Positions 1 through 43,018 of a stretch of 43,018 nucleotides of DNA are shown here, in pieces. The DNA lies in NCBI GenBank assembly GCA_016206145.1, contig JACQSA010000030.1:1-43018 (forward strand). The letters are read 5' to 3'. The notes under the pieces were generated by a model. It did no database searches. It saw nothing but the letters and a program-made list of their open reading frames with translations, and had not been told where the DNA came from. The number at the start of each line of letters is the position of its first letter. The stretch's first letter is position 1. This DNA is from Candidatus Uhrbacteria bacterium (GTDB taxonomy: Bacteria > Patescibacteriota > Patescibacteriia > JACQRZ01). The translations under genes were made by a program, and so were the position numbers.

Positions 1-186
1 GAAATAAGCGTGAGCGAGTTTTGGCTGAGCAACAGCCAGTCGGCTGTTGCGGCGGGAATCGAAGGGCGCGATAACGAGCAGCGCCCAGGCTCGAATCGGA
101 TGTGAGAGGATTCCCAGCACCCGAAAAAAACAATGGGTGTGTATAACCCCCGTCTTTGATTGAAAAGCGCATGTAACCATAATGAT

Positions 187-215
187 TTGTCTTGCGCATG
201 AAAACAGAATATAAT
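187..215 (+). promoter_or_regulatory. sigma70-like promoter TTGTCT-N17-TATAAT upstream of the Com-like ORF; a second candidate TTGATT-N17-ATAATG lies at 156-184
   Basis: Hexamers and 17-nt spacers read directly. GCGCATG occurs in both spacers (167-173 and 194-200). Confidence 0.4.
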
Positions 216-243
216 ACGTGAGCAATCGAGCAGCGGTAGTATT

Positions 244-447
244 ATGCCTCTTCCTTATCATGAATATCGATGTCAGACATGCAAGAAACTCCTCTTCAAA
301 GGAGTGCTTGTGGAGAGCGAGATTGAAATTAAATGCCGCTCTTGCCACCAGATGAATGTGATTGCAGCAAGCGATATGAATGAGTATCTCTGTGGCATTA
401 AAAATTGTCCCGGACGCATTCCATTGATTCACAAACAAAAAGAATAG
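244..447 (+). CDS. Small zinc-ribbon protein resembling phage Mu Com (Com family)
   Basis: 67 aa. YRCQTCKKLLFKG...IEIKCRSCHQ has the same layout as Mu Com (RCKNCNKLLFK...IEIRCPRCK), with two CxxC pairs. Confidence 0.6.
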   Translation: MPLPYHEYRCQTCKKLLFKGVLVESEIEIKCRSCHQMNVIAASDMNEYLCGIKNCPGRIPLIHKQKE

Positions 448-479
448 TTGCCCCCTACACCCTGAAGCCCACTACGAGG

Positions 480-501
480 CTCACCAATAGGTGAGTTTTT
501 T
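480..501 (+). terminator. Hairpin CTCACC-AATA-GGTGAG followed by T6, 20 nt upstream of the nrdD ATG
   Basis: 6-bp perfect stem, 4-nt loop and T-run read directly. It could be an intrinsic terminator or attenuator, or a protein-binding stem-loop. Confidence 0.5.
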
Positions 502-520
502 ATTTATAACGAGCTGACAT

Positions 521-2632
521 ATGTCCACGCCGTGTGTTGTCAAGCGAGATGGAACAAAGGTCGATTTCGACAAAGAAAGAATCGTGCGCGCCATTGAAAG
601 CGCATCGCGAGCAACCAATGAATTTAATGGCGGGGAAAGCCGTAAAATAGGAGAGACGGCGTATCACTACATTTTAAAAACAAAGAGGTTTGAGCAGGGC
701 ATCTCTGTGGAGGAGATTCAAGATATTGTTGAATTTGCATTGATGTCGTCGGGGCACTTTAAAACAGCGAGAGCGTATATCGTGTATCGCGAAAAGAGAG
801 CACAGGTTCGCGATACCGAAAGCTGTCTTGTCGATGTTGGCAATACCATCCAGGAGTATTTGAATCAATCTGATTGGAGAGTAAACGAGAATGCAAACCA
901 AGGATATTCATTGGGAGGCATGATACTAAATACATCAGGCAAGCTTGTTGCAAATTATTGGCTTAATTATATCTATCCAAAAGAAGTTCGCGACGCGCAC
1001 GTGGATGGCGATTTTCACATTCATGATCTCGGAATGTTTTCAGGGTATTGCGCAGGGTGGAGCATCCGGCAACTTCTCGAGGAAGGATTTAATGGAATTC
1101 CTGGAAAGGTTGAGTCAGCTCCTCCAAAACATCTCGAGACCGCTGTGGCGCAGATGGTGAATTTTTTTGGAACCCTTCAAAACGAGTGGGCTGGCGCGCA
1201 AGCATTTTCTTCATTTGATACGTACCTTGCGCCGTTTATCAAAATCGACAATCTTGATTACCGTCGAGTAAAGCAAGCAATTCAACAATTTGTGTTCAAT
1301 CTTAATGTGCCGTCGCGATGGGGCACGCAAACACCCTTTACCAATATTACATTGGACTGGGTATGTCCCGAGGATATGCGCGACAAACATCCGATTATTG
1401 GCGGTGTCGAACAGTCGTTTACATATGGCGAGTGTCAAAAAGAAATGGATCTCCTTAATCGTGTGTTTATCGAAGTCATGCAAGAAGGAGATTGGCACGG
1501 CCGCATTTTTACTTTCCCCATACCTACGTATAATATCACTAAGGATTTTGATTGGAATAATGAAAATGTGCAGGCTCTTTTTGAAATGACTGCGCGATAC
1601 GGCATACCCTATTTTCAGAATTTTTTGAATTCTGATTTGAATCCGAGCGATGTACGCAGTATGTGTTGTCGTTTACAACTTGATTTGCGTGAATTGCGTA
1701 CTCGCGGCGGCGGATTGTTTGGTTCAGCAGAAATGACAGGTAGTGTCGGAATTGTTTCGATCAACCTTCCTCGTCTTGGGTATCTTGCGCGCACCAAAGA
1801 AGATTTCTTCCTGCGCCTTGGGACACTTATGGATCTTGCACGCAACTCGCTTGAGATAAAGCGCAAGATTGTTCAGCAAAATATCGACAACGGCCTTCTT
1901 CCGTACACAAAGCGATATCTTGGGAATCTTCACAATCATTTTTCGACAATCGGCTTGAATGGAATGAACGAAGCATGTATGAACCTTCTTGGGGAAGACA
2001 TTGCGACAGAGCATGGAAAAGAATTTGCCAAGGAGACCCTTGCCTTCATGCGCGATAAATTGGTTTCTTATCAGGAAGAAACAGGGCATCTTTATAATCT
2101 TGAGGCAACGCCGGGAGAGGGCCTCACATATCGTTTCGCAAAAGAAGATGCCGTACGGTTTCCCGGTATTATCCAAGCAGGGGTACAAGAAGCTCCCTAT
2201 TACACCAATTCTACGCACCTTCCAGTGAGATACACTGACGATCCGATTGCCGCGCTTACCCACCAGGACGATCTTCAAACGAAATATACTGGCGGAACCG
2301 TACTCCATTTATTTCTTGGAGAAAAAATTTCAGATTGGAAAACGTGCCGCTCATTCGTTCGCCGCGTTGCAGAGAAATTCCGCCTCCCCTACTTTACTAT
2401 CACGCCGACATTTAGTGTCTGCCGTGTGCATGGGTATATCCCCGGCGAGGTTTTGGAATGTACTACCTGCTCCCAACCCACAGAGGTGTGGTCTCGAATC
2501 GTGGGATATTTTCGTCCTGTCGAGCAATGGAATCGAGGTAAAAAAAGTGAATGGAAAGAGCGCGTTGAATATGTAGTGGATGAAAAGCCTATTCTCGTAG
2601 AAACACCCGTCCCGTCCAATGATACCGTATGA
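521..2632 (+). CDS. nrdD: Anaerobic (class III) ribonucleoside-triphosphate reductase
   Basis: 703 aa. N-terminal ATP-cone (VVKRDGTKVDFDKERIVRAIE), C-terminal Cys cluster (CRVHGY...CTTCSQP) and glycyl-radical motif SRIVGYFRPV. Followed by the activase gene. Confidence 0.95.
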   Translation: MSTPCVVKRDGTKVDFDKERIVRAIESASRATNEFNGGESRKIGETAYHYILKTKRFEQGISVEEIQDIVEFALMSSGHFKTARAYIVYREKRAQVRDTESCLVDVGNTIQEYLNQSDWRVNENANQGYSLGGMILNTSGKLVANYWLNYIYPKEVRDAHVDGDFHIHDLGMFSGYCAGWSIRQLLEEGFNGIPGKVESAPPKHLETAVAQMVNFFGTLQNEWAGAQAFSSFDTYLAPFIKIDNLDYRRVKQAIQQFVFNLNVPSRWGTQTPFTNITLDWVCPEDMRDKHPIIGGVEQSFTYGECQKEMDLLNRVFIEVMQEGDWHGRIFTFPIPTYNITKDFDWNNENVQALFEMTARYGIPYFQNFLNSDLNPSDVRSMCCRLQLDLRELRTRGGGLFGSAEMTGSVGIVSINLPRLGYLARTKEDFFLRLGTLMDLARNSLEIKRKIVQQNIDNGLLPYTKRYLGNLHNHFSTIGLNGMNEACMNLLGEDIATEHGKEFAKETLAFMRDKLVSYQEETGHLYNLEATPGEGLTYRFAKEDAVRFPGIIQAGVQEAPYYTNSTHLPVRYTDDPIAALTHQDDLQTKYTGGTVLHLFLGEKISDWKTCRSFVRRVAEKFRLPYFTITPTFSVCRVHGYIPGEVLECTTCSQPTEVWSRIVGYFRPVEQWNRGKKSEWKERVEYVVDEKPILVETPVPSNDTV

Positions 2633-3315
2633 TTGTTGCAGGAATACAGCCGGTAAGCCTCATCGATTATCCAGAAAAGCCGTGCACTGTCCTTTTTACG
2701 CAAGGGTGCGTGTTTCGATGTTCCTATTGCCATAACCCCGATCTTATTCCTCTTGAATCGGCAAGCCCGAAAAATATTGAAGAAACATTTGAATTTCTCA
2801 AAAACCGCAAGGCTGTCGTCGACGCAGTATGTATTACCGGAGGTGAACCGACCATACACACTGGTTTGAGCGAGTTTATAAAAAGATTGAAGAAAGAAGG
2901 GTTTTTTGTTAAACTTGACACAAATGGCATTCACCCTGATGTCACGCAGAAACTCATTACAGATAAACTTGTTGATTATATTGCCATGGATGTAAAAGCG
3001 CCGTGGCATAAGTATTTGGATGTGATAAAAAAAGGCGGACGGGCGGCTATTGACTCATGCAAAAAAACCTTTGGCGTTATTCAAGATTCTGGCATTGCGC
3101 ATGAGTTTCGCACAACTGTATTTCCCGGCGTGCATACAAGAGAAGATTTTTTTGAGATTGCAGAAAATCTCATTCAGGGCGAACAGTATTTCATTCAAAA
3201 AACTTCTTTCAAAAAAACTCTTGAACCGCTGGATGACGCGGACATACTCGATGTTGATTCGCTTGTCAAAGAAATGAGAAATGTTTTTCCTTATATCAAT
3301 ATAGCATCTCGATAA
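2629..3315 (+). CDS. nrdG: Anaerobic RNR activating radical-SAM enzyme
   Basis: 228 aa. CxxxCxxC motif CVFRCSYCHN. 4-nt overlap with the nrdD stop. Confidence 0.9.
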   Translation: MIVAGIQPVSLIDYPEKPCTVLFTQGCVFRCSYCHNPDLIPLESASPKNIEETFEFLKNRKAVVDAVCITGGEPTIHTGLSEFIKRLKKEGFFVKLDTNGIHPDVTQKLITDKLVDYIAMDVKAPWHKYLDVIKKGGRAAIDSCKKTFGVIQDSGIAHEFRTTVFPGVHTREDFFEIAENLIQGEQYFIQKTSFKKTLEPLDDADILDVDSLVKEMRNVFPYINIASR

Positions 3316-3331
3316 ATCATTTCGTAATTAT

Positions 3332-3718
3332 ATGAGTGAAAAAAAATGGCCTGACTGGATTCTTCGTATTGCTGTTGCAGGAGAATTTATTGGTCACGGC
3401 ATGTTTGCGATACAGGGAAAGGAGGGGTGGTTTCAATATTTTTATCCGTTTGGGATTACAGATCCGGGGATGATTACGACGATATTATTAATTATCGGCA
3501 TAGCGGATATACTTCTGGCGATCCATGTACTTGTGTACCCTATCCGCGTCATTGTACTGTGGATGGCTTTTTGGGGATTATGGACAGCAATGGTTCGCTG
3601 GCCGTTTGGTCCGGATCCAGTATGGGATTTTATTGAACGGTGGACAAATTGGGGCGCTCCTCTTGCGTTATTTTTTATGCGCGGCACTCCTCGGACGTTA
3701 AAAGAATGGCTGCAATAA
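3332..3718 (+). CDS. Small polytopic membrane protein (possibly DoxX/MauE-like), function unknown
   Basis: 128 aa with about four hydrophobic segments. Tightly packed between nrdG and a DoxX gene. Confidence 0.5.
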   Translation: MSEKKWPDWILRIAVAGEFIGHGMFAIQGKEGWFQYFYPFGITDPGMITTILLIIGIADILLAIHVLVYPIRVIVLWMAFWGLWTAMVRWPFGPDPVWDFIERWTNWGAPLALFFMRGTPRTLKEWLQ

Positions 3719-3730
3719 TTTATTATCAAT

Positions 3731-4213
3731 ATGATACAATCTTATTATGCAAAACTCTCGCTCTTCGCGTTACGTATAGCCATGGGATGGCTTATGTTTT
3801 ATGCGGGAATCACAAAAGTGCTTAATCCCACATGGTCAGCGGCAGGATATTTGTCTGGCGCAAAAACATTTCCTGAATTTTATACATGGCTTACAAGACC
3901 GGACATATTACCGATCACGAATGTTGTCAATGAATGGGCGTTAACCCTTTTGGGCGTTTCATTGATTCTTGGAGTATTTGTCCGCTTAAGTTCATTATGC
4001 GGGGCTGTTCTGATGATATTATACTATTTCCCAATACTGATATTTCCCACCATAAAAACAACAGCATTCATCGTTGATGAGCACATAATCTATGCTTTAG
4101 TTTTTTTATTTTTTGCCGCAGTCAGAGCAGGTCGTGTGTGGGGCTTAGAGAATTGGTGCGGGAAGCTCCCACTCTGTTCGAAATTTCCACGACTTCGAGC
4201 ATTGCTTGGATAA
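3731..4213 (+). CDS. DoxX family membrane protein
   Basis: 160 aa, four TM segments. The N-terminal LRIAMGWLMFYAGITKV pattern is typical of DoxX. Confidence 0.75.
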   Translation: MIQSYYAKLSLFALRIAMGWLMFYAGITKVLNPTWSAAGYLSGAKTFPEFYTWLTRPDILPITNVVNEWALTLLGVSLILGVFVRLSSLCGAVLMILYYFPILIFPTIKTTAFIVDEHIIYALVFLFFAAVRAGRVWGLENWCGKLPLCSKFPRLRALLG

Positions 4214-5441
4214 TATAGCACCACAGCATATGCGTTTGGGTATTAGAATAGTATTTTTTGCCAGCCTTGCAGCGCTCACTGTTATGGGCATTGGCAGAGG
4301 CGCATCTGCCCAACAAAATGAGCGAACAATAATATATGCATTTGTTCGCGCTGACTGTACACACTGTATAGAAGAAAAGAAGTTTTTTGAAGAGCTCAAA
4401 AAGGAGCTTCCTTTTCTTGAGATTTTTGTCTATGATCTCGCGGAAGAAAAAAATAACACACTTTTTTCTCAGGTTGCGACTCAGTACAAGCTTGTAAAAG
4501 GGACTCCGATCACACTCATTCATGGAATTCTGGTACAAGGGTTTGAAAGCGCACAAACCACGGGAGCAGTTTTTCGTGATCTTATCAAAAAAGGCGGAAT
4601 AAATCAGAGTTTTGAAGAAATTTTGAATGGAAACGCCACTGTGTTTGAAGGCGTGGGCGCTTCTTGCGATGCGGATAAAGTGTGTATCGACAAAACGTTT
4701 TTGGTTCGCGTGCCTTTGGTCGGTACGCAGATCGATGTCGGGTCTATGCCTCTAATCTTGCTCTCCGCTGTGCTTGGATTTATCGACGGGTTCAATCCCT
4801 GCGCTATGTGGGTGTTGGTTATGTTTCTTGTGATTCTTTCACAGGTCGGATCGCGTAAAAGGATGTTGCAATATGCGGGGTTATTTATACTCGCAGAAGC
4901 AGTGATGTATTATTTAATTTTGACCGTATGGATCACTGCGTGGGATTTTATTGCGTTGAATCGTATCACACTTCCTGCGGTGGGAATCCTTGCGATCGGA
5001 AGCGGCATATACTTTCTTTACAAGTTTATCAATTTCAAGCCGGTATGCAGTGTTGCAAGCTCAGATCAGCAAGAACGACTTAGCCATCGCGTTCGTGCAT
5101 TAGCGGTAAAACCTCTTACGTTTGGTGTTGTTCTTGGAATTTTAGGGCTCGCCTTCTCGGTAAATATTTTCGAATTTGCATGTTCCATCGGCATCCCGCA
5201 GACGTTTACTAAAATTATCGAACTCAATGCACCGCAATGGATTGTTCAGCAGGGTTATATGTTGGTCTATATCTTGATGTATATGGTTGACGATTTGATT
5301 GTTTTTGGAATTGCGCTTTATAGCATTTCAAAAATCGGATCTACATATACGTATGCCAAATGGTCTTCTCTTATCGGCGGAGTACTAATGTTGATTTTGG
5401 GTCTGCTTTTGTTATTTAGGCCAGAGACCCTGGTTTTTTGA
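4206..5441 (+). CDS. Signal-anchored thioredoxin/glutaredoxin-fold domain (CTHC) fused to a DsbD/CcdA-like polytopic membrane domain
   Basis: The track ORF starts at a TTG; ATG at 4230 (MRLGIRIVFF...) is the more likely start. CxxC = CTHC follows the signal/anchor. Membrane-embedded Cys residues sit in NPCAMW and FACSIG. Confidence 0.65.
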   Translation: MDNIAPQHMRLGIRIVFFASLAALTVMGIGRGASAQQNERTIIYAFVRADCTHCIEEKKFFEELKKELPFLEIFVYDLAEEKNNTLFSQVATQYKLVKGTPITLIHGILVQGFESAQTTGAVFRDLIKKGGINQSFEEILNGNATVFEGVGASCDADKVCIDKTFLVRVPLVGTQIDVGSMPLILLSAVLGFIDGFNPCAMWVLVMFLVILSQVGSRKRMLQYAGLFILAEAVMYYLILTVWITAWDFIALNRITLPAVGILAIGSGIYFLYKFINFKPVCSVASSDQQERLSHRVRALAVKPLTFGVVLGILGLAFSVNIFEFACSIGIPQTFTKIIELNAPQWIVQQGYMLVYILMYMVDDLIVFGIALYSISKIGSTYTYAKWSSLIGGVLMLILGLLLLFRPETLVF

Positions 5442-6594
5442 TATATGCGGCTAGCGCAATAATCGCTAGCTCTAATTCTGCCGGCACATCCCCAAACGAG
5501 AATCTCAGATACCCTTCTTTGCCAAAGGCCTTGCCGGGTACTGTTGCTATATTTGCTTTTTCGAGGAGTTCCATTGCAAACATTTCCGAAGATTGTCCTT
5601 CTCGCTCAAGAAGTGCGAGTGATATAAAAAGATAGAGGCTGGAAGAAGGGGTGAGCAGTTTTTTACCAAAAGATTCTTCAAATGTGCGGATTACTACATC
5701 GCGTCTCTCTTGCATTGCCATGCGTACGAGAGGGATAATCTCGCTCGCATTCTGTACCGCCGCCAAAGCTGCCCACTGGCTAATGCTTGAGGTGCCGGTG
5801 GTGCTTTGGCCTTGGAGCATGGTAAGCGTCTTGATCACTTCTTGCCGCGCGAATACAAACCCCACACGCCATCCCGTCATCGCGAAGTGTTTTGAGCAGC
5901 TTTGGATGATAACGGTGTTTTCTTGGAATTGGGGAAATGAGCCACAGGAGATAAATTTCTTTCCATCATATACAAGCCCACTATAGACTTCATCAGAAAT
6001 GACGATTATATTTTTTGTGTTTGCCCACTGTAGGATTTTTTCGATCTCTTCATGTGAATACAGTACGCCCGTAGGATTCGAGGCGTTGTTAAACATGAGG
6101 ATTTTTGTTTGAGGTGTCCATACGCGTTCAAGATCAGCGATAGATAATTTCCAGCCATTTGTTTCCTCGGTACTAATTTCTATAGGCACGCCCCCAAAGA
6201 GTTGCACCATGCTAGGGTATGATACCCAATATGGGGCAGGAATGAGCACTGCATCCCCGGGTTCAAGCAAGGCTTGGCATAGTGCGAAGATTCCGTACTT
6301 CCCTCCGCATGTCACAAGGCTTTGCGCTGCTGTGTAGGAAGTGGCGTATGTCGTATTCATCCATTCTGTCACGGCCGCTCGAAGCTCTGGTATGCCCGCG
6401 ACCGGGGGGTAATGTGTTTTTCCTTCTTGCATGGCTTTTTGTGCCGCCTCTACTACGAGCGGATGAGTATCTACCATTGGCTCCCCCGCGGCCAAATTAT
6501 ATACGCGCTGCCCTTTTGATTTTTTTTCAAGGGCAAGAGAATTCATCATCACTGATGCTGATGGAGCGACTTTCATGAAGGGTGAGAATTTCAT
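5416..6594 (-). CDS. Class I/II PLP-dependent aminotransferase (aspartate/aromatic type), last gene of the aro operon
   Basis: 392 aa. NASNPTG and SCSKHFAMTGWRVGF (Schiff-base Lys context). Confidence 0.9.
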   Translation of the reverse strand: MKFSPFMKVAPSASVMMNSLALEKKSKGQRVYNLAAGEPMVDTHPLVVEAAQKAMQEGKTHYPPVAGIPELRAAVTEWMNTTYATSYTAAQSLVTCGGKYGIFALCQALLEPGDAVLIPAPYWVSYPSMVQLFGGVPIEISTEETNGWKLSIADLERVWTPQTKILMFNNASNPTGVLYSHEEIEKILQWANTKNIIVISDEVYSGLVYDGKKFISCGSFPQFQENTVIIQSCSKHFAMTGWRVGFVFARQEVIKTLTMLQGQSTTGTSSISQWAALAAVQNASEIIPLVRMAMQERRDVVIRTFEESFGKKLLTPSSSLYLFISLALLEREGQSSEMFAMELLEKANIATVPGKAFGKEGYLRFSFGDVPAELELAIIALAAYIKKPGSLA

Positions 6595-6598
6595 GGGG

Positions 6599-6868
6599 CT
6601 AGGGTTTAGGAATTCTTTGGATACGTTTTGATTCTTTCAGAATAAGCCTCCAGAGCGATTTCGTAAATGCCTTAGAGAGACTGTACGTTTTTTCGAGTGA
6701 TGCGTGAAATGCCACGAGTTCTTTTTCGCGCGCAGTGTCGGTGATAGCTCGGCCGTGTTTCTTTTTTAGATCTCCGATCGCTTTTGCGATCGCAAAACGT
6801 TTTGCGAGAAGCTTGATAAGCCGTGCGTCTACTGCGTCGATTTTTTTTCTGAGTTTAATAATGGTCAT
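6599..6868 (-). CDS. Chorismate mutase, AroQ class (monofunctional)
   Basis: 89 aa all-helical. IDAVDARLIKLLAKRFAIAKAIGDLKK is typical of the CM_2 domain. Confidence 0.85.
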   Translation of the reverse strand: MTIIKLRKKIDAVDARLIKLLAKRFAIAKAIGDLKKKHGRAITDTAREKELVAFHASLEKTYSLSKAFTKSLWRLILKESKRIQRIPKP

Positions 6869-7433
6869 ATCTTTTGACCACGATAAACGTCGTAAGGTTT
6901 GGGTGTTGGTCTTGAATGCTCTTTTCTAGGATTTGGAGGCCATAGAGTGTGGCAGCGCGCGCAGGGGCGATGACAGCTGTTGTTGGTTGAAGTTTTCCGT
7001 CACGTAAATCTCTCGCGGCTTTGGCAGTATCTTCCCATGGAATGAGCTGCGCATGAGGTAATTCCGTTTTGATGTATTGTTCACATTGCGCGATTGCCTG
7101 AGGATGGGTTGCGATTGCAGTGACCGTATTTTTCACCATCCCTGGCATGGTAAGAAGGCATTGATGCACTTCCAACACTACTTCATCGACGAGAGTAAAA
7201 AGATGGCGTCCCATTGCCTCAAACGCCATTTGTACTAAACCACCTCTAGAATTGACGACAGGAAAAACTCCAAGTTCAATAGTTTCGTTTTCCAGAGCAG
7301 AGAGCACACCCTCCATATCAGTGCAGTATGCGATGTCAGGATCGAGCCCTTCACGATTTGCATAGAGCGTTCCCGCTTCCTCTGAGAAGGAGCCTTGATC
7401 GCCAGAGACGCCTATTTTTTTTCCTTGATTCAT
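6855..7433 (-). CDS. pheA: Prephenate dehydratase, catalytic domain only (no ACT domain)
   Basis: 192 aa. [10 protein letters not shown] at the N-terminus; the protein ends just after the NLTTF (TRF-like) motif. 4-nt overlap with aroC. Confidence 0.85.
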
Positions 7434-8536
7434 AATTTTTGATCCTTTATTCTTACATTTTGCGCCTTATGGCGAAGATAGTGATCCATGATTACCAGCG
7501 CACTCATCGCATCTACGATAGGGACAGCACGCGGCACTACACAGGGATCATGACGTCCGACCGCCTCTACGGTTGTGCGTTCTCCTTTGGCAGTGACAGT
7601 GTTTTGTTTTTTGCCAATCGTCGCCACTGGCTTGAATGCAACACGGAAATAGATCGTCTCTCCATTTGAGATTCCTCCAAGCACTCCCCCTGCATGATTT
7701 GTCTTTGTGCGAATCTGTCCCTTTTTATTTTTGTAGAATTCATCATTGTGTTGACTGCCCTTCAATTTTATTCCATCAAATCCTGATCCGATCTCAAACC
7801 CCTTTACCGCATTAATAGAAAGCATTGCCTTACCGAGATCTGCTGGTAATTTATCAAACACTGGCTCACCAAGTCCTGCTGGTACATTTTTGATTACACC
7901 CGTGATGGCTCCCCCGATAGAATCTTTTTCTCGTTTTACTTTTTCGATCAGCCGTATCATGCGCTTTGCCGCCTCTTCATCTGGACACCTCACTATATTT
8001 GCATCAATGAGTTTACGATTTACTTTTTCGTGATCCATAGATGTGTGTACAGAACCCACTTGTTCCACATAGCTTGTGAATGTTATCCCGAGTTTTTCTT
8101 TCAAAAATTTTTGAGCGATTGCGCCAGCGGCAACCCGTGCAAGCGTCTCTCGTGCAGATGCGCGGCCTGATCCGTGCCAATCTCGCAAGCCGTACTTTGC
8201 TAGATACGTATAATCCGCATGAGACGGGCGGAATAATTTTTTAAGTTCTTTATAATCTTGCGATTTTACATCCTCATTGTATGCAAGAAGGAGGATCGGA
8301 GTCCCCATTGTTACGCCACCACTCATCCCAGAGAGAATATGGATGCGATCTTTTTCGTTTCGGGGTGTAGTCAGCGCGCTTTGACCTGGTCGACGACGAT
8401 CAAGTTCGTGTTGGATATCTTCTTGTGAAATACGCAAGCCCGGAGGACAGCCGTCAACAATTACGCCGAGCCCGCCACCGTGAGATTCCCCGCAGGTTGT
8501 GATTCGAAAAAGTTGTCCAAAAGAATTTCCAGGCAT
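7430..8536 (-). CDS. aroC: Chorismate synthase
   Basis: 368 aa. N-terminal [15 protein letters not shown] and [13 protein letters not shown] motifs. Confidence 0.95.
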
Positions 8537-8546
8537 ATTCAGATTT

Positions 8547-9317
8547 TTAGATCAAATTTTCTAAATCTTCAAGGTCGCTAGAGAAAGGGTATTCTTGTTT
8601 CCACATCGCTGGCATTATAAAATAGAAGTATCGGGGATCTAGAAAAATTTTTCCTGTAGCTTTTTGGTATGCTTCATAGAGTTCATCAAAAATTTCCTCT
8701 TCATCTCGCCCTTCAAGTGTTTGTTTTGCAAACCACTCCTCAGCGCTCTTACAGTCTTCGTATGGGGCATTGATGATCTTATATCTCTTTTTCCATTCTT
8801 TTGGTAACAGGGTGTGAAAGTGTCCTACATGCATGGCTCGTTTACCGTCAGGATCATATGCTTTGTACAGATCCCAAAGTGTTTCCTCTTCATCTCGCCC
8901 TGCAAGTGTTTGTTTTGCAAAGAATGTCCTTGCTTTTGTGAGATCCTCGAGCGTGGCAGTAAATGAGCTTCCTTCGATATATTGTGTCTTGCGAAGCGCA
9001 TCCCAGTACTTCTTTATATTTACAGGTAATGCGTCCTGTCCAGAAGGAACGATCTTTTGGAATAAAAATCTTCGCACGTATCTTCCTAGAAGCTCAGCAA
9101 AATACCTATCATTTTTTCTGTCACTTGTTGCCTCATTTTCTTTCTTGATGCGATGCTCTAGAAATCGTACCATAGCAATGCCAAAACTGTGAGCACGTTC
9201 GGGTTGTCCCCTTTCAAATTCTAATAGGCGTTCCTCAATTTTCTTGCCGGGAACTTTCTTGTTTCGCAAATCTCTCTCAATCCCTTCGGGAGTTATTGGT
9301 TTTTGATTTCTATGCAT
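8547..9317 (-). CDS. Hypothetical protein with an internal ~55-aa duplication, embedded in the aro operon
   Basis: 256 aa. [22 protein letters not shown]...[10 protein letters not shown] is repeated as [22 protein letters not shown]...[10 protein letters not shown]. No family recognised. Confidence 0.6.
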
Positions 9318-9326
9318 ACCTAGACA

Positions 9327-10421
9327 TTATAATAATACTTTTTTTACCACGTTTTCTCTCACCGGATGTGCCCATGCCCCATCTTTCTTATATATACTGC
9401 CAATTTCGGAGAGAAGAATGTATAGTGGTTTATCCCCCTGCTTCTTTTTATCATACTTGGTTGCTGCAATAATATCACGAGGTTTCCACTTCCGTAAGGC
9501 CTTTGTGCTAACACCGGCGCTTTTCAAAATACCCTCCACCTGTTTGAGTGATTGGGTGGAAAGTATGCCAAGTTCATGTGAAATGCGCGCTTCGATAAGC
9601 ATACCGAGCCCAACTGCGATGCCATGCAGTATAGAGTAGTTGCTCACTTTTTCAATCGCATGTCCGATCGTATGCCCGAAGTTTAACACCATGCGTTCAC
9701 CTTGCTCTTTTTCATCCTTTTCTACAATTCTCGCTTTCTCTTGCAGAGACGCTCGGATAATGTTCCGTAAAGCAATTTCAGATCTTTGTTTCATAACCCC
9801 CCTGAGTGATTTTTGCATTTCAGGCCGCATCGTGAGGGATATTTTGACAGCTTCCATAAGACCTGAACGCCAATGATCGTCTGAGAGTGTTTTAAGATAG
9901 GAAGTATTTACGAGCACAGCCGAAGGTTGCCAAAATGTTCCGATCGTATTTTTTCCATACGTAGTATCAATACCCGTTTTTCCACCAATAGAACTATCTA
10001 GCATTGCAAGGAGGGTGGTTGGGATTTGTATATACGGTACACCACGTAGGTACGTTGATGCCACGAAGCCAGCCATGTCCCCCACTACCCCTCCTCCGAG
10101 CGCAATGATGAGTGTATTGCGACCACATTCTTTTTTAAGAAGACCATGATCAAGCAGCGTTTTTACACCTTCGTTTTTAAACGTCTCTCCGGCAGGAAGT
10201 GAAAAGAGATGTACGCGGTTGATTTTTTTTCTCAATTGAAAAGCTAAAGCATTGCCATAGAGTCGTCGCACGGTTTTATCGGTGATAATTGCAATGGTGT
10301 GATTATGGAAATTTTTTTGTATCATTCGTACTAGCGTAGACACGACGTCTGATCCGATACTGATATGGTATGAGCGTATCGGTAGAGATGGGATGCGGAT
10401 GGTGAGTGTATGTGTTTTCAT
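9327..10421 (-). CDS. aroB: 3-dehydroquinate synthase
   Basis: 364 aa. GGGVVGDMAGFVA nucleotide-binding motif and NFGHTIGHAIE metal site. Confidence 0.95.
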   Translation of the reverse strand: MKTHTLTIRIPSLPIRSYHISIGSDVVSTLVRMIQKNFHNHTIAIITDKTVRRLYGNALAFQLRKKINRVHLFSLPAGETFKNEGVKTLLDHGLLKKECGRNTLIIALGGGVVGDMAGFVASTYLRGVPYIQIPTTLLAMLDSSIGGKTGIDTTYGKNTIGTFWQPSAVLVNTSYLKTLSDDHWRSGLMEAVKISLTMRPEMQKSLRGVMKQRSEIALRNIIRASLQEKARIVEKDEKEQGERMVLNFGHTIGHAIEKVSNYSILHGIAVGLGMLIEARISHELGILSTQSLKQVEGILKSAGVSTKALRKWKPRDIIAATKYDKKKQGDKPLYILLSEIGSIYKKDGAWAHPVRENVVKKVLL

Positions 10422-11458
10422 TTTTTATATTCTGCTATTTTTCTGAGGAGAGTGTCGGTTTGTTCCCATGAGAGGCACGGATCTGTAATTGAAAGTCCGT
10501 CACGATCTATTGTCTGTGGTGTGAGTGATTCTACTTTTTGCGCACCACCTTTGATGAAGCTTTCGATCATAAATCCTTTTACTATTTGGGCTAGCTCAGG
10601 ATGTTCGTGCAGTGTTTCAAGTGTTTGATGTACCACCGCGATTTGCGCCCGGTAGTCTTTTACTCCGTTCACTTTGCAATTGTCGTGACTGGCATCTACG
10701 ATGATCGCTGGGTTATGAACACCACTTTTCTCTATGAGTTGTTTTGCTTGTTGGAGATGATCGTATGAGTATGTGGGGCCATTGACTCCACCTCGCAAGA
10801 CCAGATGCGCATATTCATTGCCTTGTGTTTCGATTTGGTGTCCGTCGAGTACCGCCGTGTGTGGATGCTGTGCTGCCACAATGCTATTTACACCAAGATC
10901 AAGAAGGCCGCTTGTAGGATTCTTCATCCCAACAGCGCAATCTACTGCTGATGCAAAAATTCTATGCTCTTGATCTTCAGTGCTACGCGCGCCAATAGCA
11001 ACCCATGAGAGGAGTTCGATAAAGCCGCGTGCGTTATGCGTGAAGACCGCTTCATCTGCGATCGCAAGCCCTGCTTCAATCATCTCCACCATAAGTTTAC
11101 GCGAGTATGTGATTCCCTGTTCTATATCAGGTTCTTTGAATGGATCTGGCTGATTGACAGGCCCTGTCCACCCTTTTGTCGTCCGCGGTTTTTGTATATA
11201 TACACGCAGAACGATTTTAACTGTATCCTGAATTTTGTTTTTTATAGCCACAAGTCGACGGGCATATTCAGTCACGGCGTCGGATGGCCACGCAGAACAA
11301 GGGCCTACAATGACTAAGAAGCGAGCGTCTTTACCTGAAAGAATGTTTTTTATATCCTGCCTGTCTTGAGCTATTTGTGTATGGCCACGCGCTGAAAGCG
11401 GATGCGTCATGATGATTTCTTCCGCTGATGGAAGTTTTTTTATTACCGATATGTTCAT
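10418..11458 (-). CDS. aroG: 3-deoxy-7-phosphoheptulonate (DAHP) synthase, class I (AroF/G/H type)
   Basis: 346 aa. FLVIVGPCS, KPRTTKGWTG and ASHDNC motifs. ATGA overlap with aroB. Confidence 0.9.
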   Translation of the reverse strand: MNISVIKKLPSAEEIIMTHPLSARGHTQIAQDRQDIKNILSGKDARFLVIVGPCSAWPSDAVTEYARRLVAIKNKIQDTVKIVLRVYIQKPRTTKGWTGPVNQPDPFKEPDIEQGITYSRKLMVEMIEAGLAIADEAVFTHNARGFIELLSWVAIGARSTEDQEHRIFASAVDCAVGMKNPTSGLLDLGVNSIVAAQHPHTAVLDGHQIETQGNEYAHLVLRGGVNGPTYSYDHLQQAKQLIEKSGVHNPAIIVDASHDNCKVNGVKDYRAQIAVVHQTLETLHEHPELAQIVKGFMIESFIKGGAQKVESLTPQTIDRDGLSITDPCLSWEQTDTLLRKIAEYKK

Positions 11459-11589
11459 TCCGTTAGAAGCAGATCGCGATCAGAAGATGCGAGCCTGCGT
11501 AATTATGAGTAAGTTTCTTTTCATAGTATGGTAATGAGTATGGCCGTTACAAGCGATCGCGGCTTCTAACGGGATTCATAAAACAGGGT
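11459..11589 (-). promoter_or_regulatory. Structured intergenic element between tyrA and the DAHP synthase gene
   Basis: A perfect 11-bp long-range pairing (11460-11470 with 11562-11572) is extended by GATCGC/GCGATC (11473-11478 with 11553-11558). The helix ends one nt from the DAHP synthase ATG. Confidence 0.4.
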
Positions 11590-12345
11590 TTAGGGGCTAG
11601 GGATTAGGGATTTTTCAATGGATGTTAGCGTGGTAAACAATTTTTTGCGGATCGCGCGTGTGTAGGGATTATAGTGTTGCATGTCAGAAAACAGTTGCCA
11701 AGAGTCATGTCGCACCATTGTTTGCATAGAAAGTAGAGATTCATAATCTGGCGTCGAGATTCTTTGCTGTCGCAAGCGCAGTGGCTCCAAGCTCCTTCCT
11801 ATGAGATGGACGAGGGCTTGCGATCGAGCCATCGCCTTATCGTGTTGCAGGGGCGTTGCATGAATAAGCACAAGTCCAAGAGTTTTGAGCATACTCTCAA
11901 ATACTTTCATTTGATGTGGCGTTGCTCGGAGTCTGTGCAGTACAATCTTTTTTCCCGCAACTCCATTCTTTCCAGAATCAGGTCCAAACAGAGGGTGCGT
12001 CGCAATGAGCGGCTGATTTTTGGGAAGGAGTTTTTTCATAAGTCTTGCGGGATGAAGTTTTACGGAGCACCCGTCAATGACGAGCGTGTGTTTTTGTAGA
12101 AGTGGCGCTATATCTCTACAGCAGGATTCTATCTGAGAAATCGGAACAAGGAGAAATAGCATATCTGTCTTGACGACTTCCTCGAGGTTGGCAAAGCGAA
12201 CACCTCGAGGAATTCTTGCAGAAACTCCTCGTTTGTCATGTACAAGGATAGTACCAAAGGAAGTAAGGCAAGAAGTCCATAGCTTGCCAAATCGTCCATA
12301 GCCGATAACTCCAATTGTGATTTTGTTTTTCATAGATTTTGTCAT
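11590..12345 (-). CDS. tyrA: Prephenate dehydrogenase
   Basis: 251 aa. Rossmann motif IGVIGYGRFG plus a PDH-type C-terminal half. An alternative ATG lies at 12333. Confidence 0.85.
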   Translation of the reverse strand: MTKSMKNKITIGVIGYGRFGKLWTSCLTSFGTILVHDKRGVSARIPRGVRFANLEEVVKTDMLFLLVPISQIESCCRDIAPLLQKHTLVIDGCSVKLHPARLMKKLLPKNQPLIATHPLFGPDSGKNGVAGKKIVLHRLRATPHQMKVFESMLKTLGLVLIHATPLQHDKAMARSQALVHLIGRSLEPLRLRQQRISTPDYESLLSMQTMVRHDSWQLFSDMQHYNPYTRAIRKKLFTTLTSIEKSLIPSP

Positions 12346-12359
12346 CCTAAACGTTCTTG

Positions 12360-12504
12360 TGTGTCATTCCCGAGGGACTCCGATGGCTTTGAGTCCGATA
12401 TTCATCGGACCATCGGAGGAACCGTGGCAATCCCGTCGCAGGTCACGAGTATTCTGAGAGATTTCATTAGCGTCGGGATCCCTCGTTTGCACTCGGGATG
12501 ACAG
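12360..12504. repeat. ~145-bp palindromic, highly structured element between aroE and tyrA
   Basis: Inverted terminal copies of GTCAT(T)CCCGAG..GGGA (12363-12377 vs 12479-12502). Nested hairpins CTCCGATG/CATCGGAG and GTCCGAT/ATCGGAC. A related TGTGTCATTCCGA lies at 13305-13317. Confidence 0.5.
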
Positions 12505-13321
12505 AATGAATTTTTTCTTTTATCTCTCCCGAGACTTCCTCTCCTGCCCACAAATGAATTTGCGCAAACGCCTGTTCAAAAAACATATCAATGCCACTTA
12601 TTGTTTTTGCTTCCGCTTTTTTCGCTTCTCGCAAGAGTCGTGTCTCCCGTGGGTTGTATACGCAATCAAATACAACTTGATGTGGTGAGAAGGAAAAATT
12701 TGTAAGTGGAGTCTCGGTGGTGTTTGGGTACATTCCTACAGACGTTGTGTTAATTATGATGTCAAAATTCTTATTTTCCACTTCATCTCGCGTCAGAATT
12801 TCTCCACCAAAAACATTTTTAAGAGCCAAAGCTTTTTCATGGGTACGGTTGAGATAGGATAAGCGCCCGTCGTTTTTTTTGACCATCCAGGCGGCAGCTT
12901 TTGCTGCTCCACCCGCACCAATGATAAGAACTCCCTTGTCTTTCATTGCAGTATCATCGAATGCTTTCTGAATACCAATGACATCTGTGTTGTACCCACG
13001 GAGCACACCGTCCTTATTCACGATCGTATTAACTGACCCTATCTCCTTCGCCTCCTCATCTATGTTGTCGAGATATGCCATGATAGTTTCTTTATGAGGA
13101 ATAGTCACAGCTGTTAGATGGATGGGTAGAGTGCGTATGGTTTGTACGATCGATGGAAGGTCGGTGCAAGGAAATGCAAGCATGATCGCATCTATTCCTA
13201 GGAGTTCATAGGCGTTCGTATGAAGGAGTGGACTGAGTGAATGCTCGAGAGGATAGCCGATCACGGCATTCAGTTTTGTTCTATTCGTTGGGGTCATATC
13301 GTTTTGTGTCATTCCGATCAA
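12467..13321 (-). CDS. aroE: Shikimate dehydrogenase
   Basis: 284 aa. NAVIGYPLEHSLSPLLHN and GAGGAAKA motifs. The true start is probably an internal ATG (13312 or 13297). The last ~12 codons (VIPSANEGSRR) are supplied by the palindromic element. Confidence 0.9.
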   Translation of the reverse strand: MIGMTQNDMTPTNRTKLNAVIGYPLEHSLSPLLHTNAYELLGIDAIMLAFPCTDLPSIVQTIRTLPIHLTAVTIPHKETIMAYLDNIDEEAKEIGSVNTIVNKDGVLRGYNTDVIGIQKAFDDTAMKDKGVLIIGAGGAAKAAAWMVKKNDGRLSYLNRTHEKALALKNVFGGEILTRDEVENKNFDIIINTTSVGMYPNTTETPLTNFSFSPHQVVFDCVYNPRETRLLREAKKAEAKTISGIDMFFEQAFAQIHLWAGEEVSGEIKEKIHSVIPSANEGSRR

Positions 13322-13757
13322 GATGATGCAAAAAGTTCATAAGAGCTTCAACAGCTTCTTCGTACCCTTTTTCTTTTTTCCCGCTGATTTGGGTAATACA
13401 GGCAGGCGCGAAGACAGATTGCGCGCGCCACGCCTCTCGCGCGTGTATATCAGAGAGGTGTACTTCTATGCATGGCAAGCGAGTATCGACTATGGCATCA
13501 TGAAGCGCGTAGCTATAATGCGCGAGCGCCCCTGGGTTGATAATGATGCCGCACGCATCAGGAGAATTTTTTTGGATCCAATCAATCAATTCACCTTCGT
13601 GATTTGATTGGAACGCACGGACGGTATACCCACGCATCGCTGCCCTCACTTCTACAAGTTTTTCTAGATCAGCAAGCGTGAGTGATCCGTATTGTTCCTG
13701 ATCACGTGAGCCAAGGAGATTGAGATTTGGCCCATGAATCAATAAGATTGTTTTCAT
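13281..13757 (-). CDS. aroQ: Type II 3-dehydroquinate dehydratase
   Basis: 158 aa. LLIHGPNLNLLGSRDQEQYG and NPGALAHYSYALHDA motifs. Confidence 0.95.
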   Translation of the reverse strand: MKTILLIHGPNLNLLGSRDQEQYGSLTLADLEKLVEVRAAMRGYTVRAFQSNHEGELIDWIQKNSPDACGIIINPGALAHYSYALHDAIVDTRLPCIEVHLSDIHAREAWRAQSVFAPACITQISGKKEKGYEEAVEALMNFLHHLDRNDTKRYDPNE

Positions 13758-14284
13758 AGCTTTGGTTTTATGGTTTGAACGAGATTTTCGACAACTTCAT
13801 CAAGAGAGCCATTGTTTTGTATGGTTTCGGCGGCAATCTTTTCATAGACACTCTGTCTTTCTTCCCATATTCGTTCGAATGTCTGGTATGGATTTTCATC
13901 TGGTGAGAAAAATGCTGGCTTTCCCCGCAGCATAATCCGTTCGTATACCATTTCTTGTGGGCTCGATATAAGAATTGCACGATGATTTTGAATGAGCTCT
14001 TGATTGCGAGGGTCCATCGGCGTCCCGCCGCCTAGCGCTATGAGGATTTGCTTCTCAGCTGAGAGAATCTTTGCCAGCGTCTCATGTTCAAGATCCCGAA
14101 ATATTTTTTCGCCTTGGGAAGCGTAGATTTCTCTGCATGTCAAAGAATTATCCGTGCGTTGCAAGTGAGTCTTTTCTATTTCTCTATCAAGATCGATAAA
14201 CGGCAATTGCAATTCTTTACTTGCGCGCTGCCCGATGGTGGATTTTCCTACATGCTTGAATCCTATAAGGATAATGTGGCCCAT
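13754..14284 (-). CDS. aroK: Shikimate kinase
   Basis: 176 aa. P-loop IGFKHVGKST and ALGGG motif. 4-nt overlap with aroQ. Confidence 0.9.
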   Translation of the reverse strand: MGHIILIGFKHVGKSTIGQRASKELQLPFIDLDREIEKTHLQRTDNSLTCREIYASQGEKIFRDLEHETLAKILSAEKQILIALGGGTPMDPRNQELIQNHRAILISSPQEMVYERIMLRGKPAFFSPDENPYQTFERIWEERQSVYEKIAAETIQNNGSLDEVVENLVQTIKPKL

Positions 14285-14316
14285 AAGATTAGCGTTTAAG
14301 TTACAGGTTGTAGTGA

Positions 14317-15624
14317 TTATTGAATTTTTATATCTGCTCCGAGATTTTCCATGAGCTCCACAAACTCAGGGAAAGTTTTTTGTATCCCCTCTGCCGTATC
14401 GATCGTGGTCTCTCCTTCTGCCTTGAGTCCTGCTATTGCAAGAGCCATAATTGTTCGATGGTCATTGTATCCATGCAAAGTCGCTCCTGTAAGCGCGCTT
14501 TTTGAGATAGTCATCCCGTCAGATCTCTCTTCAATTTGTCCTCCCATTTTTTTGAGCTCTGTAGCCATTGAATGAATTCGGTCCGTCTCTTTGAGTCGCG
14601 CATGCTTAACATTTGTAAGAATAGTCTTTCCTTGTGTCACTGTCCCTAGTACGGCAAGTGTTGGCACAAGGTCTGGCGTATCATTGCAGTCGATTGATAT
14701 ACCGTGCAATTGTGTGCCGCCTCGTATTATGAGTCGTCCACCATCCACCGTGATTTGAGCGCCCATTTCTTGCAGAATCTCAATAATTTTTTTATCCCCC
14801 TGTGGGTCTTCCATATCAAGGCCATTGACGGTTACTTCTCCTTCGCTGATAGCCGCTGCGGCTATTATGTATGAGGCTTGAGAGAAGTCAGCGGGGATTT
14901 TTTTTGTGAATTGGTGATACTGTTGCCCGCCTTTTACCTTGAATGTGTCTTTTGTGCCATCAACCTTCCACTCGTACGATATACCCTGCTCATGGAGCCA
15001 TCTCGTTGTCATTTCCACATATGGTCGTTCGTTGAGATTTTCTACAGTTAAAATCGAGTCATGCTCAGCAAACGGAAGTGCCATGAGTAATGCTGAAGTA
15101 AATTGCGACGTGATTCCCTCTACAGAAGTTTCGCCACCCTTGAGTGACCCACTGATTCGTATGGGATATGATTCATTCCCCTCGAGTGACGCGACACTCA
15201 TTCCAAGATTTGAGAGTGCGTGTATCAATGGAGCAAAGGGGCGCTTGCGCATCTGATCTCCACAATCAATAATTACAGGAGAGTCGACATCGGAGCGGAG
15301 TCCTAGGATTGGGAGTAGGAATCGTGATGTGATCCCTGAATCTCCCGTGTATATAGCTGTCTCCGAGGTATAGAGAGGTGTTCCGCCACTTGTGACTTCA
15401 AGGAGAAGAGTTCTATCAGAATTTTTTTTGTGTTGAATTGATGCGCCCAACGCGGAACATACGGCAATCGCAGATTGTGTATCTGTTGAGTCAAGAGCGT
15501 GGTCAATGGTGCTTGTGCCCTTTGCGAGAGTAGCAATAAATAGCGCGCGGATCGTCTGCGATTTGGATGGTGGTGGCGTCATTGTGCCACTGAGTTGTTT
15601 TGTATTTTTTATAATGAGATTCAT
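14317..15624 (-). CDS. aroA: 3-phosphoshikimate 1-carboxyvinyltransferase (EPSP synthase)
   Basis: The track ORF runs to a TTG at 15651 that lies inside a hairpin/U-tract. ATG at 15624 (MNLIIKNTKQLSGTMTPPPSKSQTIRAL) aligns with the usual AroA N-terminus (LPGSKSxSNRAL). Confidence 0.95.
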   Translation of the reverse strand: MNLIIKNTKQLSGTMTPPPSKSQTIRALFIATLAKGTSTIDHALDSTDTQSAIAVCSALGASIQHKKNSDRTLLLEVTSGGTPLYTSETAIYTGDSGITSRFLLPILGLRSDVDSPVIIDCGDQMRKRPFAPLIHALSNLGMSVASLEGNESYPIRISGSLKGGETSVEGITSQFTSALLMALPFAEHDSILTVENLNERPYVEMTTRWLHEQGISYEWKVDGTKDTFKVKGGQQYHQFTKKIPADFSQASYIIAAAAISEGEVTVNGLDMEDPQGDKKIIEILQEMGAQITVDGGRLIIRGGTQLHGISIDCNDTPDLVPTLAVLGTVTQGKTILTNVKHARLKETDRIHSMATELKKMGGQIEERSDGMTISKSALTGATLHGYNDHRTIMALAIAGLKAEGETTIDTAEGIQKTFPEFVELMENLGADIKIQ

Positions 15625-15647
15625 ATAATTTGATAGTTGTCCTAGAA

Positions 15648-15672
15648 ACAAAAAAACCTCTTTTTCGAGGTT
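15648..15672 (-). terminator. Intrinsic terminator-like hairpin (AACCUC-GAAAAA-GAGGUU plus a U7 run) 24 nt upstream of the aroA ATG; the attenuator terminator
   Basis: Read on the minus strand: 6-bp stem, 6-nt loop, then a run of seven U. Its 5' arm can instead pair with an upstream segment (15711-15723). Confidence 0.6.
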
Positions 15673-15702
15673 CTTGTTGATTGACTGTATTGTGTATTCT
15701 TT

Positions 15703-15780
15703 TTATACGGCAACAAGGCCTCGATGCGCGAGGTTTACAAAATAAAATCCAAAAAAGAATTGTTTTGTTTGTTGACACAT
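15703..15780 (-). CDS. Candidate aro-operon leader peptide MCQQTKQFFFGFYFVNLAHRGLVAV
   Basis: 25 codons plus TAA, translated by hand from the minus strand. Six of seven consecutive codons (8-14) are Phe or Tyr. The ORF runs through attenuator segments 1 and 2. A perfect TATAAT lies 12 nt upstream of the ATG. Confidence 0.55.
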   Translation of the reverse strand: MCQQTKQFFFGFYFVNLAHRGLVAV

Positions 15781-15799
15781 AATATGTTTAGTATTATAG

Positions 15800-16405
15800 A
15801 TGAAACGATTTATGTCAAGAGCGAAAAAAATAAAACCTATTTACAGCAATAAGATCGCATCAATTCTTAAAGAAGGCGGAGTGGGAGTACTTCCTACCGA
15901 TACGCTCTATGGTATTGTCGGATCTACTCGGATTCCACAAGTAGTGAAGAGAATTTACGAGATTCGGAAGAGAGATCAAAAAAAACCATGCATTGTCCTT
16001 ATTGCCTCTCTAAAGAGCCTTGAAGAGTTTGGTATTCATATAAGTCCGGCACGAAAGAAAACATTGCAAAAACTATGGCCAGGACCTGTGAGCGTTATCT
16101 TTCCTTGTCGGTTAAAAAAATATCAATACTTGCATCGAGGCACAAAAACATTGGCTTTTCGCATGCCGGCAGACGAAAGGTTGAGAAAATTATTACAACG
16201 CACAGGTCCGCTTGTGGCTCCAAGCGCAAATATTGCGGGAAAACCTCCCGCACGCTCTCTGTTGCAGGCAAAGTTTTATTTCAAAAATGCTCTTGACTTT
16301 TATGTAGCTGGAGAAAAGCAAAAAAACCAATCCTCAACCCTAATTTCATTCAAGGGAAAAAAGATTGAAATAAAAAGAAAAGGCGTCAGTCAGATACCTT
16401 ATTGA
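15800..16405 (+). CDS. tsaC: L-threonylcarbamoyladenylate synthase (YrdC/TsaC domain)
   Basis: 201 aa. GGVGVLPTDTLYGIVG and VAPSANIAGKPP motifs. An alternative ATG lies at 15812. TTGACA-N17-TATAGA at 15772-15800 overlaps the first ATG. Confidence 0.85.
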   Translation: MKRFMSRAKKIKPIYSNKIASILKEGGVGVLPTDTLYGIVGSTRIPQVVKRIYEIRKRDQKKPCIVLIASLKSLEEFGIHISPARKKTLQKLWPGPVSVIFPCRLKKYQYLHRGTKTLAFRMPADERLRKLLQRTGPLVAPSANIAGKPPARSLLQAKFYFKNALDFYVAGEKQKNQSSTLISFKGKKIEIKRKGVSQIPY

Positions 16406-16422
16406 TTGTGGATAACCAAGTA

Positions 16423-16451
16423 TTCACACCTTCTCTCAAAAGGTGTATAAT
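16423..16451 (+). promoter_or_regulatory. sigma70-like promoter TTCACA-N17-TATAAT upstream of the 1152-aa gene
   Basis: Hexamers and spacing read directly. The spacer contains the inverted repeat CACCTT/AAGGTG. Confidence 0.45.
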
Positions 16452-16543
16452 AAAAGAAGTAAAGTCGAATCCATAAATTCGTAAATATTATTGTTCTCAA
16501 TAAAAAAGAGAACTTATTAATTCATAAGTCGTTTACTACCTTT

Positions 16544-19500
16544 ATGCGTAGACGAACTTTTTTTGTTTTTAATATAATCACGATCATGAGTTTGGTTGTG
16601 AGCTTGGCACTACCGCCAAGTGCATTAGCGCAATTTGCACCTCCTCCTGGCGGTGGCGGCGGTTCTCCTCCTCCTGGCGGTGGATCTCCACCCCCTTCTG
16701 GTGGCAGTTTTGTGCCACCTCCATCAGGTGGCGGAACCGCTCCTTCAGGAAATTTTAGCGGTCCTCCCCCTGGTGGTGATCTCGGCGGAAGTCATCCAGG
16801 TGGTCAATCGAATTTAGGCGGAACACCCCCAAGCGGCGGACAGTCAAATCTTGGCGGTACCCCCCCTGGCGGTCAACAAGGTGGCCTTGATGGGCAGATG
16901 CCCGGAGGTAATCTCGGTGGCACACCCCCATCAGGCGGTTTGGGCGGGAATCCTCCGAGTGGACAACAAGGTCAGCAACCAGGAGGTCTTAGTGGACAAA
17001 CCCCAGGTGGACAATCAAATCTTGGAGGTACTCCTCCAACAGGTGGTCAGCAAGGACAACAAGGTCAACTCGGTCAAGGTAGCCAAAAGCCGGGTCAACA
17101 GGGCCAATCAGGACAATTAGGCAAACCAGGTGAAGGCGGTCAATTTCCAGGTCAAGGTGCGACACAAGGTCAATTCCCTGGTGGCGGCGCTACTGATAGC
17201 AAATTCCCCGGTCAGGGTGGACAGACGGGCTCTATCGGTACTACCCCCGGCGGTCAACAGCAAGGTGGTCAGCTAGGCAAACCTGGCGAAACAGGCCAGT
17301 TTCCTGGTGGCAGTGCTGCAGAAGGTAAATTCCCTGGACAAGGAGCAACTCAGGGAGAATTTCCAGGTGGTCCCGGCGGATCTCAGGGTCAAACAGGCAA
17401 ACCCGGCGAAACAGGCCAGTTTCCTGGACAAGGATCTACTGAAGGCCAGTTTCCCGGCAAAGGCGCAGGACAATCAGCATTCTCACAATTCAAGCTAGAG
17501 CCATGCGCTGAAGGTCAATCAAGCACAAGAGAACAGCCATGTATTTTCCGTCCCAAAGTTGAAGTGAAACAAGATTTTGCGCATACCTTAGAAGGAGAGA
17601 AAACCCGAGATTTGGGACAAAATGTGCTTGGCTCACTCGGGCAACTGGAACGCATAAAAGGCGTAGATAATGCTCAAAGACAAGCATTCGCAGAAAGAGG
17701 CGATAAACTCCAAGAATTACAGAAAAAAGCTCTCTCTGGAGATCAGGACGCAAAGGCTCAATTTGAAGCGGAAGCGAAAAGTTTTCAGTCAGACGTTGCT
17801 CAGGCAGTCCCTACCACAAAACTCGTTGATTCTTTTCTTAAAGATTTTTCAGATCAATCAAAGTCTGCGAAGAGTTTTTTTGGCGGACCGCAGCAACAGG
17901 GTCAATTCCCCGGACAAGGAACAACGCAAGGTAAATTCCCAGGTCAGGGCGCGACAGAAGGTAAATTTCCTGGAGGAGCACAGGCTCAAAAGGGCGGAAC
18001 GCAGGGTGCTACCCCCTTTCCTTCTTTTGATCAGGGATTTCAGTTTGCCGCAGATGCGCAGATTGGCCAGAAATATGCCCAGAAAGCAAAAACAGCTTGC
18101 GCAACAGATCAGGCATCTGAAGAGTGTACAGGGTTTATCAATAAGATGACCCAGTATAATAAATCTGATGAAATTAAATTCCAACAAGGTAACTTTAAAG
18201 ACTTGAGTGAAAGTCAAATTACCGCGAACTTAGAAAAAAATCAGGCAAAAGGCGAACTTCTTACGTCAGGATTTCAGAAGCTTCAAGAAAGTTTTGGTTT
18301 TAAGCCACCGGAAAAGGATAAAAAACTCGTAAGCAGCTTTAGCTCTTCGCTCGGCAAATCACTTGAAGGGCATGAACAAGGGAATCAAGCTGGTTTTGAA
18401 AAAGGCGCGAAAGAACTCGGCACCTTTAATTCCCAGCTCTCTGAGCGGTTTTCCTGGTTTGCACAAGGCGCTCCCCCCCCATCGTTTCAAATAAATGAGG
18501 AGATGCAGCGCACACAAGCGAACCTGTCCTTTAGTTCAAAGGCTCTTGAGCTCGCATCGAAATGGAAAGTGAAGGCGCCTACTTCGCTTGCAAAGACAAC
18601 TGAAGATGCGACAAAGTTGGTATCGGCAGTACAAACAGGCACTGAGCTAAATGATACCTCTCTTCTTGCTCCTGCATTTGATTATATGCAACAGAGCGGA
18701 GATAGTATGGAAACAGACATGGGTAAAATTTTCCAAGATGTTGGCAAAAAACAGTTTGGCCAGCATTTGGATACGCAGCGAGGAGAAGCGGGCGGAGTCT
18801 TTAAGGCAATGCAAGGATTTTCAAGTCAGATACCAAAAGCATTCCAAAAGACATGGAATGAAGGGTTGAAACAGGCACAAGCCTCTCTCACTACCGCTTC
18901 CAAAGCTGATAAAAAAGGAGACGCGCAAGCTGAAGAGGAAGGGTTATCGCAGAGTTTTGCTGCCGGAGCGAACCTTAAACGTTTGGCAGAAAAGTTTAAT
19001 GTGGACCTTCCTGAAGAAGTTGATAGTTTCTTTGAGAAACCAGAAGTACCAGGATTACAGGATAAATTCGATGATGATACAAAAGTAGGAGAAGCAGCGA
19101 GCGCAGTATTAGGTAAACTCCCTCCTGGTGCTGTCTTTGCGGCACAAAAAATGTTTGCTCAGATGGATCCTGCAACGTTATCTCTGATGGCACAAGCGCA
19201 CAATGAAAATCCTGATGCGTTACAGGAAGTGGTACAGCGCGGAGCATGGTTGCCGGAGAAAGCTCAGGTAGCTGTATTGAAGGGACAGATAGAAGTGCAG
19301 GATGTCGTCAATAAAGTTGAGGAAGAGATCGCTTCCATAGAAGAGGATCTGGAAGTCGAACTTAGTCCGGCGTTGAAACAAAAAGTTGAAGAAAAATTAG
19401 CGGATCTCTCTGATGATCTATTGCCAGAAGGGTCAAATGCAGCTGCGCAGGAATTACTTGGAGCTGTTCGGATACAACTTGCGGAAGTCGAAGATCCAAT

Positions 19501-20002
19501 AGAAGCAGAAGCATATCTTGAAACGCTTGTGGCAAATGTCGATCCTCTTCTTGAGTCTGCTGATGCGGAAAAATTTGAACTCGGCTATGTGCCGGCAAAG
19601 AATATTTCCGAAGATAATCCTCTCTACGATGACGGGATGGCATTGAAAGAAGGCGGAGACCTTAAGCCTCTTACCGGAAAGGATGGTAAGATCAATTACA
19701 CCAAGAATATTTCGAGAAATGAATATAAGAATTTCTTCAATGAGGTGGTTGACAAAAAGATTGCTCCTCCCAAGGGCCGTGGGACACCAAAAAAAGGCGA
19801 CGTACTTAAAGCCGGGTTGGCAGCGTTCGTCGGGTCTGATGTGCCAAAAGATCCAAACGAGCTTGTTGGGCTCGCAGAAACTTTTGGTGTGGAGAATATT
19901 AAGCCAGAGGATTTGGGTAAACCCGCAACTATTGGTGATTGCATAGAAATATTTGGCAGTTTCAAGCAGGAAACTCCCACACTTGTTACCGCAACAAAGT
20001 AA
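16544..20002 (+). CDS. Large secreted or anchored protein: N-terminal hydrophobic segment, ~450 aa of Gly/Pro/Gln low-complexity repeats, ~700-aa charged, probably helical C-terminal region
   Basis: 1152 aa. NLGGTPP occurs four times and an [QKE]FPG[QGK]G motif about eleven times. Near-identical 30-bp DNA units (e.g. 17277-17310 vs 17397-17430). Confidence 0.8.
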   Translation: MRRRTFFVFNIITIMSLVVSLALPPSALAQFAPPPGGGGGSPPPGGGSPPPSGGSFVPPPSGGGTAPSGNFSGPPPGGDLGGSHPGGQSNLGGTPPSGGQSNLGGTPPGGQQGGLDGQMPGGNLGGTPPSGGLGGNPPSGQQGQQPGGLSGQTPGGQSNLGGTPPTGGQQGQQGQLGQGSQKPGQQGQSGQLGKPGEGGQFPGQGATQGQFPGGGATDSKFPGQGGQTGSIGTTPGGQQQGGQLGKPGETGQFPGGSAAEGKFPGQGATQGEFPGGPGGSQGQTGKPGETGQFPGQGSTEGQFPGKGAGQSAFSQFKLEPCAEGQSSTREQPCIFRPKVEVKQDFAHTLEGEKTRDLGQNVLGSLGQLERIKGVDNAQRQAFAERGDKLQELQKKALSGDQDAKAQFEAEAKSFQSDVAQAVPTTKLVDSFLKDFSDQSKSAKSFFGGPQQQGQFPGQGTTQGKFPGQGATEGKFPGGAQAQKGGTQGATPFPSFDQGFQFAADAQIGQKYAQKAKTACATDQASEECTGFINKMTQYNKSDEIKFQQGNFKDLSESQITANLEKNQAKGELLTSGFQKLQESFGFKPPEKDKKLVSSFSSSLGKSLEGHEQGNQAGFEKGAKELGTFNSQLSERFSWFAQGAPPPSFQINEEMQRTQANLSFSSKALELASKWKVKAPTSLAKTTEDATKLVSAVQTGTELNDTSLLAPAFDYMQQSGDSMETDMGKIFQDVGKKQFGQHLDTQRGEAGGVFKAMQGFSSQIPKAFQKTWNEGLKQAQASLTTASKADKKGDAQAEEEGLSQSFAAGANLKRLAEKFNVDLPEEVDSFFEKPEVPGLQDKFDDDTKVGEAASAVLGKLPPGAVFAAQKMFAQMDPATLSLMAQAHNENPDALQEVVQRGAWLPEKAQVAVLKGQIEVQDVVNKVEEEIASIEEDLEVELSPALKQKVEEKLADLSDDLLPEGSNAAAQELLGAVRIQLAEVEDPIEAEAYLETLVANVDPLLESADAEKFELGYVPAKNISEDNPLYDDGMALKEGGDLKPLTGKDGKINYTKNISRNEYKNFFNEVVDKKIAPPKGRGTPKKGDVLKAGLAAFVGSDVPKDPNELVGLAETFGVENIKPEDLGKPATIGDCIEIFGSFKQETPTLVTATK

Positions 20003-20041
20003 CATTGATTGCTTTGGAGGCACACGGCGAGTGACCAAAAA

Positions 20042-20067
20042 ACCCCTACCTCTTGGTGGGGGTTTTT
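20042..20067 (+). terminator. Intrinsic terminator ACCCCTACC-TCTT-GGTGGGGGT plus T-run, flanked by an A-run (potentially bidirectional)
   Basis: 9-bp stem (one G-U pair), 4-nt loop and T5, 40 nt after the stop of the 1152-aa gene. Confidence 0.7.
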
Positions 20068-20081
20068 GATATACTGTTGTC

Positions 20082-21464
20082 ATGTCGAAACGAAAAAAAA
20101 TTATCGAAAAGGTGGCAGAGGCGCCTGCGATTGTGTTAGAAAAAGCAGTGGAAGGCGCTCGGTCGTTGGCAAAGGATGTTGGCAACAAACGTCCCCTCAA
20201 AGGAGCACGAAGTTTTTGGCATATGCTCGGACCGGGGCTTACCACGGGCGCATCAGACGACGATCCTGCGGGCATTGCGACCTATTCCCAAGCAGGTGCG
20301 CGGTATGGCAACCAGCTTCTCTGGCTTGCGGGATTTACCTTTCCTCTGATGGCGCTCGTGCAAGAAATGTGCGCACGCATCGGACTCGTTACCGGCAAAG
20401 GCCTTGCGGCCAATATACGCCAATACTTTCCTCGTTGGGTGCTCATCACGTCTACCACATTGTTATTTGCCGCAAACACTTTCAATCTAGGAGCTGATCT
20501 TGGCGCGATGGCAAACGCGGTACAATTGTTGCTTCCCACAGCAGATTTTACTTTTTTGGTGATTTGTTTTGCGGGAATGAGCCTTTTGCTTCAGATTTTT
20601 AGCACTTACGCGCGCTACGCAAAATATTTGAAATATTTGACCATGTTTCTTTTTGCGTATGTGTTTTCCGCTCTTCTTATTCGGGGACTTGATTGGCATG
20701 CGGTTTTTCTTTCTGCGATTACTCCCATTACCACATTTTCAAGGGATCAAATTATTCTGATTTGCGGCATTTTAGGGACAACCATTTCTCCTTATCTTTT
20801 TTTCTGGCAAACATCTCAGGAAGTGGAAGAAGAGATATTGCAAGGCAACACTACGCTTGCCAAACGACAGGGAGCGACCAATGAGGAGATTCGTCACATG
20901 AGGATTGATGTATGGGTGGGTATGTTTTTTTCAAATCTTGTGATGTTTTTCATTATTGTCGCGTGCGCGGGCACCTTGTTTCCTCAAGGCATTACCACAA
21001 TCCAGACTGCAGCCGATGCGGCAAAAGCGCTTCAACCTTTTGCAGGTAATGCAAGTTATCTTTTTTTTGCTCTTGGCATTATTGGGACAGGCCTTTTGGC
21101 AGTGCCGGTACTTGCCGGATCTGCTTCATATGCAGTTGCAGAAAGTTTCGGATGGAAGCAAGGCTTATTCTACAAGCTGAACCAAGCCTATGCGTTCTAT
21201 GGGGTGCTCATCATCGCTATGATTATTGGTCTTCTTCTGAATTTTGTAGGTATTGATCCGATCAAAGCGCTTTTATATTCGGCAGTTGTAAACGGAATCA
21301 TCGCGCCTCTTGTGTTGGTTCTTATCATTTTGATTAGCAGGGACAAAAAAATCATGGGTGCATGGCAGAGCGGTCTCGTAACACAGGCGTGTGCGTGGAT
21401 TATTACGATTTTGATGGGAGTTGCAGGTCTTGCAACAATTGCGGCCCTATTGCCTTTCTCTTGA
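20082..21464 (+). CDS. mntH: NRAMP-family divalent metal (Mn/Fe) transporter
   Basis: 460 aa polytopic. GPGLTTGASDDDPAGIATYSQAGA signature. Confidence 0.9.
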   Translation: MSKRKKIIEKVAEAPAIVLEKAVEGARSLAKDVGNKRPLKGARSFWHMLGPGLTTGASDDDPAGIATYSQAGARYGNQLLWLAGFTFPLMALVQEMCARIGLVTGKGLAANIRQYFPRWVLITSTTLLFAANTFNLGADLGAMANAVQLLLPTADFTFLVICFAGMSLLLQIFSTYARYAKYLKYLTMFLFAYVFSALLIRGLDWHAVFLSAITPITTFSRDQIILICGILGTTISPYLFFWQTSQEVEEEILQGNTTLAKRQGATNEEIRHMRIDVWVGMFFSNLVMFFIIVACAGTLFPQGITTIQTAADAAKALQPFAGNASYLFFALGIIGTGLLAVPVLAGSASYAVAESFGWKQGLFYKLNQAYAFYGVLIIAMIIGLLLNFVGIDPIKALLYSAVVNGIIAPLVLVLIILISRDKKIMGAWQSGLVTQACAWIITILMGVAGLATIAALLPFS

Positions 21465-21514
21465 CGCGCACCGTCGGTATCGGTAATAATAGAAAGTCGA
21501 TTACAATATATTTC

Positions 21515-21589
21515 GCGGGTATCGTATAATGGTTATTATGTCAGTTTTCCAAACTGAAAATGGGAGTTCGATTCTCCCTACCCGCTCCA
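21515..21589 (+). tRNA. tRNA-Gly (anticodon UCC), CCA encoded
   Basis: Cloverleaf folded by hand. Acceptor GCGGGTA/TACCCGC, anticodon arm TCAGT-TTTCCAA-ACTGA, T arm GGGAG-TTCGATT-CTCCC, discriminator U. Confidence 0.9.
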
Positions 21590-21624
21590 GAATAAAACTA
21601 CTTGATTTTTTGAACGCCATTTCG

Positions 21625-21647
21625 TGGGCGGCCGCAACGGCCGCCCA
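21625..21647 (+). terminator. GC-rich 10-bp hairpin TGGGCGGCCG-CAA-CGGCCGCCCA downstream of tRNA-Gly
   Basis: Perfect inverted repeat read directly. Only a weak T-run follows. Sits just outside the IS256-like left end. Confidence 0.4.
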
Positions 21648-21658
21648 TTGAATTTGGA

Positions 21659-22907
21659 GACTGTATAATAAAGTGTGTCTGATATAATCAAATACATATA
21701 ACCCTTACTAGAGAAAATTATGCCACAATACAACAAAGTATTGGAAAGTAGCCTCAAGAACTTAAGAAGCTCGATGACCGGACTCTCACTGGATCAATTC
21801 TTAGCCTCAACTATTGATTCCCTCATGGAGATAGAACGAGGAGAATATCTGGAACAAGCAAAAAGGAATGACAAAGGAAATGGATTTTATGGGAGAGCGT
21901 TTAACTCACTCAGTAAGAATTGTTTAAAAATTAACGTGCCTCGCACGCGTAGTGGAGGGTTTAGCCCTGACACCTTGGAACTGGTAAAAATCAGCCAAGA
22001 ACAGGTGAATGAACTCTGTTTGTCTCTGTATAAAAAAGGTATGACCTCACGAGACATTTCCGAACTCATCAAAGAGCTGTTTGGTGAAGGCGTAAGCGCC
22101 ACTAAGATTACCAACCTTTCCAAAGTGTTTCATCAATTCAGAATGGCATGGGAGCAGAGTCAATTGGAGGCTCATTATCTTGTCATGTTCTGTGATTGTA
22201 TCTTCATCACCGTTCGAAGAGGTGACAGTTATTACGAGAAGCTGTCTATGTGGCGTATGGAGTCAGAGAAGACCTAAAACGTGAGCTTTTAGCCCTTTCC
22301 ATCAATCCTACCGAGTCAGCCTCTGAATGGAGAGAACAATGGGAACTATTGTTGAAACGAGGCGTACAAACCATTGATCTCATTGTCGCTGATGGCCTCT
22401 CGGGATTAGAGCAAGAAGTACATCGCGTGTTCCCCGGCAGTACATTTCAAAAATGTGTCGTACATAAAATGAGAAACATTTTAAACAAAACAAGGCCACA
22501 GGATAAACATGAAATGGCAAAAAATCTTAAAGAGATCTTTGAGAACTTTGGCAGTGAGGCAACGATAGAAAACGCTCTTGCTAAGATAGAGGCTGTGTGT
22601 GATAAATGGCATGATCGGTATCCTCATCTTAAACGATTTTTTAATGAAGAAACGACTGAGTATTATTTCACGTATATACAGTTTAGTCCGAGAGTACGAA
22701 GGATGATTTATACAACGAATAGTATAGAAAACGTAAACCGGGTGATTCGCAAAGCTACGAAGAATAAATTATCTTTTGAAAGCCCTGACACGCTACTTGA
22801 TTACGTTTTTATGGTGATAAAAGAATTTGAAGAAAAAAACTTTATGAAATATCCCGTACAAGATTTTACATACTTTAAGCTACCCCAGACACAATTAATT
22901 TGACAGT
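21659..22907 (+). mobile_element. IS256-family (Mutator-type) insertion sequence, ~1.25 kb
   Basis: Imperfect terminal inverted repeats: ..CTGTATAATAAAGTGTGTCTG (21661-21681) vs the reverse complement of CAGACACAATTAATTTGACAG (22886-22906), about 16/21 matches. Transposase inside. No target-site duplication visible. Confidence 0.75.
21720..22903 (+). pseudogene. IS256-family transposase split into two frames (21720-22277 and 22250-22903)
   Basis: Frame 0 reads ..RRGDSYYEK and the -1 frame continues AVYVAYGVREDLKRELLAL, matching the usual contiguous IS256 transposase. The shift lies near 22239-22241 with no slippery heptamer. Confidence 0.8.
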
Positions 22908-22941
22908 TCCCTTTTTTGAGCTGTTCGAGGAGCTCACGTTG
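22905..22941. repeat. Direct repeat copy A (~37 bp), identical to the last codons of the dnaJ fragment
   Basis: TTTTTTGAGCTGTTCGAGGAGCTCACGTTG matches 25299-25328 with one mismatch over 30 bp, plus flanking AGT(T)CCC. Confidence 0.8.
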
Positions 22942-22946
22942 ATTCT

Positions 22947-25187
22947 TTATTCCTCCCTGACAAAGCTGGTTGTGAATGATGGAAGTGGGGGTTTTTCCAT
23001 TTCTTGCCATTTCTCGTCTGTAAGTCGATCACTGAGGGGTTGTTTGAATTCGTAATAAGAAAAAAGCGGACCGGACGCATAGTACAACTCACCCCCATTT
23101 TTTACAACGACGAGAAGTCGAAATGGCTTGCCAATACCCTCCTCAAGAACCTGCGAACTGTTTCCATCAGTATGTACGTCGGCAATAACATCGATCTTCT
23201 CATCTGTTCCTGAAGCAATCTTTTCTGTCTCTTCAGATGAGAAGTCAACCAACGTCGCAAGCGTACCTCCAATCTCTCTAATATATTTATACTCATCCGC
23301 ACCGAGAGCCCGATTTGTTAATTCCTTTTCAGCAATGCCTTTTAAGGTAGTATTTACTTGCTCCAATTCATTTAATTTCTTGACGTATTCCTCTGACAAC
23401 AAATTTCTGTTGCTCAGATCTTCATTCATATATTCCGCAAGAGCTGCGAGGCGACCATATACCTCGGGGTTTGGTTCTACGTACCCTCGATCTTTTTTGG
23501 GAGGTTTGACAAAGTCCTGTCCACCTGGAGCTGCTCCTGCTCCAAAAGTATAACTCTGCTTAGCATACAATATGGTATCGTGACGCAATTCTGTCCATGA
23601 ACCCAGAAAACTATTTAGATCTTTATCACGCCAGCTTTGCTGTTGCATAAAAATAGGATATCCAACCCCTTTTATGCTTAGGGTTGGAAGAAGCGCATAC
23701 AACCAATTCCAATACAGGTTCTCTGCGTACTGTTCTTGAGGGAGTGTTAAAAATTCATCACGTAATTTCGCGGCTACTACGGCATAGTTTGTGTATGCGG
23801 AATCCTTCTCTCCCTCAAGAATTGCAGCAGCTCTTTTTGAGCCAAGCACTGCCGCAACATCAAGACCGCGTGGAAATCCCCTGACTATCCCGGCTTGGGA
23901 TTGTACTGCGGTGAAAGGCCGTGGATCGTTGCCAGTATAATTAGTAACCTTTGGATAGACAAGATTTTGGAACATATAGGAATCAGGAATGAATCGCTGC
24001 CCCATAAATCGAAATGCTTTTGTTGCGCTTTGTGCATTTTGCGTATCCTGTATAAAAGAAGAGGTAATTTTTGGCGAAGGTAATTTTTTCGTTTCCTCGA
24101 TAAATTGATCAATTTTTTTATTATCTAGAAGAACTGTAGTAGCGTCTTTAGAATCTGCGAAAATCGTTTGACCAATACCTGAGTAATCAGCAATAGTCAA
24201 ATCGTCGCTTTTGCCGACAAAGAAAACTGTCGGCTGATATATATCCTTCCACACATCAATGGCATCTTTTTCATCAATTTTTGTATTATTCATCCAACCA
24301 ACAAGTAAGATTGCAGCACGTGTTTCATCTCGTGTTTGGGCTTGATCATCCAATGCATTGCGAAATTGCATCCGCCCATACCACATCATAGTCTTAAAAT
24401 ATCTCTGAAAATCTTCGTTCCGCGTATAGTGCCCGCGTGGAGTATACTGACTGTAATCTTCATCATATCCAAAAATAGGTGATGCTTGCATGCGATTATG
24501 CCAACTAATCAGGTCGATCTCTTGATTGACTTTATCTGCTACAAAGGCTGGTGGCTCGTAATCTGGATTTAATAATTTCTGTGCCACAGCAAGATATGCA
24601 ATATCTTTCTCGGCTATTTGCTTCAAGCCGGTGCTTTGCAATGTCTTATAATCTCCAAGTGCTGTTCCCAATAAAGCTGCTGTCAGCTGTTTGATTTCCG
24701 GATAAAATTTATTTATCTCAACATGTCGTAGAGAAAAATCATACAAGATATGGAAAGCGTGAAGAATCGAATCTGTAGTAACAAAATTTGGATGATTGCC
24801 CGTCTCATCATATGTGTAGAGATCAGTCATCGTGTCGCTATACGTTGGTGTTGCAACAAATCCATTTTTCGTGAGCAATGTCCGCGCGGCATCACTGACG
24901 GCATATTCACTTTTATTTGCAAGTTTTTCTAAATCAACAGGTAATGAATAGCTTTCTGCAGATGGCGTGATAGAAGAAGGATTCGGTGTATAGGCAGCAA
25001 ATTCAGTCTGAAGTGATGCTTTGATGAGAGGAAAATTCTCTTGGATAATTGGTTCTGGTTTTGGTAAAGGGGCTGGCTTGGCACCTCCCTGGCCTGCATT
25101 GAATAAATACCATACCCCCACGCCAATAAAGGCTAGAATCAAGGTGCTCACTACCATACCTCCAATAAGTGGAATTTTTTTATTCAT
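22947..25187 (-). CDS. N-terminally anchored large protein, DUF3160-like (family recalled from memory)
   Basis: The track ORF is 771 aa. The likely start is MNKKIPLIGGMVVSTLILAFIGVGVWYLF at 25187. Motifs YTPRGHYTRNEDFQRYF and FRFMGQRFIPDSYMFQ. Confidence 0.75.
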   Translation of the reverse strand: MNKKIPLIGGMVVSTLILAFIGVGVWYLFNAGQGGAKPAPLPKPEPIIQENFPLIKASLQTEFAAYTPNPSSITPSAESYSLPVDLEKLANKSEYAVSDAARTLLTKNGFVATPTYSDTMTDLYTYDETGNHPNFVTTDSILHAFHILYDFSLRHVEINKFYPEIKQLTAALLGTALGDYKTLQSTGLKQIAEKDIAYLAVAQKLLNPDYEPPAFVADKVNQEIDLISWHNRMQASPIFGYDEDYSQYTPRGHYTRNEDFQRYFKTMMWYGRMQFRNALDDQAQTRDETRAAILLVGWMNNTKIDEKDAIDVWKDIYQPTVFFVGKSDDLTIADYSGIGQTIFADSKDATTVLLDNKKIDQFIEETKKLPSPKITSSFIQDTQNAQSATKAFRFMGQRFIPDSYMFQNLVYPKVTNYTGNDPRPFTAVQSQAGIVRGFPRGLDVAAVLGSKRAAAILEGEKDSAYTNYAVVAAKLRDEFLTLPQEQYAENLYWNWLYALLPTLSIKGVGYPIFMQQQSWRDKDLNSFLGSWTELRHDTILYAKQSYTFGAGAAPGGQDFVKPPKKDRGYVEPNPEVYGRLAALAEYMNEDLSNRNLLSEEYVKKLNELEQVNTTLKGIAEKELTNRALGADEYKYIREIGGTLATLVDFSSEETEKIASGTDEKIDVIADVHTDGNSSQVLEEGIGKPFRLLVVVKNGGELYYASGPLFSYYEFKQPLSDRLTDEKWQEMEKPPLPSFTTSFVREE

Positions 25188-25286
25188 GCGTGTATACCAA
25201 ATAAAAATTAGACTCAACCAAAAAATCGTGTTCTCTTTTCTGGACACGAGTATAGCACACAAGGCACGATTCAGACAGTGTACAAA

Positions 25287-25520
25287 TTAGAGTCCCTCTT
25301 TTTTGAGCTGTTCGAGAAGCTCACGTTGTTTTTTTGAAATAGACTTCGGCGTCAACACAATCACCTTGAGTAGTAGATCCCCTCTTCCTTTTTTCTGGAG
25401 ATAGGGTACCCCGAGATGAGCAAGTCTGATCAATTGTCCGCTTTGGATGCCTGTGGGAATATTCACCTCCATAGGACCATCAAATGTATCCAGTGTAACC
25501 TTGTCGCCAAGCACACTTTG
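25287..25520 (-). pseudogene. dnaJ: 3' fragment (about 77 codons) of a DnaJ/CbpA-type co-chaperone gene, truncated by the IS3-family element
   Basis: VLGDKVTLDTFDGPMEVNIPTGIQSGQLIRLAHLGVPYLQKKGRGDLLLKVIVLTPKSISKKQRELLEQL matches the DnaJ C-terminal domain II pattern. The upstream part of track ORF 25287-25751 is only the antisense of IS3 orfA. Confidence 0.7.
25291..25328. repeat. Direct repeat copy B (partner of 22905-22941)
   Basis: See copy A. Same orientation; the pair brackets the DUF3160-like gene. Confidence 0.8.
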
Positions 25521-26801
25521 TGAATACTGAATATGAAAAAGACCTTCACCGAAGAGCAGAAAGCAGCCATTGCCCTTGCCGCTCTTAAAGGGGGATAAAC
25601 AACCAGCCAGATTGCATCCGCCTACGAAGCACATCCAACCCAGATTGGCCTTTGGAAAAAAGCGGCCACGGAGGGTTTGAAAAGCGTATTCTCTGACAAG
25701 CGAAGAAGAGATCACAAAACACAGGAACAGCTCATTGCAGAATTGTACCAAACCATCGGCAAGCGAGATATGGAGCTTGCGTGGTTAAAAAAAAGATTGA
25801 GCCATTTATCTCCTCAGGATAGACGTACGCTCGTTGACCGATCCGACATATCGCTCCCCCTTACTCAACAGGCCTCTCTCCTCGCCATTCCCCGATCAAC
25901 ACTGTATTACACGCCCGTTGTTGACCAGAACGATATCAGGATCATAAATGCCATAGATGAGATTTACACGCACTATCCGTTCTATGGGGCACGCAGAATA
26001 TACTATGAGCTCTCCACGACACACGGTATTTCTGCCTGCCGAGATCATATCAGTCGTCTGATGCGTGTCATGGGCATAGAAGCGATCTATCCAAAGCCAC
26101 GAAAAGCATTATTTCTCTCGCAACCATCAAAAGAACACGTCATTTACCCATATCTCTTACATCATCTCATCATCACTCGCCCCAATCAGGTCTAGGGAAC
26201 CGACATCACATACGTGCGGCTCAAAGAGGGATTCTGTTATCTGGTCGCCCTCATGGACTGGTACAGCAGATATGTTATTGCATGGCACCTCTCGAATACG
26301 TTGCAGGAACAATTCTGTCTGGATAATCTCAACGATGCGCTCAGGGTCGCAATACCAACCATCCATAATTCTGACCAGGGCAGCCATTTCACAAGCCCCC
26401 AATACACCGATATTCTCAACACTCACAAGATTCAGATTAGCATGGATGGCAAGGGCAGGTGCATGGACAACATTTTCACCGAGCGCTTGTGGCGCACGGT
26501 GAAAATATGAGAACATATACCTGTACAGCTATGAGCACATCGACCATGCCCGTGAGGGACTTGCAGAATATTTTCCCTTCTACAATAGGCGAAGGCCACA
26601 TTCGGCACTGGGTATGAAACCGCCTGCCGAACTCTACCACGGCTCATACGAGCCAGCTCTTCTGAAAAACGACGCTCTGTACGCCTCTGTGAGCGTCGAA
26701 ATGGGATCGAGATGACCAAGAAATCATCTTAAAACGCAATGAGAAAAATCTCTCATTTGACATCTAAAAAACTCTAATTGCCTGTCGAGAAAAGCAGGCC
26801 A
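25519..26801 (+). mobile_element. Decayed IS3-family element (ends approximate; left inverted repeat not identified)
   Basis: orfA-like HTH (MKKTFTEEQKAAIALAALKGG*TTSQIASAYEAHPTQIGLWKK), an A8 run at the usual frameshift position, and a DDE core (DITYVRLKEGFCYLVALMDWYSRYV...NSDQGSHFTS...SMDGKGRCMDNIFTERLWRTVK). Confidence 0.75.
25533..26715 (+). pseudogene. IS3-family transposase carrying an in-frame TAA (25596-25598), an in-frame TAG replacing a conserved Trp (26193-26195) and a 1-nt insertion in an A-run (26502-26505)
   Basis: Reading through these lesions restores ..RPNQV[W]GTDITYV.. and ..RTVKYENIYLYSYEHIDHAREGLAEYFPFYNRRRPHSALG... Confidence 0.8.
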
Positions 26802-26815
26802 CTTTAGTAGTAGGT

Positions 26816-26848
26816 CTTTCTTCCGGCTCCTTTGTAGCCCAATTTCGG
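26816..26848. repeat. Short dispersed repeat CTTTCTTCCGGCTC... (partner at 36757-36788)
   Basis: 14 bp identical, then about 15/19 further matches. Confidence 0.5.
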
Positions 26849-26992
26849 TATTTTTTATCTAACGCGCGAAAATTAAAATTCGTGTTTAGATACCGGTTGT
26901 AGATAAAAAAACTCCGGGGAAAATCATTATACAATTTTACGACATAGAGAATCAGCCCGGCTTTAGGCCGGAGGGGTAACCACTCAACAAAA

Positions 26993-27412
26993 CTACACTT
27001 TACAATACTCTTTAATTTTTTCTAAAAATTTTTCTATATCTAACAAATGATGGTGGAGCACGTCGTAGACGACATCGTAATTAATGCGTTCATAACCATG
27101 AACGATAATATTGCGAAACCCTGTCATCTGAATAAGAGGCTGAATAGCCTCTAAAGAAAGTACTCCTTCCTCATGGAGAATGTAAAATGTATCACTCATT
27201 GTTGTTGGCTTACGAAATTTTTTGTACGCAATGACTGCCTCCGCACAATCAATTACCGATTGCACTGCAAGATATAAATATCGCTCCGTCGCTCCCCGAA
27301 TATCAACATCATTCTCAAGGTCAATTCTCGAGTGACGTTTATACCGATCGAGAATTGAAAGATATTTCTGAATCGTGCTTATTTTATTTTCGATGATCTG
27401 AAGTGAACTCAT
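26993..27412 (-). CDS. hepT: HepT-type (DUF86, HEPN) toxin RNase
   Basis: 139 aa. Rx4HxY motif RNIIVHGY. Immediately downstream of a minimal nucleotidyltransferase gene. Confidence 0.85.
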   Translation of the reverse strand: MSSLQIIENKISTIQKYLSILDRYKRHSRIDLENDVDIRGATERYLYLAVQSVIDCAEAVIAYKKFRKPTTMSDTFYILHEEGVLSLEAIQPLIQMTGFRNIIVHGYERINYDVVYDVLHHHLLDIEKFLEKIKEYCKV

Positions 27413-27415
27413 AGC

Positions 27416-27808
27416 TTATACATTGGTGAGATGATGTTGTTTGAGTAATGTATAAAAATCAAAGTATGTATTAAGAATGCGTGGCTCAATCAATATGCGA
27501 AATGGTTCTTGTTCATATAAAAGCTCGCCTGTTGTTATAATCGTGTAAGCGAGCTCTGGTTGCTGGACGGTATTGAGAAGTACGACATCAACATCATCTG
27601 TGTTAAGGCAGCGTGTAATCTCTGGAATAATCGTAACATACAAATGGTTCAATTTCGTTGAATCGCTCTCATTAATATACAGCGCAATATCGTAATCGCT
27701 CAAAGGACCCTCTTCTCCGCGTACACGGGAACCAAAAAAATACGCAAGTTTTACTTCCGGATACCTCTGGAAAAGAGAGAGGAGTTGATTTCGCATATAT
27801 TGATCCAT
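27416..27808 (-). CDS. mntA: MntA-type minimal nucleotidyltransferase antitoxin
   Basis: 130 aa. GSRVRGEEGPLSDYDIALY (GSx-G...DxD NTase motif). 3-nt gap to hepT. Confidence 0.85.
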   Translation of the reverse strand: MDQYMRNQLLSLFQRYPEVKLAYFFGSRVRGEEGPLSDYDIALYINESDSTKLNHLYVTIIPEITRCLNTDDVDVVLLNTVQQPELAYTIITTGELLYEQEPFRILIEPRILNTYFDFYTLLKQHHLTNV

Positions 27809-28061
27809 ATTCGCATAGTATATTACAAACGAGTGCAGCTGTACAGCAATAAATCTGTAAAACGCTATTCGTATAAATCAATCAGATAAGGCGCGACGTA
27901 TTCTCTAAAGGCTTTCTTCCATTCCGCACTCATGATCTTGTATCCTCCTATGATCTACCTGCACTTAGGGCTCCTGCATTGACAGACAGTATTCCCCAAA
28001 GCAATCGAAGCGTATTCCGTCATACTATAATCCCAACAAATCTCTTCATCGGGATAGATGT

Positions 28062-28380
28062 TGAACCGCACCCCATATACTAGACAGTGTGTCTCTTTCG
28101 GAGGCGCACTGTCTACTGTATGGGAAAATACATATCTAAAGCAGCCAAAGACGAAGTCTTGGCAGCCGTAAAAGCCGGCATGAAGGTTTCAGACGCTGCA
28201 ATACAGCACAAGGTCGGCATCAAAGCCATCTACCGATGGCTCCGCGAAACAGCTGATGGTTCGGGCACGAGCATATTGGAAATGAACAAGCTCCGGCGTA
28301 AAAACGCCGAGCTCAAAGAGATTATCGGTCTCCTCACGCTTGAACGCGAGAGATCAAAAAAAAATCAGCTTCGCGCGTGA
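28062..28380 (+). mobile_element. IS3-like left end with an orfA-type HTH gene (CDS 28120-28380); the rest of the element is missing
   Basis: Starts TGAACCGCACCCC (an IS3-family-like terminus). Product: MGKYISKAAKDEVLAAVKAGMKVSDAAIQHKVGIKAIYRWLRE...LRRKNAELKEIIGLL (HTH plus leucine zipper). No orfB follows. Confidence 0.55.
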
Positions 28381-28423
28381 GCATATGAAAGGCCGCTCAA
28401 AGGACCTGTCAATACTCTGAAAT

Positions 28424-28938
28424 TATCTCCTGAATACGTACTTTTTGACTCGTTCTACGGTGCGGGAGACGTGCTCAAAATACTTGATCGATATGGATGG
28501 AAGTATGTCACGCAGTGCAAGAAAAATCGGAAACTCGACGGAGTGCAATTGCAACGATGCAGACGCAATCCCTACTGGATTTCCAAAGGAGCGCTGACCA
28601 ACGGCTGCGAGGTAACGATTGCCAAACACGGCAAGAATTATTTCGCGACCAACGACCACTCTCTGGACAGTGCGGGAATCAGAGCGCTGTACAAGAAGCG
28701 ATGGCCGATCGAGGAAGTGTTCCGGTTTCTCCACTCAAAGCTCGGCATGGATGATTGCCATGCACGATCGGAGAGAGCGCAATCCAATCACATCACCCTC
28801 TGCATGATTGCCCATATCCTCATCGAACGGGAACGGATCGATCGAAAGTGCAACAGGTACCATGTGAAGCGAATACTCAGTTTAAAACGGGAACGATTCA
28901 ATTTCGTTGCTATGAAAACGATTTCTCAATCTGCGTAA
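28424..28938 (+). pseudogene. C-terminal half of an IS4/IS701-superfamily DDE transposase (N-terminal half absent)
   Basis: The reading frame is open from about 28424 (PEYVLFDSFYGAGDVLK). YKKRWPIEEVFRFLHSKLG matches the Y-x2-R-x3-E-x6-K signature. Confidence 0.65.
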
Positions 28939-29139
28939 GTCCTGAAATAAGAAAGAATAACTCTCCTCGCAGTCGTTTCTCCAGTTCGGTGGAGTGATTG
29001 GTTTGTTCAGGAATTTTTCTGGAAATGGGTTCGCACTTTGTTTTAAATGTACTCCACAATCAAACTTTTCTCTTTTTCAAAAACCATTCCTCATAAAAAA
29101 ATTTCAAAGCATCATTTACGCTAATTCATAACAGGGGTG

Positions 29140-29164
29140 ACACTTTAATTTCCCGTTGACATTC
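29140..29164 (+). repeat. 25-nt repeat ACACTTTAATTTCCCGTTGACATTC (inverted partner at 39641-39665)
   Basis: 21 nt identical, 24/25 overall, compared by hand. Confidence 0.8.
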
Positions 29165-29301
29165 ATATCACATCCATTGACAGCTTTATCCTAGTGCCCT
29201 AGGATTATGAGACCCTTCACCAAAAGGGTTTTTTCATTATAAATAAAGGTTTTACAGCTTCTGCTTCCATGCTTGTGGCGCTGAAATACTGATAAAATCT
29301 C

Positions 29302-29979
29302 GTGAAAAGCCTCACAATCATTTTACTAGGAGCATTCTTTGCCATCTCCCAGCCAATAATCTTGGAAGCATCAGAATCAACCGAATTTACTGATATTTCT
29401 CATGCGCTCGATATTCGATTAGAAACCGGCGAAATTTTTACTATCCCGATATTTCTCCCGGGAATTATTCAAGACAACGATGAATCAATAGAGAATTTTC
29501 AAGAACAGGAAGAAAAAAACTTGCCAGAAAAAGATACGCCTTTAGGGCAAATGAAAAAAGAAGCAGGAATAGCAAACAAAAAAATTGTTATTGATTCAAA
29601 AGAAAAAATAAAGAAAGGGAAGACACCACAAAAGACTATTGCCGCCTCTTCGGCTTCAAAAGAGAGGGTGGTGATAGTAACTGCATATTCGAGCACCGCA
29701 GATCAGACAGACTCATCTCCATGCATTACTGCAAACGGTTTTAACGTGTGTGAGCATAATAGAGAGAACATAATTGCAGCGAATTTTTTACCATTTGGCA
29801 CACGCGTTCGTTTGCCTACTATCTATGGCGAGAAAGTATTCACTGTGCAAGATCGTATGCACCCTCGTCATGCGTCGCGCGTTGATATTTGGATGAAAAC
29901 ACGTACCAAAGCGAAACAGTTTGGCGTGAAGCGTTCTACTGTCGAAATCGTCCCGGAGCAGGTTGCATTGCAACAATAG
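29302..29979 (+). CDS. Secreted 3D-domain (RlpA/MltA-like barrel) cell-wall protein
   Basis: 225 aa with a GTG start and signal peptide. The C-terminal VTAYSSTADQTDSSPCITANG...VQDRMHPRHASRVDIWM pattern is typical of 3D-domain proteins. Confidence 0.8.
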   Translation: MKSLTIILLGAFFAISQPIILEASESTEFTDISHALDIRLETGEIFTIPIFLPGIIQDNDESIENFQEQEEKNLPEKDTPLGQMKKEAGIANKKIVIDSKEKIKKGKTPQKTIAASSASKERVVIVTAYSSTADQTDSSPCITANGFNVCEHNRENIIAANFLPFGTRVRLPTIYGEKVFTVQDRMHPRHASRVDIWMKTRTKAKQFGVKRSTVEIVPEQVALQQ

Positions 29980-30042
29980 CTTCCCGTATCCCACCTTCTT
30001 TTTTTTGGAAAGCATGATAGGATAAGGAGGTGTTTTTATTTC

Positions 30043-30119
30043 GGCCACGTGGCGAAGTTGGTTAACGCGGCGGTCTGCAAAACCGTCATGCGCCGGTTCG
30101 ATCCCGGCCGTGGCCTCCA
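30043..30119 (+). tRNA. tRNA-Cys (anticodon GCA), CCA encoded
   Basis: Acceptor GGCCACG/CGTGGCC, anticodon arm GCGGT-CTGCAAA-ACCGT, T arm GCCGG-TTCGATC-CCGGC, discriminator U. Confidence 0.9.
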
Positions 30120-30132
30120 ACTCCTCATATCA

Positions 30133-31974
30133 ATGAAAACCATTCTAAAAAGCATTGTTGGCTTTTCAATCGCGTATATCGTGAGCCTCCTTTTTTGCGC
30201 ATTCCTTCTCCCGCCTCTATTTGCATTGATTGAGCGCGTTACAGGAGCCCCTCTTCCGTATGAAAGCGCGCTTCGGCTGGTGATTTTTTCGACATGGTGT
30301 TTTCTTATGTTTTTTTCTCTGCCATGGCTCACCACACATGGTGATAGGCGCCATTGGCTTTTATTCACTATTCTTTTGCTTGCATTACCACCCGCGGTAG
30401 TTGTTTTTTTCTTCGATCAAAATCATCGTCTTTTTGAAGAATATTCATGGATCCGATATATTACTGCAGCAGCTCTTTTTGCCACTGCATTGCAATCGTA
30501 CATTCTTGGGATTCTTTATATGAAGGAAGGAAAAGGGCGGCGAACGCTTGGGATTGTATGGGGTGTTATTGCAAGCGCATTTGTGTATGCAGGGCTTGAT
30601 GAATTGCTTATGATCCATGAAACAATCGGCAGATTTCTACGTGCAAAGATTCATGGAGGACCGCTTGCGGGCGATTTGATCACCATTGTGTATGCGATTG
30701 GAGCTATTGTATTCCTTATCTTTTTTTTCAAAACATTTTTTCGCGCATACCGCAATCGTTCAACCCTTTTTCTTTCCATTTTCTTTCTCGGCGCATTCAC
30801 ATTTTTTGTGTCGCAGATTTTTGACACGGTTGATGTCGTGATTGGGGGGAAACTGCATTCTTTTACGAAATTGTTGAGTAGTAACAATTCTTTTTTCTTT
30901 CAAGATCCGTGGAGCATTTTTTGGGTGCCACATGATTTTTTCAATGGATTTGAGGAAGTCCTTGAATACGTGGCGGCAGTGATATTTTTTACTGCCGCTC
31001 TTCTCGCATTTCTCGAAAAACAGTCTTTCGCATTTACATTGGAGAAAACCCGTACGCATTCACCACTCAGGTCATCTTTGGCGCGTATTGCAATCAGCGT
31101 GTTAGTCATTTCTGCATTTTTTTCTTTCACGAACGGCGTTACTCGCTACCTCGACTCTTCACCTCTTACCGATACAACCATAGCCGTTGCCCGTATTGCC
31201 GGACCCAAGGAATCACTTCGGCACACTGACGATCTTTTTTATCATCCTTCATGGGGCGTGGTGGTGGGCAATGAAGGTGGCGGCACAGTTCTTCGCGTGG
31301 ATGAGTCAATGCATACAAGCGTAGTCCCAGATCCTACAGGCATTGTGCACGACACTGACAGCATCACTGCTTCGCCAGACGCTCTCTATGCCGCTGATGG
31401 CGCAGAGGGGATCATGTTTTCCTATACTAAAGAGAACGGTTGGCAAAAAGAGTGGACGCGAAAAGACGGATTGAAGCATCCAGAAGGGTTTGTAATCAAT
31501 AAAGGAATTCTGTATATCCTTGATGAATCTGACAAGAAAGGCTCCATTACAAAGCTTGAGAAAGGGCGTAAGGCAGAGGTATGGCAGCCCTCGCACCCTC
31601 TTTGGAAGACACCGGAAGGAATTGATTACGACAAAACCACCAATACGCTTATTGTCACAGACGATTCAACAGGCGCAGTATTTCGAATAAAATTTGGGGA
31701 ATCCATTGGGCTTATTACAAAATTGGAAAATCCGGAAGATATTGCCATACTTTCTGATGGCCGTATTCTTGTGACTGATAATGGATGGGGTGCAATTTTT
31801 ATGATTGATACTGACGGTTCATCGAAAAAATTGGCACAATTCAAGCGCGCATATCGCGATCTTCAAGGCATCACTGTCGATTCACAAAACCGTATCTATG
31901 TCGTGACTGCTGACGGTTTTGATAGCGTGAGTTTTATGCCGAGCTTTTTATTTCGCATTGATGGGCTATTATGA
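30133..31974 (+). CDS. Polytopic membrane domain fused to a C-terminal NHL/SMP-30-like beta-propeller
   Basis: The track ORF starts inside tRNA-Cys; ATG at 30133 (MKTILKSIVGF) is taken as the start. About 9-10 TM segments, then repeated blades (LYILDES, LIVTDDSTGAVFRI, ILVTDNGWGAIFMID, IYVVTADG). Confidence 0.7.
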   Translation: MKTILKSIVGFSIAYIVSLLFCAFLLPPLFALIERVTGAPLPYESALRLVIFSTWCFLMFFSLPWLTTHGDRRHWLLFTILLLALPPAVVVFFFDQNHRLFEEYSWIRYITAAALFATALQSYILGILYMKEGKGRRTLGIVWGVIASAFVYAGLDELLMIHETIGRFLRAKIHGGPLAGDLITIVYAIGAIVFLIFFFKTFFRAYRNRSTLFLSIFFLGAFTFFVSQIFDTVDVVIGGKLHSFTKLLSSNNSFFFQDPWSIFWVPHDFFNGFEEVLEYVAAVIFFTAALLAFLEKQSFAFTLEKTRTHSPLRSSLARIAISVLVISAFFSFTNGVTRYLDSSPLTDTTIAVARIAGPKESLRHTDDLFYHPSWGVVVGNEGGGTVLRVDESMHTSVVPDPTGIVHDTDSITASPDALYAADGAEGIMFSYTKENGWQKEWTRKDGLKHPEGFVINKGILYILDESDKKGSITKLEKGRKAEVWQPSHPLWKTPEGIDYDKTTNTLIVTDDSTGAVFRIKFGESIGLITKLENPEDIAILSDGRILVTDNGWGAIFMIDTDGSSKKLAQFKRAYRDLQGITVDSQNRIYVVTADGFDSVSFMPSFLFRIDGLL

Positions 31975-32651
31975 AAGATTTTTTTGAACAAAAGACACGT
32001 CGTGTTCTTTTTACCCTTCTTTTTTTGGATACGTTATTTGTTGTGTTGCATCTTCTCTTCGGCAGGCATCTCGATCTTTTGAATCTCGACCGTGAGAGAA
32101 ATTTTCCTACGTATTATAGCGGGTTAAAACTTATTCTAAACGGGTGGCTTGCGTTCACTTTGGTTTTTTTGCGCGGAAGAAGTGAAAAAGCAGTATGGAT
32201 CGGTTTTGCTGCCTTATTCACATATCTTTCATTTGATGAAATCTCAGAATTGCATGAAAACATTGCGTATTATTCTATGAAGGTCCTCCACTTTCTTCCC
32301 CTTGCGGGTCTGTTTCGTGCCCCTACTCATGCATGGCTCTTTTTATTTAGTCCTTTTATCTTTGGAGCAGGAATATTTTTTTTTGCAAGCATCAAGCGTC
32401 TCGAAGTATTATCAAAAGCAAAGAAATATCTTTATTTTGGATTTGCGTTCTTTATCATGGCACTATGTTTAGAATTCATTGGGGGCATCATTACTGTCCG
32501 CGCATATTTTAAACTCGCCGCTGTGTTCGAAGAGTATTCTGAAATGATCGGCGCTACATTCATGGTAGCGTCACTATTTTTAGTTACTGGCTCTTCTTTT
32601 TTTGGCAGCTATCACCGCATCGATCAATGCAAAAGTCTCCCCAAAAATTAA
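31971..32651 (+). CDS. Polytopic membrane protein, paralogous to the membrane domain of the preceding gene
   Basis: 226 aa. AVWIGFAALFTYLSFDEISELHENIA aligns with LGIVWGVIASAFVYAGLDELLMIHETIG. 4-nt overlap with the upstream gene. Confidence 0.7.
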   Translation: MKDFFEQKTRRVLFTLLFLDTLFVVLHLLFGRHLDLLNLDRERNFPTYYSGLKLILNGWLAFTLVFLRGRSEKAVWIGFAALFTYLSFDEISELHENIAYYSMKVLHFLPLAGLFRAPTHAWLFLFSPFIFGAGIFFFASIKRLEVLSKAKKYLYFGFAFFIMALCLEFIGGIITVRAYFKLAAVFEEYSEMIGATFMVASLFLVTGSSFFGSYHRIDQCKSLPKN

Positions 32652-35350
32652 TGATCGTTGATGGCAATGCGCTTTTGCATCGCGCGTGGCACGCCATACC
32701 ACCCTTACAAACCAAGAAAGGAGAAGTAGTGAATGCCGTATATGGTTTTATTACTATTTTTTTAAAAAGCCTCAAAGAATTGCGCCCTACTCATGTGGCA
32801 GTGACGTTTGATACCCCCTCCCCTACGTTTCGCCATGTTGCATTTAAAGAATACAAAGCTCATCGAGAAAAAAAACCGGAAGAGTTGTATCGTCAAATCA
32901 ATCGGATTCGTGAAATACTCCACGCGCTACACATCGCGACATTTGAAAAAGACGGGTATGAAGCAGATGACGTAATTGCAACTCTTGCAAAGAACGCGCG
33001 ACAACAAAATAACGATCTTGAGATCGTGATTCTTACCGGAGACATGGACACCCTTCAACTCGTTGATGAAAAAACCCATGTGTGTTCTTTGAAAAAGGGT
33101 ATTTCAGACATGATGATGTATGACATGTCTGCAGTCAAAGAGCGGTTTGGGGGTTTGGGTCCAGAGCAACTCAAAGAAGTAAAGGCATTGCGCGGGGATC
33201 CCTCAGACAATATCCCAGGCGTGAAGGGCATAGGAGAAAAAACAGCAGTGGATCTGATCGCTCGGTTTGGGACTCTCGAAAATGTATATCATGCGATAGA
33301 AACTGCGAAGGACATTGAAGGTATCTCTGCTCGAATCAGTGAAAAATTGCGATCTGAAAAAGATAATGCGTTTTTAAGTTACCGACTTGTACAGCTTGTT
33401 TCCGACGTTGACCTCGACTTTTCTCTTTCAGAATGCGAGCGGCACTCCCCCGATCGTGAAAAGATCCTTTCGTTATTCCAAGAACTGGAGTTTAAATCGC
33501 TTATACCGCGTATTGCAGAGCTTGGAGATACTGACAAGAAACAAGACGTGTCATATTTTTACACTACCTTGACAGAGGAAAAAGAAATCATTGCGCTGCT
33601 CGCATTGATACGCCAAAAAGGTTTCTGCGTGATAGATACCGAAACCACCTCACTTGTGCCGTTTGATGCCGAACTTCTCGGAGTAAGTATTTGTTGTGAG
33701 GGGGGGAAAGCGAATTATATCCCATGGGATAGTCCCGGTATACAATGGAAAAAAGAATTTATCGAGATGCTGGAAAGCGATTCCATAAAAAAAATAGGCC
33801 ACAATGCCAAATACGATTTTGAAATTTTTTACGCACACGATATTTTTGTCAACGGCCTTTTCTTCGATACAATACTTGCGGCATATATCCTCAATCCCGG
33901 CACGCGTTCGTATGGTCTGGATGGTTTAAGTTTTTCCGAGTTTGGATATCAAAAGATTCCCATCACTGCTCTTATTGGGACAGGAAAGAATCAGATATCA
34001 ATGAAGGATGTCCCACTTGCGAAACTCTCTGTATATTCTTGCGAAGACGCGGACATGACGTTTCGCCTTTATGAGAAATATGAAAAAGAACTTCGCACCC
34101 TTGCCCAAGCAGAGCTTTTTACTACGATCGAGGTCCCTGTGGTAGAAGTGCTCGTGGCTATGGAGATGACAGGCGTGACGATCGATGAAAAAAAATTGGC
34201 AACGCTTTCTTCTGAAGTGCACAGCCTATGCGAAAAAGAAAGGAGCGTTATTTACGGATTAGCAGGCGAGCAATTAAACCTCAATTCTACCCACCAGCTT
34301 AAGAAAATACTTTTTGAAAAACTCGCAATCGTTCCTCCGAAATTAAAGCGAGGCAAGACAGGCATTTCTATTGCAGCATCTGAGCTGGAAAAAATGAGAG
34401 GACTGCACCCTATTATAGATCATATCTTGGCGTATCGGGAACTTACAAAACTTTTAAATACCTACATTGATGTATTGCCTGATCTTGTGCATCCAAAGAC
34501 AGGGAGGATACATACAAACTATAATCAAACGATCGCTGCAACGGGAAGGCTTTCAAGTTCAAACCCCAATCTTCAGAATATTCCCATTAAAACAGATCTT
34601 GGAAGACGGATTCGTTCCAGCGTTGTTGCACCTGACGGATATGAGCTTGTATCGTTTGATTATTCCCAGATAGAGCTTCGCATTATCGCATCTCTTGCAC
34701 AAGACGAAAAGATGATTGCCGCATTTCATGCAGGAGTTGACATTCATACTGCCACCGCAGCTGAAGTAAATGGAGTCACTCTCCAAGAGGTCAATTCGCA
34801 TATGAGACGCGCAGCAAAGGAGATTAATTTTGGCATTCTGTATGGCATGGGTCCGCATGGACTTGCCGCGAGCGCCGGTATTTCATTTGGAGAGGCTTCG
34901 CAGTTTATTGATCAGTATTTTTTCGCCTACCCCCACATCAAAGAGTATATTGAAAAAACAATTGCGCTAGCGCGCGCAAACGGATACAGTGAAACTATTT
35001 TTGGGCGCAGGAGATATTTGCCGGATTTACAATCCGGTATGCCACAGATGCGCAATGCCGCCGAACGTGCAGCTATCAATATGCCTGTGCAAGGCACTGC
35101 GGCGGATATTATCAAGCTTGCAATGATTGCCGTGTATAAAAAAATTAAAAATCAAAAAGATGTCCGTATGATATTGCAAGTTCACGATGAGCTTGTGTTT
35201 GAAGTTACAAAAGGGTGCACAGACACCTATGTTTCTTTAATAAAAAAAGAAATGGAATCAGTTGCCAGTCTCACTGTTCCGTTAGTTGTTGATATTACAC
35301 ATGGTCCAAACTGGGAGGAAATGACAAAGATAGGATCTAGCCTTGAATAA
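32627..35350 (+). CDS. polA: DNA polymerase I (5'-3' exonuclease, 3'-5' exonuclease and polymerase domains)
   Basis: 907 aa. LMIVDGNALLHRAWHA, GDPSDNIPGVKGIGEKTA, DYSQIELRI, QVHDELVFE. An alternative start at 32651 forms a TAATG overlap with the upstream stop. Confidence 0.95.
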   Translation: MQKSPQKLMIVDGNALLHRAWHAIPPLQTKKGEVVNAVYGFITIFLKSLKELRPTHVAVTFDTPSPTFRHVAFKEYKAHREKKPEELYRQINRIREILHALHIATFEKDGYEADDVIATLAKNARQQNNDLEIVILTGDMDTLQLVDEKTHVCSLKKGISDMMMYDMSAVKERFGGLGPEQLKEVKALRGDPSDNIPGVKGIGEKTAVDLIARFGTLENVYHAIETAKDIEGISARISEKLRSEKDNAFLSYRLVQLVSDVDLDFSLSECERHSPDREKILSLFQELEFKSLIPRIAELGDTDKKQDVSYFYTTLTEEKEIIALLALIRQKGFCVIDTETTSLVPFDAELLGVSICCEGGKANYIPWDSPGIQWKKEFIEMLESDSIKKIGHNAKYDFEIFYAHDIFVNGLFFDTILAAYILNPGTRSYGLDGLSFSEFGYQKIPITALIGTGKNQISMKDVPLAKLSVYSCEDADMTFRLYEKYEKELRTLAQAELFTTIEVPVVEVLVAMEMTGVTIDEKKLATLSSEVHSLCEKERSVIYGLAGEQLNLNSTHQLKKILFEKLAIVPPKLKRGKTGISIAASELEKMRGLHPIIDHILAYRELTKLLNTYIDVLPDLVHPKTGRIHTNYNQTIAATGRLSSSNPNLQNIPIKTDLGRRIRSSVVAPDGYELVSFDYSQIELRIIASLAQDEKMIAAFHAGVDIHTATAAEVNGVTLQEVNSHMRRAAKEINFGILYGMGPHGLAASAGISFGEASQFIDQYFFAYPHIKEYIEKTIALARANGYSETIFGRRRYLPDLQSGMPQMRNAAERAAINMPVQGTAADIIKLAMIAVYKKIKNQKDVRMILQVHDELVFEVTKGCTDTYVSLIKKEMESVASLTVPLVVDITHGPNWEEMTKIGSSLE

Positions 35351-35380
35351 AAAAGTGAGATACGGTACGCTCATTATTGT

Positions 35381-36691
35381 ATGAATGAAATTGTGTTAGA
35401 AATTAGTATTGTACTTGCACTGATTCTTTTAAATGCCTTTTTTTCCGGTACTGAGATGGCATTTATTTCTCTTCGCAAGACACGCGTGAAGCAACTTGCC
35501 AAAGAGGGAGTGCGGCCTGCAATGCTCGCTGAAAAAATGCTTCAGAAGCCAGAACATTTTCTTGCAACAATACAAATTGGCATTACCTTGATCGGGACAA
35601 TCGCTTCCGCGTATGCCGGTGCCAGTATTGCCGATGCGATCAGTCCGATTCTTTCTCATAGCCCCATCCCCTTTCTTTCAACATACGCGGAGATAATCAG
35701 TCTTGGCAGTATCATTTTGATCATCACATATCTTAGTATTGTGATCGGCGAGCTTATCCCGAAATCTCTTGGCATTAAATTTTCTGAAAGTATTGCCCTT
35801 GCTGTAGTGTATCCGCTTTACTTTCTTTCAAAGATAACTCGGCCGGTTACGAATCTTTTGACGTTTTCAAGCAATCTCTTGCTTACACCAATCGGCGATA
35901 AGACAAGTTTTAGCGAAGCAAATCTTACTGAAGAGGAGTTGCGCACGATTTTATATGAAAGCCATCGGGCAGGCACAATCAAAAAACACGAACATGAACT
36001 GCTCGACAATGTATTTGATTTTTCAGATATTGCCGTAAGCCAGATCATGACTCCTCGATCAAAAATATTCGCAATTGATATCAACGAACCATACGAACAG
36101 AATGTAAAAAAAGTCGCTGAATCAGGGTACGCGCGCGTACCTGTGTTTCGAGACAAGATTGATACTATAATCGGGACATTGAGCATTAAGGCGCTTTTGA
36201 GAAGTTTGAGCGCAGATAGTAGTACGCCTCTCAGTTCTTTTGAAAACTTGTTGTATGGACCTTATTTTGTGCCAAATACGAGACGGATCAGCGATTTGCT
36301 CAAGCACATGCAGAAAGAAAAAATCAATATGGCAATTGTAACTGATGAACATGGAGACGTGGACGGGATCGTAACTATCGAGGATATTTTGGAGGAGATT
36401 GTCGGTGACATTAAAGACGAGGATCGTCCGGAAAAAAATTTGATCACTCAAGAGAACAATGAAAATTTTGTTGTCGACGGGAGTTTGAGCATTGTTGATT
36501 TTAATCGTTACTTTAAATCGCACTTGTCTGAAGATGCGTCGTACACCACCATCTCAGGCCTTCTTCTCGACACTTTCGAGCAGATTGCCGAAGTTGGCAC
36601 AACGGCAACTATTCAGAATTTCGAATTTACCATAAAAGAAAAAACAGAACGGGTGATTACAATGGTGGGCGTGAAGCTCTTGCGATCATAA
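35381..36691 (+). CDS. HlyC/CorC (CNNM) family transporter: DUF21 membrane domain, CBS pair, CorC_HlyC domain
   Basis: 436 aa. NAFFSGTEMAFISL, IMTPR, ARVPVF, GIVTIEDILEEIVGDI motifs. Confidence 0.9.
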   Translation: MNEIVLEISIVLALILLNAFFSGTEMAFISLRKTRVKQLAKEGVRPAMLAEKMLQKPEHFLATIQIGITLIGTIASAYAGASIADAISPILSHSPIPFLSTYAEIISLGSIILIITYLSIVIGELIPKSLGIKFSESIALAVVYPLYFLSKITRPVTNLLTFSSNLLLTPIGDKTSFSEANLTEEELRTILYESHRAGTIKKHEHELLDNVFDFSDIAVSQIMTPRSKIFAIDINEPYEQNVKKVAESGYARVPVFRDKIDTIIGTLSIKALLRSLSADSSTPLSSFENLLYGPYFVPNTRRISDLLKHMQKEKINMAIVTDEHGDVDGIVTIEDILEEIVGDIKDEDRPEKNLITQENNENFVVDGSLSIVDFNRYFKSHLSEDASYTTISGLLLDTFEQIAEVGTTATIQNFEFTIKEKTERVITMVGVKLLRS

Positions 36692-36756
36692 CCTCTTTGG
36701 ATTGCCAAAGGTATATTTGCATTGTATTATGAGCCTATAGAAAATATCAGGCGTTA

Positions 36757-36788
36757 CTTTCTTCCGGCTCATTTCTGTCCAATTTCTC
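36757..36788. repeat. Short dispersed repeat CTTTCTTCCGGCTC... (partner at 26816-26848)
   Basis: See the partner entry. Confidence 0.5.
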
Positions 36789-36916
36789 CTGCAAATTGCG
36801 TTGAACTTGTCAGAATACTTCAGTATTCTTTCGCATTCATCACAATTTTCGGCATGAAATTGACTCAGAAATGACCGGGAAGCTATTTTTCTACAGTCTC
36901 ATAATTCTCAAACTTT

Positions 36917-36990
36917 GGGGGCGTGGTGAAGCGGTATCATATCTCTCTCCAAATGAGCAGTTGTTGGTTCGACTCCTACCGTCCCCGCCA
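36917..36990 (+). tRNA. tRNA-Trp (anticodon CCA) candidate with a weak anticodon stem
   Basis: Acceptor GGGGGCG/CGTCCCC, good D arm, loop CUCCAAA, T loop TTCGACT, discriminator G plus CCA as in bacterial tRNA-Trp. The anticodon stem UCUCU/UGAGC has only 3 Watson-Crick pairs and the T stem has one U-U. Confidence 0.7.
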
Positions 36991-37010
36991 GAAAATAGGC
37001 AAGAAAAACA

Positions 37011-37042
37011 AAACCGCTCCGACAATCATCGGAGCGGTTTTT
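37011..37042. terminator. Bidirectional intrinsic terminator ACCGCTCCGA-CAATCA-TCGGAGCGGT flanked by A- and T-runs
   Basis: 10-bp perfect stem between convergent tRNA-Trp (+) and the 828-aa gene (-). Confidence 0.75.
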
Positions 37043-37076
37043 GTGACACGACAAGATTTTTATTGCACTTTTTGTT

Positions 37077-39563
37077 TTACTCAGTTTCCTCTGCGTGTGA
37101 CCCACTTTTATTTTCAAATTCTTTTATTTTATCTTGTACGGTTTTATTTTGAGGATCATAGTCCAATATTTTTTTGAGCGTAGCAATCGAGGCTTCATCA
37201 TTTCCTTGTTCTTTATCAAGCAACGCCGAGCGCCAGAGCGCCACATAGTATTTGGGCTGTATGCTGCTGGCAAGCTTGTATGCAGTTTGCGCTTTATCTT
37301 GTTGTTTGAGCGCTTCAAAGTTTAGACCTAGATTATAGAATAGCACCTCATCAGCGGCGCGCAATGGGATAAGTCTGAAATTATATTCCAACGCCGTATC
37401 AAAATTTTTGATTGCTTCTTTTTTATTGTCCTGCATTGCAAACAGTGTGCCCAGATGGAAGTAGGCTTCCGGATAATCAGCCTTGAGAGCTATTGCTTCT
37501 CTTAATAGCCGCTCTGTTTCGGCGAGCGCCTTACTCGCTTCTTCTTTTGCTTGGTTTTTTTCTTCTTTCTTTTCAAGGCTTTCTTGTTGTCGTACTAAGA
37601 TCAAATATGCAGAAAGATAGAACTTTGCAAATGCGGTGTGTACGGAAGGATTTTGTGGGTCGAGCTTTAATGTTTCCGCATATGCTTGTTGAGTGAGGCC
37701 ATATCCGTTTTCAACAAAAGGAAATACTGCCTGTAAAGTATCAGCGAAATTTTGCATATTACGGGCATCACGTGGATTCAATGCAACTACTTGCTGGCTC
37801 AATGTCGCGGCATTTGTAGCCAGCGCACGCACACTCACAATATTCTCTTGCCCTCCATTGGTATTCGTAGCAAGCGAAGATGTTTTGTATACCAATGCTT
37901 GTGCGAGGGCTTTCGGATATCTGTGATTGTAAGGATCCATTTTTACCGCTCTTTCAAGGGTTGAGAGCAAATCATTGAGCTCTTGTTCACTCACTTGTTC
38001 TCCTGCCTGTATTTTTACAGAAAGAGCCCTATCTTTTGAGGTTGCTGATCGAAATGTCACATCTGCCGCATATCGCACACTTGCGAACATGACGCCTACC
38101 AGCGATATGGAAATAATAGTAAAGAGGACAAGAGAAGAGAGTATGACAAATCTATTGGAATGTTGTCCTTTAATGAGAACGAGCGAGCGGGCAGAGAGGA
38201 TAGAGAAAAATCCAATCAGCATCCAAAGGAAAAATGTGAAAGAAAAATCAATAGGCTTGATCGCTCCAAGTACTCCCAGAGTAATCATACTTCCCACAAC
38301 TCCGAGATACAGCGCATAATCATCGCCGTCTTTTTTTTGTACAAGCCACCGGATCGCTTTAAAGGCAAGCGTTACAAAAAGCAGAATAAGCGCGCCAAAT
38401 CCGATGAGTCCCACCCCTACCACTTTTGTCATCAATTGAGATCCTGACTGCAAAAATCGTTCCGCCCAGATTTTTCCGATATTTTCATTGTCGAGCTCCT
38501 TCGGCCATACGCTGATTTTGTTCGGTCGAAATTGCGTATATGCGACTCCGAAATTTCCCGGTCCATATCCAAACAGTGGACGCTCTTGAAGCGCCTTGAG
38601 CGTAATCGCAAAACTTGTGGAAAGAGAAAGTTGAGGGGCTTGCAGTGGGGCTACCACTTTAGGGACATCAACAGCGAGCATTGTGAGGGAGAATACAAGC
38701 GCAAAGCTTGGGAGTACGAGCCATGATATTTTTCTTTCATCCGAGGCTTTTACATAGAGGAACAAAAGCATAAATCCGAGACTTGCCGCCACGCTCGTCC
38801 ACAGTGCCCAATCGTCAAAAACAATCAGCGTAATCAACTGCAGACCGGTGAATAAAGAAAGCAATATCTGCAAAACCGACAATGCATGACGTCCTTTCAT
38901 TGCAAGACGCACAATCTCGGCTATTGCAAGCACAAGACCGAGCGCCGCATTGAGCCCTACTCCATTGATAAGGCCGCCGGGATACATTAACCCTGTTTTT
39001 GTTATTTCTCCCGGCAAAATAAAAACACCGAAAATTTGAAGCAATCCTGAAACAGAAAGAAGCGTTGTTGTTCCAATAAGGACTCGAACAAGATGAACGA
39101 CATGTTTTTCCGTAAATACATTAGTGCTGATAATGATCAAAATAATCAAAGATCCAAGCGTGGCAAAGCTTGTGCTTGCGTGTCCTTCAAGCCCTACGAA
39201 ACTCACATAGGGATATAATGAGAGGAAACTTGCCACACACCAGACAATGGCTAAGAGAAGAAGGGTAAGAGTGAGAAATGATCCTCGAATACGCACCGAT
39301 TGAGTTGATACGATATGAACTCCATAGACAATACTTGCTATAAGCGTGCCGGCAAAAAGTAATGTTTGCTTATTGAGATCAAAGAGGTCGTCTGTTACCC
39401 CTAGAAAAAAGAAAGGAATACCAAATAGCAGTATCCCATAGACCCATTCAAGAAAGAGTGTGGTTTTTTCGTCACCCCCTTGGTGTTTTTTTGTTTTTTT
39501 TCTGTCGCGCGAGTTTTCCACGGGTTCATCATGCTCGGCGATTTTTTGTGATACGATAGCCAT
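37077..39563 (-). CDS. O-antigen ligase/polymerase-like (Wzy_C-type) polytopic membrane protein with C-terminal TPR repeats
   Basis: 828 aa. More than 10 TM segments, LFGYGPGNFG and a ..SQLMTKVVGVGLIGFGALILLF block of the Wzy_C type. The C-terminal ~330 aa hold several TPR-like units (e.g. ADYPEAYFHLGTLFAMQDNKKEAIKNFDTALEYN). Confidence 0.75.
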   Translation of the reverse strand: MAIVSQKIAEHDEPVENSRDRKKTKKHQGGDEKTTLFLEWVYGILLFGIPFFFLGVTDDLFDLNKQTLLFAGTLIASIVYGVHIVSTQSVRIRGSFLTLTLLLLAIVWCVASFLSLYPYVSFVGLEGHASTSFATLGSLIILIIISTNVFTEKHVVHLVRVLIGTTTLLSVSGLLQIFGVFILPGEITKTGLMYPGGLINGVGLNAALGLVLAIAEIVRLAMKGRHALSVLQILLSLFTGLQLITLIVFDDWALWTSVAASLGFMLLFLYVKASDERKISWLVLPSFALVFSLTMLAVDVPKVVAPLQAPQLSLSTSFAITLKALQERPLFGYGPGNFGVAYTQFRPNKISVWPKELDNENIGKIWAERFLQSGSQLMTKVVGVGLIGFGALILLFVTLAFKAIRWLVQKKDGDDYALYLGVVGSMITLGVLGAIKPIDFSFTFFLWMLIGFFSILSARSLVLIKGQHSNRFVILSSLVLFTIISISLVGVMFASVRYAADVTFRSATSKDRALSVKIQAGEQVSEQELNDLLSTLERAVKMDPYNHRYPKALAQALVYKTSSLATNTNGGQENIVSVRALATNAATLSQQVVALNPRDARNMQNFADTLQAVFPFVENGYGLTQQAYAETLKLDPQNPSVHTAFAKFYLSAYLILVRQQESLEKKEEKNQAKEEASKALAETERLLREAIALKADYPEAYFHLGTLFAMQDNKKEAIKNFDTALEYNFRLIPLRAADEVLFYNLGLNFEALKQQDKAQTAYKLASSIQPKYYVALWRSALLDKEQGNDEASIATLKKILDYDPQNKTVQDKIKEFENKSGSHAEETE

Positions 39564-39640
39564 AGATAAATGTGAATAAAATAAAAAATAAGCACCTATA
39601 GTGTATCAAGGAATACCCATCGGTGCAATATGAAACTGTA

Positions 39641-39665
39641 GAATGTCAACGGGAAATTAAAATGT
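39641..39665 (-). repeat. 25-nt repeat (partner of 29140-29164), overlapping the stop codon of the 231-aa gene
   Basis: The reverse complement reads ACATTTTAATTTCCCGTTGACATTC. Confidence 0.8.
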
Positions 39666-40352
39666 TCCTGTCGTAATAACCGTTATGCGCTGCGTGTAAT
39701 CCCCCGCGCCTGTCGCGCTTGAGGGGGATGCGCTAAAGACAAGCGTTACTGCTTTGCCGCTTACCGGACTGCTATCCGTAGAAAATGTTTTTGGCGATGT
39801 GGTGATGTCTGTGTAGGTAGAATCAAACGAACCATTTGATGTTTTGAATCCATATTTTCCAGAACCTGCTGAAATCTCTGTGGGATTGTCTGATGCTCCG
39901 GCAATCGTTTGTCCAGAGTCTGTCGTTAATCTCAACGATCCGTCAGCAACAATTGTAGATGCATAGCCTCCCTCCGCGTTGGTGGTGATTGTTACTCTGA
40001 TATTGTCAGTCTTTACCGAAGAAGTCGAAAGCGGACCAAATTCTACTGTATTTGGTTTATTTGCGCCGTCAGGATCAGAAAACTGCACTGTGAGAAACGG
40101 TATATCTTCAAGCCCACGAAATCCAGGAGTCAACACATAGGATGCGCTCGAAAGGTCTGTAGACGCCATGTCGCAGACCGATCCTTGCACGCGATAGTTT
40201 GTGGAGCTGCCATTGGTACTCCCGCATCCGATAGAATTAAAAAGGATTTTATAATTCGAAGATGAGAGCATTTCGCTTCTCACCGGCTCCATTCCCAGGA
40301 TAAGCATAACACAAAGTCCGACGACAAGTCCGACGCGTATGTGCGTGTTCAT
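39657..40352 (-). CDS. Secreted Ser/Thr-rich beta-type protein with three SSxNY-like motifs
   Basis: 231 aa. Signal/anchor MNTHIRVGLVVGLCVMLILG. SSSNYKI, SSTNYRV, SSASYVLTPGF. No family name recalled. Confidence 0.65.
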   Translation of the reverse strand: MNTHIRVGLVVGLCVMLILGMEPVRSEMLSSSNYKILFNSIGCGSTNGSSTNYRVQGSVCDMASTDLSSASYVLTPGFRGLEDIPFLTVQFSDPDGANKPNTVEFGPLSTSSVKTDNIRVTITTNAEGGYASTIVADGSLRLTTDSGQTIAGASDNPTEISAGSGKYGFKTSNGSFDSTYTDITTSPKTFSTDSSPVSGKAVTLVFSASPSSATGAGDYTQRITVITTGTF

Positions 40353-40357
40353 ATAGA

Positions 40358-42730
40358 TTATTCCCTGCCCATAATCATCCAGTTTGTTCCGTCGCTGATG
40401 ATCTGGCGAAATCCGTAATTTGCATTGATAGCATTTGTCGCAGATCCATCAATTGTTTCTGCACCGCTTGGATCAATGGTAATGTTATTTGTTCCTGCAT
40501 TCCCCCCCTCATCTTTAATGATATAGACACGGCCGGTAATGCTTGCTGCGGTAGGAAGGTTTAGTGTACGCGCAGAAGTAGATGTCATGCCGATATAATA
40601 ATCTGTCGCAGTTGCAGTATAGGTAGTAGCCGCGGTTCCCGTACGGAGCACCCCGATACTGCCGCTTACATCAAGAGATTCATTTGGCGTAGTGGTGAGA
40701 ATACCGACATTTCCAGTTGCAAACGCCGCGGCATAATGCGTACCAGCCCCGCCAGTCATTGCATCTACATACAATCCATATGTGCGCGTGGTCCCTGCTG
40801 CGGTTGCTGTGTTTATTTTAAGCGCATATGAATCAGAAATTGTTACACTCCCCGCTCCTGCCGGCGCGCCGTCAATAGCAAGAAGCGCCGCATCGTCAAT
40901 TGTTAACGCAGAAGCGTCGGTTATGCTTTGCTGATCTATATTTACTGTCTCCACTTGGGTTGTTACTGGTATGGTTCCTGTATAGGTAAGCGTGGAAGGA
41001 TCAATAAAAAACGTGGTATATACATTCCCTGCGGCTGAAGCAAGCGTTATTGCCGGAGTCACAAACCGATGCGCAGTGACATTTGCAAGCGTTGCCCTGC
41101 TGTCAATCGCATACATATCAGTAGTGCCGAGCGTTCCTGATGCACTGATTTTGAGCTGGTCGCCATCATCATTATCAAGGCCAAAAGAGTATGCGCCAGT
41201 TCCTTCCGCAATTTCGAAATTGATAACAGGATCATTTCCATTTGTATGCGTAAGAATAATTGCAGTAGTAGATGCGGCAGTGGCCGATAGAAGATCAAGT
41301 GTGCCATTTGGCGAAGCGTCACCTAAACCCAGGTCACCTGAACCATTTAGGAAAAGAATGCCACTCTCGTCATTTGAAACATATAGAACCGTCTCTGCAT
41401 TTCCAAGGCTCGTTCTGCCCGTTGTGCCATTTGATTTCGATCCACTAAGGTATATTGCCGGCGTTGAATCTGTCGGATCATTACTACCCATTACACCGAG
41501 AATCCGTAAACCAGGTGAGTCCGAATCTGACACACCAGTCAACAAAGCACCGCCGGTACCTAATCCGCCACCGTTCAACGCCCCTATCTGAAAGAAGGTT
41601 CCAGTTTCCAGTTGTTGTCGAAAGGTACCGTTATGAAGCGCAGTAAGTCCATGCGCCACATCGTCAGCGCTCATTGAGAATGCGTTTGCTATAGCTGTTG
41701 TTTTATTGAGTTCCAAAACATAGTCTGGTGTCACATCACTTCCGATTCCAACATTTCCAGAAGCAAATGCCGCAGCATAGTTGTTTGTCGCGCCCGTCAT
41801 CGCATCGACGTACAATCCATATGAGTTTGTAGCCGCTCCTACTGCGGCAGTCAATACTCTCAAAGACGAAGCATTTGTAATCGCTGTATTTGCTCCTACG
41901 GTTGGAGCCCCCAAAATCCCAAGAGTTGACGCATGAGTGAGGGTTTGGGTTGCCGCAGTAGCGCTATACGTCCGAGAACGGATCAACATAGTTCTTTGCG
42001 TTGCCAAATCAGCACCTGTGGTGTACTGCAACCCATTTGTTGCAAAGTCAAAATCAAGATCAATTTTTTCGCTCGTTACCGCTTGCGCAGAGTATGCGCC
42101 TGCCTGCCATACTGTTGAAGTCGCGGTTCCTGATGTGACGGTTTCCCCTGTCGCAGTAGTATGAAATTTTAAAAAGCGAGCAGAGTCAATGCCATCCAGT
42201 TCGTCAGCATTATACGCATACGCACTTCCACCCACTCTCACGCGCGGTGTCATCTCAGCATCACAGCCAGAATCCGCAGATGTACAGGCAGTAACACCGA
42301 TATAAATTCCAGAAGCATTAAAATCAAGAGGCAGTACTGGCATATTAGTAACAGTGCTATCTCCAAGATTTACTGTAAAAATTCCCCGCGTAACTGTTGT
42401 TGCTATGCCTCGCGCGATCGAATTTGTAATTGGACAGTTCGTTAATCCGGTTGCGTTCGTTCCTGTTGTCCAAAGGCAGTTTCCACCACTTGAAGCATCA
42501 TAAAAGGCAAATTTTAAATAGACAGTTGAGCTGTCTGCAAGGGGCACATAGCTATTGTCTGTAATTCTTCCTTGAAAAATTAAAGGCTTATTGCGAGTGC
42601 TTGAGGCGGCATTTAATGAAAAATATCCAGCCAAGAGGCCGACAATTATAAAAACAGCAAAAAACTCTGCGACATAGAGTTTTTTCATTACACGTAAAGG
42701 CGCAGAAAGGGTTGAAAGCGGCGTCTTCAT
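40358..42730 (-). CDS. Large N-terminally anchored surface protein, tail-fibre-like, with an internal module duplication
   Basis: 790 aa, Thr/Ala/Gly/Ser-rich. YGLYVDAMTG..YAAAFA.GNVGI occurs twice, about 345 aa apart. The C-terminal LNLPTAASITGRVYIIKDEGGNAGTNNITIDPSGAETIDG...SDGTNWMI resembles phage-fibre-like termini. An alternative start lies at 42688. Confidence 0.7.
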   Translation of the reverse strand: MKTPLSTLSAPLRVMKKLYVAEFFAVFIIVGLLAGYFSLNAASSTRNKPLIFQGRITDNSYVPLADSSTVYLKFAFYDASSGGNCLWTTGTNATGLTNCPITNSIARGIATTVTRGIFTVNLGDSTVTNMPVLPLDFNASGIYIGVTACTSADSGCDAEMTPRVRVGGSAYAYNADELDGIDSARFLKFHTTATGETVTSGTATSTVWQAGAYSAQAVTSEKIDLDFDFATNGLQYTTGADLATQRTMLIRSRTYSATAATQTLTHASTLGILGAPTVGANTAITNASSLRVLTAAVGAATNSYGLYVDAMTGATNNYAAAFASGNVGIGSDVTPDYVLELNKTTAIANAFSMSADDVAHGLTALHNGTFRQQLETGTFFQIGALNGGGLGTGGALLTGVSDSDSPGLRILGVMGSNDPTDSTPAIYLSGSKSNGTTGRTSLGNAETVLYVSNDESGILFLNGSGDLGLGDASPNGTLDLLSATAASTTAIILTHTNGNDPVINFEIAEGTGAYSFGLDNDDGDQLKISASGTLGTTDMYAIDSRATLANVTAHRFVTPAITLASAAGNVYTTFFIDPSTLTYTGTIPVTTQVETVNIDQQSITDASALTIDDAALLAIDGAPAGAGSVTISDSYALKINTATAAGTTRTYGLYVDAMTGGAGTHYAAAFATGNVGILTTTPNESLDVSGSIGVLRTGTAATTYTATATDYYIGMTSTSARTLNLPTAASITGRVYIIKDEGGNAGTNNITIDPSGAETIDGSATNAINANYGFRQIISDGTNWMIMGRE

Positions 42731-43018
42731 ATTTTTATAAAAGGAATACTGTTCTTACCGGAGGGGTGAATATTATTTTTTCATTGAAAATAAAAAACGC
42801 GAATACAGTAGATCGATATGTAAGTCTCCCTGATGCGTCAAAAGAGAAACGAAAATATAATGGGATCCTGACTTCTTGTTCTACAATTATTGATTTCGGC
42901 GCAGACAACAAGAGGAAAGACCCCATGAGGGGCAGTAAATTTTGCGTTTTTTGATTTTGCATATGGCCCTTTTCCTTTCATGACATGGTCCTTTGTCCCA
43001 AAATCCATGAGGTTGGCC

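Follow-up and report, generated by a model that had tools for sequence, protein, structure and literature searches.

A candidate aromatic leader-peptide attenuator upstream of aroA recurs across CPR bacteria

The pheL-pheA attenuator combines a leader ORF containing Phe codons with alternative 1:2, 2:3 and 3:4 helices and an intrinsic terminator, and senses the charging of tRNA-Phe (PMC11802643, PMC3082878). In C. glutamicum, by the accounts given in later papers, the aroR-aroF leader peptide carries Phe-Tyr-Phe, and Phe limitation leads to ribosome stalling and more read-through (Neshat et al., 2014, via PMC11802643 and PMC4046766), while the ilvBNC leader peptide of the same organism is summarised as being made without a ribosome-binding site (Morbach, 2000, cited in PMC4046766). 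A further predicted element, uORFC-13-1, occurs exclusively upstream of aroF in Acholeplasma and in unassigned environmental sequences; its consensus comprises a ribosome-binding site, -35 and -10 boxes, a U run coding for at least one Phe, and an adjacent intrinsic terminator (PMC8632094). For CPR, Patescibacteria or Parcubacteria we found no description of attenuation or of leader peptides in the open-access literature searched. To our knowledge very little is known of CPR gene regulation in general, since these bacteria have not been cultivated and few recognisable regulators are encoded in their genomes.

The window analysed here, the whole 43,018-nt stretch of contig JACQSA010000030.1 from a Candidatus Uhrbacteria bacterium (GCA_016206145.1), carries a 12-gene operon for the shikimate pathway and for Phe and Tyr synthesis (Table 1). 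The gene order is aroA, aroK, aroQ, aroE, tyrA, DAHP synthase, aroB, a 256-aa ORF with no match in Pfam, NCBIfam or PDB, aroC, prephenate dehydratase (PDT), chorismate mutase and an aminotransferase. The operon contains the Phe and Tyr branches and is without trp genes, and the predicted regulatory codons of the leader match these end products. PDT, the tenth gene, encodes a 192-aa protein made up of the PDT domain alone; the missing ACT domain, a feedback domain whose lack an earlier sequence-only reading of this DNA had noted, also counts in favour of attenuation. That reading had proposed a ribosome-mediated attenuator for the operon immediately upstream of aroA, and the arrangement on which the proposal was built proves to be real.

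Table 1. Coordinates of the aroA leader and its operon in the window.
Feature	Position	Strand	Basis or remark
-35 box TTGACA	15813..15818	minus	promoter scan; TTGACA-17-AATACT, 10/12 match
-10 box AATACT	15790..15795	minus	promoter scan; 17-nt spacer from -35
Leader ORF MCQQTKQFFFGFYFVNLAHRGLVAV, 25 codons + TAA	15703..15780	minus	read from sequence; ATG 15780-15778, TAA 15705-15703
Putative regulatory codons 8-14, UUC UUU UUU GGA UUU UAU UUU (FFFGFYF)	15739..15759	minus	6/7 aromatic
Segment 1, AACCUCG	15729..15735	minus	pairs with CGAGG of segment 2
Segment 2, U-CGAGG-C-CUUGUUG (CGAGGCCUUGUUG = 15723-15711)	15711..15724	minus	antiterminator 5' strand
Segment 3, CAACAAG-AA-CCUCGA (CAACAAGAACCUCG = 15679-15666)	15665..15679	minus	antiterminator 3' strand
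Segment 4, GAGGUU (15660-15655) + U7 tract (15656-15650)	15650..15660	minus	terminator 3' arm + U run
12-gene shikimate + Phe/Tyr operon	5416..15624	minus	Pfam and NCBIfam; genes overlapping or short-gapped
Chorismate mutase gene	6868-6599	minus	operon member

Direct reading of the sequence bore out the leader ORF as it had been described, with its start, stop and aromatic codons 8-14. The sequences given earlier for the four RNA segments also stand, as do the coordinates of segments 2 and 3; segment 1 had been placed at 15729-15736, which takes in one extra A (correct 15735-15729), and the position 15667-15672 assigned to segment 4 is wrong, as it duplicates part of segment 3. Segment 2 ends 5 nt 5' of the leader stop codon, the 3' part of segment 3 (AACCUC) doubles as the 5' arm of the putative terminator, and the aroA ATG at 15624 lies 25 nt past the U7 tract. 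All three proposed pairings are found: the 1:2 helix has 5 bp (-6.1 kcal/mol, local fold), the 2:3 helix 6+7 bp (duplex -16.9 kcal/mol), and the 3:4 helix a 6-bp core with A-U/G-U extensions (-11.4 kcal/mol). The 2:3 helix takes up the whole extended 5' arm of the terminator (13/13 nt), and the two structures are thus mutually exclusive. These figures are direct helix measurements, used in place of crude ribosome-masking folds whose mixed outcome depended on the assumed footprint.

Taken by themselves the elements in the window are not striking. The 171-nt leader is more stable than its shuffled versions (z = -2.8), the number of terminator-like structures in the window equals the shuffle expectation with no excess, and aromatic runs of at least 6/7 codons occur five times in its six frames, the leader run included. 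The terminator count and the four other aromatic runs are what would be expected if a U-rich ORF had come to lie beside a weak hairpin by chance and without function, but the comparative data contradict this and leave it a negligible probability: five or more named CPR groups keep the full arrangement, which is missing from 72 non-CPR controls. Its retention as a whole among relatives lifts the arrangement well above chance.

A matching promoter, aromatic ORF, alternative helices and terminator were found directly upstream of aroA in 18 other CPR/Patescibacteria leaders, four of them from close relatives (AroA identity 76-87%), whose source labels comprise Uhrbacteria, Magasanikbacteria, Parcubacteria, Peregrinibacteria, Peribacteria and Patescibacteria together with unlabelled metagenome contigs. 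The expectation that related aro loci would carry a short ORF with an F/Y run was thereby met in all 18, as a run of F, Y or W. The window and these 18 relatives make up the 19 typical leaders; locus L180 was counted as atypical. At the 72 non-CPR loci there was no ORF with at least 6/8 aromatic codons upstream of aroA, and an unbiased scan of both strands of 1.035 Mb, looking for a short ORF with aromatic codons together with a terminator, gave 22 matches, 21 of which were CPR aroA leaders. The element was seen exclusively immediately upstream of aroA, and no second leader-like element was found in the two 120-130-nt gaps of the operon, before tyrA and before the DAHP synthase gene. Some CPR aroA loci are without any leader (L171/172, L175). 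The idea that Trp codons in the leaders track trp genes in the operons found no support, as the L179 leader contains W and its operon has no trp genes, while L180 adjoins a trp operon and its leader lacks W.

In the promoter, TTGAC is identical in all 19 homologous leaders, and locus L164 repeats the layout of the window (TTGACA-17-AATACT-10 nt-ATG). A perfect TATAAT is present at 15798-15793 in the window, but with a spacer of merely 14 nt from TTGACA. Among the leaders the gap between the -10 box and the AUG is 0-14 nt, or 21 nt in L005 and L006, and in the window transcription would start approximately 2-4 nt 5' of the AUG. No SD-like motif was seen before the window leader ORF; such motifs precede no more than two of the 35 window genes, so that their absence is normal there. 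The promoter spacing implies a leader ORF that is probably leaderless or nearly so, an argument drawn solely from the conserved promoter-to-AUG distance because a consensus-promoter regular expression was uninformative upstream of other window genes. Translation of the ORF would accordingly be by leaderless or SD-independent initiation, and the C. glutamicum ilvBNC leader peptide offers a precedent for synthesis without a ribosome-binding site.

That the ORF is translated is suggested by its coding constraint. Frame 0 is the sole frame that is open across all 18 distinct leader ORFs, with 111 aromatic codons and no stops, compared with 43 aromatic codons and 22 stops in frame +1 and 74 aromatic codons and seven stops in frame +2. 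The aromatic positions swap F, Y and W, with UUU, UUC, UAU, UAC and UGG all in use; the N-terminal residues vary freely, and peptides of 16-28 residues carry 4-7 aromatic codons. This bears directly on the proposal that the leader is an attenuator sensing a protein, a tRNA or a ligand (T-box-like, TRAP-/PyrR-like or a riboswitch) and that the ORF is incidental U-rich sequence. Every type of attenuator has alternative terminator and antiterminator helices, the leader ORF has no SD motif, and Trp_repressor-family genes lie near two of the related operons, all of which would suit such a device. The open frame 0, the in-frame UAU, UAC and UGG codons and a start codon at a fixed distance from the promoter are hard to reconcile with it, and the element, approximately 130 nt long and with a stretch between segments 2 and 3 that is not conserved among the leaders, has no conserved aptamer-like domain. 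On a 351-nt region the T-box covariance model was without a match both at gathering score and with E-values up to 10 allowed; under the latter cut-off the remaining Rfam models showed nothing for the window leader besides a resemblance to Phe_leader, and neither the window nor any of 17 CPR loci gave an Rfam hit at gathering score. We therefore consider direct sensing of this kind very unlikely.

It could also be argued that the ORF encodes a functional aromatic-rich micropeptide, the terminator merely ending its small gene. The ORF is conserved and has a strong promoter of its own, and aromatic-rich peptides could be membrane-active. However, outside the aromatic run the residues are not kept from one lineage to the next and the peptides differ in length, from 16 to 28 residues, the conserved C-terminal codons are those that form RNA helix strands (CGAGGCCUUGUUG, GUGAAGGC), and the element is confined to the position next to aroA, which together make a micropeptide extremely improbable. 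A leader ORF whose aromatic codons would be sensed by the translating ribosome remains our preferred reading.

The conservation of the RNA structures was assessed on two alignments. A plain MAFFT alignment (A1) misaligned the 3' arm of the terminator owing to variable loops, and a block alignment anchored on structure and joined by artificial linkers (A2) was used; it was cross-checked by unaided RNAalifold, which on the plain alignment selected the 2:3 helix by itself. In A2 the paired share is 80% for the terminator, where 5/8 pairs have changed on both sides, and 87% for the antiterminator, where 10/13 pairs have done so. For both helices 0/500 shuffles attained the covariation score of the alignment itself, and sliding the register of either helix lowered the paired share to 21-48%. 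Conservation of the 2:3 and 3:4 pairings, which had been put forward as a test of the attenuator, is thus borne out, with some compensatory changes and with a second class of leaders in which the helix sequences differ. These two sequence classes, A and B, share one design with different helix sequences and show few compensatory changes within each; class A helices are mostly conserved rather than covarying (two compensatory pairs, covariation term approximately 0). The counted covariation, which is mostly between A and B, may therefore represent one design realised twice and not substitutions within a single lineage, because a class-A covariance model links no class-B leaders; A2 is, in addition, itself structure-guided. 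The same model retrieved neither the L061 nor the L180 leader, and found no second copy of the leader in the window. The 1:2 helix is short and weak across the leaders (4-6 bp, -3 to -11 kcal/mol) and shows little covariation, with its 4-bp core paired in 16 of 16 scorable sequences.

It is formally conceivable that the aromatic uORF and its structures act after transcription, on aroA translation initiation, on mRNA stability or through Rho-dependent polarity, and that the hairpin and U run are not decisive. Locus L180 would fit such a scheme, as it keeps the promoter and an FFFFYF leader ORF without a recognisable terminator, in place of which a long-range helix reaches to within 5 nt of the aroA AUG. 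Short terminator stems, such as the 6-bp core in the window, and a distance from U tract to aroA that varies from 9 to 147 nt among the leaders point the same way. Set against this, a hairpin with GC pairs followed immediately by a U run is present in all 19 typical leaders and its stem has compensatory changes as described above; the antiterminator always overlaps, and specifically uses up, the terminator 5' arm; and similar hairpin-plus-U terminators end ordinary CPR genes (the upstream genes in L002, L171 and L175). Post-transcriptional action is on this evidence unlikely, and the hairpin and U tract probably terminate transcription.

The position of the helices relative to the leader codons is also conserved. 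Segment 1 starts 3-5 nt past the run's final aromatic codon or, in class B, overlaps it, and segment 2a starts approximately 13 nt past that codon. Of the 19 typical leaders, 17 have their stop codon within the segment 3-pairing part of segment 2 or at most about 5 nt 3' of it; in the other two, L084 and L166, it lies 1-2 nt 5' of that part. Given this stop codon position and the known size of the ribosome footprint, a terminating ribosome would cover segment 2. For a footprint of normal size, segment 1 would be covered by a ribosome stalled on the final one or two aromatic codons and not by one stalled earlier. The likeness to the trp, phe and his attenuators that had been claimed for the geometry consequently holds for a ribosome at the stop codon and, with respect to segment 1, for late stalls only.

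The preferred model is one in which transcription from the strong TTGACA promoter would begin at the leader AUG, or a few nucleotides before it, and a ribosome would translate the 25-codon leader. When charged Phe- or Tyr-tRNA is scarce the ribosome would stall within the FFFGFYF run and sit over segment 1, leaving segment 2 free to pair with segment 3 (approximately 13 bp), so that no terminator would form and RNA polymerase would continue into aroA. When charged tRNAs are plentiful the ribosome would reach the stop codon and occlude segment 2, the 3:4 hairpin with its U7 tract would form, and transcription would end approximately 25 nt before aroA. Read-through would in this way respond to the levels of aromatic aminoacyl-tRNA. 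One hypothesis was that read-through is the default without ribosomes, 2:3 being far stronger than 1:2, but the folding energetics of the naked RNA give a mixed picture of that state: the terminator and antiterminator states are predicted to be within 3.6 kcal/mol of each other in 13/18 leaders, and the minimum free energy structure is the antiterminator in 12/18 leaders at the stage when segment 3 has been made and the terminator state in 11/18 at full length. Overall the attenuator interpretation of the sequence-only reading is supported, its sequence-level predictions having all come out favourably, and we consider it likely that the element is a ribosome-mediated leader-peptide transcription attenuator that senses the charging of tRNAs for Phe and Tyr (and Trp in some lineages) and gates the whole operon.

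A wider and more speculative possibility is that these leaders constitute one family of leaderless leader-peptide attenuators found throughout CPR, in which the AUG stands at the 5' end or within a few nucleotides of it, SD motifs are missing genome-wide and read-through may be the default. We consider this less likely than not. If true, it would imply tight coupling of transcription and translation, and tRNA charging would control an entire aromatic amino-acid pathway in bacteria that are commonly taken for auxotrophic symbionts. A ribosome on segment 2 might then be needed for termination, which would make read-through the default, and the non-alignable classes A and B together with the terminator-less L180 would mean that the device has been re-invented or re-wired repeatedly.

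On the reading that we favour, CPR lineages that keep aromatic amino-acid biosynthesis are predicted to regulate that pathway, through the ribosome's reading of tRNA charging, and leaderless, SD-free transcripts are probably the setting in which this occurs. The element is compact (approximately 170 bp) and portable to reporter or cell-free systems, where transcription-translation coupling, leaderless initiation and intrinsic termination could be studied with CPR sequences. The annotation of CPR genomes could also gain an additional cis-regulatory RNA family.

Comparison with the described systems supports the view that the leader, absent from Rfam and from the open-access literature searched, had not been reported in genomes of this kind. 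The closest covariance model is that of the Phe_leader (RF01859), which matches the window leader over its full length at 32.8 bits (E = 5e-4, local scan), below the gathering threshold of 55. Like the E. coli and gammaproteobacterial pheL-pheA leader, the CPR element has a Phe-run leader ORF, alternative helices and an intrinsic terminator. It differs in preceding aroA and putatively gating a 12-gene operon, whereas pheL gates pheA alone; in mixing Phe with Tyr and elsewhere Trp codons; in having no SD motif, almost no 5' UTR and a much weaker 1:2 helix; and in its host, a member of CPR (Candidatus Uhrbacteria) rather than of the Gammaproteobacteria. Compared by description alone, C. glutamicum aroR-aroF shares a mixed aromatic leader peptide upstream of a shikimate-pathway operon, although in that description the first gene is the DAHP synthase aroF, the aromatic codons are three (4-7 in CPR) and the phylum is unrelated. 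With uORFC-13-1 the element has in common a Phe-coding U run, promoter boxes, an adjacent terminator and a position upstream of a shikimate-pathway gene; unlike it, the CPR element precedes aroA, lacks a ribosome-binding site and has a long F/Y/W run. The general logic is that of E. coli trpL, in which the stop codon likewise falls between segments 1 and 2, as in L084 and L166. In the trp attenuator a strong 1:2 helix leads to termination when the leader is untranslated, whereas the CPR 1:2 helix has 4-6 bp. The element thus appears to be a known kind of attenuator, hitherto undescribed in CPR, and since the mechanism is a textbook one the advance lies in distribution and context rather than in principle: what seems to be a textbook switch recurs across many CPR lineages.

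The intergenic region upstream of aroA carries the leader that the sequence-only reading had described, namely a short ORF rich in aromatic codons followed by four RNA segments that can pair as a competing helix (1:2), an antiterminator (2:3) or a terminator (3:4). That layout stands; only the coordinates of segment 4 had been wrong, duplicating part of segment 3, and are corrected in the table. In the window the 1:2 helix has 5 bp (-6.1 kcal/mol) and the 3:4 helix a 6-bp core with A-U/G-U extensions (-11.4 kcal/mol), while the 2:3 helix of 6+7 bp (duplex -16.9 kcal/mol) takes up the whole 5' arm of the terminator. The 171-nt leader is more stable than shuffled sequence (z = -2.8).

Leader features and the unassigned operon ORF in the window
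Feature	Position	Strand	Description
Host intergenic region	between divergent Sua5/YrdC-family gene (start 15800, +) and aroA (ATG 15624)		contains the minus-strand leader
Promoter-like site	15818-15813 and 15795-15790	-	TTGACA, 17-nt spacer, AATACT; promoter scan
Leader ORF	ATG at 15780, TAA 15705-15703	-	encodes MCQQTKQFFFGFYFVNLAHRGLVAV
Segment 1	15735-15729	-	AACCUCG
Segment 2	15724-15711	-	U-CGAGG-C-CUUGUUG
Segment 2-3 spacer		-	~30 nt
Segment 3	15679-15665	-	CAACAAG-AA-CCUCGA
Segment 4	15660-15655	-	GAGGUU, running into U7 tract 15656-15650
256-aa ORF	8547-9317	-	aro operon member flanked by aroB and aroC

Taken alone, the attenuator elements of the window are not more than chance. Terminator-like structures are as numerous as in shuffled sequence; aromatic runs of at least 6/7 codons number five in the six frames against 0.5 expected, and two others that were checked (32585, 32740) lie out of frame within long genes. 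The decisive support for the predicted leader is comparative. AroA scans of genomes and metagenomes, together with contigs of close and distant AroA homologues, added 18 leader sequences built in the same way, each immediately before aroA. In four close relatives, whose AroA is 76-87% identical, the leader peptides read MNTRTQQFYFAYFFGNLAHRGLVAV, ...FYFAYFFVNLESRGLVAV, MNQRANQYFFSFYFANLRYRGLVCA and MNIRAQQFYFAYFFGNLAHRGLVAA, and the distant loci are labelled Uhrbacteria, Magasanikbacteria, Parcubacteria, Peregrinibacteria, Peribacteria and Patescibacteria group. The host of the window, Candidatus Uhrbacteria, falls within the Patescibacteria group, or Candidate Phyla Radiation (CPR). At 72 aroA loci from outside the CPR, no short ORF upstream of the gene reaches 6/8 aromatic codons. 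When both strands of 1.035 Mb of fetched DNA were scanned without bias for an ATG-initiated ORF of 12-35 codons that contains at least 5 aromatic codons in 7 and precedes a hairpin and U run, 21 of the 22 matches were leaders and one was a stray. Not every CPR aroA locus has the leader: a Gracilibacteria locus (L171/172) and a further locus, L175, are without it; so is L177/178, labelled Deltaproteobacteria.

Only frame 0 is open in every leader ORF. Frame 0 of the 18 distinct ORFs holds 111 aromatic codons and no internal stops, compared with 43 and 22 in frame +1 and 74 and 7 in frame +2, and F, Y and W replace one another at the aromatic positions (codons UUU, UUC, UAU, UAC and UGG). The N-terminal residues vary freely, and the conserved codons near the C-terminus overlap RNA helix strands. 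Trp codons occur in the aromatic run at L005, L006, L007, L061, L081 and L084 (FGYYFWNF, WFYFYNF, YSFWFFF, FYFYFW, FW..FYGFF). A correspondence between leader Trp codons and trp genes in the operon was considered and rejected: L179 has Trp codons and no trp genes, and L180, an atypical relative, lies beside a trp operon and has none. The window and its close relatives use only F and Y; in the window this agrees with the operon, which encodes the complete Phe and Tyr pathway and contains no trp genes.

The same-strand genes after the leader, with overlaps or short gaps, are aroA, aroK, aroQ, aroE, tyrA, type-I DAHP synthase and aroB, continuing with the unassigned 256-aa ORF, aroC, prephenate dehydratase (192 aa, PDT domain only, no ACT), type-II chorismate mutase (6868-6599) and a class-I/II aminotransferase. 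All seven shikimate steps, chorismate mutase, PDT, TyrA and aminotransferase are accounted for besides the 256-aa ORF, which finds no match in Pfam, NCBIfam or PDB sequences; in L179 the operon is similar except that it lacks a gene at this position. Elsewhere in the window, a 185-aa ORF (21720-22277, +) aligns with no more than the first half of a Mutator-family transposase profile (PF00872, positions 31-176 of 379) and is probably a truncated IS remnant adjoining tRNA-Gly (21515-21589). ORFs of 1152 aa (16544-20002, +) and 411 aa (4206-5441, +) have no Pfam match at E <= 0.1, nor has one of 790 aa (40358-42730, -) at E <= 0.001.

The -35 sequence TTGAC is exact in 19/19 leaders, and the end of the -10 box lies 6-14 nt from the AUG in 17 of them and 21 nt away in L005/L006. 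From this promoter-AUG spacing alone, we infer a 5' UTR of ~0-8 nt, which would make the leader ORF leaderless or nearly so. As an SD-like motif is seen for only 2/35 crude gene calls of the window, an SD-free leader ORF is the norm in the Uhrbacteria genome studied, and the leader probably works on leaderless, SD-free transcripts.

All 19 leaders contain a hairpin with a U run behind it (-8 to -21 kcal/mol) and a 2:3 duplex of -10 to -24 kcal/mol, which takes up the terminator 5' arm wholly or for the most part; for L082 this was confirmed separately. Two sequence classes realise these helices: class A (CCGAGG..CUUGUUG / CAACAAG-AA-CCUCGG / GAGGUU; the window, Uhrbacteria, Magasanikbacteria, Parcubacteria and others) and class B (CUUCA / GUGAAGGC / GCCUUCAC / GAAGGC; Peregrinibacteria and Peribacteria). 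On a structure-guided block alignment, with helix strands verbatim, their order verified and artificial constant linkers between blocks, the terminator is 80% paired with both-side changes at 5/8 pairs, and the antiterminator 87% paired with both-side changes at 10/13 pairs, in 33 cells. For both helices 0/500 shuffles reached the covariation score and slid registers were only 21-48% paired; the 1:2 helix has an always-paired 4-bp core and little beyond. Individual compensatory exchanges include an antiterminator C-G to U-A in L166, with the matching segment 4 base changed to U, a G-C to C-G swap between L002 and L007 in an antiterminator-only pair, and a U-A to C-G change between L005/L006 and L007 in the terminator. 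Class-A leaders mostly keep the same helix bases instead of exchanging them in pairs (only two compensatory pairs), and a covariance model built on class A misses class B, L061 and L180. Given these results and the structure-guided alignment, much of the covariation is better read as one design realised with different sequences. RNAalifold on plain MAFFT alignments picks 2:3 unaided in class A. In the Gracilibacteria contigs (L171:1412-1500 and L172), which have no leader ORF before aroA, the terminator after gyrB, CAACAAGAGCCUCGAAUGGGGCUCUUUUUUUU, is much like class-A segments 3 and 4; it may be an attenuator remnant or a coincidence.

Segment 1 starts 3-5 nt past the last aromatic codon of the run (in class B it overlaps the last Phe codon) and segment 2a, the first part of segment 2, ~13 nt past it. 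In 17/19 typical leaders the stop codon falls within the segment-3-pairing part of segment 2 or at most ~5 nt 3' of it; in L084 and L166 it lies 1-2 nt 5' of that part, as in E. coli trpL. Given the size of the ribosome footprint, these distances imply that a ribosome halted where the aromatic run ends would mask segment 1, leaving segment 2 free to form the antiterminator, and that one at the leader stop codon would mask segment 2, so that the terminator forms. This geometry fits the classical attenuation model. In folding of naked RNA, the antiterminator is the MFE structure in 12/18 leaders when segment 3 has just been made and the terminator state in 11/18 at full length, the two states lying at most 3.6 kcal/mol apart in 13/18; these calculated energies fit a poised switch, and an untranslated leader might or might not terminate. 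The attenuator proposed from sequence is supported as a genuine conserved cis-regulatory leader, and we consider ribosome-mediated attenuation its very probable mode of action. The modest remaining probability is divided among action after transcription, an RNA that senses a protein, a tRNA or a ligand, a functional micropeptide and chance.

L180 is a relative in which AroA and AroK are fused. Its aro operon and a complete trp operon (trpE, G, D, C, F-B, A, with a Trp_repressor-family gene) run in opposite directions from a shared stretch of 250 nt (9751-10000), where their two -35 boxes together make up a perfect palindrome, TGTCAA-GAT-TTGACA, a possible operator. Toward aro, an FFFFYF leader ORF is retained, 6 nt after TATGAT, but an intrinsic terminator is lacking; in its place, the helix GUUCUCGC/GCGAGAAC stops 5 nt short of the aroA AUG. 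Toward trp, there is an SD-like AGGAG and no leader ORF. In L081 (2360-2500, the same as L179:9860-10000), an insertion of ~147 nt separates the attenuator U tract from aroA; it carries two more GC-rich hairpins (GUCAUUCCCGCC..GGCGGGAAUC-like and GGAUCCCCGA..UCGGGGAU) and may represent a small repeat element.

On the window and on 17 CPR loci, every Rfam family stays below its gathering score; membership of Phe_leader was rejected at 32.8 bits against a gathering score of 55, with a different gene context and taxon. A search of the open-access full-text literature found no attenuation or leader peptides in the Candidate Phyla Radiation, Patescibacteria or Parcubacteria, and the leader is, as far as found there, the first evidence of ribosome-mediated attenuation in CPR bacteria; it spans several of their lineages and is readily testable. 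It is a well-known kind of leader and not a new mechanism, and probably operates in the manner of the enterobacterial pheL-pheA and trpL attenuators (PMC11802643, PMC3082878). It differs from textbook cases in that only the last one or two aromatic codons put the ribosome over segment 1, and in a 1:2 helix far weaker than 2:3. A predicted motif upstream of aroF in Acholeplasma, uORFC-13-1, resembles it (PMC8632094) but differs in gene context, and the CPR leader lacks an RBS; for C. glutamicum ilvBNC, too, a leader peptide is described as made without an RBS (Morbach 2000, as cited in PMC4046766). Closest in biological role is the aroR-aroF attenuator of Corynebacterium glutamicum, whose leader is described as carrying Phe-Tyr-Phe and responding to Phe limitation (PMC11802643, PMC4046766).

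Follow-up and report, generated by a model that had tools for sequence, protein, structure and literature searches.

The Pam pilus system has been described in Candidatus Mycosynbacter amalyticus (Troman et al. 2026, bioRxiv 10.64898/2026.03.03.709456); the pam neighbourhoods include a gene for a 'tail fibre-like protein', a CorB-like gene is found near the pam operons, and PamA is modified on Ser356 (PMC13278184). In Bdellovibrio bacteriovorus, the mosaic adhesive trimer (MAT) fibres act as adhesins; they are trimers, and the domain nearest the cell, at the N-terminus, is invariant (Caulton et al. 2024, PMC10769870). With respect to membrane enzymes that act on exported proteins, the O-oligosaccharyltransferases (OTases) PglL, PilO and PglS possess a catalytic His together with pyrophosphate-binding Arg residues, and PglS consists of 13 transmembrane (TM) helices and a C-terminal periplasmic domain (PMC12800693).

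The lifestyle of CPR bacteria is one of attachment to other microbes. The locus analysed here, located in a 43,018-nt stretch of DNA from Candidatus Uhrbacteria (contig JACQSA010000030.1; hereafter the window), suggests a minimal module for such attachment, in which a Pam-type pilin and a MAT-type fibre, both described only recently, occur together with a membrane protein of which neither of the two papers speaks. Judged from sequence, the three genes, denoted here F, P and T, constitute an operon that is conserved and belongs to an ultrasmall bacterium of the CPR (Uhrbacteria type). We propose, with a probability of roughly 0.5, that this operon builds an appendage for attachment at the cell surface, specific to CPR bacteria and related in reduced form to the Pam pilus and fibre cassettes, and that T acts on F and/or P.

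Gene order, flanks and conservation of the locus

All three genes lie on the minus strand: F (42730..40358; 790 aa) encodes a surface protein of mosaic, tail-fibre-like make-up whose N-terminus is a signal or anchor helix, P (40352..39657; 231 aa) a secreted PamT-like protein with a signal peptide, and T (39563..37077; 828 aa) a membrane protein that combines 13 TM helices with a TPR domain predicted to be extracytoplasmic. The gaps of 5 nt between F and P and of 93 nt between P and T, as well as the shared direction of the genes, had been reported in the initial annotation and agree with the ORF coordinates. So does the non-coding region upstream of F (42731..43018), which extends over 288 nt to the end of the contig. 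In the relative L017, the equivalent flank holds a tRNA gene and an intron-rich 23S/5S rRNA operon, and it is because of this flank that all related contigs break upstream of F. The strong bidirectional terminator described earlier was likewise recovered, as a hairpin (37041-37010) that begins 35 nt past the T stop codon and has a 14-bp stem with 7 G-C pairs and a T-run; it faces, and is shared by, a convergent tRNA-Trp gene (36917-36990, plus strand), so that it can serve both directions. Also convergent with the operon is a gene for a CorB/CNNM-type transporter (35381..36691, plus strand; Pfam CNNM, CBS and CorC_HlyC), which neighbours the operon in L002 and L003 as well. This setting, with an rRNA operon (in relatives), tRNA-Trp, corB and polA, is conserved in position across genera.

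Upstream of T, a 25-nt element with a TTGACA box (39641..39665, minus strand) overlaps the stop codon of P. A second copy, identical at 24 of 25 positions, is located at 29140-29164 (plus strand), and these are the only two copies in the whole 922-kb genome; the element may serve T as an internal promoter or operator.

The co-occurrence in relatives on which the initial annotation had placed weight is found: F, P and T are present on one contig in at least eight close relatives, at 50-82% identity, and the gene order varies, being P-F-T in L001 and T-P-F in other CPR families. In a survey of 301 Patescibacteria genomes, with distances counted by hand from the coordinates and a limit of 10 kb, F and P are within this distance in 37 of the 58 genomes that have both, P and T in 16 of 38, and F and T in 14 of 44, always on the same strand, versus roughly 1-4 of 44 genomes (~1 Mb each) that we would expect by chance on a rough estimate. 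Moreover, the giant proteins encoded directly upstream of T homologues carry the N-terminal module of F in 6 of 7 genomes, and also in L028, L040 and L064. Canonical PamT operons, that is, those above the family cut-off, continue into a gene for a fibre with this N-module in G225, G138 and G176, in agreement with the 'tail fibre-like protein' of the pam neighbourhoods. The canonical Pam operons examined contain no TM-TPR protein of the T type. PamA is modified although canonical Pam operons have no T.

The fibre and the PamT-like protein

F and P had been characterised as exported proteins very rich in Thr, Ser, Ala and Gly, and this is upheld: the four residues make up 47.0% of F and 44.6% of P, compared with 27.7% across the ORFs of the genome, and the N-terminus of each consists of a charged n-region and, next to it, a hydrophobic helix, of the Sec type in F. 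A type IV pilin leader and an LPxTG motif are missing from both, and no class III leader (G|F/M-T-L-x-E) is present in the first 60 aa of F, P or T, in line with the earlier statement that this is not a type IV pilus. The labels that the two surface proteins had received are, however, incomplete: the likely relationship of P to PamT and its probable Pam-pilin domain were both missed, and so was the probable MAT-type nature of F.

Full-length homologues of F in close relatives are 56-66% identical to it, and the F sequence has no direct match in Pfam, NCBIfam, PHROG or PDB. Just after the signal or anchor helix, the family alignment delineates a conserved beta-rich domain with 4 Cys, the N-module (aa about 41-205; 42116..42610, minus strand). 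Within the N-module family, 13 of 15 members match NF053851 Bdello_MAT_N (best E 1.6e-11), and the L017 orthologue of F does so at E 2e-6, whereas the N-module of the window itself does not reach E<0.01; a PDB profile search with the N-module alignment was empty. Of the 301 Patescibacteria genomes, 89 have the module, which stands at the N-terminus of ORFs that reach up to 6481 aa. Farther along, F contains two internal repeats that are matched by the same homologues and are 42% identical by blastp (E 4e-14), an internal duplication: R1 (aa 259-347; 41690..41956, minus strand), which includes 'YGLYVDAMTG..AAAFA.GNVGIG', and R2 (aa 606-694; 40649..40915, minus strand). The C-terminal tip domain of about 120 aa (aa 671-790; 40361..40720, minus strand) belongs to no Pfam family and is 41-55% identical to regions of many proteins of unrelated length, often at both their ends. 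Modules of F are common to proteins with YadA_head, Collagen, Peptidase_S74 or Mtd_N domains. By these comparisons, F is a mosaic fibre, and its N-terminal domain probably belongs to the family of the Bdellovibrio MAT fibres.

Since the Peptidase_S74 and Mtd_N domains are typical of phage fibres, the shared modules could also suggest that the locus is a prophage remnant and F a phage tail fibre. We regard this as extremely improbable, given that F, P and T match no PHROG tail family, that F has a Sec-type N-terminus, and that no phage genes flank the locus, whose flanking position is conserved across genera. A fibre diversified by a DGR was considered and rejected: a reverse transcriptase and Avd adjoin the cluster in L017, where the variable repeat resides in a separate 244-aa gene and not in the fibre. 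The genome analysed here has no reverse transcriptase.

As for P, the SSxNY repeats that had been noted in it are SSSNY, SSTNY and SSASY, starting at residues 30, 49 and 68 (aa 30-72; 40137..40265, minus strand), with a period of 19 aa and with Cys43 and Cys60; the triple motif is kept in 11 of 11 members of the P family and is covered by the PamT model. P matches this model, NF058579 CPR_pilus_PamT, with E 2.9e-10 over positions 4-157 of 241, at 39.9 bits against an equivalog cut-off of 240 bits; true PamT proteins score 243-295 bits and are found in 6 of the 301 genomes. The C-terminal part of P (aa about 100-231; 39660..40055, minus strand) matches NF058581 Pam_pilin_C (E 4e-5, 23.7 bits, cut-off 55; second piece E 0.1), and in L017 the orthologue, of 241 aa, aligns with positions 2-148 of the 148 in this model (E 1.8e-4). 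Furthermore, jackhmmer joins P to Pam-type pilins of 283-345 aa, including Pam_pilin_C proteins of 345 aa. These matches suggest that P is likely homologous to the Pam pilins, though it falls far below both NCBIfam cut-offs. An AF2 model of P from 11 sequences is all-beta but has a pLDDT of 41.8, too low for use, and a PDB profile search with the P alignment was empty.

P is the sole Pam-like ORF in the genome. No shaft pilin, PamA/B/E, PamC/D-like chaperone or PamR was detected in this genome, which is 95% complete, and it has no homologue of the 302-364-aa chaperone-like proteins of related cassettes; a stalk-like fragment occurs only on another contig (C43). Pam-style donor-strand assembly is thus unsupported in this genome, as neither a shaft pilin nor a chaperone was detected. 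Within the genome, phmmer found no paralogues of F, P or T, and its one N-module protein and its one T are neighbours.

The membrane protein T and the glycan machinery of the genome

The AF2 model of T (pLDDT 88.8, pTM 0.87) comprises 13 TM helices, in agreement with the topology derived from hydropathy and the positive-inside rule, and a TPR domain outside the membrane. The TPR domain (aa 526-817; 37113..37988, minus strand) matches Pfam TPR families and TPR structures in PDB, and with its predicted location outside the membrane the periplasmic-type TPR repeats of the initial annotation are sustained. Its assignment of the membrane domain (aa 28-495; 38079..39482, minus strand) to Wzy_C survives as remote homology and not as a Pfam-level match: hmmscan of T and 6 relatives against Pfam gave no Wzy_C match, and in a six-frame Wzy_C search the T region scores 15.1 bits (E 0.01), below the gathering score of PF04932 (31.7 bits). 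With hhalign, however, the membrane domain aligns to the three bona fide Wzy_C proteins encoded elsewhere in the genome at 96.3-96.8% (E about 1e-9 to 2e-10, 275-328 columns), as against 0.1% for the control membrane proteins SEDS, Wzx and Nramp, which argues that T is a remote member of the Wzy_C superfamily. A PDB profile search with the membrane domain gave no match, and the top 50 Foldseek matches of the T model are TPR or other helical-repeat proteins, with no membrane glycosyltransferase among them, so that the membrane domain is not ranked.

In an alignment of 51 T-family sequences, which are mutually 20-25% identical, the residues conserved on the outer face are E/D62, N64, K65, Q66, D/N250, R369 and S375, and the outer loop that follows TM9 (aa 298-375) holds 'ERPLFGYGPGNF'. 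The location of these polar residues at the outer face gives a pattern that resembles a ligand or active site. No His is conserved across the 51 sequences, the catalytic His of WaaL, PglL and PglS being absent; its position in the Wzy_C paralogues aligns to G374/S375 of T. R369, conserved in 88%, is the sole conserved Arg, as compared with the OTase pattern. Members of the T family were located at 52 genome loci, nearly all of which carry a CPR label or match CPR bacteria; the labels of some records differ, e.g., 'uncultured Gammaproteobacteria'. The family marks out, among organisms without LPS, a large branch of the O-antigen-ligase superfamily that lacks annotation. The present genome has no LpxC, and the host is therefore devoid of LPS, a condition under which the reading of the initial annotation was said to gain weight.

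That annotation suggested that T glycosylates the two surface proteins or helps to assemble them. In support of glycosylation, the 13-TM topology is OTase-like, and the two phosphoglycosyl transferases (Bac_transf) and two Wzx flippases encoded in the genome make lipid-linked glycan donors plausible; against it, the catalytic His is missing, T homologues also occur away from fibres, and the three true Wzy_C proteins elsewhere in the genome could perform any glycosylation. Glycosylation of the fibre proteins by T is retained as a plausible candidate function; among the roles considered for T, we place glycan transfer slightly ahead of a non-catalytic platform and an unrelated envelope role lower, each being less likely than not.

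Conceivably, T could instead be a non-catalytic platform for assembly and anchoring, with a TPR arm that holds or chaperones the fibre base and P and a Wzy_C-like domain that is a mere scaffold; in this shaft-less variant, T would then do the work of the membrane-tethered PamC/D chaperones and of the PamR anchor, which are missing. This reading would account for a family that has no conserved catalytic His, in a genome with no chaperone-like or shaft-pilin gene, and it is compatible with the close, same-strand location of T with respect to F or P and with the nature of TPR domains as protein-binding scaffolds, all the more so as T gives weak NCBIfam matches to SycD/LcrH-type chaperones and to pilus or flagellar TPR proteins. 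It leaves unexplained why seven polar residues should be kept at the outer face, beside the GxGPG loop, among 51 sequences so divergent, why an anchor should be as costly as a 13-helix domain, and why the family is also found without fibres, and we consider it rather unlikely, though a serious competitor.

The occurrence of T apart from fibres fits with a general envelope function, i.e., that T is a Wzy-type polymerase or ligase of a wall polysaccharide that works independently of F and P, the linkage reflecting a shared neighbourhood of surface genes. One well-supported clade of T is found next to murF-, lgt- and rmuC-like genes, a housekeeping envelope setting with no fibre, and T-like proteins are present in 110 of the 301 genomes, often several in each; moreover, the 93-nt gap that precedes T contains a possible promoter of its own, common to another gene. 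Nevertheless, the excess of same-strand F-T adjacency over the rough chance estimate given above, the spread of fibre-associated T proteins over most of the family tree, and the pairing of the single N-module protein with the single T in this genome render such independence improbable.

A proposed mechanism and its relation to known systems

The PamT-like nature of P and the probable MAT-type nature of F recast the locus as an appendage operon and not just an enzyme with two substrates. In the appendage that we propose, F would be a Sec-exported and probably trimeric mosaic fibre, with its N-terminal domain proximal to the cell and the shuffled repeats and C-terminal tip directed outward, where they would bind the host surface. 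P, in which three SSxNY strands lead into a domain of the Pam-pilin C-terminal type (presumably an incomplete Ig-like fold), would most likely join the fibre base, or itself, by strand complementation and so act as an adaptor or cap. T, a remote member, with 13 TM helices, of the O-antigen-ligase superfamily (Wzy_C, GT-C_B), would present its conserved polar site at the outer membrane face, and a long helix would carry the TPR arm outside the cell. It could act on F and/or P as they exit the Sec channel, with the TPR arm docking the Ser/Thr-rich chains and the membrane domain either transferring a lipid-linked glycan to them or fixing the fibre base to a glycopolymer. The gene linkage offers a candidate for the means by which the conserved N-domain of the fibre is kept at the cell surface, and another for how Pam-type proteins might become modified. 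A more specific version, which we put forward as a long shot, is that P serves the MAT-type N-domain as its receptor or adaptor on the cell side and T represents a new, His-less branch of the O-antigen-ligase superfamily that covalently glycosylates the fibre base or tethers it to lipid-linked or wall glycan; if true, single-membrane CPR bacteria would mount adhesive fibres with neither sortase nor usher.

Each component has its counterpart in a known system. Like the Wzy_C enzymes WaaL, PglL, PilO and PglS, T is polytopic and has a large outer loop after TM9 with a 'P-x-G-x-G-x-G' motif, and like PglS it has 13 TM helices and a C-terminal extracytoplasmic domain; the Ser/Thr-rich exported neighbours and the Und-P glycan machinery in the genome add to the similarity. 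Unlike these enzymes, T is below the Pfam threshold, lacks the catalytic His, has a different Arg pattern and ends in a TPR solenoid of roughly 300 aa. Within the Wzy_C family, WsaB of Geobacillus is an S-layer OTase. The eukaryotic TMTC1-4 proteins are TPR-bearing GT-C protein O-mannosyltransferases whose TPR arm is thought to hold protein substrates; they resemble T in the fusion of a polytopic GT-type membrane domain with a non-cytoplasmic TPR arm, a likeness drawn by analogy; they belong to a different GT-C subclass.

F resembles the MAT fibres in several respects: a signal peptide precedes a conserved, beta-rich domain (about 130-170 aa) that probably corresponds to the MAT N-domain, the body is a mosaic whose repeats are also those of S74, YadA and collagen fibres, the C-terminal tip varies, and the organism lives on other bacteria. 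It differs in that the N-module in the window is too divergent for a direct match to the model, which only its family attains, in that F has no S74 domain and the envelope is monoderm-like, and in the linkage of F to PamT-like and TM-TPR genes, which is unreported for Bdellovibrio.

With respect to the Pam system, P scores far under the family cut-offs, the shaft pilins PamA/B/E, the PamC/D chaperones and PamR were not detected in this genome, the host is of the Uhrbacteria type and not one of the Saccharimonadia or Microgenomatia, and the operon includes a 13-TM Wzy_C-like/TPR protein of which the Pam paper makes no mention. In common are a CPR host, a small Sec-exported protein with paired Cys that joins a PamT-like N-terminal region to a likely Pam-pilin C-domain, the lack of sortase and type IV machinery, an adjoining tail-fibre-like gene and a CorB-type gene nearby.

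A conserved operon, probably encoding a surface appendage

A conserved operon in the window most likely encodes a surface appendage that combines a fibre of the MAT type (the mosaic adhesive trimer fibres of Bdellovibrio), a small subunit of the type found in Pam, the CPR pilus system, and a Wzy_C-like/TPR membrane protein. The three co-directional ORFs on the reverse strand, encoding a 790-aa fibre-like protein (F, 42730-40358), a 231-aa protein (P, 40352-39657) and an 828-aa membrane protein (T, 39563-37077), are separated by gaps of 5 nt (F/P) and 93 nt (P/T), and T is followed by a hairpin terminator facing tRNA-Trp (37041-37010; 14 pairs and a T-run). This layout bears out the initial annotation, as do the high Thr, Ser, Ala and Gly content of F and P (47% and 45%, respectively, vs 28% in the genome), the Sec-type hydrophobic N-terminus at the start of both and the absence from both of a type IV pilin leader; LPxTG is likewise absent from F and P. 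A 25-nt element with TTGACA occurs upstream of T (39641-39665, -) and upstream of a 225-aa gene at 29302-29979 (29140-29164, +); these copies, 24/25 identical, are the only two in the genome, and the element may be a promoter or operator common to both genes.

The nearest named homologues come from Candidatus Uhrbacteria MAGs. At least 8 close relatives have the three-gene cluster, whose recurrence in related genomes had been left to be checked, on one contig (in the order P-F-T in L001). On the 288-kb contig of an Uhrbacteria relative (L017), the flank that the fibre gene faces is occupied by a tRNA and a 23S/5S rRNA operon rich in introns, the likely reason that all related contigs, the window's included, end just upstream of F. 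The 23S rRNA there, directly upstream of the fibre gene (1247-9852), is split by at least 3 group I introns with LAGLIDADG ORFs. A diversity-generating retroelement (RT and bAvd; 17098-19687), with a template/variable repeat pair (18512-18643 and 18956-19087) that is 86% identical, adjoins the orthologous cluster of L017; the fibre was rejected as its target because the repeat pair targets a separate gene (244 aa), at its 3' end. No reverse transcriptase was found in the window's genome.

We searched 301 Patescibacteria genomes with profiles of F, P and T, tallying the coordinates by hand. F and P are within 10 kb of each other in 37 of the 58 genomes holding both, F and T in 14/44 (always on the same strand) and P and T in 16/38, where a rough, uncomputed estimate for ~1-Mb genomes puts chance proximity at a few per cent. 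All three occur together in at least 11 genomes, in the orders F-P-T, T-P-F or P..F-T.

Elsewhere in the window, positions 5416-15651 (-) hold a near-complete shikimate and Phe/Tyr pathway, unusual in a CPR genome (DAHP synthase, DHQ synthase, shikimate dehydrogenase, EPSP synthase, chorismate synthase, prephenate dehydratase, prephenate dehydrogenase and an aminotransferase), and a 1152-aa ORF without a Pfam match at E<=1e-5 occupies 16544-20002 (+).

The fibre-like and pilin-type proteins

Direct searches with F yielded no match in any library. F is nevertheless clearly modular: besides an N-terminal module (aa 1-205) and a C-terminal domain of ~120 aa, it has a repeat present in two copies (aa 259-347 and aa 606-694), which are 42% identical (E 4e-14), and its modules recur in proteins bearing YadA_head, Collagen, Peptidase_S74 or Mtd_N domains. 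In the N-module family, 13 of 15 members match NCBIfam Bdello_MAT_N, the window's own copy not being among them. The module was found in 89 of the 301 genomes, starting ORFs of up to 6481 aa. It also accompanies T: among 52 loci with T homologues, nearly all from CPR, about 20 have a giant ORF directly upstream on the same strand, and those with a reachable N-terminus (L028, L040, L064) carry the N-module, as do the upstream giant ORFs (2644-4994 aa) in 6 of 7 further genomes. In L017 a 51-nt (17-aa) unit is tandemly repeated seven times within the orthologous fibre gene (11873-12374), which shows that the length of the fibre body varies with repeat number.

P, which has no Pfam match, contains SSSNY (residue 30), SSTNY (residue 49) and SSASY (residue 68). 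Against NCBIfam models derived from a 2026 preprint on the Pam pili of Ca. Mycosynbacter amalyticus, it matches CPR_pilus_PamT at 39.9 bits (E 2.9e-10), below the cut-off of 240, and Pam_pilin_C with E 4e-5, below the cut-off of 55; iterative searches connect it with 226-310-aa PamT-like and 345-aa Pam_pilin_C proteins on other CPR contigs, and its AF2 model (11 sequences) is all-beta and unreliable (pLDDT 42). We therefore treat P as a probable homologue of Pam pilin-type proteins and not as an established PamT. The genome has no other Pam-like ORF.

Related five-gene cassettes (L005, L006, L015) additionally encode a chaperone-like protein of 300-360 aa with a C-terminal TM helix and a 1000-1300-aa 'stalk'. 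A homologue of the former was not found in the window's genome, and of the stalk it has only a similar fragment, terminal on another contig (C43); the window therefore contains the most reduced form among those seen, unless assembly gaps hide genes. The C43 fragment, truncated where the contig stops (E 2e-50 against the 1266-aa 'stalk' of Pam-like cassettes), belongs to a second surface locus (C43:470-7852, all genes on one strand), in which it is followed by a 1463-aa S74-type fibre gene (GNVGIGT repeats and, by eye, an S74-like C-terminus) and a 559-aa Cys-rich protein.

The membrane protein and its possible action

The Wzy_C-type domain initially ascribed to T holds as a remote relationship, hmmscan giving no match in T or six relatives and a six-frame Wzy_C search placing T at 15 bits (E 0.01). 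In profile-profile comparison, T matches the three proteins of its own genome that exceed the Pfam Wzy_C threshold with 96.3-96.8% probability over 275-328 columns ('ERPLFGYGPGNF' of T pairing with 'HPLGIGIGQY'), compared with 0.1% for SEDS, Wzx and Nramp controls, which supports remote membership of T in the Wzy_C superfamily. The predicted TPR repeats are confirmed, being the only Pfam matches. According to hydropathy and a confident AF2 model (51 sequences; pLDDT 88.8, pTM 0.87), the N-terminus of T is inside and the protein crosses the membrane with 13 TM helices. TM9 is followed by an outer loop of 78 aa, and a long helix connects the membrane domain with a TPR solenoid (~300 aa) on the outside. 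The Foldseek list was filled by TPR matches.

How F, P and T cooperate we can only infer; the best fit among the readings considered is that T would act on F and/or P at the outer face of the membrane, by glycan transfer or tethering (probability roughly 0.35). Consistent with transfer, the residues conserved across the 51 sequences (E/D62, N64, K65, Q66, D/N250, R369, S375) form a polar site at the outer face, the 13 TM helices plus outer domain recall O-oligosaccharyltransferases, and PamA carries a modified Ser. Lipid-linked glycans would be available and LPS absent: the genome (922 kb, 61 contigs, 95% complete, the window being one entire contig) encodes two Bac_transf phosphoglycosyl transferases and two Wzx-type flippases, and it has no LpxC, in line with the host without an LPS outer membrane that the initial annotation had said would favour glycosylation. 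Against transfer, no His is conserved among the 51 sequences, and the position of the catalytic His of WaaL, PglL and PglS (PMC12800693) corresponds to G374/S375 in T. T might instead be a non-catalytic TPR platform, a reading we regard as possible but doubtful. Canonical Pam operons without T also speak against transfer, as does a clade of T that lacks fibres and has housekeeping genes (murF-, lgt- and rmuC-like) as neighbours; copies linked to fibres are scattered over the remainder of the tree (context labels are rough). An envelope role unrelated to the fibre is unlikely, and some other role for T less likely still.

Relation to Pam pili and MAT fibres

In Ca. Mycosynbacter amalyticus, PamA/B pilins are joined by donor-strand exchange, with PamT at the tip, PamC/D as membrane-tethered chaperones and PamR as the anchor; the system is reported mainly in Saccharimonadia and Microgenomatia (PMC13278184). 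True PamT was found in 6/301 genomes, three of which (G225, G138, G176) clearly show PamT followed by pilins and, after these, a fibre with the N-module; T was found in none of the six. The MAT fibres are trimeric mosaic adhesins with an invariant N-domain after the signal peptide (PMC10769870). Falling below the thresholds of the PamT equivalog (P) and Pfam Wzy_C (T), the locus is a non-member and remote relative of both families, and it is likewise a remote relative of the MAT fibres. Pam neighbourhoods contain a 'tail fibre-like protein' and corB; the Pam description names this fibre-like neighbour but no TM-TPR protein (PMC13278184), whereas the window's operon includes T, which has its layout in common with O-oligosaccharyltransferases.
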